DNA from: a virus | Lineage: Duplodnaviria > Caudoviricetes | Reading direction: 5' to 3' (one strand) | IMG/VR virus record: IMGVR_UViG_3300037506_000042 | Location: 1-49,166 of that record | Length of the DNA stretch: 49,166 nucleotides | In this document: in pieces, positions 1 to 49,166 of the stretch | Numbering within the stretch: position 1 is the stretch's first letter | Layout of the letters: each line of letters opens with the position of its first letter | Notes under the pieces: generated by a model | The model's input: only the letters and a program-made list of their open reading frames with translations | The model's database searches: none | What the model was told of the DNA's origin: nothing | Position numbers and translations under genes: made by a program

Positions 1-1
1 C

Positions 2-1018
2 CGACACAAAGACATCTCCGGCGGCGTTGAGCGCAACATCGGTGGGGTGATACAGGCCACTGGCAGTGTCAGCTGGGCTGTTGGTCGTGAAGCTATCGCC
101 ATTCACACCTTGCCCAAGCACGTGAATCGCGTCCGGTGCGTTTGATGTAATCGGCAGCCGAAAAACCAGTACGCGATTGTTCTCCCACTCCGAGACATAC
201 AGCAAATTGCGCATCTTGTCGATCGCAACGCCGGTGGGCCGGTGAAGCCCATTTCTTGAAGTTGTGGGTGTCCTGCTTGTGAAATCGGGTTGCCCGATGA
301 CATAGTCCGGTGTCACTGCCGCTGTAATTGGCGTGCTGGCAGGTGCTAGAAACACCAGAACACGATGATTAAAGTCATCGGCCAGATAGAGATTGTTTTG
401 CGCGTCGATCGCCATGCCGCGTGGCTGATTCATAGCGTGCGCACCCACGCCGGAAGCAACATGCTCAAAATCCACGCCTGTGTCTCCTTGCCCAAAGACA
501 AGACTCGCAGCCATGCCAATGGTGTAGGGTGGGCGGAACTGCATAACCCGGTTATATTCGGTGTCAGCGACGTAGATCACGCCGGTGGAATCCACCGTGA
601 CTCGCTCTGGGTAGCCCAAACCAGCCGCGCCGCTTTGGATCTCGTTGCTGTTCAGGTCGAGTTGCCCCAACACAAAGTCCGCTGCAGCGCCGTTTGAAAA
701 TGAGGCGGCGTTTGGCCAGCTCAAGACACGGTGGTTCAGATAGTCGCCAACAAATAGGCGTCCATCGGGTGCAATGCCGATCCCTGCAGGCGTATTGAAA
801 CGCGCCGAGCCCGCGCCAGGTTCAATGGCTGTGAAATTGTTCTGCCCCAGAACAGCATCAGCAATGGTGTCCGGATAGAGTGATTCGTTCCGGATCGCGG
901 CTGCTTTAGGTATCAGCGGCGCCTGCTGTGACCGTGCGTCGTTCAAGTTCCCTGCGACTGCTGTCAGGGTCAGCAATACGCCTGCGAGTAGTTGCTTCGA
1001 GGGTTTTTGAGTAAGCAT
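2..1018 (-). CDS. Host-like secreted NHL-repeat (beta-propeller) protein, runs off the left edge
   Basis: Manual translation (absent from the ORF track): MLTQKPSKQLLAGVLLTLTAVAG signal-like start, then repeated NHL motifs (FNTPAGIGIAPDGRLFVGDYLNHRVL; GYPESVTVDSTGVIYVADTEYNRV; NQPRGMAIDAQNNLYLADDFNHRVL). Confidence 0.85.
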   Translation of the reverse strand, partial: MLTQKPSKQLLAGVLLTLTAVAGNLNDARSQQAPLIPKAAAIRNESLYPDTIADAVLGQNNFTAIEPGAGSARFNTPAGIGIAPDGRLFVGDYLNHRVLSWPNAASFSNGAAADFVLGQLDLNSNEIQSGAAGLGYPERVTVDSTGVIYVADTEYNRVMQFRPPYTIGMAASLVFGQGDTGVDFEHVASGVGAHAMNQPRGMAIDAQNNLYLADDFNHRVLVFLAPASTPITAAVTPDYVIGQPDFTSRTPTTSRNGLHRPTGVAIDKMRNLLYVSEWENNRVLVFRLPITSNAPDAIHVLGQGVNGDSFTTNSPADTASGLYHPTDVALNAAGDVFVS

Positions 1019-1145
1019 GTGTGCGTATCCCGGCAGCGTGCGGAAAGAGAGAGACACACACACTGCCTGCAGATATAAATGCTGCACATAGGGGAAATAT
1101 CACAGTGTAAAAAAGACTCGATTGGGAGCCTTATTCCGAGTGAGG

Positions 1146-2222
1146 TTAACGCGTACCGCTCACAGAGGCCAGACGCGTTTCGGCTTCCTTCAGGTAGTCA
1201 GCATCAATCTCGAAGCCAATAAAGTTGACGCCCAGTCCGGCGCAGGCGAGCGCGGTATTGCCCAGCCCCATAAATGGATCAAGCACGGTCTTGACGCGCT
1301 CTAGCCCATGCAGCCGGATGCACAGCTCTGGGATGCGCGGCGGGAATGTGGCCGGGTGAGGACGCTGTGAATCCCGGCTCTTGATTGTCTTGTAGGGCAC
1401 AAACCAGGTATTGCCACGGCAGCGCACGTCTTGTTTGCGACCCCAGCGCGCGATGTTGCTTTTGTCCTGATATGCTACGCCGATCGCTAGCCTGTCCAGC
1501 TGCACCGTGCCGGTTTTGCTCAGGTGAAAAATATACTCGTGGCAATCATTGACATAGCGCGGGCTGTTGATCGGTTTGAAATGCCCAATGGCAACATCCT
1601 GTGTGATGCCGTCGTAATCGCCGACTTCAGCTTTCTCTATCGCAATCGACTTGATCCAGTGGATCGTGTTTTGCAGGTTGAAGTGCCCGGTCATGACTTG
1701 GAGCACCTGTAGGGGCACCAGCGGATCTGTCGGCTTGGAGCCGATGTTCAGGAACAGCGAGCCGTCGTCTGAGAGCACGCGCTTGGCTTCGGTGGCCCAT
1801 TCATCCAGCCAGAGCAAATAGGACTCGCGCGGCTGATCGTCGCGGTATTTGCCGTAACGCACGCCGAGGTTGTAGGGCGGAGAGGTCACGATCACATCGA
1901 CCGAGCCAGCTTCTAGATCGGCCATGCCATCGAGGCAATCTTCGTTGAGCAAATAGCGGCGGCTGGCGTTGTTCTCCCGGCGCTCAGCGTCGCGTGCGCT
2001 CAAAATTCCGCGCGTTTTTTCTATTGCATCACGCCCGCATTCGCGGATTTCATCTCCGCTCATGCCGGCGGCCTGCGCCGCATTCATCGCATCAAGCACC
2101 GGTCCATAAGCGTTCCATTTCAGCGACTCCTCCTTCAGAGACCTGCATGCGTCGCAATTCTTCGCGCGCTTGCTGGCAAGTTCTGCTCCGCAGTGCTGGC
2201 ATTGATTTGCGGGTGTTGTCAT
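1146..2222 (-). CDS. Beta-class N4/N6 DNA methyltransferase with an N-terminal CxxC..CxxC extension
   Basis: VIVTSPPY catalytic motif precedes HPATFP and VLDPFMGLGNT (SAM binding); about 90 extra N-terminal residues with CQHC and CDAC. Confidence 0.92.
   Translation of the reverse strand: MTTPANQCQHCGAELASKRAKNCDACRSLKEESLKWNAYGPVLDAMNAAQAAGMSGDEIRECGRDAIEKTRGILSARDAERRENNASRRYLLNEDCLDGMADLEAGSVDVIVTSPPYNLGVRYGKYRDDQPRESYLLWLDEWATEAKRVLSDDGSLFLNIGSKPTDPLVPLQVLQVMTGHFNLQNTIHWIKSIAIEKAEVGDYDGITQDVAIGHFKPINSPRYVNDCHEYIFHLSKTGTVQLDRLAIGVAYQDKSNIARWGRKQDVRCRGNTWFVPYKTIKSRDSQRPHPATFPPRIPELCIRLHGLERVKTVLDPFMGLGNTALACAGLGVNFIGFEIDADYLKEAETRLASVSGTR
1178..1276 (+). repeat. 99-bp exact direct repeat, left copy (right copy 49068-49166)
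   Basis: TTTCGGCTTCCTTCAGGTAGTCAG...CCCCATAAATG is identical at both places; a further 9 bp match beyond one mismatch (1177 vs 49067). Confidence 0.97.
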
Positions 2223-2435
2223 GATTTGTTTCTCCTACGCGTTGCTAGTCAAGTTTTAACTTCCGGGCGCGCAAGGTTGCGCACTCGCTCGGCTGTTGGC
2301 GGTTTGCCGGCACTCAATGCAGCAATAAAGCATTGGGCCTCGACGCGTGTAGTGTTCGTCGGGGTGGATCGGGCCGCCGCAGTGATCGCAGATGCCGACG
2401 GGGGCAGATTTTGATCGCATTGCGGCGACCGAACT

Positions 2436-2469
2436 TTTGAAAAAGCCCGGCGCGATGTTGCGCCGGGCT
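2436..2469 (-). terminator. Intrinsic terminator for leftward genes
   Basis: AGCCCGGCGC/GCGCCGGGCT 10-bp stem followed by a T-run on the minus strand, just after the 2479 stop. Confidence 0.7.
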
Positions 2470-2478
2470 GTGGAAGAA

Positions 2479-2769
2479 TCAGATCAGACTGATCCGTCGC
2501 TCGCGTTCCTGGAGTAGGTCCAGGAAAGCTTCTCGCATGTCGAGGTCTATAGAGTAGACCTCTTCTGAAATTTTGAACAAGAGTTGTTGGAACGCATTTG
2601 TGAGGTCATGGTCCACCTCCGCGCTTCCGTCTTTGTCGACGCGCTCAATTTTCTCAGCGCGCCAGTTTAGTTGCACTTGTCGCTCGTCGTTGTAGAGCGC
2701 GTCTTCTACGATGCTCTCATACGCGCGCATTACATGCGCGTACGGGAGCCTCTCTAGATAGAGGTTCAT
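2479..2769 (-). CDS. Small acidic hypothetical early protein
   Basis: 96-aa ORF with AAGGAGAG RBS, collinear with the early operon. Confidence 0.75.
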   Translation of the reverse strand: MNLYLERLPYAHVMRAYESIVEDALYNDERQVQLNWRAEKIERVDKDGSAEVDHDLTNAFQQLLFKISEEVYSIDLDMREAFLDLLQERERRISLI

Positions 2770-2784
2770 TTTATGCTCTCCTTT

Positions 2785-3594
2785 TCATTTTACTAGGTAT
2801 TGACGAGTTCTAAATTCGTCAATCCATCGCAGCGTCATTTCCGCTATGGGTGAGGACGAGGGTGTATCGCCGGGCTCTATGGCAAGGAACCACAACTCTG
2901 CCGGACGGTTCGGGCTGGGGCTGATTCCGACCTCGTTGAGGTCGCATCCACGCACATTTGCAATGGTTCCGATCAGGGATGCGCACTCGCCTCGGTACGC
3001 ATCGCCGTCAATCCGCCCTTCGAGTAGGGCTTGGCGGAGACCGTTTATTTCGTTGGGTGCCTGTGACAGCACCCGCCATAGGTCTCTTTTGATGCCGTTC
3101 ATATTGGCATCTCCAAGATTTGCCCCGCTAAAATCGGCATTGAGTACATTCGCGCGGCCTACTTTTGCGCCTCTGAAATTGGTGTTTCGCGCGCTTGTTT
3201 CGCGCAAGTACGCGTCGGTTAGATCGACGTTGCCGAAATAGGCATCGTCGATCTTAGCGTTTCTAAGATCGACACGGTGAAAGCTTGCGTTTCCCGCCTT
3301 GATTTCACGCATATCTGTTTCTCGCAGATCTGCGCCGTCGAATTTAGCGCCCTCGACATCCGCTCCACGCATATCGACTGCGCGGAACTCAACGTTTTCC
3401 AGGTTCGCTTTGCGGAGCTTTGCTCCGCGAATGTTCTGCTCCTTCAGGGACAGCCATCGAAGGTCGGCGCAGGATAGATCTACGCCTTCTTGAATCGCCT
3501 TTACGACCGCGGCGTTGCGGTCCGGGGCTTCGATTCGGGCAATTACGTGGCCCGAGAACCGGTTTTTTATGACGTTTATCACGGAGTTAATCAC
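2785..3594 (-). CDS. Pentapeptide-repeat protein (probable start GTG at 3582)
   Basis: Tandem A(D/N)L(R/x) pentapeptides (ADLRW, AKLRK, ANLEN, ADLRE, ANLGD) plus a C-terminal globular domain. Confidence 0.9.
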   Translation of the reverse strand: MINSVINVIKNRFSGHVIARIEAPDRNAAVVKAIQEGVDLSCADLRWLSLKEQNIRGAKLRKANLENVEFRAVDMRGADVEGAKFDGADLRETDMREIKAGNASFHRVDLRNAKIDDAYFGNVDLTDAYLRETSARNTNFRGAKVGRANVLNADFSGANLGDANMNGIKRDLWRVLSQAPNEINGLRQALLEGRIDGDAYRGECASLIGTIANVRGCDLNEVGISPSPNRPAELWFLAIEPGDTPSSSPIAEMTLRWIDEFRTRQYLVK

Positions 3595-3827
3595 GTTTCA
3601 ATTGTCGAGCGCGCAAGGTTGCGCACTCGACGCCAGCCAAAATCCTAGCCGCGCGCTCGCTTGGCGCGGTATCTTCTGTTTCGCGCTCAACGCCCTCGGC
3701 GTCTGCGTAGCTGGCGTACCAGCCGCCGTCTTCGACCATGTACGTGCTCAAAGAGAGCGCGATTGCGCAGTCAGCGAGTATGTCAATAAACGCGGAGTTT
3801 GTTACCTCCATTGTTTTGCACACCCAA
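3587..3827 (-). pseudogene. Diverged 3' duplicate of gene 4569-4922
   Basis: 241-bp direct repeat of 4569-4809 (offset 982); both encode WVCKTMEVTNSAFID...EDGGWYA...ERAARILAG. Confidence 0.75.
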
Positions 3828-3858
3828 CGCCGGAGTTGGTTCAGATTGCATCCTCGAA

Positions 3859-3914
3859 CCTGGCGACCCGTCAAGGGACGTTCGCGTTGCTCATTCCCTT
3901 GACGGGTCGCCAGG
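3859..3914. repeat. Perfect 20-bp inverted repeat with 16-nt loop
   Basis: CCTGGCGACCCGTCAAGGGA (3859-3878) and TCCCTTGACGGGTCGCCAGG (3895-3914). Confidence 0.95.
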
Positions 3915-4085
3915 CTCAGGGATACACTGATCAAGTCACGGCGGCCGGTGAAAGAAATCCACAGCCACAATCCGCCGGACAACTATGACGTTTATCACTT
4001 TGATCCTTTTTTGCTGCGCCCCTAAGCGCAGCTTTTAACTGCCGAGCGCACTATTTTGTGCGCTCGGCAGTGTTTCGACCCTTAA

Positions 4086-4523
4086 TTACAGCCACTCCAT
4101 GTGGCTGTATTGAAACTTCATTGGTGGGTCGACCTTGACTTCAATTTCGTTGTCGTTAACGGTCGTGGCGACATTTGGGTTGACCGCCGCCACAATGGCG
4201 GCGGCGACTCTGGCGTCCACGTCGAATGACATGGTCCATTTCTGGACCACGCCCATCGGGCGTGGTCCAGGGACTGAGACAATAACTCCGACCTCTTGGC
4301 GATCACGCATGCGCGCGATCGCTGCGGTTGCCTGTGCCGGCAGCGCTTGAAAGACAAGCGCTGCCTCAAGTTTCTTGGCCTCTTCTAGGAGGCCGTTGAT
4401 AATTCCCACGCACTCTTCAGAGTGCGCAGGGAAGTTGACGGCCTTTTGGCCGACAACCTGGAATTCTTCTCCGACATCGGCCGCGTGGCGGCCGATGATA
4501 AACACCTTCAGTTTATCTTTCAT
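4086..4523 (-). CDS. Hypothetical early protein
   Basis: 145-aa ORF with AAGGAGAAAC RBS, flanked by hairpins at about 4038-4072 and 4547-4568. Confidence 0.8.
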   Translation of the reverse strand: MKDKLKVFIIGRHAADVGEEFQVVGQKAVNFPAHSEECVGIINGLLEEAKKLEAALVFQALPAQATAAIARMRDRQEVGVIVSVPGPRPMGVVQKWTMSFDVDARVAAAIVAAVNPNVATTVNDNEIEVKVDPPMKFQYSHMEWL

Positions 4524-4568
4524 GTTTCTCCTTGTTTTCCTTAACTACCCCCGCGTAATTGCGCGGGG

Positions 4569-4922
4569 TTAATCACGCCTTAACTGTCGAGCGTGAAGCA
4601 TCACGCACTCGATCCCAGCCAAAATCCTCGCCGCGCGCTCGGTCGGCGCGGTGTCGTTTGTCTCGTGCCTCTCGCAGTGTGCCCCTCTATAGGTGGCGTA
4701 CCAGCCACCATCCTCGACCACGAATGCTCTATCGCTGAGCGCGATTGCGCAGTCAGCGAGCATGTCAATAAACGCGGAGTTTGTTACCTCCATTGTTTTG
4801 CACACCCAAGACGTATCTTGGTTTGCAGTTGCGTTGAACTGCACACGAGTTACAATTTTTGCTGCGTTTCGATTGCCGAGCGGGGCGCCAGGACCCCGCT
4901 TAGTTTTTTTTTGACTTCTCAT
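4569..4922 (-). CDS. Hypothetical protein with basic GAPxGNxNA N-terminal motif
   Basis: MRSQKKTKRGPGAPLGNRNAAK; the C-terminal part is duplicated at 3587-3827. Confidence 0.7.
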   Translation of the reverse strand: MRSQKKTKRGPGAPLGNRNAAKIVTRVQFNATANQDTSWVCKTMEVTNSAFIDMLADCAIALSDRAFVVEDGGWYATYRGAHCERHETNDTAPTERAARILAGIECVMLHARQLRRD

Positions 4923-4925
4923 TTT

Positions 4926-5522
4926 TCACCATACGGTGATAACGTTATCGCCGTATTCAATTTTCGGTTTGCCAACTGTCTCTCGCTCGCGTTCTATAAA
5001 TTTGAACGCTTCGTACCCCGAATCGAACGGGCCTTGCACCAACTCGTCTTTCATGGCCCAAGTTCTTATGTGGAAACTTCCTCCTTCGCAAATTACGTAA
5101 ACGTGCCCCTTGGGGGCACGACCCACTGAATATTCGCTGTCCTTCTCGTGCCTATTATCAATTATCTTGCTCACCTTGTGAGCGTCATAGCTTATCTTTC
5201 GTGCATAAATGGCTTTTGCCATTTGATCACCCGTTTTTAATGCGTGTATAAAGCTTACTCCTTGTACTATTGCAGTAGTAAGCTCAACGCAAAACAGAGC
5301 AGCTGCAAACCGCGTTTCTGGGCATGTCAAGCTTTCATCTATTCCTTTTTCAAACTCTTCATATGAGAGTTTGAATGAATTACTCCAGTATTCCATACTG
5401 GGACTTTTGTACATCGGAGTAAGGCCGTACACTCGACATACTTCTGTCGAGTGTTTGCTAATCAAATGATTGTTTTTCAATGCGTAAGATGCAATGTTAT
5501 GCAGAAGCATTTCGTGTTTCAT
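4926..5522 (-). CDS. Hypothetical protein (AT-rich)
   Basis: Long ORF; ATG at 5522 has an AAGGGG RBS. Confidence 0.7.
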   Translation of the reverse strand: MKHEMLLHNIASYALKNNHLISKHSTEVCRVYGLTPMYKSPSMEYWSNSFKLSYEEFEKGIDESLTCPETRFAAALFCVELTTAIVQGVSFIHALKTGDQMAKAIYARKISYDAHKVSKIIDNRHEKDSEYSVGRAPKGHVYVICEGGSFHIRTWAMKDELVQGPFDSGYEAFKFIERERETVGKPKIEYGDNVITVW

Positions 5523-5550
5523 TTTTCCCCTTATTGAACTATACAATTAC

Positions 5551-5590
5551 GCCTACACCTGCTGCGCGAAATAATGCAGCAGGTGTAGGC
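5551..5590. terminator. 15-bp stem hairpin between early genes
   Basis: GCCTACACCTGCTGC and GCAGCAGGTGTAGGC; no clear U-tract. Confidence 0.5.
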
Positions 5591-5624
5591 TGCTTCAAAA
5601 TTCACTATGAAGCGTCTTCGCGCT

Positions 5625-5846
5625 TCATACCCCACCTTTCCAAACGCGCGCCATCCATCCTGCTTTGTAAGCAGCCATGGCAAAGTCTTTCGTCTTCTCG
5701 TCGCAATCCTCAAGTTCAAGGGAAATAATTTCCCCATGGGCTTCAATGAAGCCCCTATCGAAATAATCGTCCCAAAACACTTGCTTCTGAAAGTAATTCA
5801 TGCTTTCAATTGAAAGCACCTTTCCGCTTTTGTCTTTGTATGTCAT
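5625..5846 (-). CDS. Small early protein, paralog of 7604-7918
   Basis: MTYKDKSGKVLSIESMNY resembles MSYTDESGKVISIHEMTY; AAGGAG RBS; directly behind a consensus promoter. Confidence 0.8.
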   Translation of the reverse strand: MTYKDKSGKVLSIESMNYFQKQVFWDDYFDRGFIEAHGEIISLELEDCDEKTKDFAMAAYKAGWMARVWKGGV

Positions 5847-5883
5847 AACTGCTCCTTAAGTGAACCCTTGCTTGCTGCATTGA

Positions 5884-5911
5884 ATTATACACAAAACAAT
5901 CCAACTGTCAA
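5884..5911 (-). promoter_or_regulatory. Sigma70-type early promoter
   Basis: TTGACA-16 bp-TATAAT; lies in a ~61-bp block (5880-5941) repeated at 6490-6550. Confidence 0.85.
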
Positions 5912-5954
5912 CTACCGAAGCAAAAAATACGCATAAATGCGATGAAAATGCGCT

Positions 5955-6098
5955 TCATCTAAGACGCACGCGTTTAGCTTTGGTGCCTGGTTCATCCAGC
6001 CAGAGAAAATAGAACTTGCGCGGCCGAGCGAATTCCGCTGCGTTTCGATTGCCGAGCGGGGCTCCAGGACCGCTCGGCTTTTTGACTTTCCGACTCAC
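5955..6098 (-). CDS. 47-aa chimeric ORF (GAPLGNRNAA motif fused to an MTase-derived fragment)
   Basis: Manual translation MSRKVKKPSGPGAPLGNRNAAEFARPRKFYFLWLDEPGTKAKRVRLR; halves resemble 4861-4895 and 1768-1833. Confidence 0.5.
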   Translation of the reverse strand: MSRKVKKPSGPGAPLGNRNAAEFARPRKFYFLWLDEPGTKAKRVRLR

Positions 6099-6099
6099 A

Positions 6100-6486
6100 C
6101 TATTCTTCCCCCCTCTTAAATGCTGTTACAAGCCTTGTTGGGCGGAACATGTCGCCATCGCCAGCATCTGCCTGGTCGATGTAAACGCCCTCCCAAATTG
6201 TGACCAGATCGCCACCGCCGTAGCCAACGTGGAAGCCCTCGCGGAGGGCTTCGCGGCACTCGGCTTCGTCGTTATACATTCCAAATCCGCACAATCCAGC
6301 GTTGGCCAAGCGCCAGCGCCCATCCGAGCAGCGCACCGGCTCGCCTTTCAGGTCGAGGTCCTTTTTTGTCTCGACCGCCTCTCTTTTCGAGGCGAAGTCC
6401 ATATACAACACGTAGCTGCGCTTGTCGCGCAAGTCGCGTTTAAGTTGAGCTTCGTTTGCAACAAATCGGATAAAGTAGCTGGTCAC
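6100..6486 (-). CDS. Hypothetical early protein, probably leaderless GTG start
   Basis: In-frame part of ORF 6100-6675; GTG lies 7 nt after the -10 box. Confidence 0.65.
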   Translation of the reverse strand: MTSYFIRFVANEAQLKRDLRDKRSYVLYMDFASKREAVETKKDLDLKGEPVRCSDGRWRLANAGLCGFGMYNDEAECREALREGFHVGYGGGDLVTIWEGVYIDQADAGDGDMFRPTRLVTAFKRGEE

Positions 6487-6493
6487 AAATTGA

Positions 6494-6521
6494 ATTATAC
6501 ACAAAACAATCCAACTGTCAA
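6494..6521 (-). promoter_or_regulatory. Sigma70-type early promoter, second copy
   Basis: TTGACA-16-TATAAT, identical to 5884-5911. Confidence 0.85.
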
Positions 6522-6650
6522 CTACCGAAGCAAAAATACGCATAAATGCGTAGATGCGTATAGATGAGCGGTGCAAAGATACCGCTCGCGTCGCAGCGTC
6601 GTAGCGTGTCGTAGAACACCAAAACGTTATCACTTCTGATAATGATATTA

Positions 6651-6857
6651 TCAGAAGTAGTTTTTGTTTTCGCACGCAGCTGCCGCTTTGCCCCCTTTGT
6701 CAAACTTTGCGCCGTGCAGATCTGCACCTCGCAGATCTGCACAACGAAAATCAGCTAATTCAGCAACAGCAATTTCAACCGCAGTCTTCATGCTGTCTGC
6801 GTATGTTTCAAAAATAACAGCTCCGGTACACTTGTTACGAATTGTGACCTTCACCAT
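6651..6857 (-). CDS. Short or truncated pentapeptide-repeat protein
   Basis: MVKVTIRNKCTGAVIFE...ADFRCADLRGADLHGAKF; N-terminus resembles 2785-3594; GGAG RBS. Confidence 0.7.
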   Translation of the reverse strand: MVKVTIRNKCTGAVIFETYADSMKTAVEIAVAELADFRCADLRGADLHGAKFDKGGKAAAACENKNYF

Positions 6858-6927
6858 TTGTAAAACTTGCTCCGTTTTTCTTCCTTGACTGGAAGACTGC
6901 AATTCCAATGCGCCAATGACGTTCGGG

Positions 6928-6956
6928 TTGCGGCTCTAAGACGATATGGCTATAAT
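6928..6956 (+). promoter_or_regulatory. Putative CRISPR-array promoter
   Basis: TTGCGG-17 bp-TATAAT, 130 bp upstream of the first repeat and pointing into the array. Confidence 0.65.
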
Positions 6957-7086
6957 CTGGGGGTTGAGCCCTTTCGTGGGGATTCGACTCCGCCGGAATT
7001 GCCTTGATGTGAGAGTTAGGCGCAATTCCGGCGAAATCGTTTTCCCTACGGCTGTTGCTGAACTTGAACAGGAATTCCAACAGGAA

Positions 7087-7632
7087 GCGTTGGCTCAATC
7101 GATCCGGTGGCGGATACTGAAACCGCTGCGCACCCAACTGAACATGTCACAGGAAGTGCGGCGTTGGCTCAATCGATCCGGTGGCGGATACTGAAACATG
7201 CCGCAATCGCTGACGACACGATCAAACGCGACCGCGTTGGCTCAATCGATCCGGTGGCGGATACTGAAACTGCGCAGCGTCAATGCGCGCCTGAGCACAA
7301 TTCGAAGCGTTGGCTCAATCGATCCGGTGGCGGATACTGAAACGCGCGTCGGCGGCTGGTCTGGCTGGCGACTACAGGCGTTGGCTCAATCGATCCGGTG
7401 GCGGATACTGAAACAACACACGATTTTGTTGACCTTTACAAAATCGGTCGGCGTTGGCTCAATCGATCCGGTGGCGGATACTGAAACTCATAGTTGAAAC
7501 TTCTAGTAATAAACGAAACGCCGCGTTGGCTCAATCGATCCGGTGGCGGATACTGAAACGAAATTGGATGTCGGGTTTGCTCATGCTCACACCGTGCGTT
7601 GGCTCAATCGATCCGGTGGCGGATACTGAAAC
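7087..7632 (+). CRISPR. cas-less CRISPR mini-array: 8 identical 37-bp repeats, 7 spacers of 34-37 bp
   Basis: GCGTTGGCTCAATCGATCCGGTGGCGGATACTGAAAC at 7087, 7161, 7234, 7307, 7378, 7451, 7523, 7596; internal ATCCG-GTGG-CGGAT hairpin and ACTGAAAC 3' end typical of Cas6-processed class 1 repeats. Confidence 0.98.
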
Positions 7633-7918
7633 TTGCTTCGTCAAGAGACTCGCACCATTCTTGCCATCCCCTTGAGTATTCCTCACTTGCTGCATTTATG
7701 GTATCTTCATCTGCTTCTTCGAACATATCCGAATCGTCGATGTTTTGTTTGATTCGCTCTAAGCTTGGAAGAATTCCGTCAAATAGTTCCCCAAGATTTT
7801 TATTATCGTCCGCATCTTGAAAGCCAAAGCTTCGAAAATGCTCGCGAAACTCACGTTCTTGCACATACGTCATTTCATGAATTGAAATGACTTTCCCGCT
7901 TTCGTCTGTGTAGCTCAT
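7604..7918 (-). CDS. Small acidic early protein whose stop codon lies inside the last CRISPR repeat
   Basis: AAGGAGAA RBS, own promoter, D/E-rich (DDSDMFEEADED), paralog of 5625-5846. Confidence 0.8.
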   Translation of the reverse strand: MSYTDESGKVISIHEMTYVQEREFREHFRSFGFQDADDNKNLGELFDGILPSLERIKQNIDDSDMFEEADEDTINAASEEYSRGWQEWCESLDEASFSIRHRID

Positions 7919-7947
7919 AGTTCTCCTTGAAATTAACCTTGAATTGA

Positions 7948-7975
7948 ATTGTATGCAAAACAATCATTCTGTCAA
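7948..7975 (-). promoter_or_regulatory. Sigma70-type early promoter, third diverged copy
   Basis: GGTAG-TTGACA-16-TACAAT-TCAA, same flanks as the other two copies. Confidence 0.8.
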
Positions 7976-8138
7976 CTACCAGTGACCAAAATCAGACTAA
8001 ATACGTAGACGGCATGCGTGCGATAATGCCATCTGTGGCGTATCCGGCATCGTCGGCGCGGGTTAATCAACGTCCGCAAGTCGCCACAAAGCGCCGAACG
8101 CAAGCAGCGCGCGCAAAACCGCTACGCTGTCTGATTCG

Positions 8139-8327
8139 TCAAGAACGAGCTTGCGCCGCGCAAGTTCGTCGATGCGTTTGCTCCTGCGGCGCTTGGTCTT
8201 GGCTGTCATTCGATGCTATTCCCACAGCGCGCGCTGCATGTTGCGCTCGACTGACAAGCCGATGTATGCAGCAATGCACGCTGTTATCAGCCAGCGGTAT
8301 GCGCATCGCATTTGCGTTAACGATCAT
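8139..8327 (-). pseudogene. N-terminal remnant of a DNA methyltransferase
   Basis: MIVNANAMRIPLADNSVHCCI resembles the MTase start that normally continues into TSPPY; similarity stops there. Confidence 0.5.
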
Positions 8328-8380
8328 TTCTTGATGTGCATCTGTGTGTCCGATAAGGGGAAGTTATCGGACAACTAGAC

Positions 8381-8417
8381 GCGTTGGCTCAATCGATCCG
8401 GTGGCGGATACTGAAAC
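8381..8417 (+). CRISPR. Solitary perfect CRISPR repeat
   Basis: 37/37 identical to the array repeat, 748 bp after the last array repeat; preceded by a TGTCCGATAA/TTATCGGACA hairpin (8347-8373). Confidence 0.95.
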
Positions 8418-8603
8418 GGCACGCACGGTGAATCCGTAGGCGCAAGTACGTATCCCGGCATGATCGTTGGGCGCGGTTGTTCCGGCGGCTTGGGCGTCAG
8501 CAACGTCGATGTGATTGGCGAGAGTAGCGGCGCAACAGCGCGGCGGTCCTTGTCATACCAGCGCATACGCTGCGCGTTAAGGGGAGGCACGCAGCGCAAA
8601 TAC

Positions 8604-9350
8604 CTATGCTGGCTCTCCGGGGGCCTCTTTCGCCGCGGCGATTGCGATCTGCAACGCCGATTTCGCCGCGGTGCGCTCAGCCTGCGTGCTGCTGCCGTTC
8701 TTGCGTAGCACCTCGCGGGCCAGCGCCTGCGCGATGCTAATCTCCGTGGCAACCTCCACGGTCGCGTCGCGCGCAAGTTCACCAGCGGCCTTGCCGAGGG
8801 CGATCATTTCTGCCTTCCACTCGGAATCACGCGAGTGAAAAGCCTGGGCGTTTCCGCGTGCAACCGGTGTCAGTTCGCTGAACGGCTGCGCGTCACTGAT
8901 CGTTTCTACCTCGGTCTCATCCAGCATTCCCAGACCGCAAATACTCAGTGTTACGCGCCGCTTGGCTTTAGTTACCGCTTTCATGATGGCGTTGGCGACG
9001 TTGCCCTGCATGTCCCCGCGCTTCACCACGCCGACATCAGAATCTCCGCGCCCGGTTTTGTCGCGCGCCTCAATCGTGACAATGATGAGGTCGTCCTGAA
9101 ATTGGATGTCGGGTTTGCTCATGCTCACACCGTGAATGTTGCGCAACTGGTCTGTGCAATCCTTGCGCGCATACAGCGTGAGTTTGCCGTTTAGCCAAAT
9201 GTAGTCAAAAGGCTTTGTCATCGGGTTAAGGCCAAGTGATTCGCACGTACGCAGGTAATACGCCGCGCGCTCCTCGGATGACAGTTTGCCCAGGTCGCCC
9301 ATTATTAGCACCTGCTGCATGATTTCGCTCTTTGACAATTCGTTTCCCAC
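8604..9350 (-). CDS. Single-strand annealing recombinase (RecT/Red-beta-like)
   Basis: CESLGLNPMTKPFDYI...MKAVTKAKRRVTLSICGLGMLDETE pattern; GTG start with AGGAG RBS (ORF track starts at 9377). Confidence 0.7.
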   Translation of the reverse strand: MGNELSKSEIMQQVLIMGDLGKLSSEERAAYYLRTCESLGLNPMTKPFDYIWLNGKLTLYARKDCTDQLRNIHGVSMSKPDIQFQDDLIIVTIEARDKTGRGDSDVGVVKRGDMQGNVANAIMKAVTKAKRRVTLSICGLGMLDETEVETISDAQPFSELTPVARGNAQAFHSRDSEWKAEMIALGKAAGELARDATVEVATEISIAQALAREVLRKNGSSTQAERTAAKSALQIAIAAAKEAPGEPA

Positions 9351-9458
9351 GTCTTGTTTCTCCTGTGTTTTGTCCAATTCGCCGCAAGCGCCGCGCGTAG
9401 AGACTCATCAGCCTCTATAAACGCGCGCTTCGCATCAAGCTACATATCTAGAAACAAC

Positions 9459-9731
9459 TTATAAAATACAAACCACCACAAACGCGATAAGCGCAAATCC
9501 AAATAGCGCGACAAGAAAGCGCATATGCTTGTTCCCGCGCTTTCGCGCGGGAACCTGACGCCACCCCAACATCTTCTGTTGCTGAATGCCGAGCGCGCGA
9601 ATTCTTTCCGCGCGCTCCTCTCTAACTATTTGCGACAATGCTGCTTGTGCCAGCATCAACGAGAACTGAACCTGTGCTTGGCTTTCGCTCTCGCCCACAT
9701 ATTCCCCGCCCCCGTGCTTAAGCATTTGCAT
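9459..9731 (-). CDS. Small membrane-anchored protein
   Basis: GGAGG RBS; hydrophobic C-terminus FLVALFGFALIAFVVVCIL. Confidence 0.65.
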   Translation of the reverse strand: MQMLKHGGGEYVGESESQAQVQFSLMLAQAALSQIVREERAERIRALGIQQQKMLGWRQVPARKRGNKHMRFLVALFGFALIAFVVVCIL

Positions 9732-10473
9732 TTCCTCCGTGCTGCGCCTGGCGCTCAGTGAGCGCCCAGGCGGACTCTCGCTTAGCCTGCCACTCTGCGT
9801 ACTCAGCAACACACTGAGTACTCAAACTATCAATTAACTCGCGTATTCGCAATGAATAATTAATATCGTTCGCATAAACACTAGGTGCGTGTCTCCGAGT
9901 GACCACGGCATCGAGTTGCGAAACAATCGATTTTGCTGCATGTTCGCCCTCGACGGTCAAAAACCGTTTGCGCTTTACGGGCGAGTAAGACAGGTAGCCC
10001 GGGCCGGCTGTTCTGTCATACTTACAAGTTTCCATATCGTAAGCCAAGCCCCAAACAAAAGCCCCGTTGTCCCCTACTGGGAAGCTTGAGGATACGATTT
10101 CTGGAACACTTATGCGCACGCTGTTTTCAATTAGGTATGCCATCAAAATCGCCTTTTGCGCTGTGCTAATTTTTGCACACGCACGGCGATCAATAATAAA
10201 TCCGTGCCTTGTACTGGTAGCGACCTGAATTAGATCGGGAATATCTAATACTGTAATACGCCTTATCAAACAATTTGCCGCGTCTTCCGGATCTGAGATA
10301 TACGCGATGATTTCGCCTGACAAATAACCATCGTGTATGGAAACCTCCTGGCCGCCTCGAATATCGCGCCAGTCGTCATACGACATTTCCGCGACGATTT
10401 TTTTTTCCGCCGCTGCGCGCTCCCACGCAGAAGCTGCGTTTTCAGACAACACTTTGTAATACCCCTTTTTCAT
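9718..10473 (-). CDS. Hypothetical protein
   Basis: 251-aa ORF collinear with neighbours. Confidence 0.7.
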   Translation of the reverse strand: MKKGYYKVLSENAASAWERAAAEKKIVAEMSYDDWRDIRGGQEVSIHDGYLSGEIIAYISDPEDAANCLIRRITVLDIPDLIQVATSTRHGFIIDRRACAKISTAQKAILMAYLIENSVRISVPEIVSSSFPVGDNGAFVWGLAYDMETCKYDRTAGPGYLSYSPVKRKRFLTVEGEHAAKSIVSQLDAVVTRRHAPSVYANDINYSLRIRELIDSLSTQCVAEYAEWQAKRESAWALTERQAQHGGNANA

Positions 10474-10494
10474 ATTTACCGCGCTTGCAACATG

Positions 10495-10851
10495 TTACCG
10501 CTTGTTCTGCTCAACAAACTTAATTAGTGACGAACAAAACGCGATTTGCGCGCTTTCTTCGTCAAAACCAACATAGTCTCCGCCTACATGCAATCCTTGA
10601 TTGCAGTAAGCCTTCACAAAATCAAAAGCAACGCGATCCGATACGTGTCCAGCTTCGTTACCGCGTCCAAGCGCACGCCGCACGTATTTCAACGCGCCTT
10701 CGCAAGGATTTACAACATTGAAATCCTTGCCACCAACGCTACACAAAATCGACCTACCGCCTCCATATTTTTCGTATATCATTAGCCTTGCCATACGCGC
10801 GTCGCATTCGTCGCTTAACACGCGACGATGAAACCTTTTTACCGCATTCAT
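10495..10851 (-). CDS. Hypothetical protein, first gene of the leftward operon
   Basis: 118-aa ORF starting 20 bp behind the leftward promoter. Confidence 0.65.
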   Translation of the reverse strand: MNAVKRFHRRVLSDECDARMARLMIYEKYGGGRSILCSVGGKDFNVVNPCEGALKYVRRALGRGNEAGHVSDRVAFDFVKAYCNQGLHVGGDYVGFDEESAQIAFCSSLIKFVEQNKR

Positions 10852-10870
10852 ATTTTGCGATTGAAGATAC

Positions 10871-10944
10871 AGTATATTTTGTTTTTGTCATCTGTCAATA
10901 CGCAATTTTTCGTATCTTGACACGCACTCTCGATTGCATACAAT
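10871..10944. promoter_or_regulatory. Back-to-back divergent promoters
   Basis: Minus strand TTGACA(10898-10893)-16-TATACT(10876-10871); plus strand TTGACA(10917-10922)-16-TACAAT(10939-10944); marks the switch in gene orientation. Confidence 0.85.
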
Positions 10945-10952
10945 GCGCACGC

Positions 10953-11201
10953 ATGAGAAAAAAATCAGCAGTTGCACAAATTGCGCGAAACGCAATCAAA
11001 AATCGCCAAAACGAACATCACAAAACGCGACCACATAACATCTCTTTTGTGGTCCCTACCGGGAATCTGCGTGAGCTGTATCACCAGCTACTAGATAACG
11101 GTATGAAGCCTGTCGAAATCGGAATTTACGCATTTCGACTTCTCTATGACGAGGTGTGCCGTAGAGACTCTTCAGAAAATGAGCAAGATACGAGCGAATA
11201 G
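10953..11201 (+). CDS. Small basic protein in the Cro-like position, possible regulator
   Basis: ATG 8 nt after the -10 box; MRKKSAVAQIARN; regulator role inferred from position only. Confidence 0.55.
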   Translation: MRKKSAVAQIARNAIKNRQNEHHKTRPHNISFVVPTGNLRELYHQLLDNGMKPVEIGIYAFRLLYDEVCRRDSSENEQDTSE

Positions 11202-11444
11202 AGCGCGTCTTTGCTACCGTGCGCGTGTGACTATTGAATACGTCGTTTTCGATTACGTCATCACGTGACGCGCAGTGAACCTAAAACAGAATACCGCACA
11301 TTGTACTAACAGTAACAACGTTCAACATAGCATGAAAACCAAAGAGACTACTACAAGTGCAGTTTCATCTACTGCACGCAGATTGTGTGTTGTTCAGCAT
11401 CGCATCTGCTTTCGCGTAAGAAATGCAGATTTGGCGGTGCAGAA

Positions 11445-12491
11445 ATGAATCGCGTAAACGTTCCTAACACTTTCCAGAAACCTAACTGGTTTACAGATGA
11501 GCTAAATTACCTGCTCACTGGCAATGAAGTAAAAGTGTTAGATCACGTATGTAGACATATTTTAGGCTGGTCAAGCAGCATTGAGTCGCGAAGTGCGCGA
11601 ATCAGCCTAGCGCACGTTTGCGAAGGTTTTACAACCGAATCAGGAAAAAGGTTTTACGGTACAGGTTTAAGCGAAGCTACCGCACGTGCAACGTTGCGTT
11701 CGTTAGTATTGTTTGGAGTGTTAAAGGTGATAGCGCCAAACGATCCTAGAAAAAACACTGGCGCACTGTACTGCATACCTGATGCAGTAGATGAAAAATG
11801 CATCGACGCGTTGTGGCAAAGGAGAAACAAGACAAAAAGTGATGCAAAATCAAAATCCGAAAAAGGATTAGCAGCTGCTAACCAAAAGCTGACTAAAGCA
11901 CATGCGAAGCTCACACCCTCCTTGCGTGCGACGCAACCACCCCCCTTGCGTGCGACGCAAGGAGATGAAAAGTTAGAGGTGGTTGCGTGCGACGCAACCA
12001 CCTCCCTTGCGTGCGACGCAACCACCCCCCTTGCGTCGCACGCAACACAAGAAACCAATATTAAACCTACAGTAAAACCAAGTACAGATATTGCGCGCAA
12101 AGCGCGCAGTAATTCTGAGCAAACAGTTACGCTACCCAAAACGTACGGTAGTTTGTTTGTCGCAATAGCGGAAGTGTGCATGCTTGACACAAGTGCACCA
12201 GCGTCGAAAAGAAGCATTTCCGAAGCTGCAAAGTTTTTGTGCGTTAAGCCTGGTATTAGCGTTGAACATGTTACAAGGTTTGGTGAATGGTACAAACAAA
12301 CCGAGTATCGCGGCAAACTAGGTTACCCGCCTACGCCGTCAAATGTTCAAAGTTTGTGGCGACGGTTTGCTGAGTCGGAGAATTCACCTAGCGCAGTGAA
12401 AAACTCAAAATCTGGCGCAGTGCGTACAAACGGTGAATTCATGAAAGAAATGATTTCAGTAGTGAGAGCAGGCAGCACGCACGAGGAGTAA
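11445..12491 (+). CDS. Phage replication initiator (lambda O-like organisation)
   Basis: N-terminal winged-helix-like segment (LTGNEVKVLDHVCRHILGW; GTGLSEATARATLRSLV) and internal iterons. Confidence 0.8.
   Translation: MNRVNVPNTFQKPNWFTDELNYLLTGNEVKVLDHVCRHILGWSSSIESRSARISLAHVCEGFTTESGKRFYGTGLSEATARATLRSLVLFGVLKVIAPNDPRKNTGALYCIPDAVDEKCIDALWQRRNKTKSDAKSKSEKGLAAANQKLTKAHAKLTPSLRATQPPPLRATQGDEKLEVVACDATTSLACDATTPLASHATQETNIKPTVKPSTDIARKARSNSEQTVTLPKTYGSLFVAIAEVCMLDTSAPASKRSISEAAKFLCVKPGISVEHVTRFGEWYKQTEYRGKLGYPPTPSNVQSLWRRFAESENSPSAVKNSKSGAVRTNGEFMKEMISVVRAGSTHEE
11922..12045. repeat. Origin iterons
   Basis: TTGCGTGCGACGCAA at 11922, 11946, 11983 and 12007, plus an inverted copy at 12031. 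Confidence 0.85.
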
Positions 12492-12493
12492 CA

Positions 12494-13069
12494 ATGCGAA
12501 CGATTCAAACGATCCAAACAAGCAAAAATCAGCTAGCCAATTCTTCAATAGCAATCAGTCGAGAGATTGCAGAAGTGGCACTTGTGATTGCTCAACTGCG
12601 CCCAGGTTGGATTTTGCAACCTTACGATGTTCAGAATTGGACTTTGCTACTTAGTGCGTACGATAAAGAAATACTGCACTTTGCCGCGCTTGAGTTCTGC
12701 AGGCAAAGAACATCGGAGAGTGTAAGCGCGGAAAACATTTCACAGTTTGCAGGTTATATAAAGCGCGCGATTGCGTCTTATAACACTTACACAAGAATAC
12801 ATCACGAGAACAAAGACAACTTTGCAATTTCGTTTGCAAGCGGATGCGGCGAAGATACACAAAATTTTATAAAAACCTACACGCGTGCATCAAAATCGCA
12901 TGAAAATGACAAGCACGATGACGATGACGATGACGACTACAATGACTTTTTGTTGCAAGCAATAGAAAAGTCAAGAATAAGACTTGAAAATGAAAGAAAT
13001 GCCGGTAATGAACAATCTTATAAATATTGGAGATCCTACATTGATTTTTGCGAAAGGAGAAAGCAGTGA
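12494..13069 (+). CDS. Hypothetical protein, possible helicase loader or loader inhibitor
   Basis: Directly follows the initiator; GAGGAG RBS; poly-Asp tract; function inferred from position. Confidence 0.55.
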   Translation: MRTIQTIQTSKNQLANSSIAISREIAEVALVIAQLRPGWILQPYDVQNWTLLLSAYDKEILHFAALEFCRQRTSESVSAENISQFAGYIKRAIASYNTYTRIHHENKDNFAISFASGCGEDTQNFIKTYTRASKSHENDKHDDDDDDDYNDFLLQAIEKSRIRLENERNAGNEQSYKYWRSYIDFCERRKQ

Positions 13070-13266
13070 TTGTTATTGTTATTGCTGTTGTTCGATTCGG
13101 CGCGATCGTGAAGATTGAATCAAAAAGCGGCTGGGAGATAAAAATGCATTCATCAATTGAGCGTGCGGTTGCTGAGGTAAGGGAGCGCTTTCCTCATGGA
13201 ACACGCGTTACGCTGCGAAAGCTGTTACCAGATTGTTATTGGTGTCAAGAAGTTGTAACGTTGTGA
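13066..13266 (+). CDS. Small hypothetical protein
   Basis: GTGA overlap with the previous stop; AAGGAG RBS. Confidence 0.55.
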   Translation: MIVIVIAVVRFGAIVKIESKSGWEIKMHSSIERAVAEVRERFPHGTRVTLRKLLPDCYWCQEVVTL

Positions 13267-13316
13267 AGCATTCATCTGTTCAACGCGACACATTGTCAAA
13301 AACATAGAGCCAAATT

Positions 13317-13691
13317 TTGGAAAAAATACGATTCGGCGCTTTGCCTTGGCCAGAACAAGTTTTGTGGACAAACGCAAAAAAAAAGGCGCACTGGTTAAGA
13401 GTTTCTGTAGCGTCGAGAAACGCGCGTGCACACGCTAGATTGCTTTCTGTGTCGTGCTGTTCATCAAGAAAAGCTGATGCAAAAATCATGCGTGCGCTTT
13501 GCATCACTGCGCATCCTGCTACACGCAGAAAGTATGACATAGCAAATTTGCTTGAAGCTTGTAAAAGCTACATCGACGGCTTGTGCGACGGTCTAGAAAT
13601 CGATGACTCGCAGTTTGTGCAAGTGACCGTGAAAAGAGGAGAGAAGCACAGATACGGAATCGTGCTAATAGATATGGAATCGCTAGAGTGA
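13317..13691 (+). CDS. rusA: RusA-like Holliday junction resolvase
   Basis: LPWP...N start and RRKYDIANLLEACKSYIDGLCDGLEIDDSQF (D-x-x-N...K...D...DD pattern). Confidence 0.75.
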   Translation: MEKIRFGALPWPEQVLWTNAKKKAHWLRVSVASRNARAHARLLSVSCCSSRKADAKIMRALCITAHPATRRKYDIANLLEACKSYIDGLCDGLEIDDSQFVQVTVKRGEKHRYGIVLIDMESLE

Positions 13692-13767
13692 CAAAAGCTG
13701 TAAAGCATGCTTTAAGATGCCAAGCATGCTAAGATTTTGCGCTAGATGTGTTCAAAAGGAGTAAAAC

Positions 13768-14469
13768 ATGAGCGATAAACGAGGATTAGTTCTTACCGTT
13801 TCGGCAATGGCTGTTGCAGCGCCGCGTTACGCAGGTGCAATGGCTCAAGCCGCCGGTTACGCGCTTGACGGTTTGATTTGGTTCTGGATCGAAACGGTTT
13901 CAGGTCTTGGATTCGCAATGCTTGAAGCAGTCGTTATAGCGCTAGCAGCGCGTGCGTGGAGTGACGCACCTGAAGGAAAAACACGTAACGCTTTAGGTGT
14001 TTTGATTGTTACGACTTTTGCTTTGCTAGCTTTGATGGTCACTCCATACATTCGTGCTACTGTGTCACGCGTTACTGTTCCTGATGTGCTCGACAGCGTG
14101 ACGCTGTGGCTGTGGTCCCTTTCCGTTGGCGTGTCGCCATTGTTTTTGATGGCAACATCAGGCGTAACGGATCACACAAACAAGCGTAACGGCACACGTA
14201 ACGCGGCGCGTAACGTTGCTTTGCGAGCGCGTGACGCTACAGTGTCTGAAAGTTACGTTATTAGCAAAGCGTCGCGTAACACGCTAAAATCAGGTGACGC
14301 AAACGACGCAAAGCAAGAACTACAAAAAGCATTTGATGTTTCCGCGTCGCAGGTTGTCGCAGGGACAGAAAAACTGCAAGAAAATATTTCACCTGCTGCA
14401 AGACGTCAAAGAGAGTATAGAGCTCGACTGCGAGCAAAATTGCATAACAAAAGTCAGCACATAGACTAA
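13768..14469 (+). CDS. Multi-pass membrane protein with basic C-terminal tail
   Basis: About four hydrophobic segments; AAGGAG RBS. Confidence 0.75.
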   Translation: MSDKRGLVLTVSAMAVAAPRYAGAMAQAAGYALDGLIWFWIETVSGLGFAMLEAVVIALAARAWSDAPEGKTRNALGVLIVTTFALLALMVTPYIRATVSRVTVPDVLDSVTLWLWSLSVGVSPLFLMATSGVTDHTNKRNGTRNAARNVALRARDATVSESYVISKASRNTLKSGDANDAKQELQKAFDVSASQVVAGTEKLQENISPAARRQREYRARLRAKLHNKSQHID

Positions 14470-14482
14470 AGTGTAAACGTTT

Positions 14483-14923
14483 ATGTTACGCGTTATTTCA
14501 TTTTTTGCAGTGCTTGTAGTGTTTTCAGCTACTGCAAGCGCGCAAAGCAGCGCGCCAGGTTCTGACGAAGCAACTGCTATAGTAAGCGAAGCAAAAGCAA
14601 CTGCCGGAGCTCGACTTACTGAGCTTGCGCCAACATCAACTATAACGAGAACCGAAACGCCGATGCCGACCGCGACTGCAACTGCGACTGCGTCTGTAAC
14701 GCCAACTCCAGAATCAACAGCTACGCTTACACCAAGCAAAACACCAATTATCTTTCAATCCACGACTCCGGAACCAACTAAAATAGTTGCTAAAGAAACT
14801 CAAAGCGCTATTGGATTGTCTAATGAACGTTCATTTGTTATAACAATCGTGTTCTTTTGTTCGTTTGTCGTTCTAACTGCTGTGTCTTGGCTAGTCTTGT
14901 TTTTGATACGGAGGTTGTCATGA
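14483..14923 (+). CDS. Exported Pro/Thr-rich protein with C-terminal membrane anchor
   Basis: Signal peptide, TETPMPTATATATASVTPTP linker, C-terminal TM helix. Confidence 0.75.
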   Translation: MLRVISFFAVLVVFSATASAQSSAPGSDEATAIVSEAKATAGARLTELAPTSTITRTETPMPTATATATASVTPTPESTATLTPSKTPIIFQSTTPEPTKIVAKETQSAIGLSNERSFVITIVFFCSFVVLTAVSWLVLFLIRRLS

Positions 14924-15630
14924 GTCGAACAATCAAAAACTTTGCGCCCATGTCTTCTCCTGCAACTGCAAAGGAAGACATGCTACGCGCGATTGTAATT
15001 GCAGTGATTTTCGGTTTAATGGCTTTTTTGATCGCTCTTGTTGGTTGCGGTATAGGTGTTGCTTTTCTTGATATAAACATGGTTTATATCGCGCTTTGTG
15101 TTTCGCTTGTTTGGATGTTTTTTGGCGGTTTGATCGCTGCATATACTGTCATTGCGCCGCTTTCTCAAAACATGGCTGAAACACGGGAAGACAACAAAAT
15201 GATTCGCGATGCATCGCGCGATGAGCGCGAAGCGCTAAGAATAGAGCTTGAAGCACGAAAATACGATGCACAAGCAAAAGCAGCTTCGGCTGTGACAATG
15301 GCTTACAGGCCGATTGTTACTAATGTGCCAGTTTGCAGCAACTCAGAAACAACGCGCGCGGAAGTGGCGTTGTTTGAAGAAGAAAGTGTTATACCTGAAA
15401 TGGTTAACGTTGCAGGCGTCGGAGATGTAAACGTTCGTTTATTGTTTGACGCTGCCGACCGCTGGCCTGTTTCTAGAGAGTCTTTGCGCGATTCTGGTAT
15501 CAAGTTTCGCAACACAGAATATGGTGCAGTAAAAAAAGTGTTTGATGATTGCAATACGTATATGGATGCTCAGCGCAAAGCGCTACAAGTTACCAGACAA
15601 TTGTACCTAGGATTCCCCTACCCTGGGTGA
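14920..15630 (+). CDS. Membrane protein (two TM helices plus soluble domain)
   Basis: GGAGG RBS, ATGA overlap with the upstream stop. Confidence 0.75.
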   Translation: MSRTIKNFAPMSSPATAKEDMLRAIVIAVIFGLMAFLIALVGCGIGVAFLDINMVYIALCVSLVWMFFGGLIAAYTVIAPLSQNMAETREDNKMIRDASRDEREALRIELEARKYDAQAKAASAVTMAYRPIVTNVPVCSNSETTRAEVALFEEESVIPEMVNVAGVGDVNVRLLFDAADRWPVSRESLRDSGIKFRNTEYGAVKKVFDDCNTYMDAQRKALQVTRQLYLGFPYPG

Positions 15631-15716
15631 AATTGTGAAAAATTTGTCTGGAACTGCCTGGGAACCGCTAGGGAACCGCAAAAAATCGTTCCCGGAACTT
15701 GGAACCTTTTTAGTTT

Positions 15717-15753
15717 GTTTCAGTATCCGCCACCGGATCGATTTAGCCAACGC
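15717..15753 (-). CRISPR. Solitary CRISPR repeat (36/37)
   Basis: GTTTCAGTATCCGCCACCGGATCGATTTAGCCAACGC, reverse complement of the array repeat with one mismatch at 15744. Confidence 0.95.
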
Positions 15754-15782
15754 CCGCGCGTGTTGGCCCGCAGGAGTTGGGC

Positions 15783-15925
15783 CGCAGGCGTTGGCCCGCG
15801 AGGTGCTACGCAAGAACGGCAGCAGCTCTCAGACTGAGCGCACCGAGGCGAAATCGGCGTTGCAGGCCGCAATCGCCGCGGCGAAAGAGGCCCCCGGAGA
15901 GCCAGCATAGGTATTTGCGCTGCGT
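15783..15925 (+). pseudogene. Inverted 143-bp copy of the 3' end of the recombinase gene (8589-8731)
   Basis: About 7 mismatches; both encode QALAREVLRKNGSS...AAAKEAPGEPA*. Confidence 0.9.
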
Positions 15926-16016
15926 ATGCATCGCGCGCCGTGCGCGCTGCTTGCACGGGTTGCTCGCGGCAAGCAGAAAGCACCTGCATCTATATATGTA
16001 GCGCTACGGAGATTTT

Positions 16017-16490
16017 ATGTTGTCAAGCGACTTGGCCGACCGCGTATTCAGTGGCGAGTTTCACAACGAATCGGACTGCGAAAAGTTGCACGGACTGATT
16101 ACGGAGATGGCGAGCTGGATCAGTGATGCGCAAACTCACATGGCCGACATTGAAAGTGCGCCGCATGCGATCTACTTGCAGGTCCGCGGCGAAAATGTCG
16201 CACTGCTGGGTGTTGACGGACCAGTAGATTGGAACGATAGCGAAGTGACTTGGTGCACGGTTCGCGTTTTTGATTCTGACGTTCAGTATGTCAAGGCGTC
16301 GGTGCTCAAAGAGCAGGCGGCCGAAGTCGCCAGACTAAACCGCGCGCTCGACATCTGCCTGAAAGAGTTGTTGGCAATCTCGCGGCTCGATAACCAGTCG
16401 GACACTTGGGATCTGTATCACGCAGCCAAGCAGGGTCCGATCATCGCGCGCCGTGCGATTGCCGCCCAGGCGGAGGCACGCACCGCATGA
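16017..16490 (+). CDS. Hypothetical protein carried between two CRISPR repeats
   Basis: 157-aa ORF with GGAG RBS; C-terminal helical region. Confidence 0.75.
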   Translation: MLSSDLADRVFSGEFHNESDCEKLHGLITEMASWISDAQTHMADIESAPHAIYLQVRGENVALLGVDGPVDWNDSEVTWCTVRVFDSDVQYVKASVLKEQAAEVARLNRALDICLKELLAISRLDNQSDTWDLYHAAKQGPIIARRAIAAQAEARTA

Positions 16491-16646
16491 TCCGCCTCGT
16501 GCTGTTAGTTCTGGCCGCGCTAACACTCACTACGCCCGTCAACCGAGACGCCACAGCCGACAGCGATCGTGATCTCCATCGCGCCAACAAAAACACCCAT
16601 GCCGACATCGACACAGACCAGCACGCCAACTCCTGCGGGATGCTAA
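16487..16646 (+). pseudogene. Frameshifted exported Pro/Thr-rich protein
   Basis: MIRLVLLVLAALTL signal in one frame; RPSTETPQPTAIVISIAPTKTPMPTSTQTSTPTPAGC* in another. Confidence 0.55.
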
Positions 16647-16652
16647 TCTGCA

Positions 16653-16689
16653 GTTTCAGTATCCGCCACCGGATCAATTGAGCCAACGC
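16653..16689 (-). CRISPR. Solitary CRISPR repeat (36/37) next to an AT-rich leader-like region
   Basis: GTTTCAGTATCCGCCACCGGATCAATTGAGCCAACGC, one mismatch at 16676. Confidence 0.95.
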
Positions 16690-16823
16690 TTTTTAGTTTT
16701 AGCGTAAATTCTCCAATGACGACCGGAAAAAATAGCACTGGCGCCATATTTTCCCCAAATGTAATTGCACGCTAAAACAAAATTGCGTTGTGATGACATA
16801 TTTTTGATTTTTGCATTTATAAT

Positions 16824-16848
16824 TGCCGCAGAGTAAAACTCTGCGGCA
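16824..16848. terminator. Hairpin, possible terminator
   Basis: TGCCGCAGAGT-AAA-ACTCTGCGGCA. Confidence 0.5.
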
Positions 16849-17336
16849 TTCGTTTACCCGGTTTGTTGGTAGTCGTACGCGCTATACACGCCAGCGCGCG
16901 GCGTTTGTGTTTGTATTTACTCCGTTCTTCCTCCTTCGTTCAACAAAAAGAGTATACGCTATTGCGCGTTTAAAACAATATACAAACTACTACGCATTCT
17001 GACGCGCTACTACGCATTCTGATTGCGATATCTGTGATATATGCGATAACAAGCTGCGATATCGAGAATGATTGCCGCGGTCTGTTTGTTTGCGTCATCT
17101 TGAAAACCTATACTTTTGATGTATTTTTTCATGTTCTGTTGCAGAACAATAGTTCTGATGCGACAATATGTGTGTAGGGTGACGCTCGCCCCAGCGCAAG
17201 GCGTCACTGTTGCGCGTCGAATATATCGTTATAGTCTGTTGAAGTCGCGTCACCCTGCCAATATGACTAACTTTGGTTTCCTCCTTTGCTTACGCAGCGC
17301 ATTCGGCAAGCCGAATGCGCTGCGATGTTTTCCGGA

Positions 17337-18299
17337 ATGACTACTAAATCAAGATCTAGAATTGTTGTTGTTCCAGTAGGAGATATGCATGTGGGTTCTT
17401 CAGTTGCGTTAGTTCATAAAGAAGGCGCTGCATTAGAAGACGGCGGCAGATACACGCCAAATGCTGCTCAACTATGGATGTGGGATAAGTGGTGCAGGCT
17501 AGTAGATATAGTTAGAAGTCTTCGCAAGCAACGCGCGCACATTGTAGTTGTGTGGATGGGTGAATTTATAGACGGTAGACACCACGAAACAACGCAACTT
17601 TTAAGTCAAGCTCCAGAGATACAAGCTTGCGCAGCTTTAGATGTTGTAATGCCGCTTGCATCTCTTGCAAATGAATCGTATGTTATGCGCGGAACAGAAG
17701 CGCATAGCGGAAAAGGCGCCGCGTCTGATTACAGCATAGGTAGAGAAATCGGAGCAAGAAAGGATCCAGAAACAGGCATGCACGCTTTTTATCAATTGTC
17801 TCTGATGTGCAATGATGTTTTGTTTGATATTGCGCATCACGTATCATCAGGTGGTGACGATGCGCGCTTGTACGGTAACGCAATCAGAAGAGAAACAGCT
17901 AATATGCGTTTCGAAAATCCGCGCGTTAACGTGGTTCTTCGGGGACACGTTCATAGATACTCTGACACAGGAGACGCTTTTGGAGACAATCTATGGGGAG
18001 CAGTAATTCCAGCATGGCAACTAAAAACAGCATTCACACATCGAGTAACAAGAAGAAGGCTATACGACGTTGGAACAACTCTAATAACATGCGAACAAGG
18101 ATTCTTTCAAAGACAACGTATAGCATGGCAACTCCCGCAACCACCGACAATATTAGCTGGTTTGAATCACAAGCAATTAGTAAAGCGCTATCGTTTTACG
18201 AAAGTCAAAAAAGGCAACCTGAAGAGTTTACGCGCTCAGAATTTCAAAGAAAATACGGCTACACGCGCTGGAAAGCCGAATCTGCGCTTGAAGAGTTAG
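17337..18299 (+). CDS. Calcineurin-like metallophosphoesterase
   Basis: GDMHVGS, GEFIDG, RGTEAH, HH and RGHVH metal-binding motifs. Confidence 0.85.
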   Translation: MTTKSRSRIVVVPVGDMHVGSSVALVHKEGAALEDGGRYTPNAAQLWMWDKWCRLVDIVRSLRKQRAHIVVVWMGEFIDGRHHETTQLLSQAPEIQACAALDVVMPLASLANESYVMRGTEAHSGKGAASDYSIGREIGARKDPETGMHAFYQLSLMCNDVLFDIAHHVSSGGDDARLYGNAIRRETANMRFENPRVNVVLRGHVHRYSDTGDAFGDNLWGAVIPAWQLKTAFTHRVTRRRLYDVGTTLITCEQGFFQRQRIAWQLPQPPTILAGLNHKQLVKRYRFTKVKKGNLKSLRAQNFKENTATRAGKPNLRLKS

Positions 18300-18397
18300 T
18301 CAAACAAGGCGTAATAGTTCGCAGAAGGTCTTTGCAAAACACTTGGTTATACAGAGAAACGGTGTGCAAAAAAAGAACACAAAAAGCAGTTGTGTGA
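18125..18397 (+). CDS. Small winged-helix-like protein overlapping the phosphoesterase 3' end
   Basis: FTRSEFQRKYGYTRWKAESALEELVKQGVIVRRR wHTH-like pattern. Confidence 0.6.
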   Translation: MATPATTDNISWFESQAISKALSFYESQKRQPEEFTRSEFQRKYGYTRWKAESALEELVKQGVIVRRRSLQNTWLYRETVCKKRTQKAVV

Positions 18398-18595
18398 AAC
18401 CGACTTTGTTCTGCTGTGAAAGCGCAAAGGATATTGATTCAAAACTGAAAACGGTGTAAGATGAAGTCAAATTGCTCACCAGAACCTTTTCTGGTTAAAG
18501 TCTACTCTTGTTTTACTCCGCAAGTTGTCTTTTACTTACAAGTACACTGCGCTCTGTGTGTTTGAGCAATCACACAGAGTGACTCATTCAAGAAC

Positions 18596-18805
18596 ATGAA
18601 AGACGACAAAGACGAATCAGAGGCTAAATTGTGTTTTCATTGCTCTGACGAGTTTGTAGCAGACGCAATGAAAGAGATGTACAAGTGCTTGGTTGCTTTG
18701 CAGAAAGAATCATGGCGCAAAAAGATCACGCTAAGAGTGTTTTGGCAAAACAGCGATCGTCCTAAAGTTCGCATCGATAACGTGGATTGCTTAAACATCA
18801 TCTGA
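18596..18805 (+). CDS. Small hypothetical protein
   Basis: 69-aa ORF in operon orientation. Confidence 0.5.
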   Translation: MKDDKDESEAKLCFHCSDEFVADAMKEMYKCLVALQKESWRKKITLRVFWQNSDRPKVRIDNVDCLNII

Positions 18806-18898
18806 TAGAATGTGATTGTTGCCAGTTACGGTAGTGCGGCGATAGCTCTTTATTGAGTTATCGCCGATTTTGTTTTTCCGCTTAGGTAAGGTTTGATA

Positions 18899-19366
18899 AT
18901 GAAAAAAAACTTGTCTTCTTTCGTTCGTTTTTTGGCTTTGATGCTTGCATGCATTTTCTCTTTTTCTTCTATCGCTTATGCGCAAGGAGATACAGTGCCG
19001 ACTACTGATGTTTCTACAATTGTTGGTCTGCAATCTTTGCTGTCGTGGGTTGTTCTTGGTGGAGCAGGGCTGCTTGCTTCATGGCTTGTTGATCGAGCTT
19101 TGCTTTTTCACTCTCTGGATACCGGTTTGCGCATGGTTGCTGTTGCTGGTCTTAGCATCGTTTTTGCGACGATTGCGCGTGTCGCGCTCACGCTTGTTCC
19201 AGCTGATGTGTTTTCTGCAATTGACGTCTATTTCAAAGACTGGCTGCCGTATCTGCTGCCGTTCTTGTGGTCTCTGTCTGTTACGTTTGCGACAAAGAGT
19301 ATTTCAAACGGCGTTGCAAAGTCAAAGGCACTCAAGGCGTTCAGCGCAGACGCGATGGCGTCATAG
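18899..19366 (+). CDS. Holin-like membrane protein
   Basis: Signal or TM segment plus three hydrophobic helices, directly before the lysin. Confidence 0.6.
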   Translation: MKKNLSSFVRFLALMLACIFSFSSIAYAQGDTVPTTDVSTIVGLQSLLSWVVLGGAGLLASWLVDRALLFHSLDTGLRMVAVAGLSIVFATIARVALTLVPADVFSAIDVYFKDWLPYLLPFLWSLSVTFATKSISNGVAKSKALKAFSADAMAS

Positions 19367-19369
19367 AAC

Positions 19370-21064
19370 ATGAGCGAACCGACACACGTCACGCAGGAGG
19401 GCAACGGCTGGCGCAATGACTGTGGAGCCGCGGCTCTACTTGCCATCGCCCGGTGGATGGGATATGGTCGTAATGTGTCCGTGCGGTATATCGCCGAACG
19501 CATTGACCGAGCACAAGACGGCACAATATCGGCCGACATCGTGCGCGGATTTGGCCTGGTCGGGCTTGCCGCGCAAGTTGGATACGCGGGATTCCCGCGT
19601 GTCGAGTTGGTCGATTACGGCCAGATGCCTCGCGAACTCAAAGCGCCGGCATATCGCGAGTCAACATTCCTACACTGGATCGTGCGCGTTTCGGCTGGCG
19701 TGTATCTCGACCCGTTGCACACAAACCCGATGCTCGGCCGTGTGGTCTGCCTGCCGACCGTCATCGACGCAGCGCACGCCGCCGGCATCAGGCGCACGTC
19801 GCTTGACTGCCGTTCGATCGGGGTCCCCGAACAAAATACTATGTCAAACACAACCCCGCCGCCCGCCATCATTGCACGCGAGGCGGTTGTCAACTGGAAA
19901 TCGTGGAATGTTCGTTTAACACCTGATGTAAAGGCAGGAGTTCCTATTGGTAAGCCTTTAGGAGTTCTTAAATTTGGCGCGCGCGTGAAGGTGCTGCGTG
20001 AGATCGTTTCGGGCGGGCTGACGTTCGGAGAGATCGAGATCGCCGCCGGCGGCGCACCGGTCTTTGACTCAGACGCCGACGCGACGAACAACGTCGCATA
20101 CATCCTCAAGCGCAGCAACGGCTGGACTTATGCAGGCGCCGCCCAACCGCCAGCGCAATCAGGCCATCCGGCACCAGCTCAGCCGGCCACCGTCATCGGA
20201 GTGCATCCGGCGTTGCCGACGCGGGCCACGCACCAGCGTCTCGGCATACACATGCTTACCACTGGTAAACCGCTGTTGCAGGACTACATCGACGCCGGCT
20301 GTCCGTCGTTTACAGCGATGGATAACGTCATGGCCGCGCGTGAGGCTCGCGCGGCGGGATGCGCGGCGATCTTCAGGCGTTTCATCAATCACGGCTCTGT
20401 TCCTGATCCGCGCGAGTTTGCGCGATACATGGGCCTTGGGCGGGATGACACGCTGATGGTAATGGGTGTTAACGAAGCGGACTCGATCTCGACCAGCGAT
20501 ATCGAAAAGCGATTCGATTGGGATCGAAAATTCGCAGAGGCTGTCTGGGAGTTTTACCCGCGATGCTTTCCGCTCATTGGTTCGTTCAGCATGGGCACGC
20601 CGCAGATCGACAATCCCGATGTGGCGCGGCGTGTGCGCGAAACATACGGGACATTTCTAAACGCAAACTGGCATCGCGTCGGCCTCAACTATCACAGCTA
20701 CACAGAGAAGAGCGCCGATGATTGGCCGCCGGCAAACGCCAGAACAATCGCTGACGAATGGCTGGCCGAGCGCTGGTTGAAGTATGGCCTTGACCCGGTA
20801 TATGTCGGGCTTGACCCGCGCGTTATCATGACGGGCGACGAGACCGGCGTAGACATTGGCGGATTTGGCGGGCTGCCGGCGACTGGTCACACGCATGAGA
20901 CATTCAAAAACAAATGGTGGTCGAAGCGCAAAGCGTTGCATGAGCAATACCCGCAGTTGTATGTACAAAACATTTTCCAAGGGGTGACGGACAACCAGCG
21001 GTGGATGGGATATAGCGCGCACGGGTATATGCCAGTGCTGCGCGAAATCTGGCGAGGTGTCTAA
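19370..21064 (+). CDS. Modular endolysin-like protein (C39-like Cys peptidase, SH3-like domain, glycoside-hydrolase-like C-terminus)
   Basis: Q...NDCGAAAL...HWIV...YLDP papain-like triad; WNVRLTP SH3b-like start; VNE...YHSY...DETG barrel-like motifs. Confidence 0.65.
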   Translation: MSEPTHVTQEGNGWRNDCGAAALLAIARWMGYGRNVSVRYIAERIDRAQDGTISADIVRGFGLVGLAAQVGYAGFPRVELVDYGQMPRELKAPAYRESTFLHWIVRVSAGVYLDPLHTNPMLGRVVCLPTVIDAAHAAGIRRTSLDCRSIGVPEQNTMSNTTPPPAIIAREAVVNWKSWNVRLTPDVKAGVPIGKPLGVLKFGARVKVLREIVSGGLTFGEIEIAAGGAPVFDSDADATNNVAYILKRSNGWTYAGAAQPPAQSGHPAPAQPATVIGVHPALPTRATHQRLGIHMLTTGKPLLQDYIDAGCPSFTAMDNVMAAREARAAGCAAIFRRFINHGSVPDPREFARYMGLGRDDTLMVMGVNEADSISTSDIEKRFDWDRKFAEAVWEFYPRCFPLIGSFSMGTPQIDNPDVARRVRETYGTFLNANWHRVGLNYHSYTEKSADDWPPANARTIADEWLAERWLKYGLDPVYVGLDPRVIMTGDETGVDIGGFGGLPATGHTHETFKNKWWSKRKALHEQYPQLYVQNIFQGVTDNQRWMGYSAHGYMPVLREIWRGV

Positions 21065-21168
21065 CGATTACACGCGCGCCGCAACCGGCAGTTGGGCTAC
21101 CGGAAGCGGCGCAAAGACAGTGTAGCAATAGAAAGCTGCAAAGTTACATGGAAATTTGAGGCCCAACA

Positions 21169-21489
21169 ATGACAACATCAGAGACAACAATGACAACAGA
21201 CGACCGATTGGATCACCTCGAACAAGCGTTTGGCGAGTTGTGCGTAGAAGTGTCGCATTTAAGAAATGCTCTTGTAGGTAGCGAGCAGTTTAGAACAAAA
21301 GGTGTAATGGACACAGTTCAAGAAAACACAAAAGCTGTTAATGAGCTTAGCGATAGAGTTGCATCTATGGAACAAGCAATGCAGCAGACAAAGCGTTTTT
21401 TTGGTTTGTTCGGAGTCGCAGACTTGAAAAGTTTGCTAACAATTGTTTCACTTGTGTTTGCTCTAGGCAAGGGGTTTAACTGGTGGTAA
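21169..21489 (+). CDS. Coiled-coil protein with C-terminal TM (lysis accessory-like)
   Basis: Heptad pattern then LLTIVSLVFALGKGFNWW. Confidence 0.65.
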   Translation: MTTSETTMTTDDRLDHLEQAFGELCVEVSHLRNALVGSEQFRTKGVMDTVQENTKAVNELSDRVASMEQAMQQTKRFFGLFGVADLKSLLTIVSLVFALGKGFNWW

Positions 21490-21809
21490 GTCACTACGTG
21501 TCTTTGTTAGTGCTGTTTTTGATTGTTGCGTTTCTTTACGCAGCTTTGCAAGACGCAAAATCTGTAATAAATAAGTTCACTAGCAGCGAAAAAGTCGGCG
21601 CGTTTGTTTTTGTTCTGATTTCTCTAGGCGCACTGTCTCGCGTTGTAACCGCTGCAAAGCTAGACGAGTGGTCTTTTGCAAAAGCTTACAAATCTTTGCT
21701 GTTGGTTGTGATGAAAGTGTTGGCAGAATTTTCTAAAATGCTTGCCGGCATAGTTGTTAAATTCGCCAACGAACATGATCGAATTCATGAAGAAGTGAAG
21801 AAGAGGTAA
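21483..21809 (+). CDS. Small two-TM membrane protein
   Basis: Two hydrophobic helices; overlaps the upstream stop. Confidence 0.6.
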   Translation: MVSHYVSLLVLFLIVAFLYAALQDAKSVINKFTSSEKVGAFVFVLISLGALSRVVTAAKLDEWSFAKAYKSLLLVVMKVLAEFSKMLAGIVVKFANEHDRIHEEVKKR

Positions 21810-21811
21810 AA

Positions 21812-23239
21812 ATGGCACTAATCACAGATCCCGATTTACTCGAAGACTCCGTAGCTGACGATGGATCGCAGGAGGTGTATATAAACACCACTGCAAAGAC
21901 TATCAAGCTAAACACTGTCGGCAACCTTTCTTCTGATGGCGTGACAATGAAAGCGCTGTATTCATTTTTGAAGGAAGAATGGCGACAAGATACAAACTTA
22001 AAAAATCTGGCAGCTTTCCCGTTTCCGATCACATCAATTACTGATGAATCGTTTGAGTTTATCGATGGTTGGGACTTTTTGAACGATGCGTCAAGGTATT
22101 TGATTCGCAGCGCAGGATGGACTGTTGTAAACACCGCAGGAAATGTAACGCAAAAATGGGCGGGTATTATCGGTCTAGGTGTAATCGAGTCTAACGATCA
22201 ATTGTATTTTCAGCAGTCAGCAAATGGCGCAGCGGTAAACGCTCAATTGCTAGGTCAAATCAACCAGTCTGTGCAAATATTGAGCGACCCGAACGGAGAC
22301 GGAGATTACTCTGACGGATATGACAAACGTTCTTACCTAAAACTGTTTGTTCGAGAACAAGGTCAAATATACAGCGTTGCGCAACTGTCTGATATCGGCG
22401 TTTCGCAGCTTTCTTCGCAAGCGTATCGGTTCCCAATTGCAACTGGCTTCGATTTGAAGGTAACGCACTCCGATACTCAAATTGACGCAAACTCAGACGG
22501 CACTGCAGACGTTGCGCCTTATAGCGGAATGTCGATTACGTATTACTCAACTCCGCAGGTTAGAAATATCGGCGGAACTAACAGAAATTTTGGCATTATC
22601 ATCAACGGTAACAACGCAACAGCAGAGCAGATTTACGAATTTGTGCAATGGAGCTTGAGAAAGAACTCAGACATAGACGCAGGTTCTGGTACAGTTATTG
22701 GTAAAACCGCTGACGCTCTACTGCAATTTGTCGACGACACGTTGAAAACAAAAAACGCAAACAATCCTTCCGGCGGAGGCTCTGGCGTGTTTATCGACAA
22801 CTATCAAACAGTTGATATTAACCGTTTGGTGTTTCTTGACAATACTGCAACTGAAAGAACGTATCCGTATGTTGCAGCGCTTACTATCAATTTTGGAGCA
22901 AACCTTGTAGCAGATCCTGATGCAAAATACTGGGTATATTTCACAAACCTACCTGGATCTGGTAACGATTACGGCGAGTCTGGCGCAGTATTGGTAGATG
23001 ACAACGCGTCTTCAGACATGACAGGGAACGTATCTGGCGTTTCGTTTATTACTAGAAGTTTCAACTATGACGGCAACACGCAAGGCGGTAGAACGCCTGG
23101 TACAGATGCGGCAATAACGGTTGTCGGCATCGGTTTAAGCACTGGTCAGTACGTTAGAACAACAGGCGTTATTCAACGTAGCACTTCTAACAGTGTCTCT
23201 CTTGTTTCTGCTCTTGAGAGAAACTACGCAAATCCATAA
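21812..23239 (+). CDS. Putative virion structural protein, perfect target of spacer 6
   Basis: 475 aa, G/S/T/N-rich beta-type composition; GAGG RBS. Confidence 0.7.
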   Translation: MALITDPDLLEDSVADDGSQEVYINTTAKTIKLNTVGNLSSDGVTMKALYSFLKEEWRQDTNLKNLAAFPFPITSITDESFEFIDGWDFLNDASRYLIRSAGWTVVNTAGNVTQKWAGIIGLGVIESNDQLYFQQSANGAAVNAQLLGQINQSVQILSDPNGDGDYSDGYDKRSYLKLFVREQGQIYSVAQLSDIGVSQLSSQAYRFPIATGFDLKVTHSDTQIDANSDGTADVAPYSGMSITYYSTPQVRNIGGTNRNFGIIINGNNATAEQIYEFVQWSLRKNSDIDAGSGTVIGKTADALLQFVDDTLKTKNANNPSGGGSGVFIDNYQTVDINRLVFLDNTATERTYPYVAALTINFGANLVADPDAKYWVYFTNLPGSGNDYGESGAVLVDDNASSDMTGNVSGVSFITRSFNYDGNTQGGRTPGTDAAITVVGIGLSTGQYVRTTGVIQRSTSNSVSLVSALERNYANP

Positions 23240-23256
23240 CGTGAAATTCGCGAAAA

Positions 23257-25809
23257 ATGGCGACTTTTACCGTAACAACAGCAAACACGAATGTAGACTC
23301 TTTGACTGCTAAAACAGGCGGAGACGTATACAACATAAACGGCGGACAGCTTGTAATTGATCAAGATTCTAGATACGGTCTGAATCAAACCGCAAGCACA
23401 AGCTTAGGAAATATAACGATTAGCCCGACACTTGGCGGTGAAGTCGTTATAGATGCGCGCAGCGTAAAGATTATTCAATACTCGTCTGGTTCTGGAAACG
23501 TTCCTGCTGCGAACACCGCAATATCGCAAGGCGCAGTAACGGGGAAGTTGATCGGCGTTTGGTCTGCTGTAAATGTTGCTCCTACTGCGCCTGGTGCTGC
23601 TATGCCTGCGTCTGGATTCATAAAAGTAAAGCAGGTGTTAGGTGGAGCATTTCAAGCAGGCGCGTTGTCAGGAATTTCGGCATCTTCATCTGGTGCTTCC
23701 GTTCCAGGATGGCTTGAAGTTGTCGGTGATGAGTCTGCAACTGTAAACGTTCCAAGACTTGGAAAATTCACAATTCTAGGTGAGTGGTACGAAGTCGGAA
23801 ATACAAGCGGTGTAGCTAATCAGCAGTTTCAGTTACCTACATCAGGTTTAAATGTCTACTATCCTGGTGTGTGGATAGAAAAAGCACCAGGTTCTAATGA
23901 TTACGAGTTCTATCCAAACTCAGGAAATCAAACAAGCGTAGCGCCAGATATTCGAGCAAAAGTAGTCTGGATAAACTCTTCTGGTTTGCTTCGAATAGGT
24001 CACAACGGAACCGCAAACGCTGGCTATGTTCCTGCGTCTGGTTTGAAAATTCGCATCGGTAACGTTGTGTGTCACAACTGCACAACTGCTAATAGAACTG
24101 CAAACGCATTGCCTAATGCAACGCTCGCAAATCGATACGACTTTACAACAAGCGGCGGAGGCGTTATCGAAATAGACAAGGCGTGCATATCTTGGTATTT
24201 GTCGTTTGTTCAAGCTTTTAGCGTGAATCTTACAAACACCGCGACAAACGAGCAGATATCAGTTAGCGAGATAGCATCGCCGATGATCTGGTCAAAGTGC
24301 GGTGTAGGTCAAACAGCAGCGCAGTCTCAAACCGCGCTGAATATGTCACTATGTTTTTTTGGAGGCACGTTTACAGATTGTCATTGGTCTAGAGCAACGC
24401 TAGCATCATCAGGCTTTTACACTGTACTTGTCACTGATTGCTCAGGTTTTACATTTGTAAACCAAAGAACAACTGCGCTTTCTCTAAAAGGCAACGTAAG
24501 CACAGGCAATTACAGCTGCACCAGATCGTCAAATTTAATATTTACATCGCCAAAAATGACTAATGGCGGCTTTCTGTTTTCTACTTGCTCTAATACTCTT
24601 GTTCAGAGTGCTAGCTACGCAGACGTGATAACAGGAACGACAAACACAACTTCAGCGCAAAACACGTATTTGTTTTCTTACAACACAAAATGCGATTCAT
24701 GCACAGTATCAGGCTTGGACTTTTTCGGTTTGACGAACGTTCAGCCTTATAACGGGATTTTTTACGTTTCTGCTGCTGGTTGTAATAACATGAAGTGCAG
24801 AAACATCGGCACTATCACTACTCCTTTGAGTCTAGGAAGCACAAACGGGTGTGCGTATTTGTTCGTTCTTTCTTCTGGTGCAGCAGCGTCTAACGTAAAG
24901 ATTCAAAGGTGTTACGTGTCAAATACTAGAACCGGTATATGGAGTGCCGACAACTCTTCTACTGGAGTTGTTATAGAGAACGTCGCAGGTGATTATAGTG
25001 ACTCTCCCACGTCTCCATTTTTGAACGGAGTTATAAAATCAGCAGCTTTAACTCACTCTCTGACAGCTCAAACGGCAGTTTACGGCACGCACTTTGCTAG
25101 TATGTTTGTGTCGTCAAGCGAAGGACGCATCATGGTTCTAATGAACGAGTCTACTTCGCAAACCGCGCAGCAAACATCACTAGAGAATGGCGCGAAATTC
25201 ACAAGTAGCGGCGGATTGTATATGCCTGTTGTTGGTATGCGTGCAACGTTTGAAATGCCGTTTTTTGCTCTCGGTCACAACTCTTTCCAAAATCAGCCTC
25301 CAGTAATGAGTGGTGGAACGTTGAGCAATTACACGTTGGAGTATCAGACAAACACTGGTTTATCTTGGTCTTCGTGGAAAACACTGAGCGGGGCAAACCT
25401 AAGCGCTGAGACGATCAGTTCAAGTGCTGGTGTAAAACTGAAATTTAGAATCACAACAAGCGTAGCTAACACTACACAGATAACAAGTTTATACATACGT
25501 ACAAACTCGTCATTGATCGATCAAGCAAACCAATACACTTTAGACTTGGTCAAGATAACGCTAACAGGTCTAAAATACAATACAGAAGTTAGAGTGTTTC
25601 AGTCAGGTACCGTAACAGAAATACCAGAAACCGGTAACGAGAACGTTACAACTGGTAGTCATTCGTTTGATGTGTCATCAGGTCAATCGATTGATATATC
25701 AATTTTAAGTCTTGACTACAAAAACACAAGAATACTCAACTACTCTACTCTTTCAGATGTGTCTATACCTGTATCACAAGTGATAGACCGTCAGTACGAA
25801 AACTTTTAA
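23257..25809 (+). CDS. Large beta-helix-like virion or appendage protein
   Basis: 850 aa, S/T/N/G-rich with repetitive C/N-ladder strands. Confidence 0.7.
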   Translation: MATFTVTTANTNVDSLTAKTGGDVYNINGGQLVIDQDSRYGLNQTASTSLGNITISPTLGGEVVIDARSVKIIQYSSGSGNVPAANTAISQGAVTGKLIGVWSAVNVAPTAPGAAMPASGFIKVKQVLGGAFQAGALSGISASSSGASVPGWLEVVGDESATVNVPRLGKFTILGEWYEVGNTSGVANQQFQLPTSGLNVYYPGVWIEKAPGSNDYEFYPNSGNQTSVAPDIRAKVVWINSSGLLRIGHNGTANAGYVPASGLKIRIGNVVCHNCTTANRTANALPNATLANRYDFTTSGGGVIEIDKACISWYLSFVQAFSVNLTNTATNEQISVSEIASPMIWSKCGVGQTAAQSQTALNMSLCFFGGTFTDCHWSRATLASSGFYTVLVTDCSGFTFVNQRTTALSLKGNVSTGNYSCTRSSNLIFTSPKMTNGGFLFSTCSNTLVQSASYADVITGTTNTTSAQNTYLFSYNTKCDSCTVSGLDFFGLTNVQPYNGIFYVSAAGCNNMKCRNIGTITTPLSLGSTNGCAYLFVLSSGAAASNVKIQRCYVSNTRTGIWSADNSSTGVVIENVAGDYSDSPTSPFLNGVIKSAALTHSLTAQTAVYGTHFASMFVSSSEGRIMVLMNESTSQTAQQTSLENGAKFTSSGGLYMPVVGMRATFEMPFFALGHNSFQNQPPVMSGGTLSNYTLEYQTNTGLSWSSWKTLSGANLSAETISSSAGVKLKFRITTSVANTTQITSLYIRTNSSLIDQANQYTLDLVKITLTGLKYNTEVRVFQSGTVTEIPETGNENVTTGSHSFDVSSGQSIDISILSLDYKNTRILNYSTLSDVSIPVSQVIDRQYENF

Positions 25810-26393
25810 TGCCAGTTACATTTGACGGACCCAGCAAAATGATCATTGCTACTACAGGAACAACTCAAATTTCTGTAGCAGATGTTTACTCGCGCTGGAA
25901 AGACTGGGTAATCTCTGGTAATGCTCATTTTCTAGAGGCGTTTTCTCCAGTAGGAGGAGAAAGCATCGACGTATCGCAAGGAACGTCTATTCCTTTGTAT
26001 GCATTTCTTGTCAATGGATGGAGGTTAAGACCGCAAGAGGCGTCGCACACGCTGAACGTAGTTGGAGGAGTGATACTTGTTTCTGGTGGCGGTGATCCGT
26101 TTGCAAGCACACTAGGAAACTGGCTAATCAAAATAAACTATCAACAACCAGTTCAGGCAATCGGCGTATCAGGTTCGTCATCTGGTGGTTTAACGACTGC
26201 TCAAGATCAGCGCTTAGAAAGAATTGAAAAGTTTTTGAGAAACAAGACAATTACAGATCCGTCTACGGGCATGCAAACGATTTACGAAGACGACGGTTCA
26301 ACAGTTTTTGCAGAAGCGGATCTTTTCGAAGATGCAAGCGGTAATCAGAGGTATCGTGGCCAAGGCGCAGAACGCAGGGAGAAACTGCAATGA
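25809..26393 (+). CDS. Hypothetical virion-associated protein
   Basis: TAATG coupling; DVYSRWKDW segment echoes ALYSFLKEEW of 21812-23239. Confidence 0.7.
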   Translation: MPVTFDGPSKMIIATTGTTQISVADVYSRWKDWVISGNAHFLEAFSPVGGESIDVSQGTSIPLYAFLVNGWRLRPQEASHTLNVVGGVILVSGGGDPFASTLGNWLIKINYQQPVQAIGVSGSSSGGLTTAQDQRLERIEKFLRNKTITDPSTGMQTIYEDDGSTVFAEADLFEDASGNQRYRGQGAERREKLQ

Positions 26394-26860
26394 TAGTAAC
26401 TCGTGGTATTGGCGCAACAACATCGCCTAATCATGGCTCTATCTCTGCCTTTGGCTTTACACGCAAACTAGATTTATATGAGCGCGTGTTTGTGTTTGCG
26501 TATGTCGCACCTGCTGCGTTTGTGTCAACATATGAAAAGTCGTCTGCAATTGTAGGCGCTAATGTTTGTGGTTTGAACTACGTCGACGCGTTTGTTAAAA
26601 ACTCTTTGACTTTGAACGTGTCAAATAAACTACCAATAGACATAAACTTGAATAACAAGAATGGTGTAAGTATCTCTGACAAAATGTGGTCAGGTGCTTT
26701 TGCTTCAACTATCATAAGCGCCGGCGCAAAGCTTTATGAATACGCTCAATCTAGCGTTGCAATATCAACAGAACGCGAGTCTATTTCTACGGTTTCTGTT
26801 GAACACAAAGAGATTGTAAAAATTGAAGCAAAAACACCTTACAGAAAAAGCGAGATTTGA
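26390..26860 (+). CDS. Hypothetical protein
   Basis: ATGA-coupled 156-aa ORF. Confidence 0.6.
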   Translation: MIVTRGIGATTSPNHGSISAFGFTRKLDLYERVFVFAYVAPAAFVSTYEKSSAIVGANVCGLNYVDAFVKNSLTLNVSNKLPIDINLNNKNGVSISDKMWSGAFASTIISAGAKLYEYAQSSVAISTERESISTVSVEHKEIVKIEAKTPYRKSEI

Positions 26861-27171
26861 ATATGACTTGCAGTTGCAACGACAAAAAACCTATCTATAA
26901 AAACACGTCTCCGATTTTGTATGTTGAGTGCAAAGATCCCGTTACGGATGCGCTTTTTGATCCAGCAACGCTTAGCGTGCTTATAACAAAGCCAGACACA
27001 AGCACTGTAACGATTTCATACCCTGGTTCTGGATGGTATAACCCATCTACTGGTAAATACGAGCTTGTATATAATGTTTCTGCATCTGGTTGGTACAAGG
27101 TTCGTGTAACTGTTTCTAGAACAAATGGTGCGAGCGCTGCTGATGAAACAGAATTTGAGGTGATAGATTGA
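26857..27171 (+). CDS. Small Ig-like beta-sandwich protein
   Basis: LSVLITKPD...STGKYELVY...GWYKVRVTV pattern. Confidence 0.6.
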   Translation: MNMTCSCNDKKPIYKNTSPILYVECKDPVTDALFDPATLSVLITKPDTSTVTISYPGSGWYNPSTGKYELVYNVSASGWYKVRVTVSRTNGASAADETEFEVID

Positions 27172-27377
27172 CAGAGATATTGTGGAGCAACGTTCGAGTA
27201 AAGCTAGATGATTTAAAACCGTGGTCTCGTAATCCTAGAATGTCTTCAAAAGCACAAGAAGAGCGCATCTTAAATTCATTCAAAGAATTTGGACAAGTAA
27301 TGACAGCAGTCGTGCTTCAGCGTGTTCTAGACGCTACAGGTAATCGCCCTGAGATAATTGAGGACGGCAATGTCTAA
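27168..27377 (+). pseudogene. Internally deleted ParB-N/methyltransferase gene
   Basis: ParB-N start (VKLDDLKPWSRNPR...LNSFKEFGQV) joined directly to AVVLQRVLDATGNRPE, resembling the extreme C-terminus of such MTases. Confidence 0.55.
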
Positions 27378-28125
27378 GCAACTAAAAACCCTTGCCTTTG
27401 ATTCAGTGCGTCCACCGAAACAAAAAAAGCTCAGCGGAAACCAAAACCCCAGCGCGTCACAGTCGCGCGGCCGAGCGGTGCGAGCGCGGCAGATGAGACA
27501 GAATTTTAAAAAAGAGACACTTTGGCGAAATCGAATCGTCGGAATCGGTGAAAGGCCGGCCGGGGAATTTGTCGCAAATCCATACAACTGGCGAATTCAC
27601 CCAAAAGCGCAAAGAGACGCCCTGTCTGGCGTGCTTGGTGAGGTCGGGTGGGTTACTGGCGTAATTGTAAATAAGACAACTGGGAACACTATTGACGGTC
27701 ACGCAAGAGTAGAGGAAGCGCTAAAAATTGGCGAAGACACGCCGGTACCGTTTATTGAGGTCGAGTTAACGCCGGAAGAAGAAGCGACCATACTTGCAAC
27801 TTTTGACCCGATAGGCGCAATGGCGGCAGCAGACAAAGAACAGATAGACGCGCTCCTGCAAGAATTCAATACGAGTAGCCAAGGTCTGCAAGACATGATA
27901 TCAGAGATGAAATTTTCGGTAGATCAGGCATCGGCCAAAGACGTATCAGGAGTCGGGTCAAGCGATCGAGGAATAGGAAAAATACAAGCGTTTAAGCCGG
28001 TTCTGCTTGTATCCCAAATAGACGTTTTAGAAAACGCAATCATGGCTACGGGGATGATCAATAGAGGCGAAGCGATAGAGGAAATTTGTCTCGCATATCT
28101 GAAAGATAGAAATGCAACAAGATAA
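27370..28125 (+). CDS. ParB/Srx-like N-terminal domain protein
   Basis: NPYNWRIHP...GWVTGVIVNKTTGNTIDGHAR motif. Confidence 0.75.
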   Translation: MSKQLKTLAFDSVRPPKQKKLSGNQNPSASQSRGRAVRARQMRQNFKKETLWRNRIVGIGERPAGEFVANPYNWRIHPKAQRDALSGVLGEVGWVTGVIVNKTTGNTIDGHARVEEALKIGEDTPVPFIEVELTPEEEATILATFDPIGAMAAADKEQIDALLQEFNTSSQGLQDMISEMKFSVDQASAKDVSGVGSSDRGIGKIQAFKPVLLVSQIDVLENAIMATGMINRGEAIEEICLAYLKDRNATR

Positions 28126-28714
28126 CCAAACGCTTTTGAAAAAAGTGCAAATTCGCATGTCCGCGCTAAAAGAGGTGCGAGCGCCGGTTGTTTTAGAAAC
28201 GCATGGCGGAATAGGGAGTGTGTACCGAAGGTGCTACAGCGACGCAAAGGGTGTTGTTTTCGAGAAAGACCCAAAAAAGACTGAAATGCTTGCGTCTCAA
28301 CGTCCATCGTGGCGCGTTTATGAGTGCGACTGCGTAGAGGCAATCAACGCCGGCGTGTGCGGCGAAACGGTATTTAATATGATTGACATTGACCCGTACG
28401 GTCAGTGCTGGCCGGTTATAGATGCCGTGTTTGGCCAAGGAGTAAAAATGGCCGACAGGACCGCAATAGTTGTCAACTGCGGGTTGAGACAAAATCTAAA
28501 AATGGGAACCGCTTGGAATGCGAAGTCAATGCAATGGGCGGTCACGAAATACGGGAATGCGCATGTGTATGGACAATACTTGGACATTTGCAGGGAAGCA
28601 ATGGAAAATAAAGCAGCGCAGGCCGGGTATAGCCTGCGCCGCTGGGCTGGGTATCACTGTGGTGTTGGTGGAAACATGACGCACTTCCTTGCGGTGATCG
28701 AAAAAACTCAATGA
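28112..28714 (+). CDS. Class I SAM-dependent methyltransferase-like protein
   Basis: VLETHGGIG (motif I-like), VFEKD, MIDIDPYG (motif IV-like). Confidence 0.65.
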   Translation: MQQDNQTLLKKVQIRMSALKEVRAPVVLETHGGIGSVYRRCYSDAKGVVFEKDPKKTEMLASQRPSWRVYECDCVEAINAGVCGETVFNMIDIDPYGQCWPVIDAVFGQGVKMADRTAIVVNCGLRQNLKMGTAWNAKSMQWAVTKYGNAHVYGQYLDICREAMENKAAQAGYSLRRWAGYHCGVGGNMTHFLAVIEKTQ

Positions 28715-29529
28715 TGCTGCTGAATGTATTTCGGGTTGTAGTAACCATCAGGGAGATATTTTTGCAAATCCTTCTTGATGTAGTGCTTCACGCCCAAGTG
28801 CTGCACAAGCTCTACGATTCGATTAGTGTAGCTTTCCCAATCTGTTGTTTTGGTCATGCCGACATAGTTTACGCGACCGATTTTGTAAAGGTCAACAAAA
28901 TGGTGCGTTTGGCGAATGATTTCGAGGCTGGCGTCACAGTCAAGCGTGGGTTCAAGGCTGACCCACGTAAATACACCCGCCTCGTGAAACTTGCGCAGCG
29001 TGTCGATACGGTCGCCGGGAAGCGCCGCGCCGCGCTCCCACTTCATGCTGAAATCGTCGTCCAAGCTTGTCAGCGTGGACGCGAAGGCGTCGCGGTCGGG
29101 GCGAAACATGTCGATGTCACGAAGCGCGCGGGAAGCGCCCTTCGTGAGAGTGCAAATGCTCATGTTGTGTTCTTGCAGGATACGCAAAACTTCGCGCGTT
29201 GGTCTGTTATCGCCGGGGTGATACGGATCAGTCGTGAAACTGAGCATAACCTGCTCATTGATGTTTCGAGCCTGATATTTGCGCGCATCTTTGCGCAAAA
29301 GGTCCAGAAAACCGGGGCGGTCATTCGCGCCGGTGTCAAACTCGGCGCGGTCCATTTTCAAAATCTTAGGCACGTAGCAATACGCGCACTTGTGCCCGCA
29401 CCCGCGATACGGGTTGGTGGCGAGCTTGGCGTATTCGCCCGCTTGCCCGCGCGGGGCGTATATGATGCTGCATCCAGGAACCTGATACTGGTCATTTGTC
29501 ATTTCTTCGGTTTTTGTCGGTGTTTTCAT
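28708..29529 (-). CDS. Radical SAM protein (spore-photoproduct-lyase-like family), near-perfect target of spacer 5
   Basis: NPYRGCGHKCAYCY (CxxxCxxC), TDPY, LTK, TWVSLEP. Confidence 0.9.
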   Translation of the reverse strand: MKTPTKTEEMTNDQYQVPGCSIIYAPRGQAGEYAKLATNPYRGCGHKCAYCYVPKILKMDRAEFDTGANDRPGFLDLLRKDARKYQARNINEQVMLSFTTDPYHPGDNRPTREVLRILQEHNMSICTLTKGASRALRDIDMFRPDRDAFASTLTSLDDDFSMKWERGAALPGDRIDTLRKFHEAGVFTWVSLEPTLDCDASLEIIRQTHHFVDLYKIGRVNYVGMTKTTDWESYTNRIVELVQHLGVKHYIKKDLQKYLPDGYYNPKYIQQHH

Positions 29530-29701
29530 TTTGGATTTCCCTATCAATTAACTGACGAAGCGCTTGCGAAATGTTTCGCGAGCGGGACAAGAGGAACTCG
29601 ATGTGAGACGCAAGAAGCGCAACGGTTACTCGTACCACGCGCACGTCCTCCGAAATGCGCGGGCGTCCGGCGCCGGGCCTTTGCCCGCCACGTTTACCCA
29701 T
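29492..29701 (-). CDS. Small DNA-binding protein (RGGxRxGAGRP motif plus ribbon-helix-helix-like region)
   Basis: MGKRGGQRPGAGRP...VRVTVALL...NISQALRQLID; leaderless start 6 nt after the -10 box. Confidence 0.7.
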   Translation of the reverse strand: MGKRGGQRPGAGRPRISEDVRVVRVTVALLASHIEFLLSRSRNISQALRQLIDREIQNENTDKNRRNDK

Positions 29702-29707
29702 GAATTG

Positions 29708-29735
29708 ATTGTATAACACCAAATCAAAATGTCAA
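29708..29735 (-). promoter_or_regulatory. Sigma70-type promoter of the regulator/radical SAM pair
   Basis: TTGACA-16-TACAAT. Confidence 0.8.
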
Positions 29736-30205
29736 TAGAAAATGGCGGAAAGCGCGAAAAGAGCGCGAAAAGGGCAAAAAGAGCACATAAAAAAGGTGTT
29801 GATGACGCGCCACGCGTGAATGACCAGCAGGCGGAGTCCGAGCGCAAGCGCGAGACGTTTTTGGAAGTGCTGCGCAAAACATCAAACGTGCGTTTGGCGT
29901 GCATGGCTGCTAATCTAAGCCGCGGCCTAGTTTATCAGTGGCGTGATGACATGCCGGAATTTCGCGACGCGTGGAAGGAGGCCCGCGCGCATGCTTGCGA
30001 CATTCTGGAAATGGAGGCATGGAGGCGCGCAACGCGTGAAAGCAACCCTAGCGACACGCTGCTTATATTCCTCCTAAAAGCCCACAGACCGCGAAAGTTT
30101 CGCGAGAACTTAAGACACGAGATTACCGGCAAAGCGGGGGGGGCTATTGCCGTTAATGTCAGCATGGAAAATGCCCTATTGAAGGTCTACGGAGATGAAG
30201 ACTAA
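29729..30205 (+). CDS. terS: Terminase small subunit
   Basis: FLEVL...NVRLAC..ANLSRGLVYQWR...F...W; LEMEAWRRA; SDTLLIFLLKAHRP.KFRE; directly upstream of terL. Confidence 0.85.
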   Translation: MSIENGGKREKSAKRAKRAHKKGVDDAPRVNDQQAESERKRETFLEVLRKTSNVRLACMAANLSRGLVYQWRDDMPEFRDAWKEARAHACDILEMEAWRRATRESNPSDTLLIFLLKAHRPRKFRENLRHEITGKAGGAIAVNVSMENALLKVYGDED

Positions 30206-31595
30206 CGCTGCGTCCACGATAACGCCACTTGAGAAATACGCAATCGCCGGACAGGCGGCGGGGTGCTCGCGTGACCAAATGGCTAACTTCATGCGCGCCG
30301 GCATCGTGCTACAGCCTAAGCAGTTAGAGGTAAGCGCGCTCGCGCGACTGTGCGACAAAGACAACGGGCCTACTGATATTGGGTACGGCGGCGCGCGCGG
30401 TCCTGGTAAATCGCATTGGCTACTAGCGCAAATTGGCGCGGATGACTGTGTGCGTTATCCCGGTCTAAAAGCGCTTGTGTTGCGCAAGGTTGGAAAGGCG
30501 GCCAAAGAGTCGTTTGAGGACTTGCGACCGAAGATTTTCGGATCTATACCGCATAATTTTTGGCCTTCGTCTATGACGTTGGAATACCAAAACCAGTCAA
30601 AAATCATCGTCGGAAACTTCAAGGACGAAAAAGACATCGACAAATACTTGGGTCTTGAATATGACGTAATTGGTGTCGAGGAGGCAACGCAGCTAACGAA
30701 GTCAAAAATAGAAATGATCCAAAGCGTGAACCGAACGTCTAAACCAGGTTGGCGTCCGCGCATGTACTACACGACCAATCCCGGAGGGGTTGGGCATGCG
30801 TGGTTTCGCAATATGTTCTTATTGCCGACACGCGATGCAGACGTCGGAAGCGCGCGGTTTGTTCAGGCTCTTGTTCATGACAACAAATTCGTCAACAAAG
30901 ACTATCTAAAGCGTCTGGAATCACTCACGGGTTGGCAGAAACGCGCATGGCTGCATGGAGACTGGGACATTTCAGCCGGCCAGTTCTTCACAACGTTTAG
31001 CACCCAGCATCACGTCAAAGAACCTCCGCGCCCGATTCCGCAAAATTGGACAGTTTGGGGCGCTATGGATTACGGCTTTACACATTTCACCGTGTTTTAC
31101 TTGATGGCCGAGGATGGCGACGGCAACGTATGGGTTCTAAACGAGCACGGCGAGCAGCGCTGGATTGTGGACCGCCACGCCGCCGCAATTCGCAACCTGT
31201 GCGAACGGACATGCAACGGCATGAACCGGATAGAAACGATTGTCGCAGGCGGGGACGTGTTTCAAGAGCGCGGCGGCGCTACGGTCGCACAGCAATACGC
31301 GGAGCACGGTATATCGCTCAATCGCGCCAATGACGACCGAATCAACGGCGCGGCGAAGATCATCGACCTGCTGGGCGACCCGATGGAGAACATGCCGCCG
31401 CGCTTGTTTATATCTCCAAAGTGCAAGCGGCTTATTGAGTCGTTGCCGCTGCTTGAACACAACCCCCGACGACCTGAGGATGTGCTTAAGAAAAACGTAG
31501 ACGAGAAAGGCGAAGGCGGAGATGACTTTTACGACGCATTTCGTTACGGTGTCATGGCATCGCGCGCGGCCAGTTTCGCATTCAGCTACACATAG
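30195..31595 (+). CDS. terL: Terminase large subunit
   Basis: Walker A GGARGPGKS, Walker B IGVEEAT, TTNPGG, nuclease MDYG and DDFYDA. Confidence 0.95.
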   Translation: MKTNAASTITPLEKYAIAGQAAGCSRDQMANFMRAGIVLQPKQLEVSALARLCDKDNGPTDIGYGGARGPGKSHWLLAQIGADDCVRYPGLKALVLRKVGKAAKESFEDLRPKIFGSIPHNFWPSSMTLEYQNQSKIIVGNFKDEKDIDKYLGLEYDVIGVEEATQLTKSKIEMIQSVNRTSKPGWRPRMYYTTNPGGVGHAWFRNMFLLPTRDADVGSARFVQALVHDNKFVNKDYLKRLESLTGWQKRAWLHGDWDISAGQFFTTFSTQHHVKEPPRPIPQNWTVWGAMDYGFTHFTVFYLMAEDGDGNVWVLNEHGEQRWIVDRHAAAIRNLCERTCNGMNRIETIVAGGDVFQERGGATVAQQYAEHGISLNRANDDRINGAAKIIDLLGDPMENMPPRLFISPKCKRLIESLPLLEHNPRRPEDVLKKNVDEKGEGGDDFYDAFRYGVMASRAASFAFSYT

Positions 31596-31603
31596 GAACA
31601 TAC

Positions 31604-33091
31604 ATGCTTTATCCATCACAGAACACACCAAACCCGGTGCATCGTAGCTACGCGATGTGGCAGGCGAAAGAGGAGCAAGACCGCCAACGCGAAGTATTGC
31701 TAGCGCGTTATTACTATCAAGGCGCAAAATTTACGAAGCTGTCTACCGACATGTCGAAAGTATTAGGACAGCTAGAAAAGAGATCGGGATGGAGGTTCAA
31801 CGTTATTAGACCGATTGTGTCTAGCGTGGTCGAGCGCTTGACGTTTACCAATTTCGCGACTGGCAGCGATGCTCACACCGCGTATATACAGCAGGTGGTA
31901 GATGCGCAGGACTTGGACGAGAAGCAGGATACGGTATACCGAGACGCGGTGAACGACGGAGAGGCGTTTCTAGTGCTTGAGTGGGACAAAGATCGCAACA
32001 TGCCAAAGCTTGTTCCACACCCGCGCTACGTTGCGTCAAACGCAAATCCAGACGTGTCGGTTATCGACTTGGGCGAGCATAATCTGGGCGACGAGTTTGG
32101 TTGCAAAGCGTTCTACGCCAACGACGACGCAAATCAAGAGCTGCTATACGTATCAAAGCGCTGGCGAGAAAGCCTTGGCGGTGGCCGCGCAAGGATGCGC
32201 AAGAACGACTATTACCCAGACCGAATAGAGCGCTACTATGCGGACGTGTTTTCTGGAGAGATGGCGTGGAGCGGATACAGCGATGAGGAAGGCGGAAGCG
32301 TGCTCCCGTGGGTTGATATCACCGGGAAACCGTTGGGGATCGCCGCCATTCATTTTACCAACATCGGCATGCGCCCCGAGGCTATCGACGCGTGGAGCAT
32401 ACAAGACCAATTGCTAAACAGCGTAATCGACTTTGCGGCTAACAACCGCATTGCGGCGTTTCGCGTTTACAAGGCGTTCGGGTGGATGCCTACAACAGAC
32501 GGAAAAGCACCGGCCGCTGACGGCTCTAACCGCGTGAGTATCAGCCCCGGAATGATCGTTGGCACGCACAACCAGACAGGCCAACACCCACCGTCTTTTG
32601 ACGTCATCGAAGGCTCGGACTCTGCGCCGTTTATCGCCACGATTGAGGCCAATATCCGCTACGCGTCGATGCTCACCGATACGCCGGTCGAGCGATTCCA
32701 GATGACGCGGCAGGTCGCGAGCGAAGGCACGCAGCAGGCATACAACGAAACGCTGATTAACAAAGTTGAGAAGCGACAAACGCGTTTCGCAAACGCTTGG
32801 TCGCGAGTGTGGATGCTTGCACTGCGCATGGCTGAGACATGGGGCGGGCTTGATGCTCTGCCAGACAGAACGGCCATTAAGACCAACTGGAAGCCGGCGT
32901 ATAAGCGCAAGTTAGACGAAATCATCAAAGAGTCAGATGCGAAGTCGCGCGCCGGCATCCCGCAAGAGATGATCTGGGCCGAAACATGGGGTTACACGCC
33001 TGACCAAATCGCAGACATGCAAAAGCAGCCGTCGTATATCCGACGCCGGAACATTGAGAGCGCGGGATTGGACGTAGAAGACAATGGATGA
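31604..33091 (+). CDS. Portal protein (SPP1 gp6-like)
   Basis: Follows terL; YYQG, NVIRPIVSSVVERL, KVEKRQTRF..W; 495 aa. Confidence 0.88.
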   Translation: MLYPSQNTPNPVHRSYAMWQAKEEQDRQREVLLARYYYQGAKFTKLSTDMSKVLGQLEKRSGWRFNVIRPIVSSVVERLTFTNFATGSDAHTAYIQQVVDAQDLDEKQDTVYRDAVNDGEAFLVLEWDKDRNMPKLVPHPRYVASNANPDVSVIDLGEHNLGDEFGCKAFYANDDANQELLYVSKRWRESLGGGRARMRKNDYYPDRIERYYADVFSGEMAWSGYSDEEGGSVLPWVDITGKPLGIAAIHFTNIGMRPEAIDAWSIQDQLLNSVIDFAANNRIAAFRVYKAFGWMPTTDGKAPAADGSNRVSISPGMIVGTHNQTGQHPPSFDVIEGSDSAPFIATIEANIRYASMLTDTPVERFQMTRQVASEGTQQAYNETLINKVEKRQTRFANAWSRVWMLALRMAETWGGLDALPDRTAIKTNWKPAYKRKLDEIIKESDAKSRAGIPQEMIWAETWGYTPDQIADMQKQPSYIRRRNIESAGLDVEDNG

Positions 33092-33959
33092 GCACGAGCG
33101 GTCGGTAAAGAACGCGGAAAAGGCCGGCGATGAGCTTGCAATTCTGTTTGCGAGCATCGGCTCAGTGTCGCGGCCTACTGGCGAGTTGTTCACTTCGTAC
33201 CGCAACGCGCGCAGAGCGCTACGTGCAGCCATTGCGGACGCTGTAGCCGCGCGGTCGATTATGACCACGCTGGTAGAGGATGTGCGGCGCATCGTCGAGA
33301 CAATTCTGAGGCGCGCGGCGGACATTGGAGACGCGCAGTCGCGCGTTGACGCTGATGTATGGGGACTGAACTTCACCCCTTCTTTTCTTGATTCAAACGT
33401 GCTTGCGGAGAGCGTAGACGCTATCACGCTACAGACTGAGTCACAACGCGCACAGGTCTTGGCGGCCGTGCGCGCGGGCAGTGCAACTGCGCCTCAACTA
33501 TTGGGCGCTAATGGGTCGCTTGGTATGGTGACGCCGGCACCTATCGCGCTTGGCCTTACGCGCGCCGCAGTGAGCACTCACGCATACGCATATCACGAAT
33601 CGGTAACACAGTCAATTGAGAACACTCCGGGGCGCATGGTGGGGCAATACGTGCGCCAAGCTGTCGCGGCAATTGACGCAAAGACAACTGATTGCTGCTT
33701 GCGCGTGCATGGACAGACCGCGCCGATTGACGGTATGTTCACGCTGACAGGAACGCCGAAATTCGCCGACCGACTAGCGTATCCGCCGTTCCATTGGAGA
33801 TGCAGGACGGCCACGGCGCTTGTTTTTAAGTCTTTGGAGAACGATTCGCTAACGCAGCGCATGATTGCAAGCGCAAAGGCTGAGCGAGCGGCACGAGATG
33901 CCGGCGGGTCTACGCAAGGCAGATACACAAACGCATTTTCAGGAGGTGGCAGAACATGA
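33084..33959 (+). CDS. Minor head morphogenesis protein (SPP1 gp7/Mu gpF-like)
   Basis: D.KTTDCCLRVHG...PPFHWRCRT. Confidence 0.85.
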   Translation: MDEHERSVKNAEKAGDELAILFASIGSVSRPTGELFTSYRNARRALRAAIADAVAARSIMTTLVEDVRRIVETILRRAADIGDAQSRVDADVWGLNFTPSFLDSNVLAESVDAITLQTESQRAQVLAAVRAGSATAPQLLGANGSLGMVTPAPIALGLTRAAVSTHAYAYHESVTQSIENTPGRMVGQYVRQAVAAIDAKTTDCCLRVHGQTAPIDGMFTLTGTPKFADRLAYPPFHWRCRTATALVFKSLENDSLTQRMIASAKAERAARDAGGSTQGRYTNAFSGGGRT

Positions 33960-34099
33960 CAGACGCATCAAAGCACAGTGATGAACTACGCGCATTTTTT
34001 ATGGTAGTGCGTCAGGCACTACTCATGATTGTTGCTTATATTGAGAGGACGTATGGGTTAGGATCTCACAAAAAGCAGGTAGTCGCAGATAGACGATAG
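33956..34099 (+). CDS. 47-aa hypothetical protein
   Basis: Manual translation MTDASKHSDELRAFFMVVRQALLMIVAYIERTYGL; AGGAGG RBS and ATGA coupling. Confidence 0.6.
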   Translation: MTDASKHSDELRAFFMVVRQALLMIVAYIERTYGLGSHKKQVVADRR

Positions 34100-34226
34100 A
34101 TTCAGAATTATTCGGAGCGCAGCCTAAGAAGGGATCAAGATAAAAAAGCGGTATAATTAGACCAACAACTTAATACAACCGCTCGCGTGCTCTGGCACTC
34201 GCGCGGGAGTGACAGCAGTCGCACAA

Positions 34227-34271
34227 CGCGCCCGCTTTTTTGGTCAGTGATTGACCAAAAAAGCGGGCGCG
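34227..34271. promoter_or_regulatory. 20-bp stem hairpin upstream of the scaffold gene
   Basis: CGCGCCCGCTTTTTTGGTCA-GTGAT-TGACCAAAAAAGCGGGCGCG; TATAAT at 34152-34157 upstream. Confidence 0.55.
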
Positions 34272-34318
34272 TTTTTGTTTTTCCCCATTGCGTGATGCAG
34301 TGGGGCAGGCGGGACGCC

Positions 34319-34864
34319 GTGGCAGACAAAGCAGAACAAAATCAGCAAAAACCATTCGATTTTACGACGTGGATTTCGTCTCAAGACGATTCCACAAAGG
34401 CCGGTGTTAGCGCTTATTTGGCCGCACAGATTGACGAAGGCGCAAAAGGTCTAAAGACCGCGCTGGAAGCGGAGCGTGCCAACGCAAAAGCGTTGGATAA
34501 GCAGCTTAAGGCTATTCAGTCTCAGCTTAAAGAAGGCGATGAAGCGTCGAAGCAAATCGACGTTCTACGCAGTGAGCTGAGCAAGGCAAACAAGCGCAAC
34601 GCATTTCTGTCGAGCGCTCCGAAAGACGTGCTTGACATTGAAGTAGCTCTAACAGTCGCGGAAGCCAAGGGTTTAATCGCAGATGACGGCGCTGTTGATT
34701 GGGACAACTTTAGGACCGCGCACAGCATTCTTTTTGCACAGCAAAAGGCCGTAGAGACGCCAAAGCCATCGCCAACTAACGCAGGCAGCAAAACGCCTCC
34801 GGTCTTACCGACAACGCAGGAACTTGTTGAGCGCATGCGCGCCTCGGGAAACTACTCAATGTAG
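34319..34864 (+). CDS. Head scaffolding protein
   Basis: Coiled coil (GLKTALEAER), Pro-rich tail, position before capsid genes; GTG start chosen. Confidence 0.75.
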   Translation: MADKAEQNQQKPFDFTTWISSQDDSTKAGVSAYLAAQIDEGAKGLKTALEAERANAKALDKQLKAIQSQLKEGDEASKQIDVLRSELSKANKRNAFLSSAPKDVLDIEVALTVAEAKGLIADDGAVDWDNFRTAHSILFAQQKAVETPKPSPTNAGSKTPPVLPTTQELVERMRASGNYSM

Positions 34865-34894
34865 CTGCCCGAGGCGCATTCATCGAAGATCAAT

Positions 34895-35293
34895 ATGGCA
34901 CTTGTCACAAAAACCAATGTAGGTTTGGATTTGAGCACGGCGCAGATTGCGCCACAAATTACCGGACTGATTGCCGGCGAGGATCTCGCCGCAAACGATT
35001 TTTGTCGCATTCACACAGACGGTAAGGTATATCGAAGCAATGCAACTGCGGCTGACTTACAGGCGCGTTTTCATGGCGTGTCCGGTCGCGACTACAAGGC
35101 CGGCGAACCAGTAACGCTGTTCGGACCCGGAACACGCTTGCAATACAGCACCGGACTTGTTGTCGGAACGCGCCTATTTCTCGGCGCGACCGCTGGCCGG
35201 CTCGACACTGCCGCTACGACCGGTGACGCCATTGGCGTTGCTTTTGTCGTGAGCGAAAAAGACATCGTGGTTGCGCGCTACGCAATCTCCTAA
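34895..35293 (+). CDS. Head decoration/cement protein
   Basis: AGEDLAAND..., AGEPVT, LFLGATAG.L; lies between scaffold and capsid. Confidence 0.7.
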   Translation: MALVTKTNVGLDLSTAQIAPQITGLIAGEDLAANDFCRIHTDGKVYRSNATAADLQARFHGVSGRDYKAGEPVTLFGPGTRLQYSTGLVVGTRLFLGATAGRLDTAATTGDAIGVAFVVSEKDIVVARYAIS

Positions 35294-35302
35294 GGACACA
35301 TC

Positions 35303-36370
35303 ATGGCAAATTACAACGTAGGCACACACGATACAACTACTCTTGAAGCCGTGCGCAATGCACGGGTTGTTGAAATCGGAGAAGACGTAGTCGCGCGAGG
35401 GTTGCAGGCCGACTTGGCGGCGCACAATGCAATTTTCGCCGACATGGCATCTGATCTTGTGGAAATCAGCGAAGACGTGCGCCGCCGCTACGGAGATTCG
35501 GTTGACTCAAAGATGTACAAAGTCGATGAGTTTGGCCGTGTGCCAACTCAACGCGCTGTTGCTGGCTCAAACGTGGATTTCCCGCTTGAGAAATACGCGC
35601 ACTCGGTCGGTTACACGCGCGAGTTTTTGGAAATGGCGACAGTTAACGACGTGGTTGCAAAAGCCGTCATGGCACGAAAGGCCGATATCCAGAACCTGCG
35701 CGAGGAAGCCTCGCGCGCTCTCTTTCGCGCTACCAACTTCTCGTTCATTGACCGACACAACGACCGCGTGGAGCTGGCTGTAAAAGCGCTAGTGAACGCG
35801 GATAACGCGCCAATCCCGCCGTGGCAGGCCCAATCCTTCGACGCGGCAACGCACACGCACTACGTCGGCCGCGCAGGAGGGTCGCTCGCGCTGGCAGACC
35901 TTGAGTCGCTTGTAACCAATGTGTTTGAGCACGGCCACACATCGGGTCTGCGTCTCGTAATCCACAAGGGTGATGAAGCGACTGTTCGGACGATCTTGCC
36001 GGTCGCGAATCTGTATCAAGATCCGCGAATCTCGTATCGCGTGAGCAACACAACAACTCAGACGCTTGATCTTGTGAACGTCAACAACCGCGCAATTGGC
36101 ATTTTGTCAAATGGCGCGGAAGTGTGGGTGAAGCCGTGGGCCGTTCAAGGATATGCGTTTGCATACGCCGCAGGCGACAGTAACAAGCCTCTTGTGATGC
36201 GCGAATCTAAAATCGCAAGCCGCAAAGGCCTTCGCATGGCCGGTGAAATCGATCTGTATCCGCTGCGCACTGAATACATGGAGCGTTATTTCGGTTTGGG
36301 TGTTTGGACCCGAACGAATGGCGCGTGCTTGTATTTCGGTGGCACAAGCTACGTGGTTCCTAACATCTAA
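35303..36370 (+). CDS. Major capsid protein
   Basis: 355 aa, canonical position, strongly biased codons, AAGGA RBS. Confidence 0.85.
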   Translation: MANYNVGTHDTTTLEAVRNARVVEIGEDVVARGLQADLAAHNAIFADMASDLVEISEDVRRRYGDSVDSKMYKVDEFGRVPTQRAVAGSNVDFPLEKYAHSVGYTREFLEMATVNDVVAKAVMARKADIQNLREEASRALFRATNFSFIDRHNDRVELAVKALVNADNAPIPPWQAQSFDAATHTHYVGRAGGSLALADLESLVTNVFEHGHTSGLRLVIHKGDEATVRTILPVANLYQDPRISYRVSNTTTQTLDLVNVNNRAIGILSNGAEVWVKPWAVQGYAFAYAAGDSNKPLVMRESKIASRKGLRMAGEIDLYPLRTEYMERYFGLGVWTRTNGACLYFGGTSYVVPNI

Positions 36371-36381
36371 GGAGCGACCGA

Positions 36382-36537
36382 ATGAGCGTTGCATATCTCT
36401 TGAATGGCGAATGGGTCGATGCCAACGGGAAGCCAGTTGCTGCTCCAGAAGTCGCTCCCGAGGTTGGTGCAAGCGACCCCGAGCCGAAAGCCGCGCCTGA
36501 GCCTGAAGAGGAAAAGCCTAAGCGCAAGCGGGGCTAA
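36382..36537 (+). CDS. 51-aa Pro/Glu-rich post-capsid protein
   Basis: Manual translation MSVAYLLNGEWVDANGKPVAAPE...; AAGGAG RBS. Confidence 0.65.
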   Translation: MSVAYLLNGEWVDANGKPVAAPEVAPEVGASDPEPKAAPEPEEEKPKRKRG

Positions 36538-36540
36538 CGA

Positions 36541-36927
36541 ATGGCACAGCGCGATTTTACATACGACCTGTCAACCGACATAGGAAAGATGCGGTTGATG
36601 CTAGGCGATACACGAAACGATTGCGGAGTGAAGCCGGATGATACGTGTTTTGCCGATGCTGAACTGAGCGTTTTTCTTGATCAAGAGGGCGACGTTAACA
36701 ACGGCGTCGCCCTCGCGTGCGAGACTCTGGCGCGCATGTTCTCGTCGCATGTTGATATCGCGGTCGGTCCGCGGCGCGAATCGCTTTCACAGGCATCAGA
36801 GAACTGGGCTAAGCGTGCGATTGCGATCCGCGACATGCACGGGCCGGGCGGAACTTCGGGGCCGTCCGGTTCGTTTGTGACCGGGTTCAACCGCGGTGAA
36901 AGCGGTGAGGACGAATACGCGCGATGA
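36541..36927 (+). CDS. Head-tail adaptor
   Basis: FTYD...KMRLMLGDT...FADAEL..FL pattern; position. Confidence 0.75.
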   Translation: MAQRDFTYDLSTDIGKMRLMLGDTRNDCGVKPDDTCFADAELSVFLDQEGDVNNGVALACETLARMFSSHVDIAVGPRRESLSQASENWAKRAIAIRDMHGPGGTSGPSGSFVTGFNRGESGEDEYAR

Positions 36928-37274
36928 ATGGTCTACGGTGGATGATGAACACGCGTTGCAAGGTCGAGCGCCTGAGCTATTCGGGCGGCAAGATTGACGC
37001 GCCTGTGCTTGTCGACGCCGGTGCGCTGTTTACGCCCATCGAGCCCATCACTACTGAACTGCAACAGCGCTTTGTGCTCGACACGCCGGCGCGATTGTTT
37101 CAATCGTTCACGATGTGTGCTGAAGTTCAAGCCGGCGACACGCTGACTGCGCCAGACGGCGCGAAATACAGCGTGTCTGGCGTAGACGATTGGCAGGAGC
37201 ACGGAAGTCGTAGCAGCTCGGCGCTTGGTCGATACAAGGTTGTTGCGCTTACGCGGATTGAGGTGCAAACGTGA
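36924..37274 (+). CDS. Head closure/stopper protein
   Basis: VQAGDTL...DGAKYSV; position. Confidence 0.65.
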   Translation: MNGLRWMMNTRCKVERLSYSGGKIDAPVLVDAGALFTPIEPITTELQQRFVLDTPARLFQSFTMCAEVQAGDTLTAPDGAKYSVSGVDDWQEHGSRSSSALGRYKVVALTRIEVQT

Positions 37275-37642
37275 TTGACGCAAAGATGAACATTTCGGGC
37301 ATCCAACAGGCGCAGGCGTTAAACGCTGACCTTGTGGCGATGTTAGAGCCAACAGGCGCTTCCGGTAAGGTCGTAAGGCACGTAGCTATTGGTCTACAGC
37401 GTCATGCAATTGCATATACGCACGTAGACACTGGAGCACTTAGAGCATCACACCGGGTTAAGGTATCTGGTATAAACGGACTCGTGTATTTGGACCCGGT
37501 GGCAAAAAACCCACGAACCGGTCAGCAGACGGCTGAGTATGGCGTGTACGAGCACGAGCGCGGCGGAGAACATGCGTTTTATGACTTGGCTGTCGAGCAT
37601 GCAGACGCGCTCATCATTGAAGCCGTGGGACTGTTCTTATGA
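37271..37642 (+). CDS. HK97 gp10-like neck/tail completion protein
   Basis: HVDTGALRAS and EYGVYEH motifs. Confidence 0.75.
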   Translation: MIDAKMNISGIQQAQALNADLVAMLEPTGASGKVVRHVAIGLQRHAIAYTHVDTGALRASHRVKVSGINGLVYLDPVAKNPRTGQQTAEYGVYEHERGGEHAFYDLAVEHADALIIEAVGLFL

Positions 37643-38118
37643 GCACAAGACGCGAAGAAATCGCAGCGGCTCTTAAGTCTCTATACGTGGCCGAGTTTGA
37701 CGGAGTGACGCTTGACAGCGGTCAGACCGTGGCGGCAATATATGACAAGTTGATACCTGACGTTGAGAAGCGATCTCCTGTCATTGTCATCGCAGCGGAC
37801 GGAACAGACCGTAGCGGGCGCGTGATACCGGACGGGTATGCAGTCTACGGCGCGTCGCCTGTCGCGTATCTGTATCGCGTTGTCGTCATGGTAATGATTG
37901 CGTCGCGAGACATGAAACCTGGATACACGGCATCTAAAGCGTATGAAGTGCTCAGCGAAATCGAGGAACGCGTAGGCAACATACACGAAAGTAACGAAGA
38001 GCTAGAAAATAGGTGGCGCGTGCTGACACAGCAACGCGAATCGAATATCAGAACAGTAAGCTTGGAGGATGGAACTGTGTATTTGCGTGAGGAAATACCA
38101 ATCGCCATCTATCCATAG
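37639..38118 (+). CDS. Tail terminator-like protein
   Basis: Size and position before the tail tube; MSTRREEIAAAL start. Confidence 0.6.
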   Translation: MSTRREEIAAALKSLYVAEFDGVTLDSGQTVAAIYDKLIPDVEKRSPVIVIAADGTDRSGRVIPDGYAVYGASPVAYLYRVVVMVMIASRDMKPGYTASKAYEVLSEIEERVGNIHESNEELENRWRVLTQQRESNIRTVSLEDGTVYLREEIPIAIYP

Positions 38119-38148
38119 TAAGCATCTAAGTACATTGAGGTAATAAAA

Positions 38149-38841
38149 ATGGCAAAAGAAGTGGTGGCCGCAAAAGGCAAAGATGCAGTTATTGGAATCC
38201 GCCCGAAGCAGACCGGTTTTCTGACCGGCACGACGACATATTTGGAAGTCGACGGGTATAGCGAAGGCGCAAACCTGTCGTGGGAACGCACTGTGGAAAC
38301 GCAAGAAGCGTATGGCAGTGACGGTCTGGTTGTGGGTGGTGGCGCCGAGCAATCGTTTGAAGCAACCGTGTTTATCTTCCAAGACCCAGGCATGATTGGC
38401 GCGGTCACGATTGGCGCTCCGGGAACAGGTTACACGTCTGCGCCTTCGGTTTCTTTCGCTGCTCCGCCGGTTGCGACAGGCAACCGCACCGCGACGGGTG
38501 TTGCGATTGTCAACAGCGCCGGCCAGCTTGTTGACATCTTCATCACTGACCACGGGCGCGGTTACGTGACAGCGCCGGCGATCACACTTTCAGGTGGCGG
38601 CGGCACTGGCGCGGCGGCTACCGCGGTTGTTGGTGGCATGTCTGACTTCAATCTTTACAAACATGCATATCAAGGAGATATGGAAGTTCAGTTCTCGCCT
38701 GCTGGAAAAGCCACAGGAAACAGCCGATACACGTTCTCCTTCACCGTAGAGTCGGGGAGCATCGAACCCGCCGTTAACGGAGTGATTTCCATTCTGCTTT
38801 CGGGAAAGTGCGGCACTGTCACCGCTGACAAGTGGCCGTAG
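38149..38841 (+). CDS. Major tail tube protein with an inserted Gly-rich domain
   Basis: Two GxGYxxAPxV/I repeats inside the gene; followed by hairpin 38856-38890. Confidence 0.75.
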   Translation: MAKEVVAAKGKDAVIGIRPKQTGFLTGTTTYLEVDGYSEGANLSWERTVETQEAYGSDGLVVGGGAEQSFEATVFIFQDPGMIGAVTIGAPGTGYTSAPSVSFAAPPVATGNRTATGVAIVNSAGQLVDIFITDHGRGYVTAPAITLSGGGGTGAAATAVVGGMSDFNLYKHAYQGDMEVQFSPAGKATGNSRYTFSFTVESGSIEPAVNGVISILLSGKCGTVTADKWP

Positions 38842-38905
38842 TCTAGTTACTAACGCGCGGTAGCCGCCGTATGGTGCGGCGGCTACCGCGCTCACATCGC
38901 AACAC

Positions 38906-39552
38906 ATGGCAAAGAAGAACGCAGAGCAAATCGACACACCGAACGATGAATCCCTATCCGCTACCGAAGCGACCAGGGAGGGCAACGACATACCACGCAA
39001 AGGCCGGCGGTGGTTTTCGCAAGCGCCAAATGTGCAGGCCACGACAAAGCCGGAGCGCGTTTGGTTTCATGGCGACCTTGAGGGCGAATGGTACGAGTGG
39101 GTGCCTGCGTCAATCGTGTTGTACGACAGGGCAATCTCAGAAGCACTAAAAGACATCCGCGGGAACTCAGGAGATGAGAAAGTTATCCGACCTATGCTTG
39201 CATCAAAGATGATTACTTCTTGGTCGCTTGAATACGAAGAAGGAAAGCCCGTTCCGATTGAATACGGGATTATTGCCCAGGCGGGCGGTGCATTTCTTGC
39301 GGGTATCAATCCAGTACTAGACGCGGCTTTTGATTTTTTGTTGCTTCGCAGCTAGAAGAAGATACGCCAGGTGAGCTGGCGCTAATGGTAAAGAAGCTTG
39401 GCAAGACAAGGCCACCAGAAGACTTTACCACTGCTCTAATGGTGTGGAAGTTTGGATGGTTCCCCGGCTGGATTGAAAGCTACCCAGATCAAGCTCGGCT
39501 CATGCGCATATTCAGGTTAGCGTCAGCGATAGAGACGGCTGCGAACGGTTAA
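38906..39552 (+). CDS. Tail assembly chaperone (38906-39355) with -1 frameshift extension to 39552
   Basis: Slippery T TTT TTG at 39334-39340; the -1 frame is open to TAA at 39552, just before the tape measure start. Confidence 0.75.
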
Positions 39553-39558
39553 CACATC

Positions 39559-42500
39559 ATGGCAAACGCAAACCGCCGCATTACTATTGAAATTGAAGCA
39601 ATCACGCGCGGAGCGTCAAGCGTCAAGGCGCTTGGCAGCGAATATGAGAAAGCTGTAGCAAAAGCGCGGAACTCTTTAGCTGCACTGAAAAGCGGCGGCA
39701 AAGAAATAGAGCGCTCAGTCATACAGAGCGCGCGTGCATATGAGAATCTAGGCAGACAGATAGACAAGATAAACGCCAAACGCGATGCACTTGGTAAAAA
39801 GCTAAACGACTCTGGTGCGAGTGTAAACAAAGCGCAGTTTGTAGCGATGACAAGTCAGATTGTCAAAGCCGGAGATGCTGTTGATAGGCTGAAGTCAAAA
39901 CAAGACGGGATAGCAAACGATGCCGCGAAAATGCAGAAATCATACGCGCAGAACGTTAACGCGATTCGCCAGGCAGAAGCGGCACTTTCACGCATGACAA
40001 GCACTCAGCGTCGCGTATTTGAGGCGGTTCGCGGAGGCGCTTTATCAGTTGGCCGTGACATTTTGCGATCGTTTACCAACGCTGGCCGTCAAAGCGTGCG
40101 TAGCTTTGATCCGGTGCGCCGCGCGCTTGACACAATCGGGCGTGTCAAACTGTCGCCAGACTTTCGCGTAAACATTGACCCTCTGACGGGTGGTCTGACG
40201 CGTGCTATCGCGTTAGGCACAATTCTTGCTAACACGCTGCTAGGAATAGGCAAGGCTTCTCTAAACTTTGCTGTGTCGAATATTGGCGCAGGCGTAAACG
40301 CTGTTGGCACGCTAGAGCGCTTTGATTTGCTCGTTGGCACTATCGCGGAACAGCAGGCGCTTGAAAACAACACCGTCAAAGAACGAGTTCGTATCGGTAC
40401 AAAGTTGTTGACCTCAGAGGAACAACGAGTTGCTGCAGGCGAAAAAGCAATAAAGAACTCTGTCACTGAGTCAGACTTGCAACGCGGCTTATACGACATT
40501 GAGCGCGCGCGCCTCTCTCTAGAAGCAGATCGGCTAGACGTCGCAGAATATAAGCCCGGAAAGCGTGATAGTGATGCGCGTTCTGATCTTGAATTTCGCC
40601 AGGCTTTGCTTAACGTTCGCGGAAGCGAATTGCAACTTGCAGAAGCACAGGCGGACTACGACAAACTATCCACCAAAGCCGCCGAGCAGCGCGAGCAGGC
40701 GCTTAAGTTTATACCACGTGTCATACCGCAGTACAAGACGATTACGAAAGTCACAGCGACAGAAACGGAACTTTTAGAGCAACAGGCGCGCATAAAGCAG
40801 GACATTCTTAAGTGGAACAAGCAGCTTACGATCAACTCGCCGTTTACGCGTGAGCAAGTGTCTAACGCTTTCGTTTTGGCGCAGACATACGGGTTTAGCG
40901 TTGACCAGGCAAAGTCACTGACAGAACAGCTTGTAGATTACTCTGCAGCTACAGGAAAGACAAGTGAACAAGTTGAAGGCATAGCGCGAGCACTAGGACA
41001 GGTTAAAGCAGAGGAAAAGTTGAAAGGGCAAGAAGTTTTGCAGCTAGTCAACAACGGCGTTCCGCTATACAAAATTCTCTCAAAAGAGCTTGACAAGACG
41101 GTGTCAGAGCTTAGGGAAATGGGAGAGCAAGGCAAGCTTACTGCAGATGTTGTTATTCCTGCTCTGCAGAAGTACTTTAAAACGTTTGAAGGTAAAGGTG
41201 CAAAATCTTCGCGAGAAACTATAGGCGGCATCATTTCTTCCTTTAGCGATCTGCGCGAATTCAACCTTGCCTCTCTTTTTGAACCTGCTACAACTCAGTT
41301 AAAGCCTGTTCTGCTCGACTTGCTAGACTTTCTGTCAAGCGAAGAAACAGACAAACTATTTCGCAGAATAGGTGAAAGCATAGCTAAACCAATCAAAGCG
41401 GTAAAGCTTTTCTCTAACGCTATAAAGAACGGGTTTAGCGTAATTGACAGTATCCGATCAACTGTCACAAACCTCTTTCCAGACGTAGACCTAAACCAGC
41501 TAGAAACCATTTTGGCCATTCCGCGCGAGCTTGAATCAGTCAAAAATGCATTCCTCAAAACGAATCTAGGCAAACTCATAACAGACATACCTAAAAAGTT
41601 TGGGCAATTTGCAAGCAATGCGCGCATAGAGTTTGAGCGCCTAAAAACGGCGTTCAACATTGACGGAGTAAAAGGAGTGTTTCAATCTCTCGGCTTTGAT
41701 TCAAGCACTGCATCAAAGATAGAATCGATTGCAAATGCTATCGGCAAAATCGGTCAAGGTGTTTTAGATCTTGACGGCAACAAAATCAAAAACGCGGTTT
41801 CCGATATTGCCTCAACTGTTTTCGAATCAATAAGAGACAGTAACATAGGTCAAAAAATCGCTGATGGTTTCAAAAGCGTTTTGATTTCAGCCGGCCAAGG
41901 CATTTACAACGCGTTTTCAGAAGGCGGCATAGCAAGTCAAGCAATCAATGGACTTGCTACATCCTTGAGCAATCTTGCATCGCAAGCTGCAAGCAAGTTT
42001 TCGGAGTTGAAGGTTGGCGAGAAAATAGCATCTGGAGCTCGCAGTTTAGTAGGAGAGGTCGGTAAGTCTATTCGTGAATTTGTTATCAGTGCAGTAGATC
42101 CACAAAACGTTATTGATGACAAAGTTGCAAAGCAAATAGGCGACACGGTTATTAAAATAGGCGGTTTTCTTCTTGAATCTGCGCTTAGACTTGGTCAAAG
42201 CATCGACGCAGCGTTAGGTGCTGTTTTGTATCGCATAATCAACGAGTTGAGAAAAGGCATTGTAAGGGTGTCTACTGATGCTTCGCGCGCAATAGTTGAC
42301 GCTTTGACAGGAATGCTCAAAAACGCTTTTAGCGTTCTTGAGAAAACCAACAATGCAATTGGATTAAACATAATCCCTATTCCAGATTTTGACAAAGTAA
42401 ACTCGGATTTGAAGAGGATACTAGACGCAGGTTCTAAGGCGTCAATAAGCGCGATAGATAGTCAGCTTTCAGAAGACCTAAAAACACTGCGCGATGCTGC

Positions 42501-43389
42501 AAACAAACGAGACAAAGAAATACTGCAGCTTTTCGGAGCAACAAGCGTAACGTCGAAAATTCCTGTTGGAATTCCTGTTCAAGTTCAGCAACAAATAGGA
42601 GCGGGTTCTGCAAATGCTGCTAGCGCAGCTTTTGATGAGTCGATTTTTACAGCGCAGCAAAAAGCGCAAGCGTTTAAGCAAAATATTGGTGTTCAAGCGA
42701 CATCTATCAAAGACACTGTCGGATTGACAACAACAGATGTAGTACAAAAATTCGACTCGATGTCGACAGCAATAGAAAGCTCAACAACTACAGCTTTTGA
42801 AAACGTAAACTCGGTGATTGGCTCAAAAGGTAATGAAATAAGAGGTACAGTAGATGGAACAATCAAAGGCATTAAGCAAGAATGGATTGTTAACGCAGAT
42901 TGGCCAATTCTTGGGGTCGAATTTGTAAACGGCATAATCAAAGGCATTGACAGACAAGAGACAGCGTTGTATAGACGAATACGCGCGCTTATTGCACAAT
43001 CAATTACAGTCGCAAAAGAAGAAGGCGGTATAAGGTCGCCTTCAAAAAAGACTGAATTCGAAGTCGGATTGCCGATGGGTCAAGGCATAGAGAAAGGCAT
43101 ACTAAGAACAGTTGAAAGCGTAAAATACGCTATGCAAAATCTTGTAGCATCAGGCATAAACTCTGGAGCAAACGCAGTAGGAAATGTATATACACAGACT
43201 TCACCGTCGGCAATTTCCGCACAGTTTCCTAGATACATTTCGAGCGCAAGTCAGTCTCGCTTTGTTGCTGATTCATATGCGCCAAGTCGTTCAGTCGTCT
43301 TTAGCGGCCCAGTGAATGTGCGCAATGATTCAGACATTAAGCAGATTGCTTGGCAGGTCGGCGCAGTAATGGCAAGAATGGCGAGGTAA
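39559..43389 (+). CDS. Tape measure protein
   Basis: 1276 aa helical; tape-measure domain (SPFTREQV...ARALGQV...EVLQL...GVP) and GIRSPSK motif. Confidence 0.93.
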   Translation: MANANRRITIEIEAITRGASSVKALGSEYEKAVAKARNSLAALKSGGKEIERSVIQSARAYENLGRQIDKINAKRDALGKKLNDSGASVNKAQFVAMTSQIVKAGDAVDRLKSKQDGIANDAAKMQKSYAQNVNAIRQAEAALSRMTSTQRRVFEAVRGGALSVGRDILRSFTNAGRQSVRSFDPVRRALDTIGRVKLSPDFRVNIDPLTGGLTRAIALGTILANTLLGIGKASLNFAVSNIGAGVNAVGTLERFDLLVGTIAEQQALENNTVKERVRIGTKLLTSEEQRVAAGEKAIKNSVTESDLQRGLYDIERARLSLEADRLDVAEYKPGKRDSDARSDLEFRQALLNVRGSELQLAEAQADYDKLSTKAAEQREQALKFIPRVIPQYKTITKVTATETELLEQQARIKQDILKWNKQLTINSPFTREQVSNAFVLAQTYGFSVDQAKSLTEQLVDYSAATGKTSEQVEGIARALGQVKAEEKLKGQEVLQLVNNGVPLYKILSKELDKTVSELREMGEQGKLTADVVIPALQKYFKTFEGKGAKSSRETIGGIISSFSDLREFNLASLFEPATTQLKPVLLDLLDFLSSEETDKLFRRIGESIAKPIKAVKLFSNAIKNGFSVIDSIRSTVTNLFPDVDLNQLETILAIPRELESVKNAFLKTNLGKLITDIPKKFGQFASNARIEFERLKTAFNIDGVKGVFQSLGFDSSTASKIESIANAIGKIGQGVLDLDGNKIKNAVSDIASTVFESIRDSNIGQKIADGFKSVLISAGQGIYNAFSEGGIASQAINGLATSLSNLASQAASKFSELKVGEKIASGARSLVGEVGKSIREFVISAVDPQNVIDDKVAKQIGDTVIKIGGFLLESALRLGQSIDAALGAVLYRIINELRKGIVRVSTDASRAIVDALTGMLKNAFSVLEKTNNAIGLNIIPIPDFDKVNSDLKRILDAGSKASISAIDSQLSEDLKTLRDAANKRDKEILQLFGATSVTSKIPVGIPVQVQQQIGAGSANAASAAFDESIFTAQQKAQAFKQNIGVQATSIKDTVGLTTTDVVQKFDSMSTAIESSTTTAFENVNSVIGSKGNEIRGTVDGTIKGIKQEWIVNADWPILGVEFVNGIIKGIDRQETALYRRIRALIAQSITVAKEEGGIRSPSKKTEFEVGLPMGQGIEKGILRTVESVKYAMQNLVASGINSGANAVGNVYTQTSPSAISAQFPRYISSASQSRFVADSYAPSRSVVFSGPVNVRNDSDIKQIAWQVGAVMARMAR

Positions 43390-43391
43390 GA

Positions 43392-44750
43392 ATGTATTCG
43401 CTTGTAATATCGCGTGGATATCCTTCGTTGTCTGTTAATCTAAATGACGAGACAGGCAGTAATACAACACTGCTTAGATACATACCGTCTACGCCATCTC
43501 TTGATGATAAAGGAGCTGTTCGAGATGTCGCAGAACAGCTGGTTTTCAAATATTCAGTCGATACATCAACACCATCATCGCAATTAGCAGGCGAAGCAAA
43601 TGCGCGTTCTGTGGTTAGAAACCTAAACCGAATATTTACAAGTGCGCAGCTAGCGCGAAAGAGAAGATCTAAAAAGGGCAGGGCGGTTATCAGGTTCCAG
43701 GTTAGGCAGTCAGATGCTGAGTTTTACGCTGAAATACACAGCGGATATGCAGCATTCTCTTCCTTTTCTTCCAACTACTACGAAATAACAGTTTCCTTTA
43801 TAAGGGAGCCGTATCTAACAAGCTCAACCGAGCAGCAGCTGCCTATAAACAACTCTACATCTGCTGTAGAGTTTTTAAACAAAGGCAACAACTCTTATTC
43901 ACTTGATGCATCGTCGTTGTCTGGTGACATGCCTTCTCCTATTAGACTAGAAATGACTCTCGTGAACACTACTAACTCTTCGGAAGTTTTTGCGGGAATT
44001 CACGTTGGCTCTTCTTCCTGGTCTGGAAAGCTCGAGGCAGAATCTGGAAGTGTTCCGTTTGGCGCAGACTGTCCAGTGACGGCTGTTTCTGGCAGTTCAA
44101 ACGGTAACGTTAGAAGATGCACAGTTCTGTCATACCCGGATCAAAACGGTTTAATACCGATTTCGTCGTATAAGATCATTGAGTGGAGTTTGTCTCCATC
44201 TGACGTTGCATCAATAGACGGTAGAAGAATGAAGCCTTTTTTGAGGCTTTTTTCAAGCTTTCCTGTTAACGACTTGCAGTTTGCTGTCAGCGGTTCTCAC
44301 CAATACATCACCGCATCTCCATACAAATATTGGGTAGAGCTACCGTCTATTGCAATTCCGAGTCAATCTGTAATAGGCTCGTCTTCAGACGACGGAGAGA
44401 GTTTTAAAATCACTTTGTATGCGCGAAAAATGAGTTCAGTCAATCAATCTGTTGATGTTGACTTCATTTGCTTTGTTCCGCTCGATTTGAATCGTCGCTA
44501 CAAGTGCTCAAGTTTCTTGCAAAATCAAACGCTACACGATGATCCTTATGAAGACGTATCGTATGTAAGAACGACTGACACACCGCCTAGGAGGATTTCA
44601 TCAGTTGTTCCTATCGGTCACAATCTCCTTGTTTATCCAGGAGAATCGCACAGAATAACGATAGTTCAAGATGGTCTAAACACAGACTACAACGACCCCA
44701 GGAGTCTTACAGTGAAAGCATATGCTAGACCCAGGCGGTTCAACCTATGA
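43392..44750 (+). CDS. Distal tail (Dit)-like protein
   Basis: Follows the tape measure gene; FIREPY, GDMPSP, C-terminal YARPR. Confidence 0.65.
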   Translation: MYSLVISRGYPSLSVNLNDETGSNTTLLRYIPSTPSLDDKGAVRDVAEQLVFKYSVDTSTPSSQLAGEANARSVVRNLNRIFTSAQLARKRRSKKGRAVIRFQVRQSDAEFYAEIHSGYAAFSSFSSNYYEITVSFIREPYLTSSTEQQLPINNSTSAVEFLNKGNNSYSLDASSLSGDMPSPIRLEMTLVNTTNSSEVFAGIHVGSSSWSGKLEAESGSVPFGADCPVTAVSGSSNGNVRRCTVLSYPDQNGLIPISSYKIIEWSLSPSDVASIDGRRMKPFLRLFSSFPVNDLQFAVSGSHQYITASPYKYWVELPSIAIPSQSVIGSSSDDGESFKITLYARKMSSVNQSVDVDFICFVPLDLNRRYKCSSFLQNQTLHDDPYEDVSYVRTTDTPPRRISSVVPIGHNLLVYPGESHRITIVQDGLNTDYNDPRSLTVKAYARPRRFNL

Positions 44751-46321
44751 TATTTGCTGATTTTGATCGTGAGTATCCTTATAGCTTGCGCTATCAGGTT
44801 GATAGCAAAACAGACTCGGAGCAAGGAGGCCCCGAGATTGCAGACATAAGCGTAAAGGGCGGACCAGAAGAAGTAAACGATATTGAGGCGTTAATCTATC
44901 TTCTAGATTCTCCAGTCACTCTGTACGATGAATCAGGTGACAAAACTTGGTGGGGATACGTTGAAGAAGTAGAAATATCAAGAGGAAACGTGTCTTTTGG
45001 CGTGTCTCTTGACGGAATGTCCAACCGAGTGATGGTATCTTACAGTGATGATACAGGAGCAAGGGGAGATACTTTATGGGCTCAAGACAACGATTCAGTA
45101 AGCAGATATGGAGAAAAAGAAGTTAGATATACAGTCTCCAACATGGACGCAGCCGCAGCAGTACTAAAAAGAGACTCTGTGCTTTCCGAGTTCGCAAGGC
45201 CCTCTCCTATCGCAAGTTTCAGCAGGAGCACTAACAACAGCGAAGACATCATTACAGCAAAGATAAAGTGCGCGGGGTGGTGGCAGCGCATGGAGTGGAG
45301 ATACTATGAAAACTATGATGGTGTTATTGAATCTGCAAACGCTGAAGGAAGTGGCGCTCAAAACTTTGGTGAAGGTTCTGGAATAGTTGCAGTTGCACAG
45401 ACTGGCCCCTTTTCTGGATCAAACAGGTTTAAGCATATCGAGTTGCCTTTACAAAAAATTGGTGATCCTGTCATTGGGTATCCAACTGATAGCGTGATGG
45501 TTTCTATAAAAGATGGCACGGAAACATCAACTCAAATATCAACCGCCCTTTTCTCAGCGTCAGACATTCCGAGTGATGGGATAAAATGGGTTAAAGCAGA
45601 TCTTGTCCCTCCCATTTACGCTACGGGAGGAGACCCGGTAACTGTTGTAGTACAAAGGTCTAATCCTGCTGGCGATCCAGACAGATATTACAGGATTCAG
45701 ATAGACGAAACCAGAAGCTATGACACTGCTTCAATGAAAGTAAACCTTTCTGGAACATGGCAATCAGGCGGAATACCAAACAACGGCAATATGTGCTTTA
45801 GGCTTCTTGCTCCTGAGCCAACTACAAGCCAGATAAAGTCTGCAATAGTTAAGTATGCTAACAGATACTTTGTAGCGGTAGACGTGCTAGTAGCTTCAGA
45901 CATTGAAACTGTAGCCTTTTCAGATGGTGACAAGTTGCTGATTGATGAAATAGAAAAGCTGATTGACATCAGCAGAAAATCTATATTGCCGCTTCAGGCT
46001 ACAGTAACGCAAGACAATAGAATAGAGATTACATACAGAAGTCAGAAACTTGTTTACATCAAGTCTGACGGGAGTATATTTGACGAGTTAGGCACTCCAA
46101 TACGAGCATCTGATTGTAAAGCAGGCTTTACATACAGAAGTTTGGATGTTTTGCCAACTCTTGAAGACAACTACAACTATAGTTCTGTAACTTTTGCTAG
46201 AGCATCGCGAGTCGAATACTCTGCAAATTACGATTCCGAAGGCAATTTTGTTAGCGAAACCGTTAACATTGTCCCTGTAGGGGCAAGAGACCCTTTTAGC
46301 GCAGAACTCGAGCAAGGATAA
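44747..46321 (+). CDS. Tail hub/baseplate protein
   Basis: WWGYVEEV and DSVSRYGEKE motifs; position. Confidence 0.7.
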   Translation: MIFADFDREYPYSLRYQVDSKTDSEQGGPEIADISVKGGPEEVNDIEALIYLLDSPVTLYDESGDKTWWGYVEEVEISRGNVSFGVSLDGMSNRVMVSYSDDTGARGDTLWAQDNDSVSRYGEKEVRYTVSNMDAAAAVLKRDSVLSEFARPSPIASFSRSTNNSEDIITAKIKCAGWWQRMEWRYYENYDGVIESANAEGSGAQNFGEGSGIVAVAQTGPFSGSNRFKHIELPLQKIGDPVIGYPTDSVMVSIKDGTETSTQISTALFSASDIPSDGIKWVKADLVPPIYATGGDPVTVVVQRSNPAGDPDRYYRIQIDETRSYDTASMKVNLSGTWQSGGIPNNGNMCFRLLAPEPTTSQIKSAIVKYANRYFVAVDVLVASDIETVAFSDGDKLLIDEIEKLIDISRKSILPLQATVTQDNRIEITYRSQKLVYIKSDGSIFDELGTPIRASDCKAGFTYRSLDVLPTLEDNYNYSSVTFARASRVEYSANYDSEGNFVSETVNIVPVGARDPFSAELEQG

Positions 46322-46324
46322 ACA

Positions 46325-48862
46325 ATGACAATACGCAAGCGACGCTCTAAAAGATTCGACGAGCTCGAAACATATATTGCTAAATCAATCCAAGACAGAA
46401 TGCGTAGAGGTTCTCGCGCTTCGAACGGAACAGTGCAGGGAACAACTCCAGGTAATGGAAGCGGCGCGATAACAACTCATGAAACGTTAGATTACGTCGA
46501 AGCTCACAAGCTAAACAACAGAAACGGAGTTTACTATTCTGTGAATTACGGCATAGTTGGCGGACCTCTAATTGATGAATCAAACAACATTTTGTCAATG
46601 CTTGATTCAGTCGGTCAATCAGGCGGCGGAACGTGTGTCATTAGAGCAGTTAACCCGTTGCACTCAATTTACATTAACAAGACGATCAGCGTTTACTATA
46701 GTAACGTTCATCTTGTTTTCAAGTCACCTGTAGTCTATGGTGCGTCTGGCTCTATACGCATCATGGGACAATTTGATGAGTATTCAAACAGACCTGGTGG
46801 CAGTTCTTACACTCTGCAATCATCAACAACGCTAAACTCATCCAATCAAACAGTTCTAACGCTCAAAAGCGGACAAGGTTCAACACTTGCACAAGGAATG
46901 AAGCTTGTCATCAGAGGCCAAAATGACGCAAGCGGTAAGGCAATTTTCAAAGACTCGTCATACATTGCTTCAATTTCTGGTGATGTAATCACACTTACAG
47001 ATGAGCTTGATTACACTTTTGACCCTACATATCCAAATAGCGAATGGCCTCCAGACCTAACAACTGGAACAACGATTTACATCGTACGGTATAGCTCATT
47101 TACAACAAACATCACTTCTGGCGCTACATCTGCTGTTTGCTCAGGCGCTAGCACCAACTTTGCCGTAGGTGATTTTGTTATGGTTTCAGACAGTAGAAAC
47201 GAGTTTGACATGAACAGTTCTGCTGTTACACAATCTGGAGTGCCGTACAAAAACCCTGCTAATCTTGAATTTGCTCGCATAGTTGCATTAGATGCAGCAA
47301 CAAATACTGTTACTTTTGATCATGCGCTAAGGCGCTCTTACAACACTGCAAATTACGGCGGTATCAGCAAGGTTTTACCTGTTCAGAATTCAACCATTTC
47401 AGGCGTGCGAGCAACATACAACGCAGACCAGTTGTCGCGCAGCATAAACACACTGCAAATAACTTACGCTGTCAACTGTCATGCTTTTGATAATGTCGTA
47501 GACGGCAGCGGCGGCAGGAGATCGCATGCTATACGAATAAGCTATGCGTATATGTGTTCTGCTTACAGAAACATTGTGCGGGATGCAAAATTCTATAACT
47601 CTGGAGAGGGATACGGTATCACGGTGTATTACTCTTCTAACTGCTCTGTGTATGCAAACAAAATCAGCGGTTGTAGACACAACATATTGTTACAGCTTGC
47701 TACAGCTGCAGATATCTATGACAACGACTCTATAGACGATAGAATCAGCGGTATAGATCTACACGGAGTCCATAGTCAAGATTGCCACATCTACAACAAT
47801 AGAATTTCGCGATCGGCGCTGTTTTCCCCATCAGTAACAAACGGATCTGGTATCAGAAACGGAAACACTTCACATAGCGGCGGAGACCACGGAACGCTGA
47901 TAGAAAACAATATCATCTCTGGATATCAAGCCGGAACTGCATCGCTGTTTGCAATTGACGTTATACCAGCATCAAGAGATGTGACGGTTAAAAACAACAC
48001 GATTACAGATGCATACACAGGATTTAGGCTTACGCCAAACAGCAAACAGGTAAACCCTCCGCAAACTGTATCTAACCTGGCTATTGTCAACAACAAGTTC
48101 ACCAGGTGCTCTAACAGAGCGATAGAAGTTATCGGCAGGCCAAACTATGACAATGTGAATTCAAACGGAAAGTGTGACAAGTTGCTATTTAAAGGCAACG
48201 TAAGCGACAGCAACTCAAAGCATTTTGAGTTTTCGGGATTGTCAGGCGGAGGAACCAATAGCGGTTTACAGAATGTAACTGTTGAAGACAACGTCGTTAT
48301 AAACCCTATTTCTTCTAGTTCTAGGTTTGGAGTTTCAGTAAAAGACATATCTGGCGTCGTTAGAATTCACAGAAACACGGTCAGCGGTTGCAACCGTGGA
48401 ATAGAGCTTGTAAACACGAACGGCGCAAGAGTGACACACAACAACGCGCACGATATTTTAGATGGCAGCTCGCTTGCGTACGTCGTAATTGGAAACACTT
48501 CTCCGTCAATAGAGCTAAACTCACCGCGCACATTTGAATACCTTTATAACAACCCGTGGGTGACATTGACACTAAACCCGCCTTGGTTTTTCTCTGCAAT
48601 ATACGGATGGCATGAGCCAAGCTATCAAAAAGACAGCGAAGGCAAAGTGTCGATTCGCGGCATTGCGTTTGGTGGTTCTCCTGGTGTAGCTATTTCAACT
48701 CTTCCCGTTGGATTTCGACCAACAGTGGCTGAACGCTTTGCAGTAGTTGCAGGCGGAGCGTTTGGGTTTGTTGATATAGGAACAGCTGGAACAATCGTTT
48801 TAGCTTTGGGAGATAATTCTTATGTGTCTTTGAGTAACATAAGTTTCTACGCAGGATTGTAG
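46325..48862 (+). CDS. Tail spike/receptor-binding protein with right-handed beta-helix
   Basis: Repeated xxNxI/S strands (YANKISG, IYNNRIS, IENNIIS); C-terminal LPVGFRP domain. Confidence 0.8.
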   Translation: MTIRKRRSKRFDELETYIAKSIQDRMRRGSRASNGTVQGTTPGNGSGAITTHETLDYVEAHKLNNRNGVYYSVNYGIVGGPLIDESNNILSMLDSVGQSGGGTCVIRAVNPLHSIYINKTISVYYSNVHLVFKSPVVYGASGSIRIMGQFDEYSNRPGGSSYTLQSSTTLNSSNQTVLTLKSGQGSTLAQGMKLVIRGQNDASGKAIFKDSSYIASISGDVITLTDELDYTFDPTYPNSEWPPDLTTGTTIYIVRYSSFTTNITSGATSAVCSGASTNFAVGDFVMVSDSRNEFDMNSSAVTQSGVPYKNPANLEFARIVALDAATNTVTFDHALRRSYNTANYGGISKVLPVQNSTISGVRATYNADQLSRSINTLQITYAVNCHAFDNVVDGSGGRRSHAIRISYAYMCSAYRNIVRDAKFYNSGEGYGITVYYSSNCSVYANKISGCRHNILLQLATAADIYDNDSIDDRISGIDLHGVHSQDCHIYNNRISRSALFSPSVTNGSGIRNGNTSHSGGDHGTLIENNIISGYQAGTASLFAIDVIPASRDVTVKNNTITDAYTGFRLTPNSKQVNPPQTVSNLAIVNNKFTRCSNRAIEVIGRPNYDNVNSNGKCDKLLFKGNVSDSNSKHFEFSGLSGGGTNSGLQNVTVEDNVVINPISSSSRFGVSVKDISGVVRIHRNTVSGCNRGIELVNTNGARVTHNNAHDILDGSSLAYVVIGNTSPSIELNSPRTFEYLYNNPWVTLTLNPPWFFSAIYGWHEPSYQKDSEGKVSIRGIAFGGSPGVAISTLPVGFRPTVAERFAVVAGGAFGFVDIGTAGTIVLALGDNSYVSLSNISFYAGL

Positions 48863-48938
48863 AACGTCGTAGAGCGTCGCGTAGCAGCTTATGTACTAAC
48901 AAAGCTAAAACGATTGTTCCAGCTGTTCCTATATCAAC
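48770..48938. repeat. Perfect 39-bp inverted repeat (48770-48808 and 48900-48938)
   Basis: GTTGATATAGGAACAGCTGGAACAATCGTTTTAGCTTTG and its exact reverse complement downstream of the stop. Confidence 0.95.
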
Positions 48939-49008
48939 TCAGTAGAATGTGCAGTTGTCGCACAGGCGCTGGCAAAGGCCTCTTGGGGCGTGTTGCGCGT
49001 CCTGCAAC

Positions 49009-49166
49009 TCACGGTACAAGCTCAAGAGTCTGTTGCCCGCATTTGCACTCTTCAAATGCCAGACGCTTTTCGGCTTCCTTCAGGTAGTCAGCATCAATCT
49101 CGAAGCCAATAAAGTTGACGCCCAGTCCGGCGCAGGCGAGCGCGGTATTGCCCAGCCCCATAAATG
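49009..49166 (-). CDS. Alternative 3' end of the DNA methyltransferase (partial, enters from the right edge)
   Basis: ...YLKEAEKRLAFEECKCGQQTLELVP* here, versus ...YLKEAETRLASVSGTR* at 1146. Confidence 0.8.
   Translation of the reverse strand, partial: FMGLGNTALACAGLGVNFIGFEIDADYLKEAEKRLAFEECKCGQQTLELVP

Follow-up and report, generated by a model that had tools for sequence, protein, structure and literature searches.

The virus record analyzed here, a stretch of 49,166 nt that is called the window in the following, contains a CRISPR array without cas genes, and two of its spacers match genes of the same phage exactly and next to intact PAMs. The observation is real and against expectation, and it is known from one record of a freshwater phage and one contig-level run. 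In the literature covered here, viral mini-arrays are described to avoid self-targeting (PMC6858448, PMC11656645, PMC7099407). The array block was probably captured by the phage from the host's own anti-phage array. The whole chain, i.e., capture followed by a tolerance that may be based on decoys, is proposed tentatively and has somewhat less than an even chance of being correct.

The record was classified as linear and estimated to be 54% complete by CheckV. Genes for terminase, portal, capsid and tape-measure proteins are present (Pfam, PHROGs). The genes at 1146-10851 are directed leftward, and from about 10.8 kb onward the direction is rightward, with the exception of the radical SAM gene. 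Positions 1163-1276 recur at 49053-49166, so that the record ends overlap, and this sequence repeat suggests a circle of about 47.9 kb. An earlier note on this DNA had called the array cas-less, and indeed no cas gene was detected among 49 ORFs with PADLOC or among 55 ORFs with Pfam and PHROGs. The features are listed in Table 1.

Table 1. Features of the array region, the solitary repeats and the protospacers in the window.
Feature	Position	Strand	Description
Promoter-like site	6928-6956	+	9/12, consensus match only; perfect -10; faces the array
Hairpin RNA-like element	6960-7052	+	93 nt, irregular; directly before spacer 0; kept in the putative sibling element
Spacer 0	7053-7086	+	34/34 to tape-measure gene; no repeat before it
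CRISPR array	7087-7632	+	8 identical 37-nt repeats, 7 spacers of 34-37 nt
Acidic early gene	7604-7918	-	104 aa, pI 4.28, net charge -17
Near-consensus promoter	7948-7975	-	11/12; predicted to transcribe the acidic gene and to run on into the array, antisense to it
Solitary repeat	8381-8417	+	Exact; preceded by a hairpin (8348-8372)
RAD52/Sak-like single-strand annealing protein	8604-9377	-	About 1 kb from the array; holds protospacer 7
Protospacer 7	9098-9133	+	36/36 to spacer 7 (7560-7595); PAM CCT; in RAD52/Sak-like annealing gene
Solitary repeat	15717-15753	-	1 mismatch; terminator-like hairpin after it
Inverted copy of annealing gene 3' end (8589-8731)	15783-15925	-	143 nt, 95% identical; 29 nt from solitary repeat
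Solitary repeat	16653-16689	-	1 mismatch
Protospacer 6	23036-23070	-	35/35 to spacer 6 (7488-7522); PAM CCG; in 475-aa gene of late region (21812-23239)
Protospacer 5	28874-28909	-	34/36 to spacer 5 (7415-7450); PAM CCA; in radical SAM gene
Protospacer 0	42560-42593	-	In tape-measure gene

The array has the characteristics of type I arrays, i.e., regular, identical repeats, unique spacers, and a repeat in which a folded 5-bp hairpin precedes an 8-nt handle. Its orientation was taken from host arrays, which are situated after cas4 in the orientation of the plus strand of the window. Including the three solitary repeats, 11 repeats are present at four separate loci, which may reflect only two or three events, and all 11 are antisense to the local genes. 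The unit after the repeat at 16653 is spacer-like: its next 37 nt match the annealing gene (8710-8746) at 26 of 37 positions behind a CCA, a value that none of 300 shuffled sequences reached. The region around the two solitary repeats on the minus strand (15680-16700) looks like a rearrangement scar. The two repeats (15717, 16653) are separated by 899 nt; at a distance of 13 nt from either end this segment contains a 14-nt inverted repeat, and on their outer sides both repeats are flanked by a 10-nt direct repeat. A small Pro/Thr-rich ORF at 16489 ends in the repeat and seems to be frameshifted.

Three self-matching spacers had been reported in the earlier note, and all three are real, while the self-match of spacer 0 and the three solitary repeats had been missed. 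The positions, strands, identities and 5' flanks given for spacers 5, 6 and 7 were confirmed (Table 1), including the mismatches of spacer 5 at positions 4 and 8 and the dissimilar 3' flanks. The E-values of BLAST searches within the window were 1.5e-8, 9.9e-11 and 8.1e-12 for spacers 5, 6 and 7, respectively. CC makes up 0.043 of the dinucleotide positions, and three CC flanks in three cases would be expected by chance with a probability of about 8e-5. Spacer 0 is an exact match to the tape-measure gene (E 3.5e-10). Its protospacer is flanked by CCT only at a 37-nt register, i.e., if 3 nt of the spacer were lost; because several registers are allowed, this remnant is suggestive, not strong. 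A length of 37 nt is common for spacers of this repeat family (407 of 1922). Taken together, self-matches with the PAM of the family or its remnant were found for four of the eight spacer-like units. Spacers 1-4 had no target in the window, in 309 fetched loci or in further target searches; their GC content is higher (0.58-0.74 versus 0.49), and they may target other elements.

The radical SAM gene was confirmed on the minus strand (28708-29547), and spacer 5 is thus sense, while spacers 6 and 7 are antisense to their mRNAs, as had been claimed. The gene of protospacer 7 had been labeled a recombinase, and this is supported by the RAD52-like fold of its product. For 21812-23239, which had been labeled a virion gene, no family match at E<=0.001 was obtained; relatives are present in 17 viral loci. 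The claim that the self-targets are intact and flanked by PAMs holds for spacers 6 and 7. It does not hold for spacer 5, at which the phage side is changed at two PAM-proximal positions. One of these differences is silent, and the other replaces Asp by His. The codon at spacer position 8 is one for Asp in the spacer and one for His in the phage, and among 119 homologues the residue is Glu in 92, Asp in 2 and His in none. Because the spacer has kept the family-type acidic codon and His is absent from the homologues, the comparison is clear in direction: the phage side appears to have changed, as in escape from a host spacer. The phage radical SAM protein departs from the consensus at 19 of 201 conserved columns, and such departures are thus not rare. 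The two differences were also considered as a built terminator, and this was not supported, because the hairpin folds about equally well in the protospacer (-11.6 versus -10.6 kcal/mol). Only two spacers are disarmed, namely spacer 0, which is without a 5' handle, and spacer 5, which has the two PAM-proximal mismatches and a self-hairpin. The self-avoidance of carriers of viral mini-arrays is not seen here, because spacers 6 and 7 match exactly next to CCG and CCT.

A pattern from the 3' half of the repeat was used to collect related repeats, and at least 120 loci were found. Among the matches listed, the multi-repeat loci were titled Chloroflexota, with four exceptions (L020, L091, L039, L119). 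Effector genes were present beside family repeats in 7 of 17 loci (93 of 141 ORFs scanned), i.e., four I-B Cst, one I-A-like and two I-D, and the repeat family is thus found beside type I cas operons. Thirteen of 1922 unique host spacers matched fetched non-array sequences with at most seven mismatches, and the flanks of the best matches were CCC (6), CCT (2), GCC (2), CTC (2) and CAC (1). Therefore, the CCN-type PAM proposed earlier is borne out for the repeat family in 8 of 13 cases in related I-B arrays; all 13 spacers stem from three Herpetosiphon arrays, two of which are beside I-B Cst operons, and their repeats differ at many positions. CCN is listed for types I-A and I-B (PMC8482600), and the CCN PAMs of the window protospacers look genuine. 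Judged by its repeat, the array is of type I and belongs to a Chloroflexota repeat family, and we infer a Chloroflexota host with a type I-B-like system. Two points stand against this best reading: the PAM was drawn from Herpetosiphon arrays and repeats of this family are also used by I-D and I-A-like effectors, and a host array with the exact repeat was not found in the collections searched. The exact repeat had no match in viral, genome and metagenome collections, the repeat was not present within three mismatches in 401 Chloroflexota genomes, 8 of 401 genomes of the class gave only related repeats, and the five supplementary files of PMC8482600 that were searched do not contain it.

Close relatives of the phage were limited to one locus (L125, 99.98% identical to 29784-34849), which covers neither the array nor the protospacers, and the best other relatives of the annealing protein are 57-73% identical. 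The Chloroflexota-family repeat was absent from loci L125-L309. With the queries used, 301 genomes gave no match to the terminase, and 401 genomes gave none to the acidic gene. The viral contig L004 begins (1-240) with three family repeats that run straight into a long phage ORF; this could stem from a capture of the same kind or from a mis-join of spacer and protospacer. CC/GG dinucleotides are depleted in 1163-49052 of the window, with an odds ratio of 0.70 versus a median of 0.91 for 95 fetched phage loci larger than 10 kb, four of which are even lower. The depletion may be PAM avoidance or a trait of the lineage.

Capture of a host array is favored, because four of the eight spacer-like units match the carrier, as the anti-phage memory of a host would. 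It is also favored because the array starts inside a spacer, has no host-type leader and replaces the tail of a real phage gene at its right end. The escape-like change in the target of spacer 5 points in this direction as well. The region upstream of the array was not ranked by a profile, a motif or a matrix derived from 19 host leaders. Short motifs had hinted at a host-leader origin of 6900-7052, and the profile and the matrix gave no support. At the right end, the last 10 codons and the stop codon of the acidic gene are supplied by the last repeat. Nine matches of its product were found in the protein library, and eight were aligned. The closest homologue (62%) agrees up to the repeat edge, where 14 unrelated residues follow. 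One guess, made from this one protein, is a spacer-protospacer crossover at 7633-7669: if the codons that were lost were the same as in this homologue, the present position of the repeat could have been occupied by a CCT.

Another argument for capture is the RAD52-like protein 1 kb from the array together with the duplicated piece of its gene, which starts in a spacer-like match, i.e., inside the region of the annealing gene that is matched by the unit at 16653. The model of the annealing protein (pLDDT 90.6) folds like RAD52, Mgm101, Red-beta and Sak (best E 8.7e-4). The source would have been a block of a host type I array with spacers acquired against this phage lineage. Short identities, either repeat-repeat or spacer-protospacer, could have been annealed by the neighboring RAD52/Sak-like protein, and a leaderless run of repeats and spacers would thereby have been brought in. 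Leaderless phage arrays are thought to arise by recombination (PMC6858448). A route with the repeat as attachment site would be without its enzyme, because no match to a tyrosine or large serine recombinase was found in the window, although the record may be incomplete.

Recombinational capture of spacer-repeat units is known from phage phiAP1.1 (Varble et al., 10.1101/2020.10.09.333658), and recombination between spacer and protospacer has been attributed to Varble 2019, as cited in the same paper and in PMC10608574. In phiAP1.1, too, host spacer-repeat units enter a phage by recombination, and the survival of that phage in spite of matching spacers depends on an anti-CRISPR. In contrast, the array described here is of type I and not II-A, no integrase was found, 11 repeats are spread over four loci, and it is apparently the majority form in a natural sample. 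It resembles the mini-arrays of SPV1 and SPV2 (Medvedeva et al. 2019, PMC6858448; review PMC11656645) in being a cas-less viral array with a host-type repeat, spacers against its own lineage and stand-alone repeats. The archaeal mini-arrays have a host-type leader, whereas the phage array is without one by profile.

A further argument stems from the contigs of one public run, which may be the source sample; contigs only were available, and these were graph-simplified (10.1101/2024.07.30.605881). The long phage contigs have depths of 14.6-17.7. A second element with a depth of 8-10 is present as well, with which the 3' part of the methylase gene (about 25.7 = 16 + 9.6) and the hairpin at 6952-7039 (26.1 = 15.8 + 10.5) are shared. 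After 7049 this element continues as a 3483-nt contig that is unbroken by the exact repeat, and this favors capture, the array being, as we infer, an insertion specific to this phage. Another contig of the second element has 5246 nt, compared to 5335 nt between the same points in the window. This suggests a colinear sibling element beside the NHL gene, the contigs being linked by depth and length only. The first 1.1 kb of the record encode an NHL-repeat protein with cellular relatives. The methylase gene has two alternative continuations, the end of the NHL-repeat gene (depth 9.6) and the circular junction (1-1676, 49053-49166). The first 1.2 kb of the record probably belong to a sibling prophage or the host and may be a join between two elements via the common methylase stretch of 500 nt.

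The earlier note had named a mis-joined host array as a possible error. Both ends of the array join phage DNA at phage depth: the contig from the upstream flank to spacer 0 has a depth of 16.9, that from spacer 0 to the repeat 16.6, and one contig with a depth of 15.3 connects the last repeat, via 7633-8380, with the solitary repeat at 8381. The interior was not recovered, i.e., spacers 1-7 were not present as contigs in this one run. It is unlikely, but to be taken seriously, that the interior is an artefact, in that most molecules have no more than spacer 0 with a single repeat or a few of them, and that spacers 1-6 or 1-7 stem from a host array or a minor form. The missing contigs would agree with this, as would long contigs that are unbroken at protospacers 6 and 7 and stop at protospacer 0, the apparent join in the first 1.2 kb (NHL gene, depth 9.6), which indicates that the assembly can cross between elements, and the surplus depth of the repeat. 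The latter is about 399, compared to about 140 predicted from nine copies, and because of this excess other carriers of the exact repeat are present in the sample, a point that also speaks for capture. However, short paths next to repeats were lost in general. The gap at spacers 1-7 was treated as uninformative, because the same graph-simplified contigs do not contain 8411-8692 either, another stretch adjacent to a repeat. In addition, a 37-nt repeat alone should not mislead an assembler that uses longer words, the array is joined to phage DNA at phage depth on either side, and the replacement of a gene end does not result from assembly. A mixed population, in which one strain has escaped and carries the array and another has no array, had been named as another refutation; it fits poorly, because protospacers 6 and 7 are unmutated in the contigs. 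Long contigs run through both at the depth of a single phage (one ends at protospacer 0), no letter differs at protospacer 7, and the alignment of a 26.8-kb contig with spacer 6 extends over 35 nt.

Because spacers 6 and 7 keep PAM-flanked targets, interference must be blocked, or the guides are not made; of the options listed earlier, a block of interference is supported to this extent. It is rather unlikely that the array is a silent passenger, i.e., a recent capture without function, in which the strong early promoter, directed leftward, prevails over sense transcription and few guides are made. The identity of all eight repeats would fit, and so would a promoter of 11/12 into the array against 9/12 in sense, and the antisense position of all repeats, an orientation that avoids the cutting of mRNAs by Cas6. 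On the other hand, repeats are present at four separate loci, and identical direct repeats so close to an annealing protein should soon be lost if they were of no use. The -10 of the sense promoter is perfect, and that of the second element, which differs at the first base of the hexamer (6951), is weaker.

If the captured array is transcribed in sense, host Cas6 would process the RNA to guides, and the phage could be the target of two of them. In the Racr systems, solitary repeats and non-targeting crRNAs act as inhibitors by competing (Camara-Wilpert et al. 2023, PMC10651486). In the manner of such RNA anti-CRISPRs, decoys for Cas6/Cas7 could be provided by the first RNA, consisting of hairpin, spacer 0 and repeat without a handle, by the solitary repeats and by the guides of the four non-self spacers. 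Decoys of repeat RNA are preferred, because the first RNA would lack the handle like the active part of RacrIF1, and because non-targeting crRNAs also compete. As in the inhibitory part of RacrIF1, the first array RNA is predicted to run from the promoter to the Cas6 site without a 5' handle, and, as in Racr loci, solitary repeats of host type are present, three in this case. Racr candidates have a sense promoter within about 250 nt. Here, a 9/12 site lies 160 nt before the first array repeat, an 8/12 site lies about 290 nt before 16689, and no sense promoter was found for the solitary repeats at 8381 and 15753. Unlike Racr, the phage also has a multi-spacer, self-matching array, and the searched text of PMC10651486 contains no I-B Racr. 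The hairpin in front of spacer 0 belongs to no Rfam family, and two pattern matches were due to chance. The 5' end of its RNA can form 9 bp with the first repeat, which is too short for a tracrRNA-like role. Against the proposed tolerance, two perfect guides made at the copy number of a phage may be too much for competition alone.

Help could perhaps come from the acidic early protein or from a resident sibling prophage. No known anti-CRISPR was identified in the phage, and the acidic 104-aa protein is an anti-CRISPR candidate by position and charge only. It resembles the charge profile of AcrIB2 (PMC10732046). Its model (pLDDT 85) gave no Foldseek match at E<=0.001 (best Z 6.0) and no known anti-CRISPR fold, the Atlas contained no match, and a match to locus L374 was spurious. 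Consensus promoters and hairpin units, which are predicted to drive small leftward early genes, recur at 5879-5926, 6489-6536 and 7943-7990 and in 2246-4611, and the first 25 residues are common to 5625-5846 and 7604-7918. The region of small early genes is a candidate region for host takeover or anti-defence. At 5955-6085 a non-coding 76-nt copy (80%) of the methylase (1765-1839) is followed by a terminator-like hairpin that recurs at 4861-4895, and it is possibly an antisense RNA. At 3824-4791 the depth is reduced to 10.6, and loose ends are present at positions 3824 and 3984, which suggests variants of the early region around a 246-nt repeat pair.

The leftward promoter could also matter in another way. 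RNA from the early promoter at 7975 might be complementary to anti-phage crRNAs of the host and neutralize them, and self-matching spacers would then be selected. Such an antisense decoy is quite unlikely; if true, it would be a sequence-specific RNA anti-CRISPR made from the host's own CRISPR memory. The gene at 7918-7604 has its end in the last repeat, transcription beyond it would enter spacers 7, 6 and 5, these self-matching spacers are nearest to the promoter, all 11 repeats are antisense to local genes, and spacer 5 contains a terminator-like hairpin on the leftward strand. However, this hairpin was inherited from the protospacer and not built, about 5.6 terminator-like sites are expected by chance in the region, and the orientation of the repeats, counted over loci that may represent two or three events, is equally well explained by avoidance of Cas6 cutting.

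The other two options of the earlier note fared worse. Policing of close relatives, in which the array borrows the host Cascade against related phages and the carrier is shielded by DNA modification or timing, is very unlikely. In its favor, viral mini-arrays usually have this role (PMC6858448, PMC11656645), the sample appears to contain a colinear sibling element, a DNA methylase gene is found in the phage, and the GC-richer spacers 1-4 may be directed at other elements. Yet published arrays avoid self-targets by mutation (PMC6858448), whereas perfect matches give no discrimination between self and non-self. No second element shares the sites of spacers 6 and 7 exactly, as judged from the single depth and the unbroken contigs, and spacers 1-4 have no target found.

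Repression of phage genes by guide-loaded host Cascade without cutting is highly improbable: spacers 0, 6 and 7 are complementary to the mRNAs of the tape-measure, late and annealing genes, but three of four antisense spacers are not beyond chance, spacers of types I-A and I-B lean to antisense anyway (PMC8482600), the target of spacer 5 bears an escape-like change, and the targets are full-length matches in the middle of genes (residues 1001-1012 of 1276, 409-420 of 475 and 82-94 of 257) and not seed-limited promoter matches like those of promoter-directed crRNA-like RNAs (10.1101/2024.10.29.618823). The Cracr systems (Liu et al., same preprint) are similar in that a multi-unit phage array could compete for Cas proteins. 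Their guides match promoters of cas or toxin genes and copy regulatory RNAs of the host (for crRNA-like RNAs that regulate cas genes see also 10.1101/2023.03.03.530964), whereas the array described here has perfect repeats and full-length spacers to phage genes.

A model of viral mini-arrays assumes that an identical match inactivates the virus (PMC7099407). In the literature searched, outside of which are subscription journals, neither a cas-less phage array with exact, PAM-flanked self-targets nor an antisense array decoy was found. Two such self-targets at majority frequency are a pointer to an uncharacterised block on the type I immunity of Chloroflexota. Candidates for this block are the three solitary repeats, the handle-less first RNA, the antisense transcript and the acidic early protein. 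The array would also be a natural snapshot of the capture of a host array, a process that until now has been shown mainly in laboratory streptococci and staphylococci.

What the first reader, a model, noticed from the sequence alone, without database searches (positions are those of the whole stretch)
15707..16699. Gene cassette bounded by CRISPR repeats and flanked by a target-site-like duplication
Seen: two co-oriented repeats (15717-15753 and 16653-16689) enclose 899 bp rather than ~36 bp. The cargo holds a recombinase 3' fragment, an intact 157-aa gene and a broken Pro/Thr gene. The unit is flanked exactly by TTTTTAGTTT (15707-15716 and 16690-16699). Inference: the repeat-cargo-repeat unit looks like an inserted element, either a gene-sized 'giant spacer' or a cassette using CRISPR repeats as recombination sites. 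I know no described system with this layout. A 10-bp T-rich match could be chance, but it abuts both repeats precisely.
Basis: partly seen in the sequence, partly recalled or inferred. Interest (0 to 1): 0.85.

Follow-up and report, generated by a model that had tools for sequence, protein, structure and literature searches.

The report
CRISPR spacer split by its target
Two CRISPR repeats in a bacterial virus really do enclose 899 bases, but the ends of that stretch look like one ordinary 36-base guide against a related virus, likely split open by DNA from that same target, so the guide likely served as a landing pad for gene capture.

Summary
The layout is real: repeats, 899-bp cargo and 10-bp flanking duplication are as described, and contigs of the probable source run span each junction without a difference. 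The contig is a temperate tailed phage, probably of Chloroflexota. The cargo is not one clean giant spacer. Read in crRNA direction, its first 28 bases match the phage's own Rad52/Red-beta-type recombinase gene (23/28) directly behind a CCA PAM, the CCN motif that also flanks all four self-matching spacers of a second array at 7.1-7.6 kb. Its last 9 bases complete a 36-base spacer (29/36; random controls reached 22-26). The remaining 863 bp start inside that same protospacer of a related phage, inverted, with scrambled microhomology junctions. Best reading (0.6): a one-spacer viral mini-array whose spacer was split by DNA of the phage it targeted. No transposase, integrase, empty site, excised form or second example was found, so a dedicated mobile cassette is unsupported. 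The origin of the 10-bp duplication stays open. This scan noted kilobase 'giant spacers' before on other DNA, none with this sequence. All 11 repeats lie antisense to phage transcription, which leaves an anti-crRNA role open.

The parts
15707..15716 (+). left copy of the 10-bp duplication; also the T-tract of a weak terminator-like hairpin at 15688-15705
15717..15753 (-). CRISPR repeat, second in crRNA direction, 1 mismatch outside the stem and the 3' handle
15754..15762 (-). likely last 9 nt of the split spacer (7/9 to 8711-8719); ambiguous, also 7/9 as a sense copy
15753..15794 (+). three imperfect head-to-tail 14-nt copies of protospacer sequence; the middle one (15767-15780) is an exact inverted copy of 16626-16639
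15783..15925 (+). 3' end and stop of a relative's recombinase gene, 95% identical to 8589-8731, starting at position 16 of the protospacer
16017..16490 (+). intact 157-aa ORF, no family; one close relative (P0002, 64%)
16487..16646 (+). frameshifted ORF with a hydrophobic N-terminus and Pro/Thr-rich body; its stop lies inside the spacer remnant
16625..16652 (-). first 28 nt of the split spacer, 23/28 to 8719-8746 behind PAM CCA
16653..16689 (-). CRISPR repeat, first in crRNA direction, 1 mismatch
16690..16699 (+). right copy of the 10-bp duplication
8604..9377 (-). phage single-strand annealing recombinase (Rad52/Red-beta/RecT/Erf-like predicted fold); holds the near-cognate protospacer 8711-8746 and PAM 8747-8749
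7053..7632 (+). leaderless array: 8 perfect repeats, 7 spacers plus a cut first spacer; 4 of these 8 match the phage itself next to CCN
8381..8417 (+). solitary perfect repeat, 748 bp from the array, no flanking duplication

Best explanation
The unit is likely a one-spacer viral CRISPR mini-array (repeat, 36-nt spacer, repeat) whose spacer was likely split by about 863 bp of DNA from the related phage that it targeted. Shown: the cargo's first 28 nt and last 9 nt, read in crRNA direction, match one 36-nt site of the phage recombinase gene directly behind a CCN PAM, and the inserted DNA begins inside that same site, in the opposite orientation, behind three imperfect 14-nt copies. Inferred steps: (1) a repeat or repeat-spacer-repeat piece from a Chloroflexota type I array entered the phage just after a terminator, leaving the 10-bp duplication (enzyme unknown); (2) the spacer came from a relative's recombinase allele through host Cas1-Cas2-Cas4; (3) in a co-infected cell, donor DNA opened or paired at the protospacer was annealed to the spacer, probably by the phage's own Rad52-like recombinase, and rejoined through microhomology in the Pro/Thr gene; (4) the piece ended up flipped, by template switching at the time or by later inversion at the 14-bp inverted repeat, which puts its genes in line with local transcription. 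The result is likely a dead guide plus one captured intact gene, not a mobile element.
For: PAM: CCA, CCG, CCT at the exact register for three array spacers, CCT for the cut one if it lost 3 nt, and CCA for the split spacer; CC occupies 4.3% of positions. Best split of the cargo ends gives 29/36 at length 36, the modal spacer length of this repeat family (575 of 1548); 58 random 899-bp segments reached 22-26. The 28-nt piece alone gives 23/28; 0 of 500 shuffles reached 22, 5 of 1461 random windows reached 23 or more. The spacer reads in frame as a coding variant of the recombinase. Donor homology starts at protospacer position 16. crRNA direction is fixed by cas operons and leaders in GTDB relatives. 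Recombinase fold: top PDB hits RAD52 and Red-beta, E 0.01-0.05; viral models named Bet, RecT, Erf at E 2e-5 to 7e-4. Known parts: mini-arrays target related viruses (PMC6858448, PMC11656645 passages), spacers recombine with their phage targets (PMC8616872 passage citing Varble 2019), Rad52-like recombinases tolerate divergence (PMC3945230 abstract).
Against: The 9-nt tail fits equally well (7/9) as a sense slip-copy, and its last 4 nt equal the bases beside a repeat in a 530-bp, depth-5.6 contig that may be a host leader. Plain homologous recombination would give the donor in the spacer's orientation, not inverted. The donor had 143 bp of 95% homology at the native gene yet landed at the spacer. 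No intact mini-array, empty site or donor genome was found. No promoter-like site on the crRNA strand upstream of the unit. The model does not explain the 10-bp duplication. One instance only.
Confidence: 0.6

Rival explanations
1. Host Cas1-Cas2 integrated a 899-bp phage fragment as a true giant spacer at a solitary repeat, and its middle was later inverted at the 14-bp inverted repeat.
For: The cargo starts exactly behind a PAM; both boundaries are base-exact at the repeats; flipping the middle would make the recombinase homology run on from the PAM end. A repeat pair of this family encloses 1361 bp in L146/L147. Earlier scan notes report kilobase spacers elsewhere (unchecked).
Against: As assembled the cargo is not collinear. 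The model needs a chance 14/14 inverted match (only these 2 copies within 1 mismatch in the window) plus a 14-nt tandem duplication. No cas1/cas2 among the ORFs scanned.
Confidence: 0.15
2. The two repeats came in separately (as with the solitary repeat at 8381 and the array end at 7632, which enclose 748 bp of native-looking DNA), and the 10-bp match is slippage or chance.
For: 7633-8380 is a second long gap made of early-region phage DNA with its own promoter and no split-spacer signal (best 24/36). The repeats carry different single mutations. A 34-nt stretch outside the right repeat has CCG in PAM position (about 1 in 4 by chance).
Against: The 10-bp match is rare even among T-rich sites (144 of 176,377); the cargo's GC differs from both flanks; both cargo ends point to the same protospacer.
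Confidence: 0.1
3. Assembly isomer: 8731-15783 is inverted between the two 143-bp copies, so the two repeats do not enclose this cargo on real molecules.
For: No single Logan contig bridges the unit; three contigs end in the shared 35-bp stretch; a 58-bp identical run also exists. The perfect repeat has depth 398.6 against about 145 expected from nine phage copies, so other repeat holders are in the sample.
Against: Each cassette repeat shares at most 29 exact bases with any other repeat, below the 31-base word of these contigs; each junction is spanned at phage depth; the direct 10-bp duplication and the two spacer ends only make sense in the assembled form.
Confidence: 0.07
4. A dedicated mobile gene cassette that uses CRISPR repeats as recombination sites and makes 10-bp target duplications.
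For: Base-exact 10-bp duplication and direct repeats at both ends.
Against: No transposase or integrase among the ORFs scanned; no skip joint in the contigs; exact repeat absent from IMG/VR, JGI and GTDB scans and from 401 Chloroflexota genomes at 3 mismatches; 2 of 3 cargo genes are broken. The one viral locus with two spaced motifs (L215) has half-repeats inside longer duplicated gene ends.
Confidence: 0.05

Closest known systems
Viral CRISPR mini-arrays (SPV1/SPV2, PMC6858448; review PMC11656645)
   Same: One spacer between host-type repeats in an intergenic site of a virus, no cas genes seen, spacer aimed at a related virus and mismatched to the carrier.
   Different: Here the spacer is broken by 863 bp that start at its own target; there is a 10-bp flanking duplication; no leader or promoter was found on the crRNA strand.
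Spacer-protospacer recombination between phages and CRISPR loci (Varble 2019 and Watson 2018, as cited in PMC8616872; primary papers not read)
   Same: A spacer acts as the homology that joins phage DNA to a CRISPR array.
   Different: There CRISPR loci move into transducing particles; here target DNA moved into a phage-borne spacer and is inverted.
Streptococcus phage AP1.1 integrating into repeats and carrying off spacer-repeat units (bioRxiv 2020.10.09.333658)
   Same: A temperate phage ends up holding host repeat-spacer units; a possible route for the 7053-7632 array.
   Different: No integrase found; the junction between host-like DNA and the circular form lies in a methyltransferase gene (1168/49057), not in a repeat; type I, not II-A.
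Mosaic formation by Rad52-like phage recombinases (PMC3945230)
   Same: Temperate phage with a Rad52-like recombinase; exchanged piece bordered by short, diverged homology.
   Different: The landing homology is a CRISPR spacer, and the junctions are scrambled and inverted.
Solitary repeat units / RNA anti-CRISPRs (PMC10651486 listing; PMC11656645, PMC8616872 passages)
   Same: Phage-borne single repeat (8381-8417).
   Different: Those are transcribed as crRNA mimics; all repeats here lie antisense to the neighbouring genes and promoters.

Membership tests
viral CRISPR mini-array | 1-2 spacers of normal length between repeats | tested here: inconclusive
   899 bp as it stands; 36 nt when the two ends are put together, tail ambiguous
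viral CRISPR mini-array | repeat like that of the host's CRISPR-Cas | tested here: inconclusive
   belongs to a 37-bp family found mostly in Chloroflexota beside type I-A/I-B-like, I-D and III-B genes; exact host repeat not found
viral CRISPR mini-array | spacer targets a related virus, not the carrier | tested here: met
   7 mismatches to the carrier's own gene including positions 1 and 3, PAM intact, in-frame variant; the exact target genome was not found
viral CRISPR mini-array | no cas genes on the virus | tested here: met
   none among 27 ORFs scanned with Pfam and 21 with PHROGs; not every ORF was scanned
viral CRISPR mini-array | leader or promoter driving crRNA | tested here: not met
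   no promoter-like site on the minus strand upstream of 16689; flank not visibly like relatives' leaders. Leaderless phage mini-arrays are reported (PMC6858448 passage)
viral CRISPR mini-array | crRNA made and active | not testable with these tools
   only one DNA run holds the stretch
Cas1-Cas2 (giant) spacer | insert starts next to the PAM | tested here: met
   CCA at the exact register
Cas1-Cas2 (giant) spacer | insert is one collinear donor piece | tested here: not met
   homology stops after 28 nt and resumes inverted at the other end
IS / transposon | target-site duplication | tested here: met
   10 bp, base-exact
IS / transposon | terminal inverted repeats and a transposase | tested here: not met
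   ends are direct repeats; the 14-bp inverted repeat lies 13 nt inside each CRISPR repeat; no transposase family hit
AP1.1-type phage using a repeat as attP | integration junction in a repeat, with an integrase | tested here: not met
   junction lies in the methyltransferase gene; no integrase among the ORFs scanned
Rad52-like phage recombinase (gene 8604-9377) | Rad52/Red-beta fold | tested here: met
   model pLDDT 88; Foldseek hits; no Pfam, PHROG, NCBIfam or relevant PDB sequence hit; annealing activity untested

The most novel reading that the evidence does not exclude
This phage lineage collects its host's anti-phage CRISPR pieces and turns them to its own use: parked antisense under early promoters they yield RNA that neutralises the matching crRNAs (the 7053-7632 array holds two perfect, PAM-flanked guides against the phage itself), and phage-borne spacers act as programmable landing pads that capture genes from the rival phage that CRISPR has just cut.
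Probability: 0.13. Interest if true: 0.85.

Novelty: new variant of a known kind. Interest (0 to 1): 0.5.

Why it matters
If right, it is a natural fossil of CRISPR targeting steering gene flow between phages: a guide against a rival became the entry point for the rival's DNA. It also warns that a 'giant spacer' between exact repeats can be an ordinary spacer with an insert, which can be tested by joining the two ends and looking for a PAM. The same genome carries perfect self-targeting guides in antisense, which makes an antisense anti-CRISPR idea testable. The limit is that this is one genome with no relatives in hand.

Full report
Context. The window is a whole 49,166-bp contig with terminase, portal, major capsid and tape-measure genes. 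Bases 1168-1276 recur at 49058-49166, and a Logan contig joins 1168 to the sequence before 49058, so a circular form exists; bases 1-1099 hold a host-like NHL-repeat gene. I read it as a temperate tailed phage. The repeat belongs to a 37-bp family found mostly in Chloroflexota genomes (the scan stopped at 125 of about 590 stretches), next to type I-A/I-B-like, I-D and III-B genes in the 5 loci whose proteins I scanned. The host itself was not identified.

Observation. Confirmed as given. The 10-bp duplication is beyond chance: 5 of about 299,500 random pairs, 144 of 176,377 T-rich pairs. Each junction is spanned by contigs of run X1 with no differences at phage depth; no joint skipping the unit or one repeat was listed. 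X1 is the only holder found and may be the source. The two contigs meet only in a 35-bp stretch shared with the native recombinase gene, so the link between the halves rests on the original assembly and on the duplication itself.

Direction and PAM. In four GTDB loci the cas operon points at the end of the array that begins GTT/GCT and the repeats end in ACTGAAAC/G, so crRNA runs on the minus strand in the unit and on the plus strand at 7087-8417. The window has a second array, 7053-7632, with 8 perfect repeats and a ninth solitary one at 8381. Four of its eight spacer-position sequences match the phage itself: 35/35 at 23036, 36/36 at 9098, 34/36 at 28874 and 34 exact bases at 42560. Their 5' flanks are CCG, CCT, CCA, and CCT if the cut first spacer lost 3 nt. 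CCN is the PAM reported for type I-A (PMC6546366 passage) and YCN for one type I-B (PMC8990532 passages).

The cargo ends. The first 28 nt after the right repeat match 8719-8746 of the phage's own recombinase gene at 23/28, directly behind CCA. Testing every split of the two cargo ends at lengths 34-37 gave a best of 29/36, split after nt 27-29, at that site; 58 random 899-bp segments reached 22-26. Thirty-six is the modal spacer length of the family (575 of 1548), and the joined sequence reads in frame as a variant of the recombinase. The tail is weaker evidence: 7/9 either as spacer end or as a sense copy, and its last 4 nt equal those beside a repeat in a 530-bp contig of depth 5.6 that may be a host leader. 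Between the two ends lie about 863 bp. They start with imperfect 14-nt tandem copies, one an exact inverted copy of spacer nt 14-27, then run into a 143-bp, 95% copy of the recombinase 3' end beginning at protospacer position 16, then the 157-aa gene and the Pro/Thr frame, whose stop lies in the spacer remnant. The insert thus begins inside the very site that the interrupted spacer targets, in the opposite orientation.

The recombinase. No profile library names it. Its model (pLDDT 88) finds RAD52, Red-beta and Mgm101 first in the PDB, weakly (E 0.01-0.1), and Bet, RecT and Erf models among viral proteins at E 2e-5 to 7e-4; one Atlas cluster carries Rad52_Rad22 on 20% of members.

Mechanism. 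Shown: anatomy, PAM register, donor start inside the protospacer, fold of the recombinase. Inferred: a mini-array against a relative, then capture of that relative's DNA at the spacer by annealing and microhomology, then or at once a flip. Whether CRISPR cleavage supplied the donor end is open: the surviving piece is the PAM-distal arm, but Cas3 is described as unidirectional in some types and bidirectional in I-A, I-C and I-D (PMC10256805 passages). Loss of the guide may have been favoured as the carrier's own allele is a near match with an intact PAM; this is speculation. The 10-bp duplication is unexplained; it sits at a weak terminator-like tail.

Results against. No intact mini-array, empty site, donor genome or second case was found. 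Simple homologous recombination predicts the other orientation. The second long gap, 7633-8380, shows no split-spacer signal, so long gaps here arise by more than one route. In 1630 adjacent repeat pairs of fetched loci, 6 rows exceeded 150 bp, one gene-sized case being L146/L147 (same contig, 1361 bp), so true long inserts occur in this family.

Orientation. All 11 repeats lie antisense to the neighbouring genes and to the near-consensus promoters at 7975, 6521 and 5911. That is only two or three independent events. Solitary half-repeats in fetched genomes lean the same way (downstream gene in 21 of 23, upstream in 19 of 28 scored; many from related Ktedonobacteraceae). The plain reading is avoidance of Cas6 cutting and self-targeting; the bold one is antisense neutralisation of crRNA.

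Literature seen. Passages of PMC6858448, PMC11656645, PMC8616872, PMC8990532, PMC6546366, PMC10256805 and bioRxiv 2023.03.03.530964; abstract and section 10 of bioRxiv 2020.10.09.333658; abstract of PMC3945230; listing only for PMC10651486 and PMC11837452. Varble 2019 is known to me only through the review's sentence. Nine searches listed no paper whose title or abstract start describes a phage spacer split by DNA of its own target or a natural antisense array; the library lacks most subscription papers, and supplementary tables of viral mini-arrays (bioRxiv 2023.03.03.530964, Table S10) were not seen.

Verdict. Real, and best filed as a new variant of a known kind: a viral mini-array broken by its cognate target. 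Interest 0.5: an unusual, mechanistically telling fossil, but a single case with no sign of a dedicated system.

Noticed in passing
window 7053-7632: Leaderless 8-repeat array with perfect repeats; 4 of 8 spacer-position sequences match this phage next to CCN, two perfectly. It would be self-destructive if expressed as crRNA; it lies antisense, downstream of the promoter at 7975-7948. Its joins to phage DNA were not confirmed by Logan contigs.
   Followed up: partly
window 7633-8380: Second long gap between repeats (748 bp), made of early-region DNA; the 119-aa gene 7604-7963 now ends inside the repeat. One Logan contig of depth 15.3 covers 7603-8410.
   Followed up: partly
window 6980-7060 and 8335-8380: Strong hairpins (z -5.1 and -4.9, the latter folded with the repeat) sit where a leader would be, at the 3' end of any antisense transcript.
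   Followed up: partly
window 8589-8731 and 15783-15925: The captured piece creates a 143-bp, 95% inverted repeat around the 7-kb replication and control region, which could now be flipped by recombination.
   Followed up: no
window 2200-8000: Early region built of repeated promoter-headed cassettes (5879, 6489, 7943; 3582/4564; 4861/6037), suggesting modular shuffling by short homologies.
   Followed up: no
window 1168-1276 and 49058-49166: Host-like DNA joins the phage inside a DNA methyltransferase gene; the circular form gives the protein another C-terminus. No integrase seen.
   Followed up: partly
L147 780-2214 (Anaerolineae MAG DAOTYD010000105.1): Two repeats of the same family enclose 1361 bp with a 169-aa ORF, in a locally duplicated array end.
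   Followed up: partly
L215 2535-3127 and many Ktedonobacteraceae loci (e.g. L084, L090, L097, L141, L143): Solitary half-repeats placed just after gene ends, mostly antisense to crRNA direction, like REP-type elements.
   Followed up: partly
window 15635-15705: Five spaced GGAAC motifs just left of the insertion site; possible protein-binding site.
   Followed up: no
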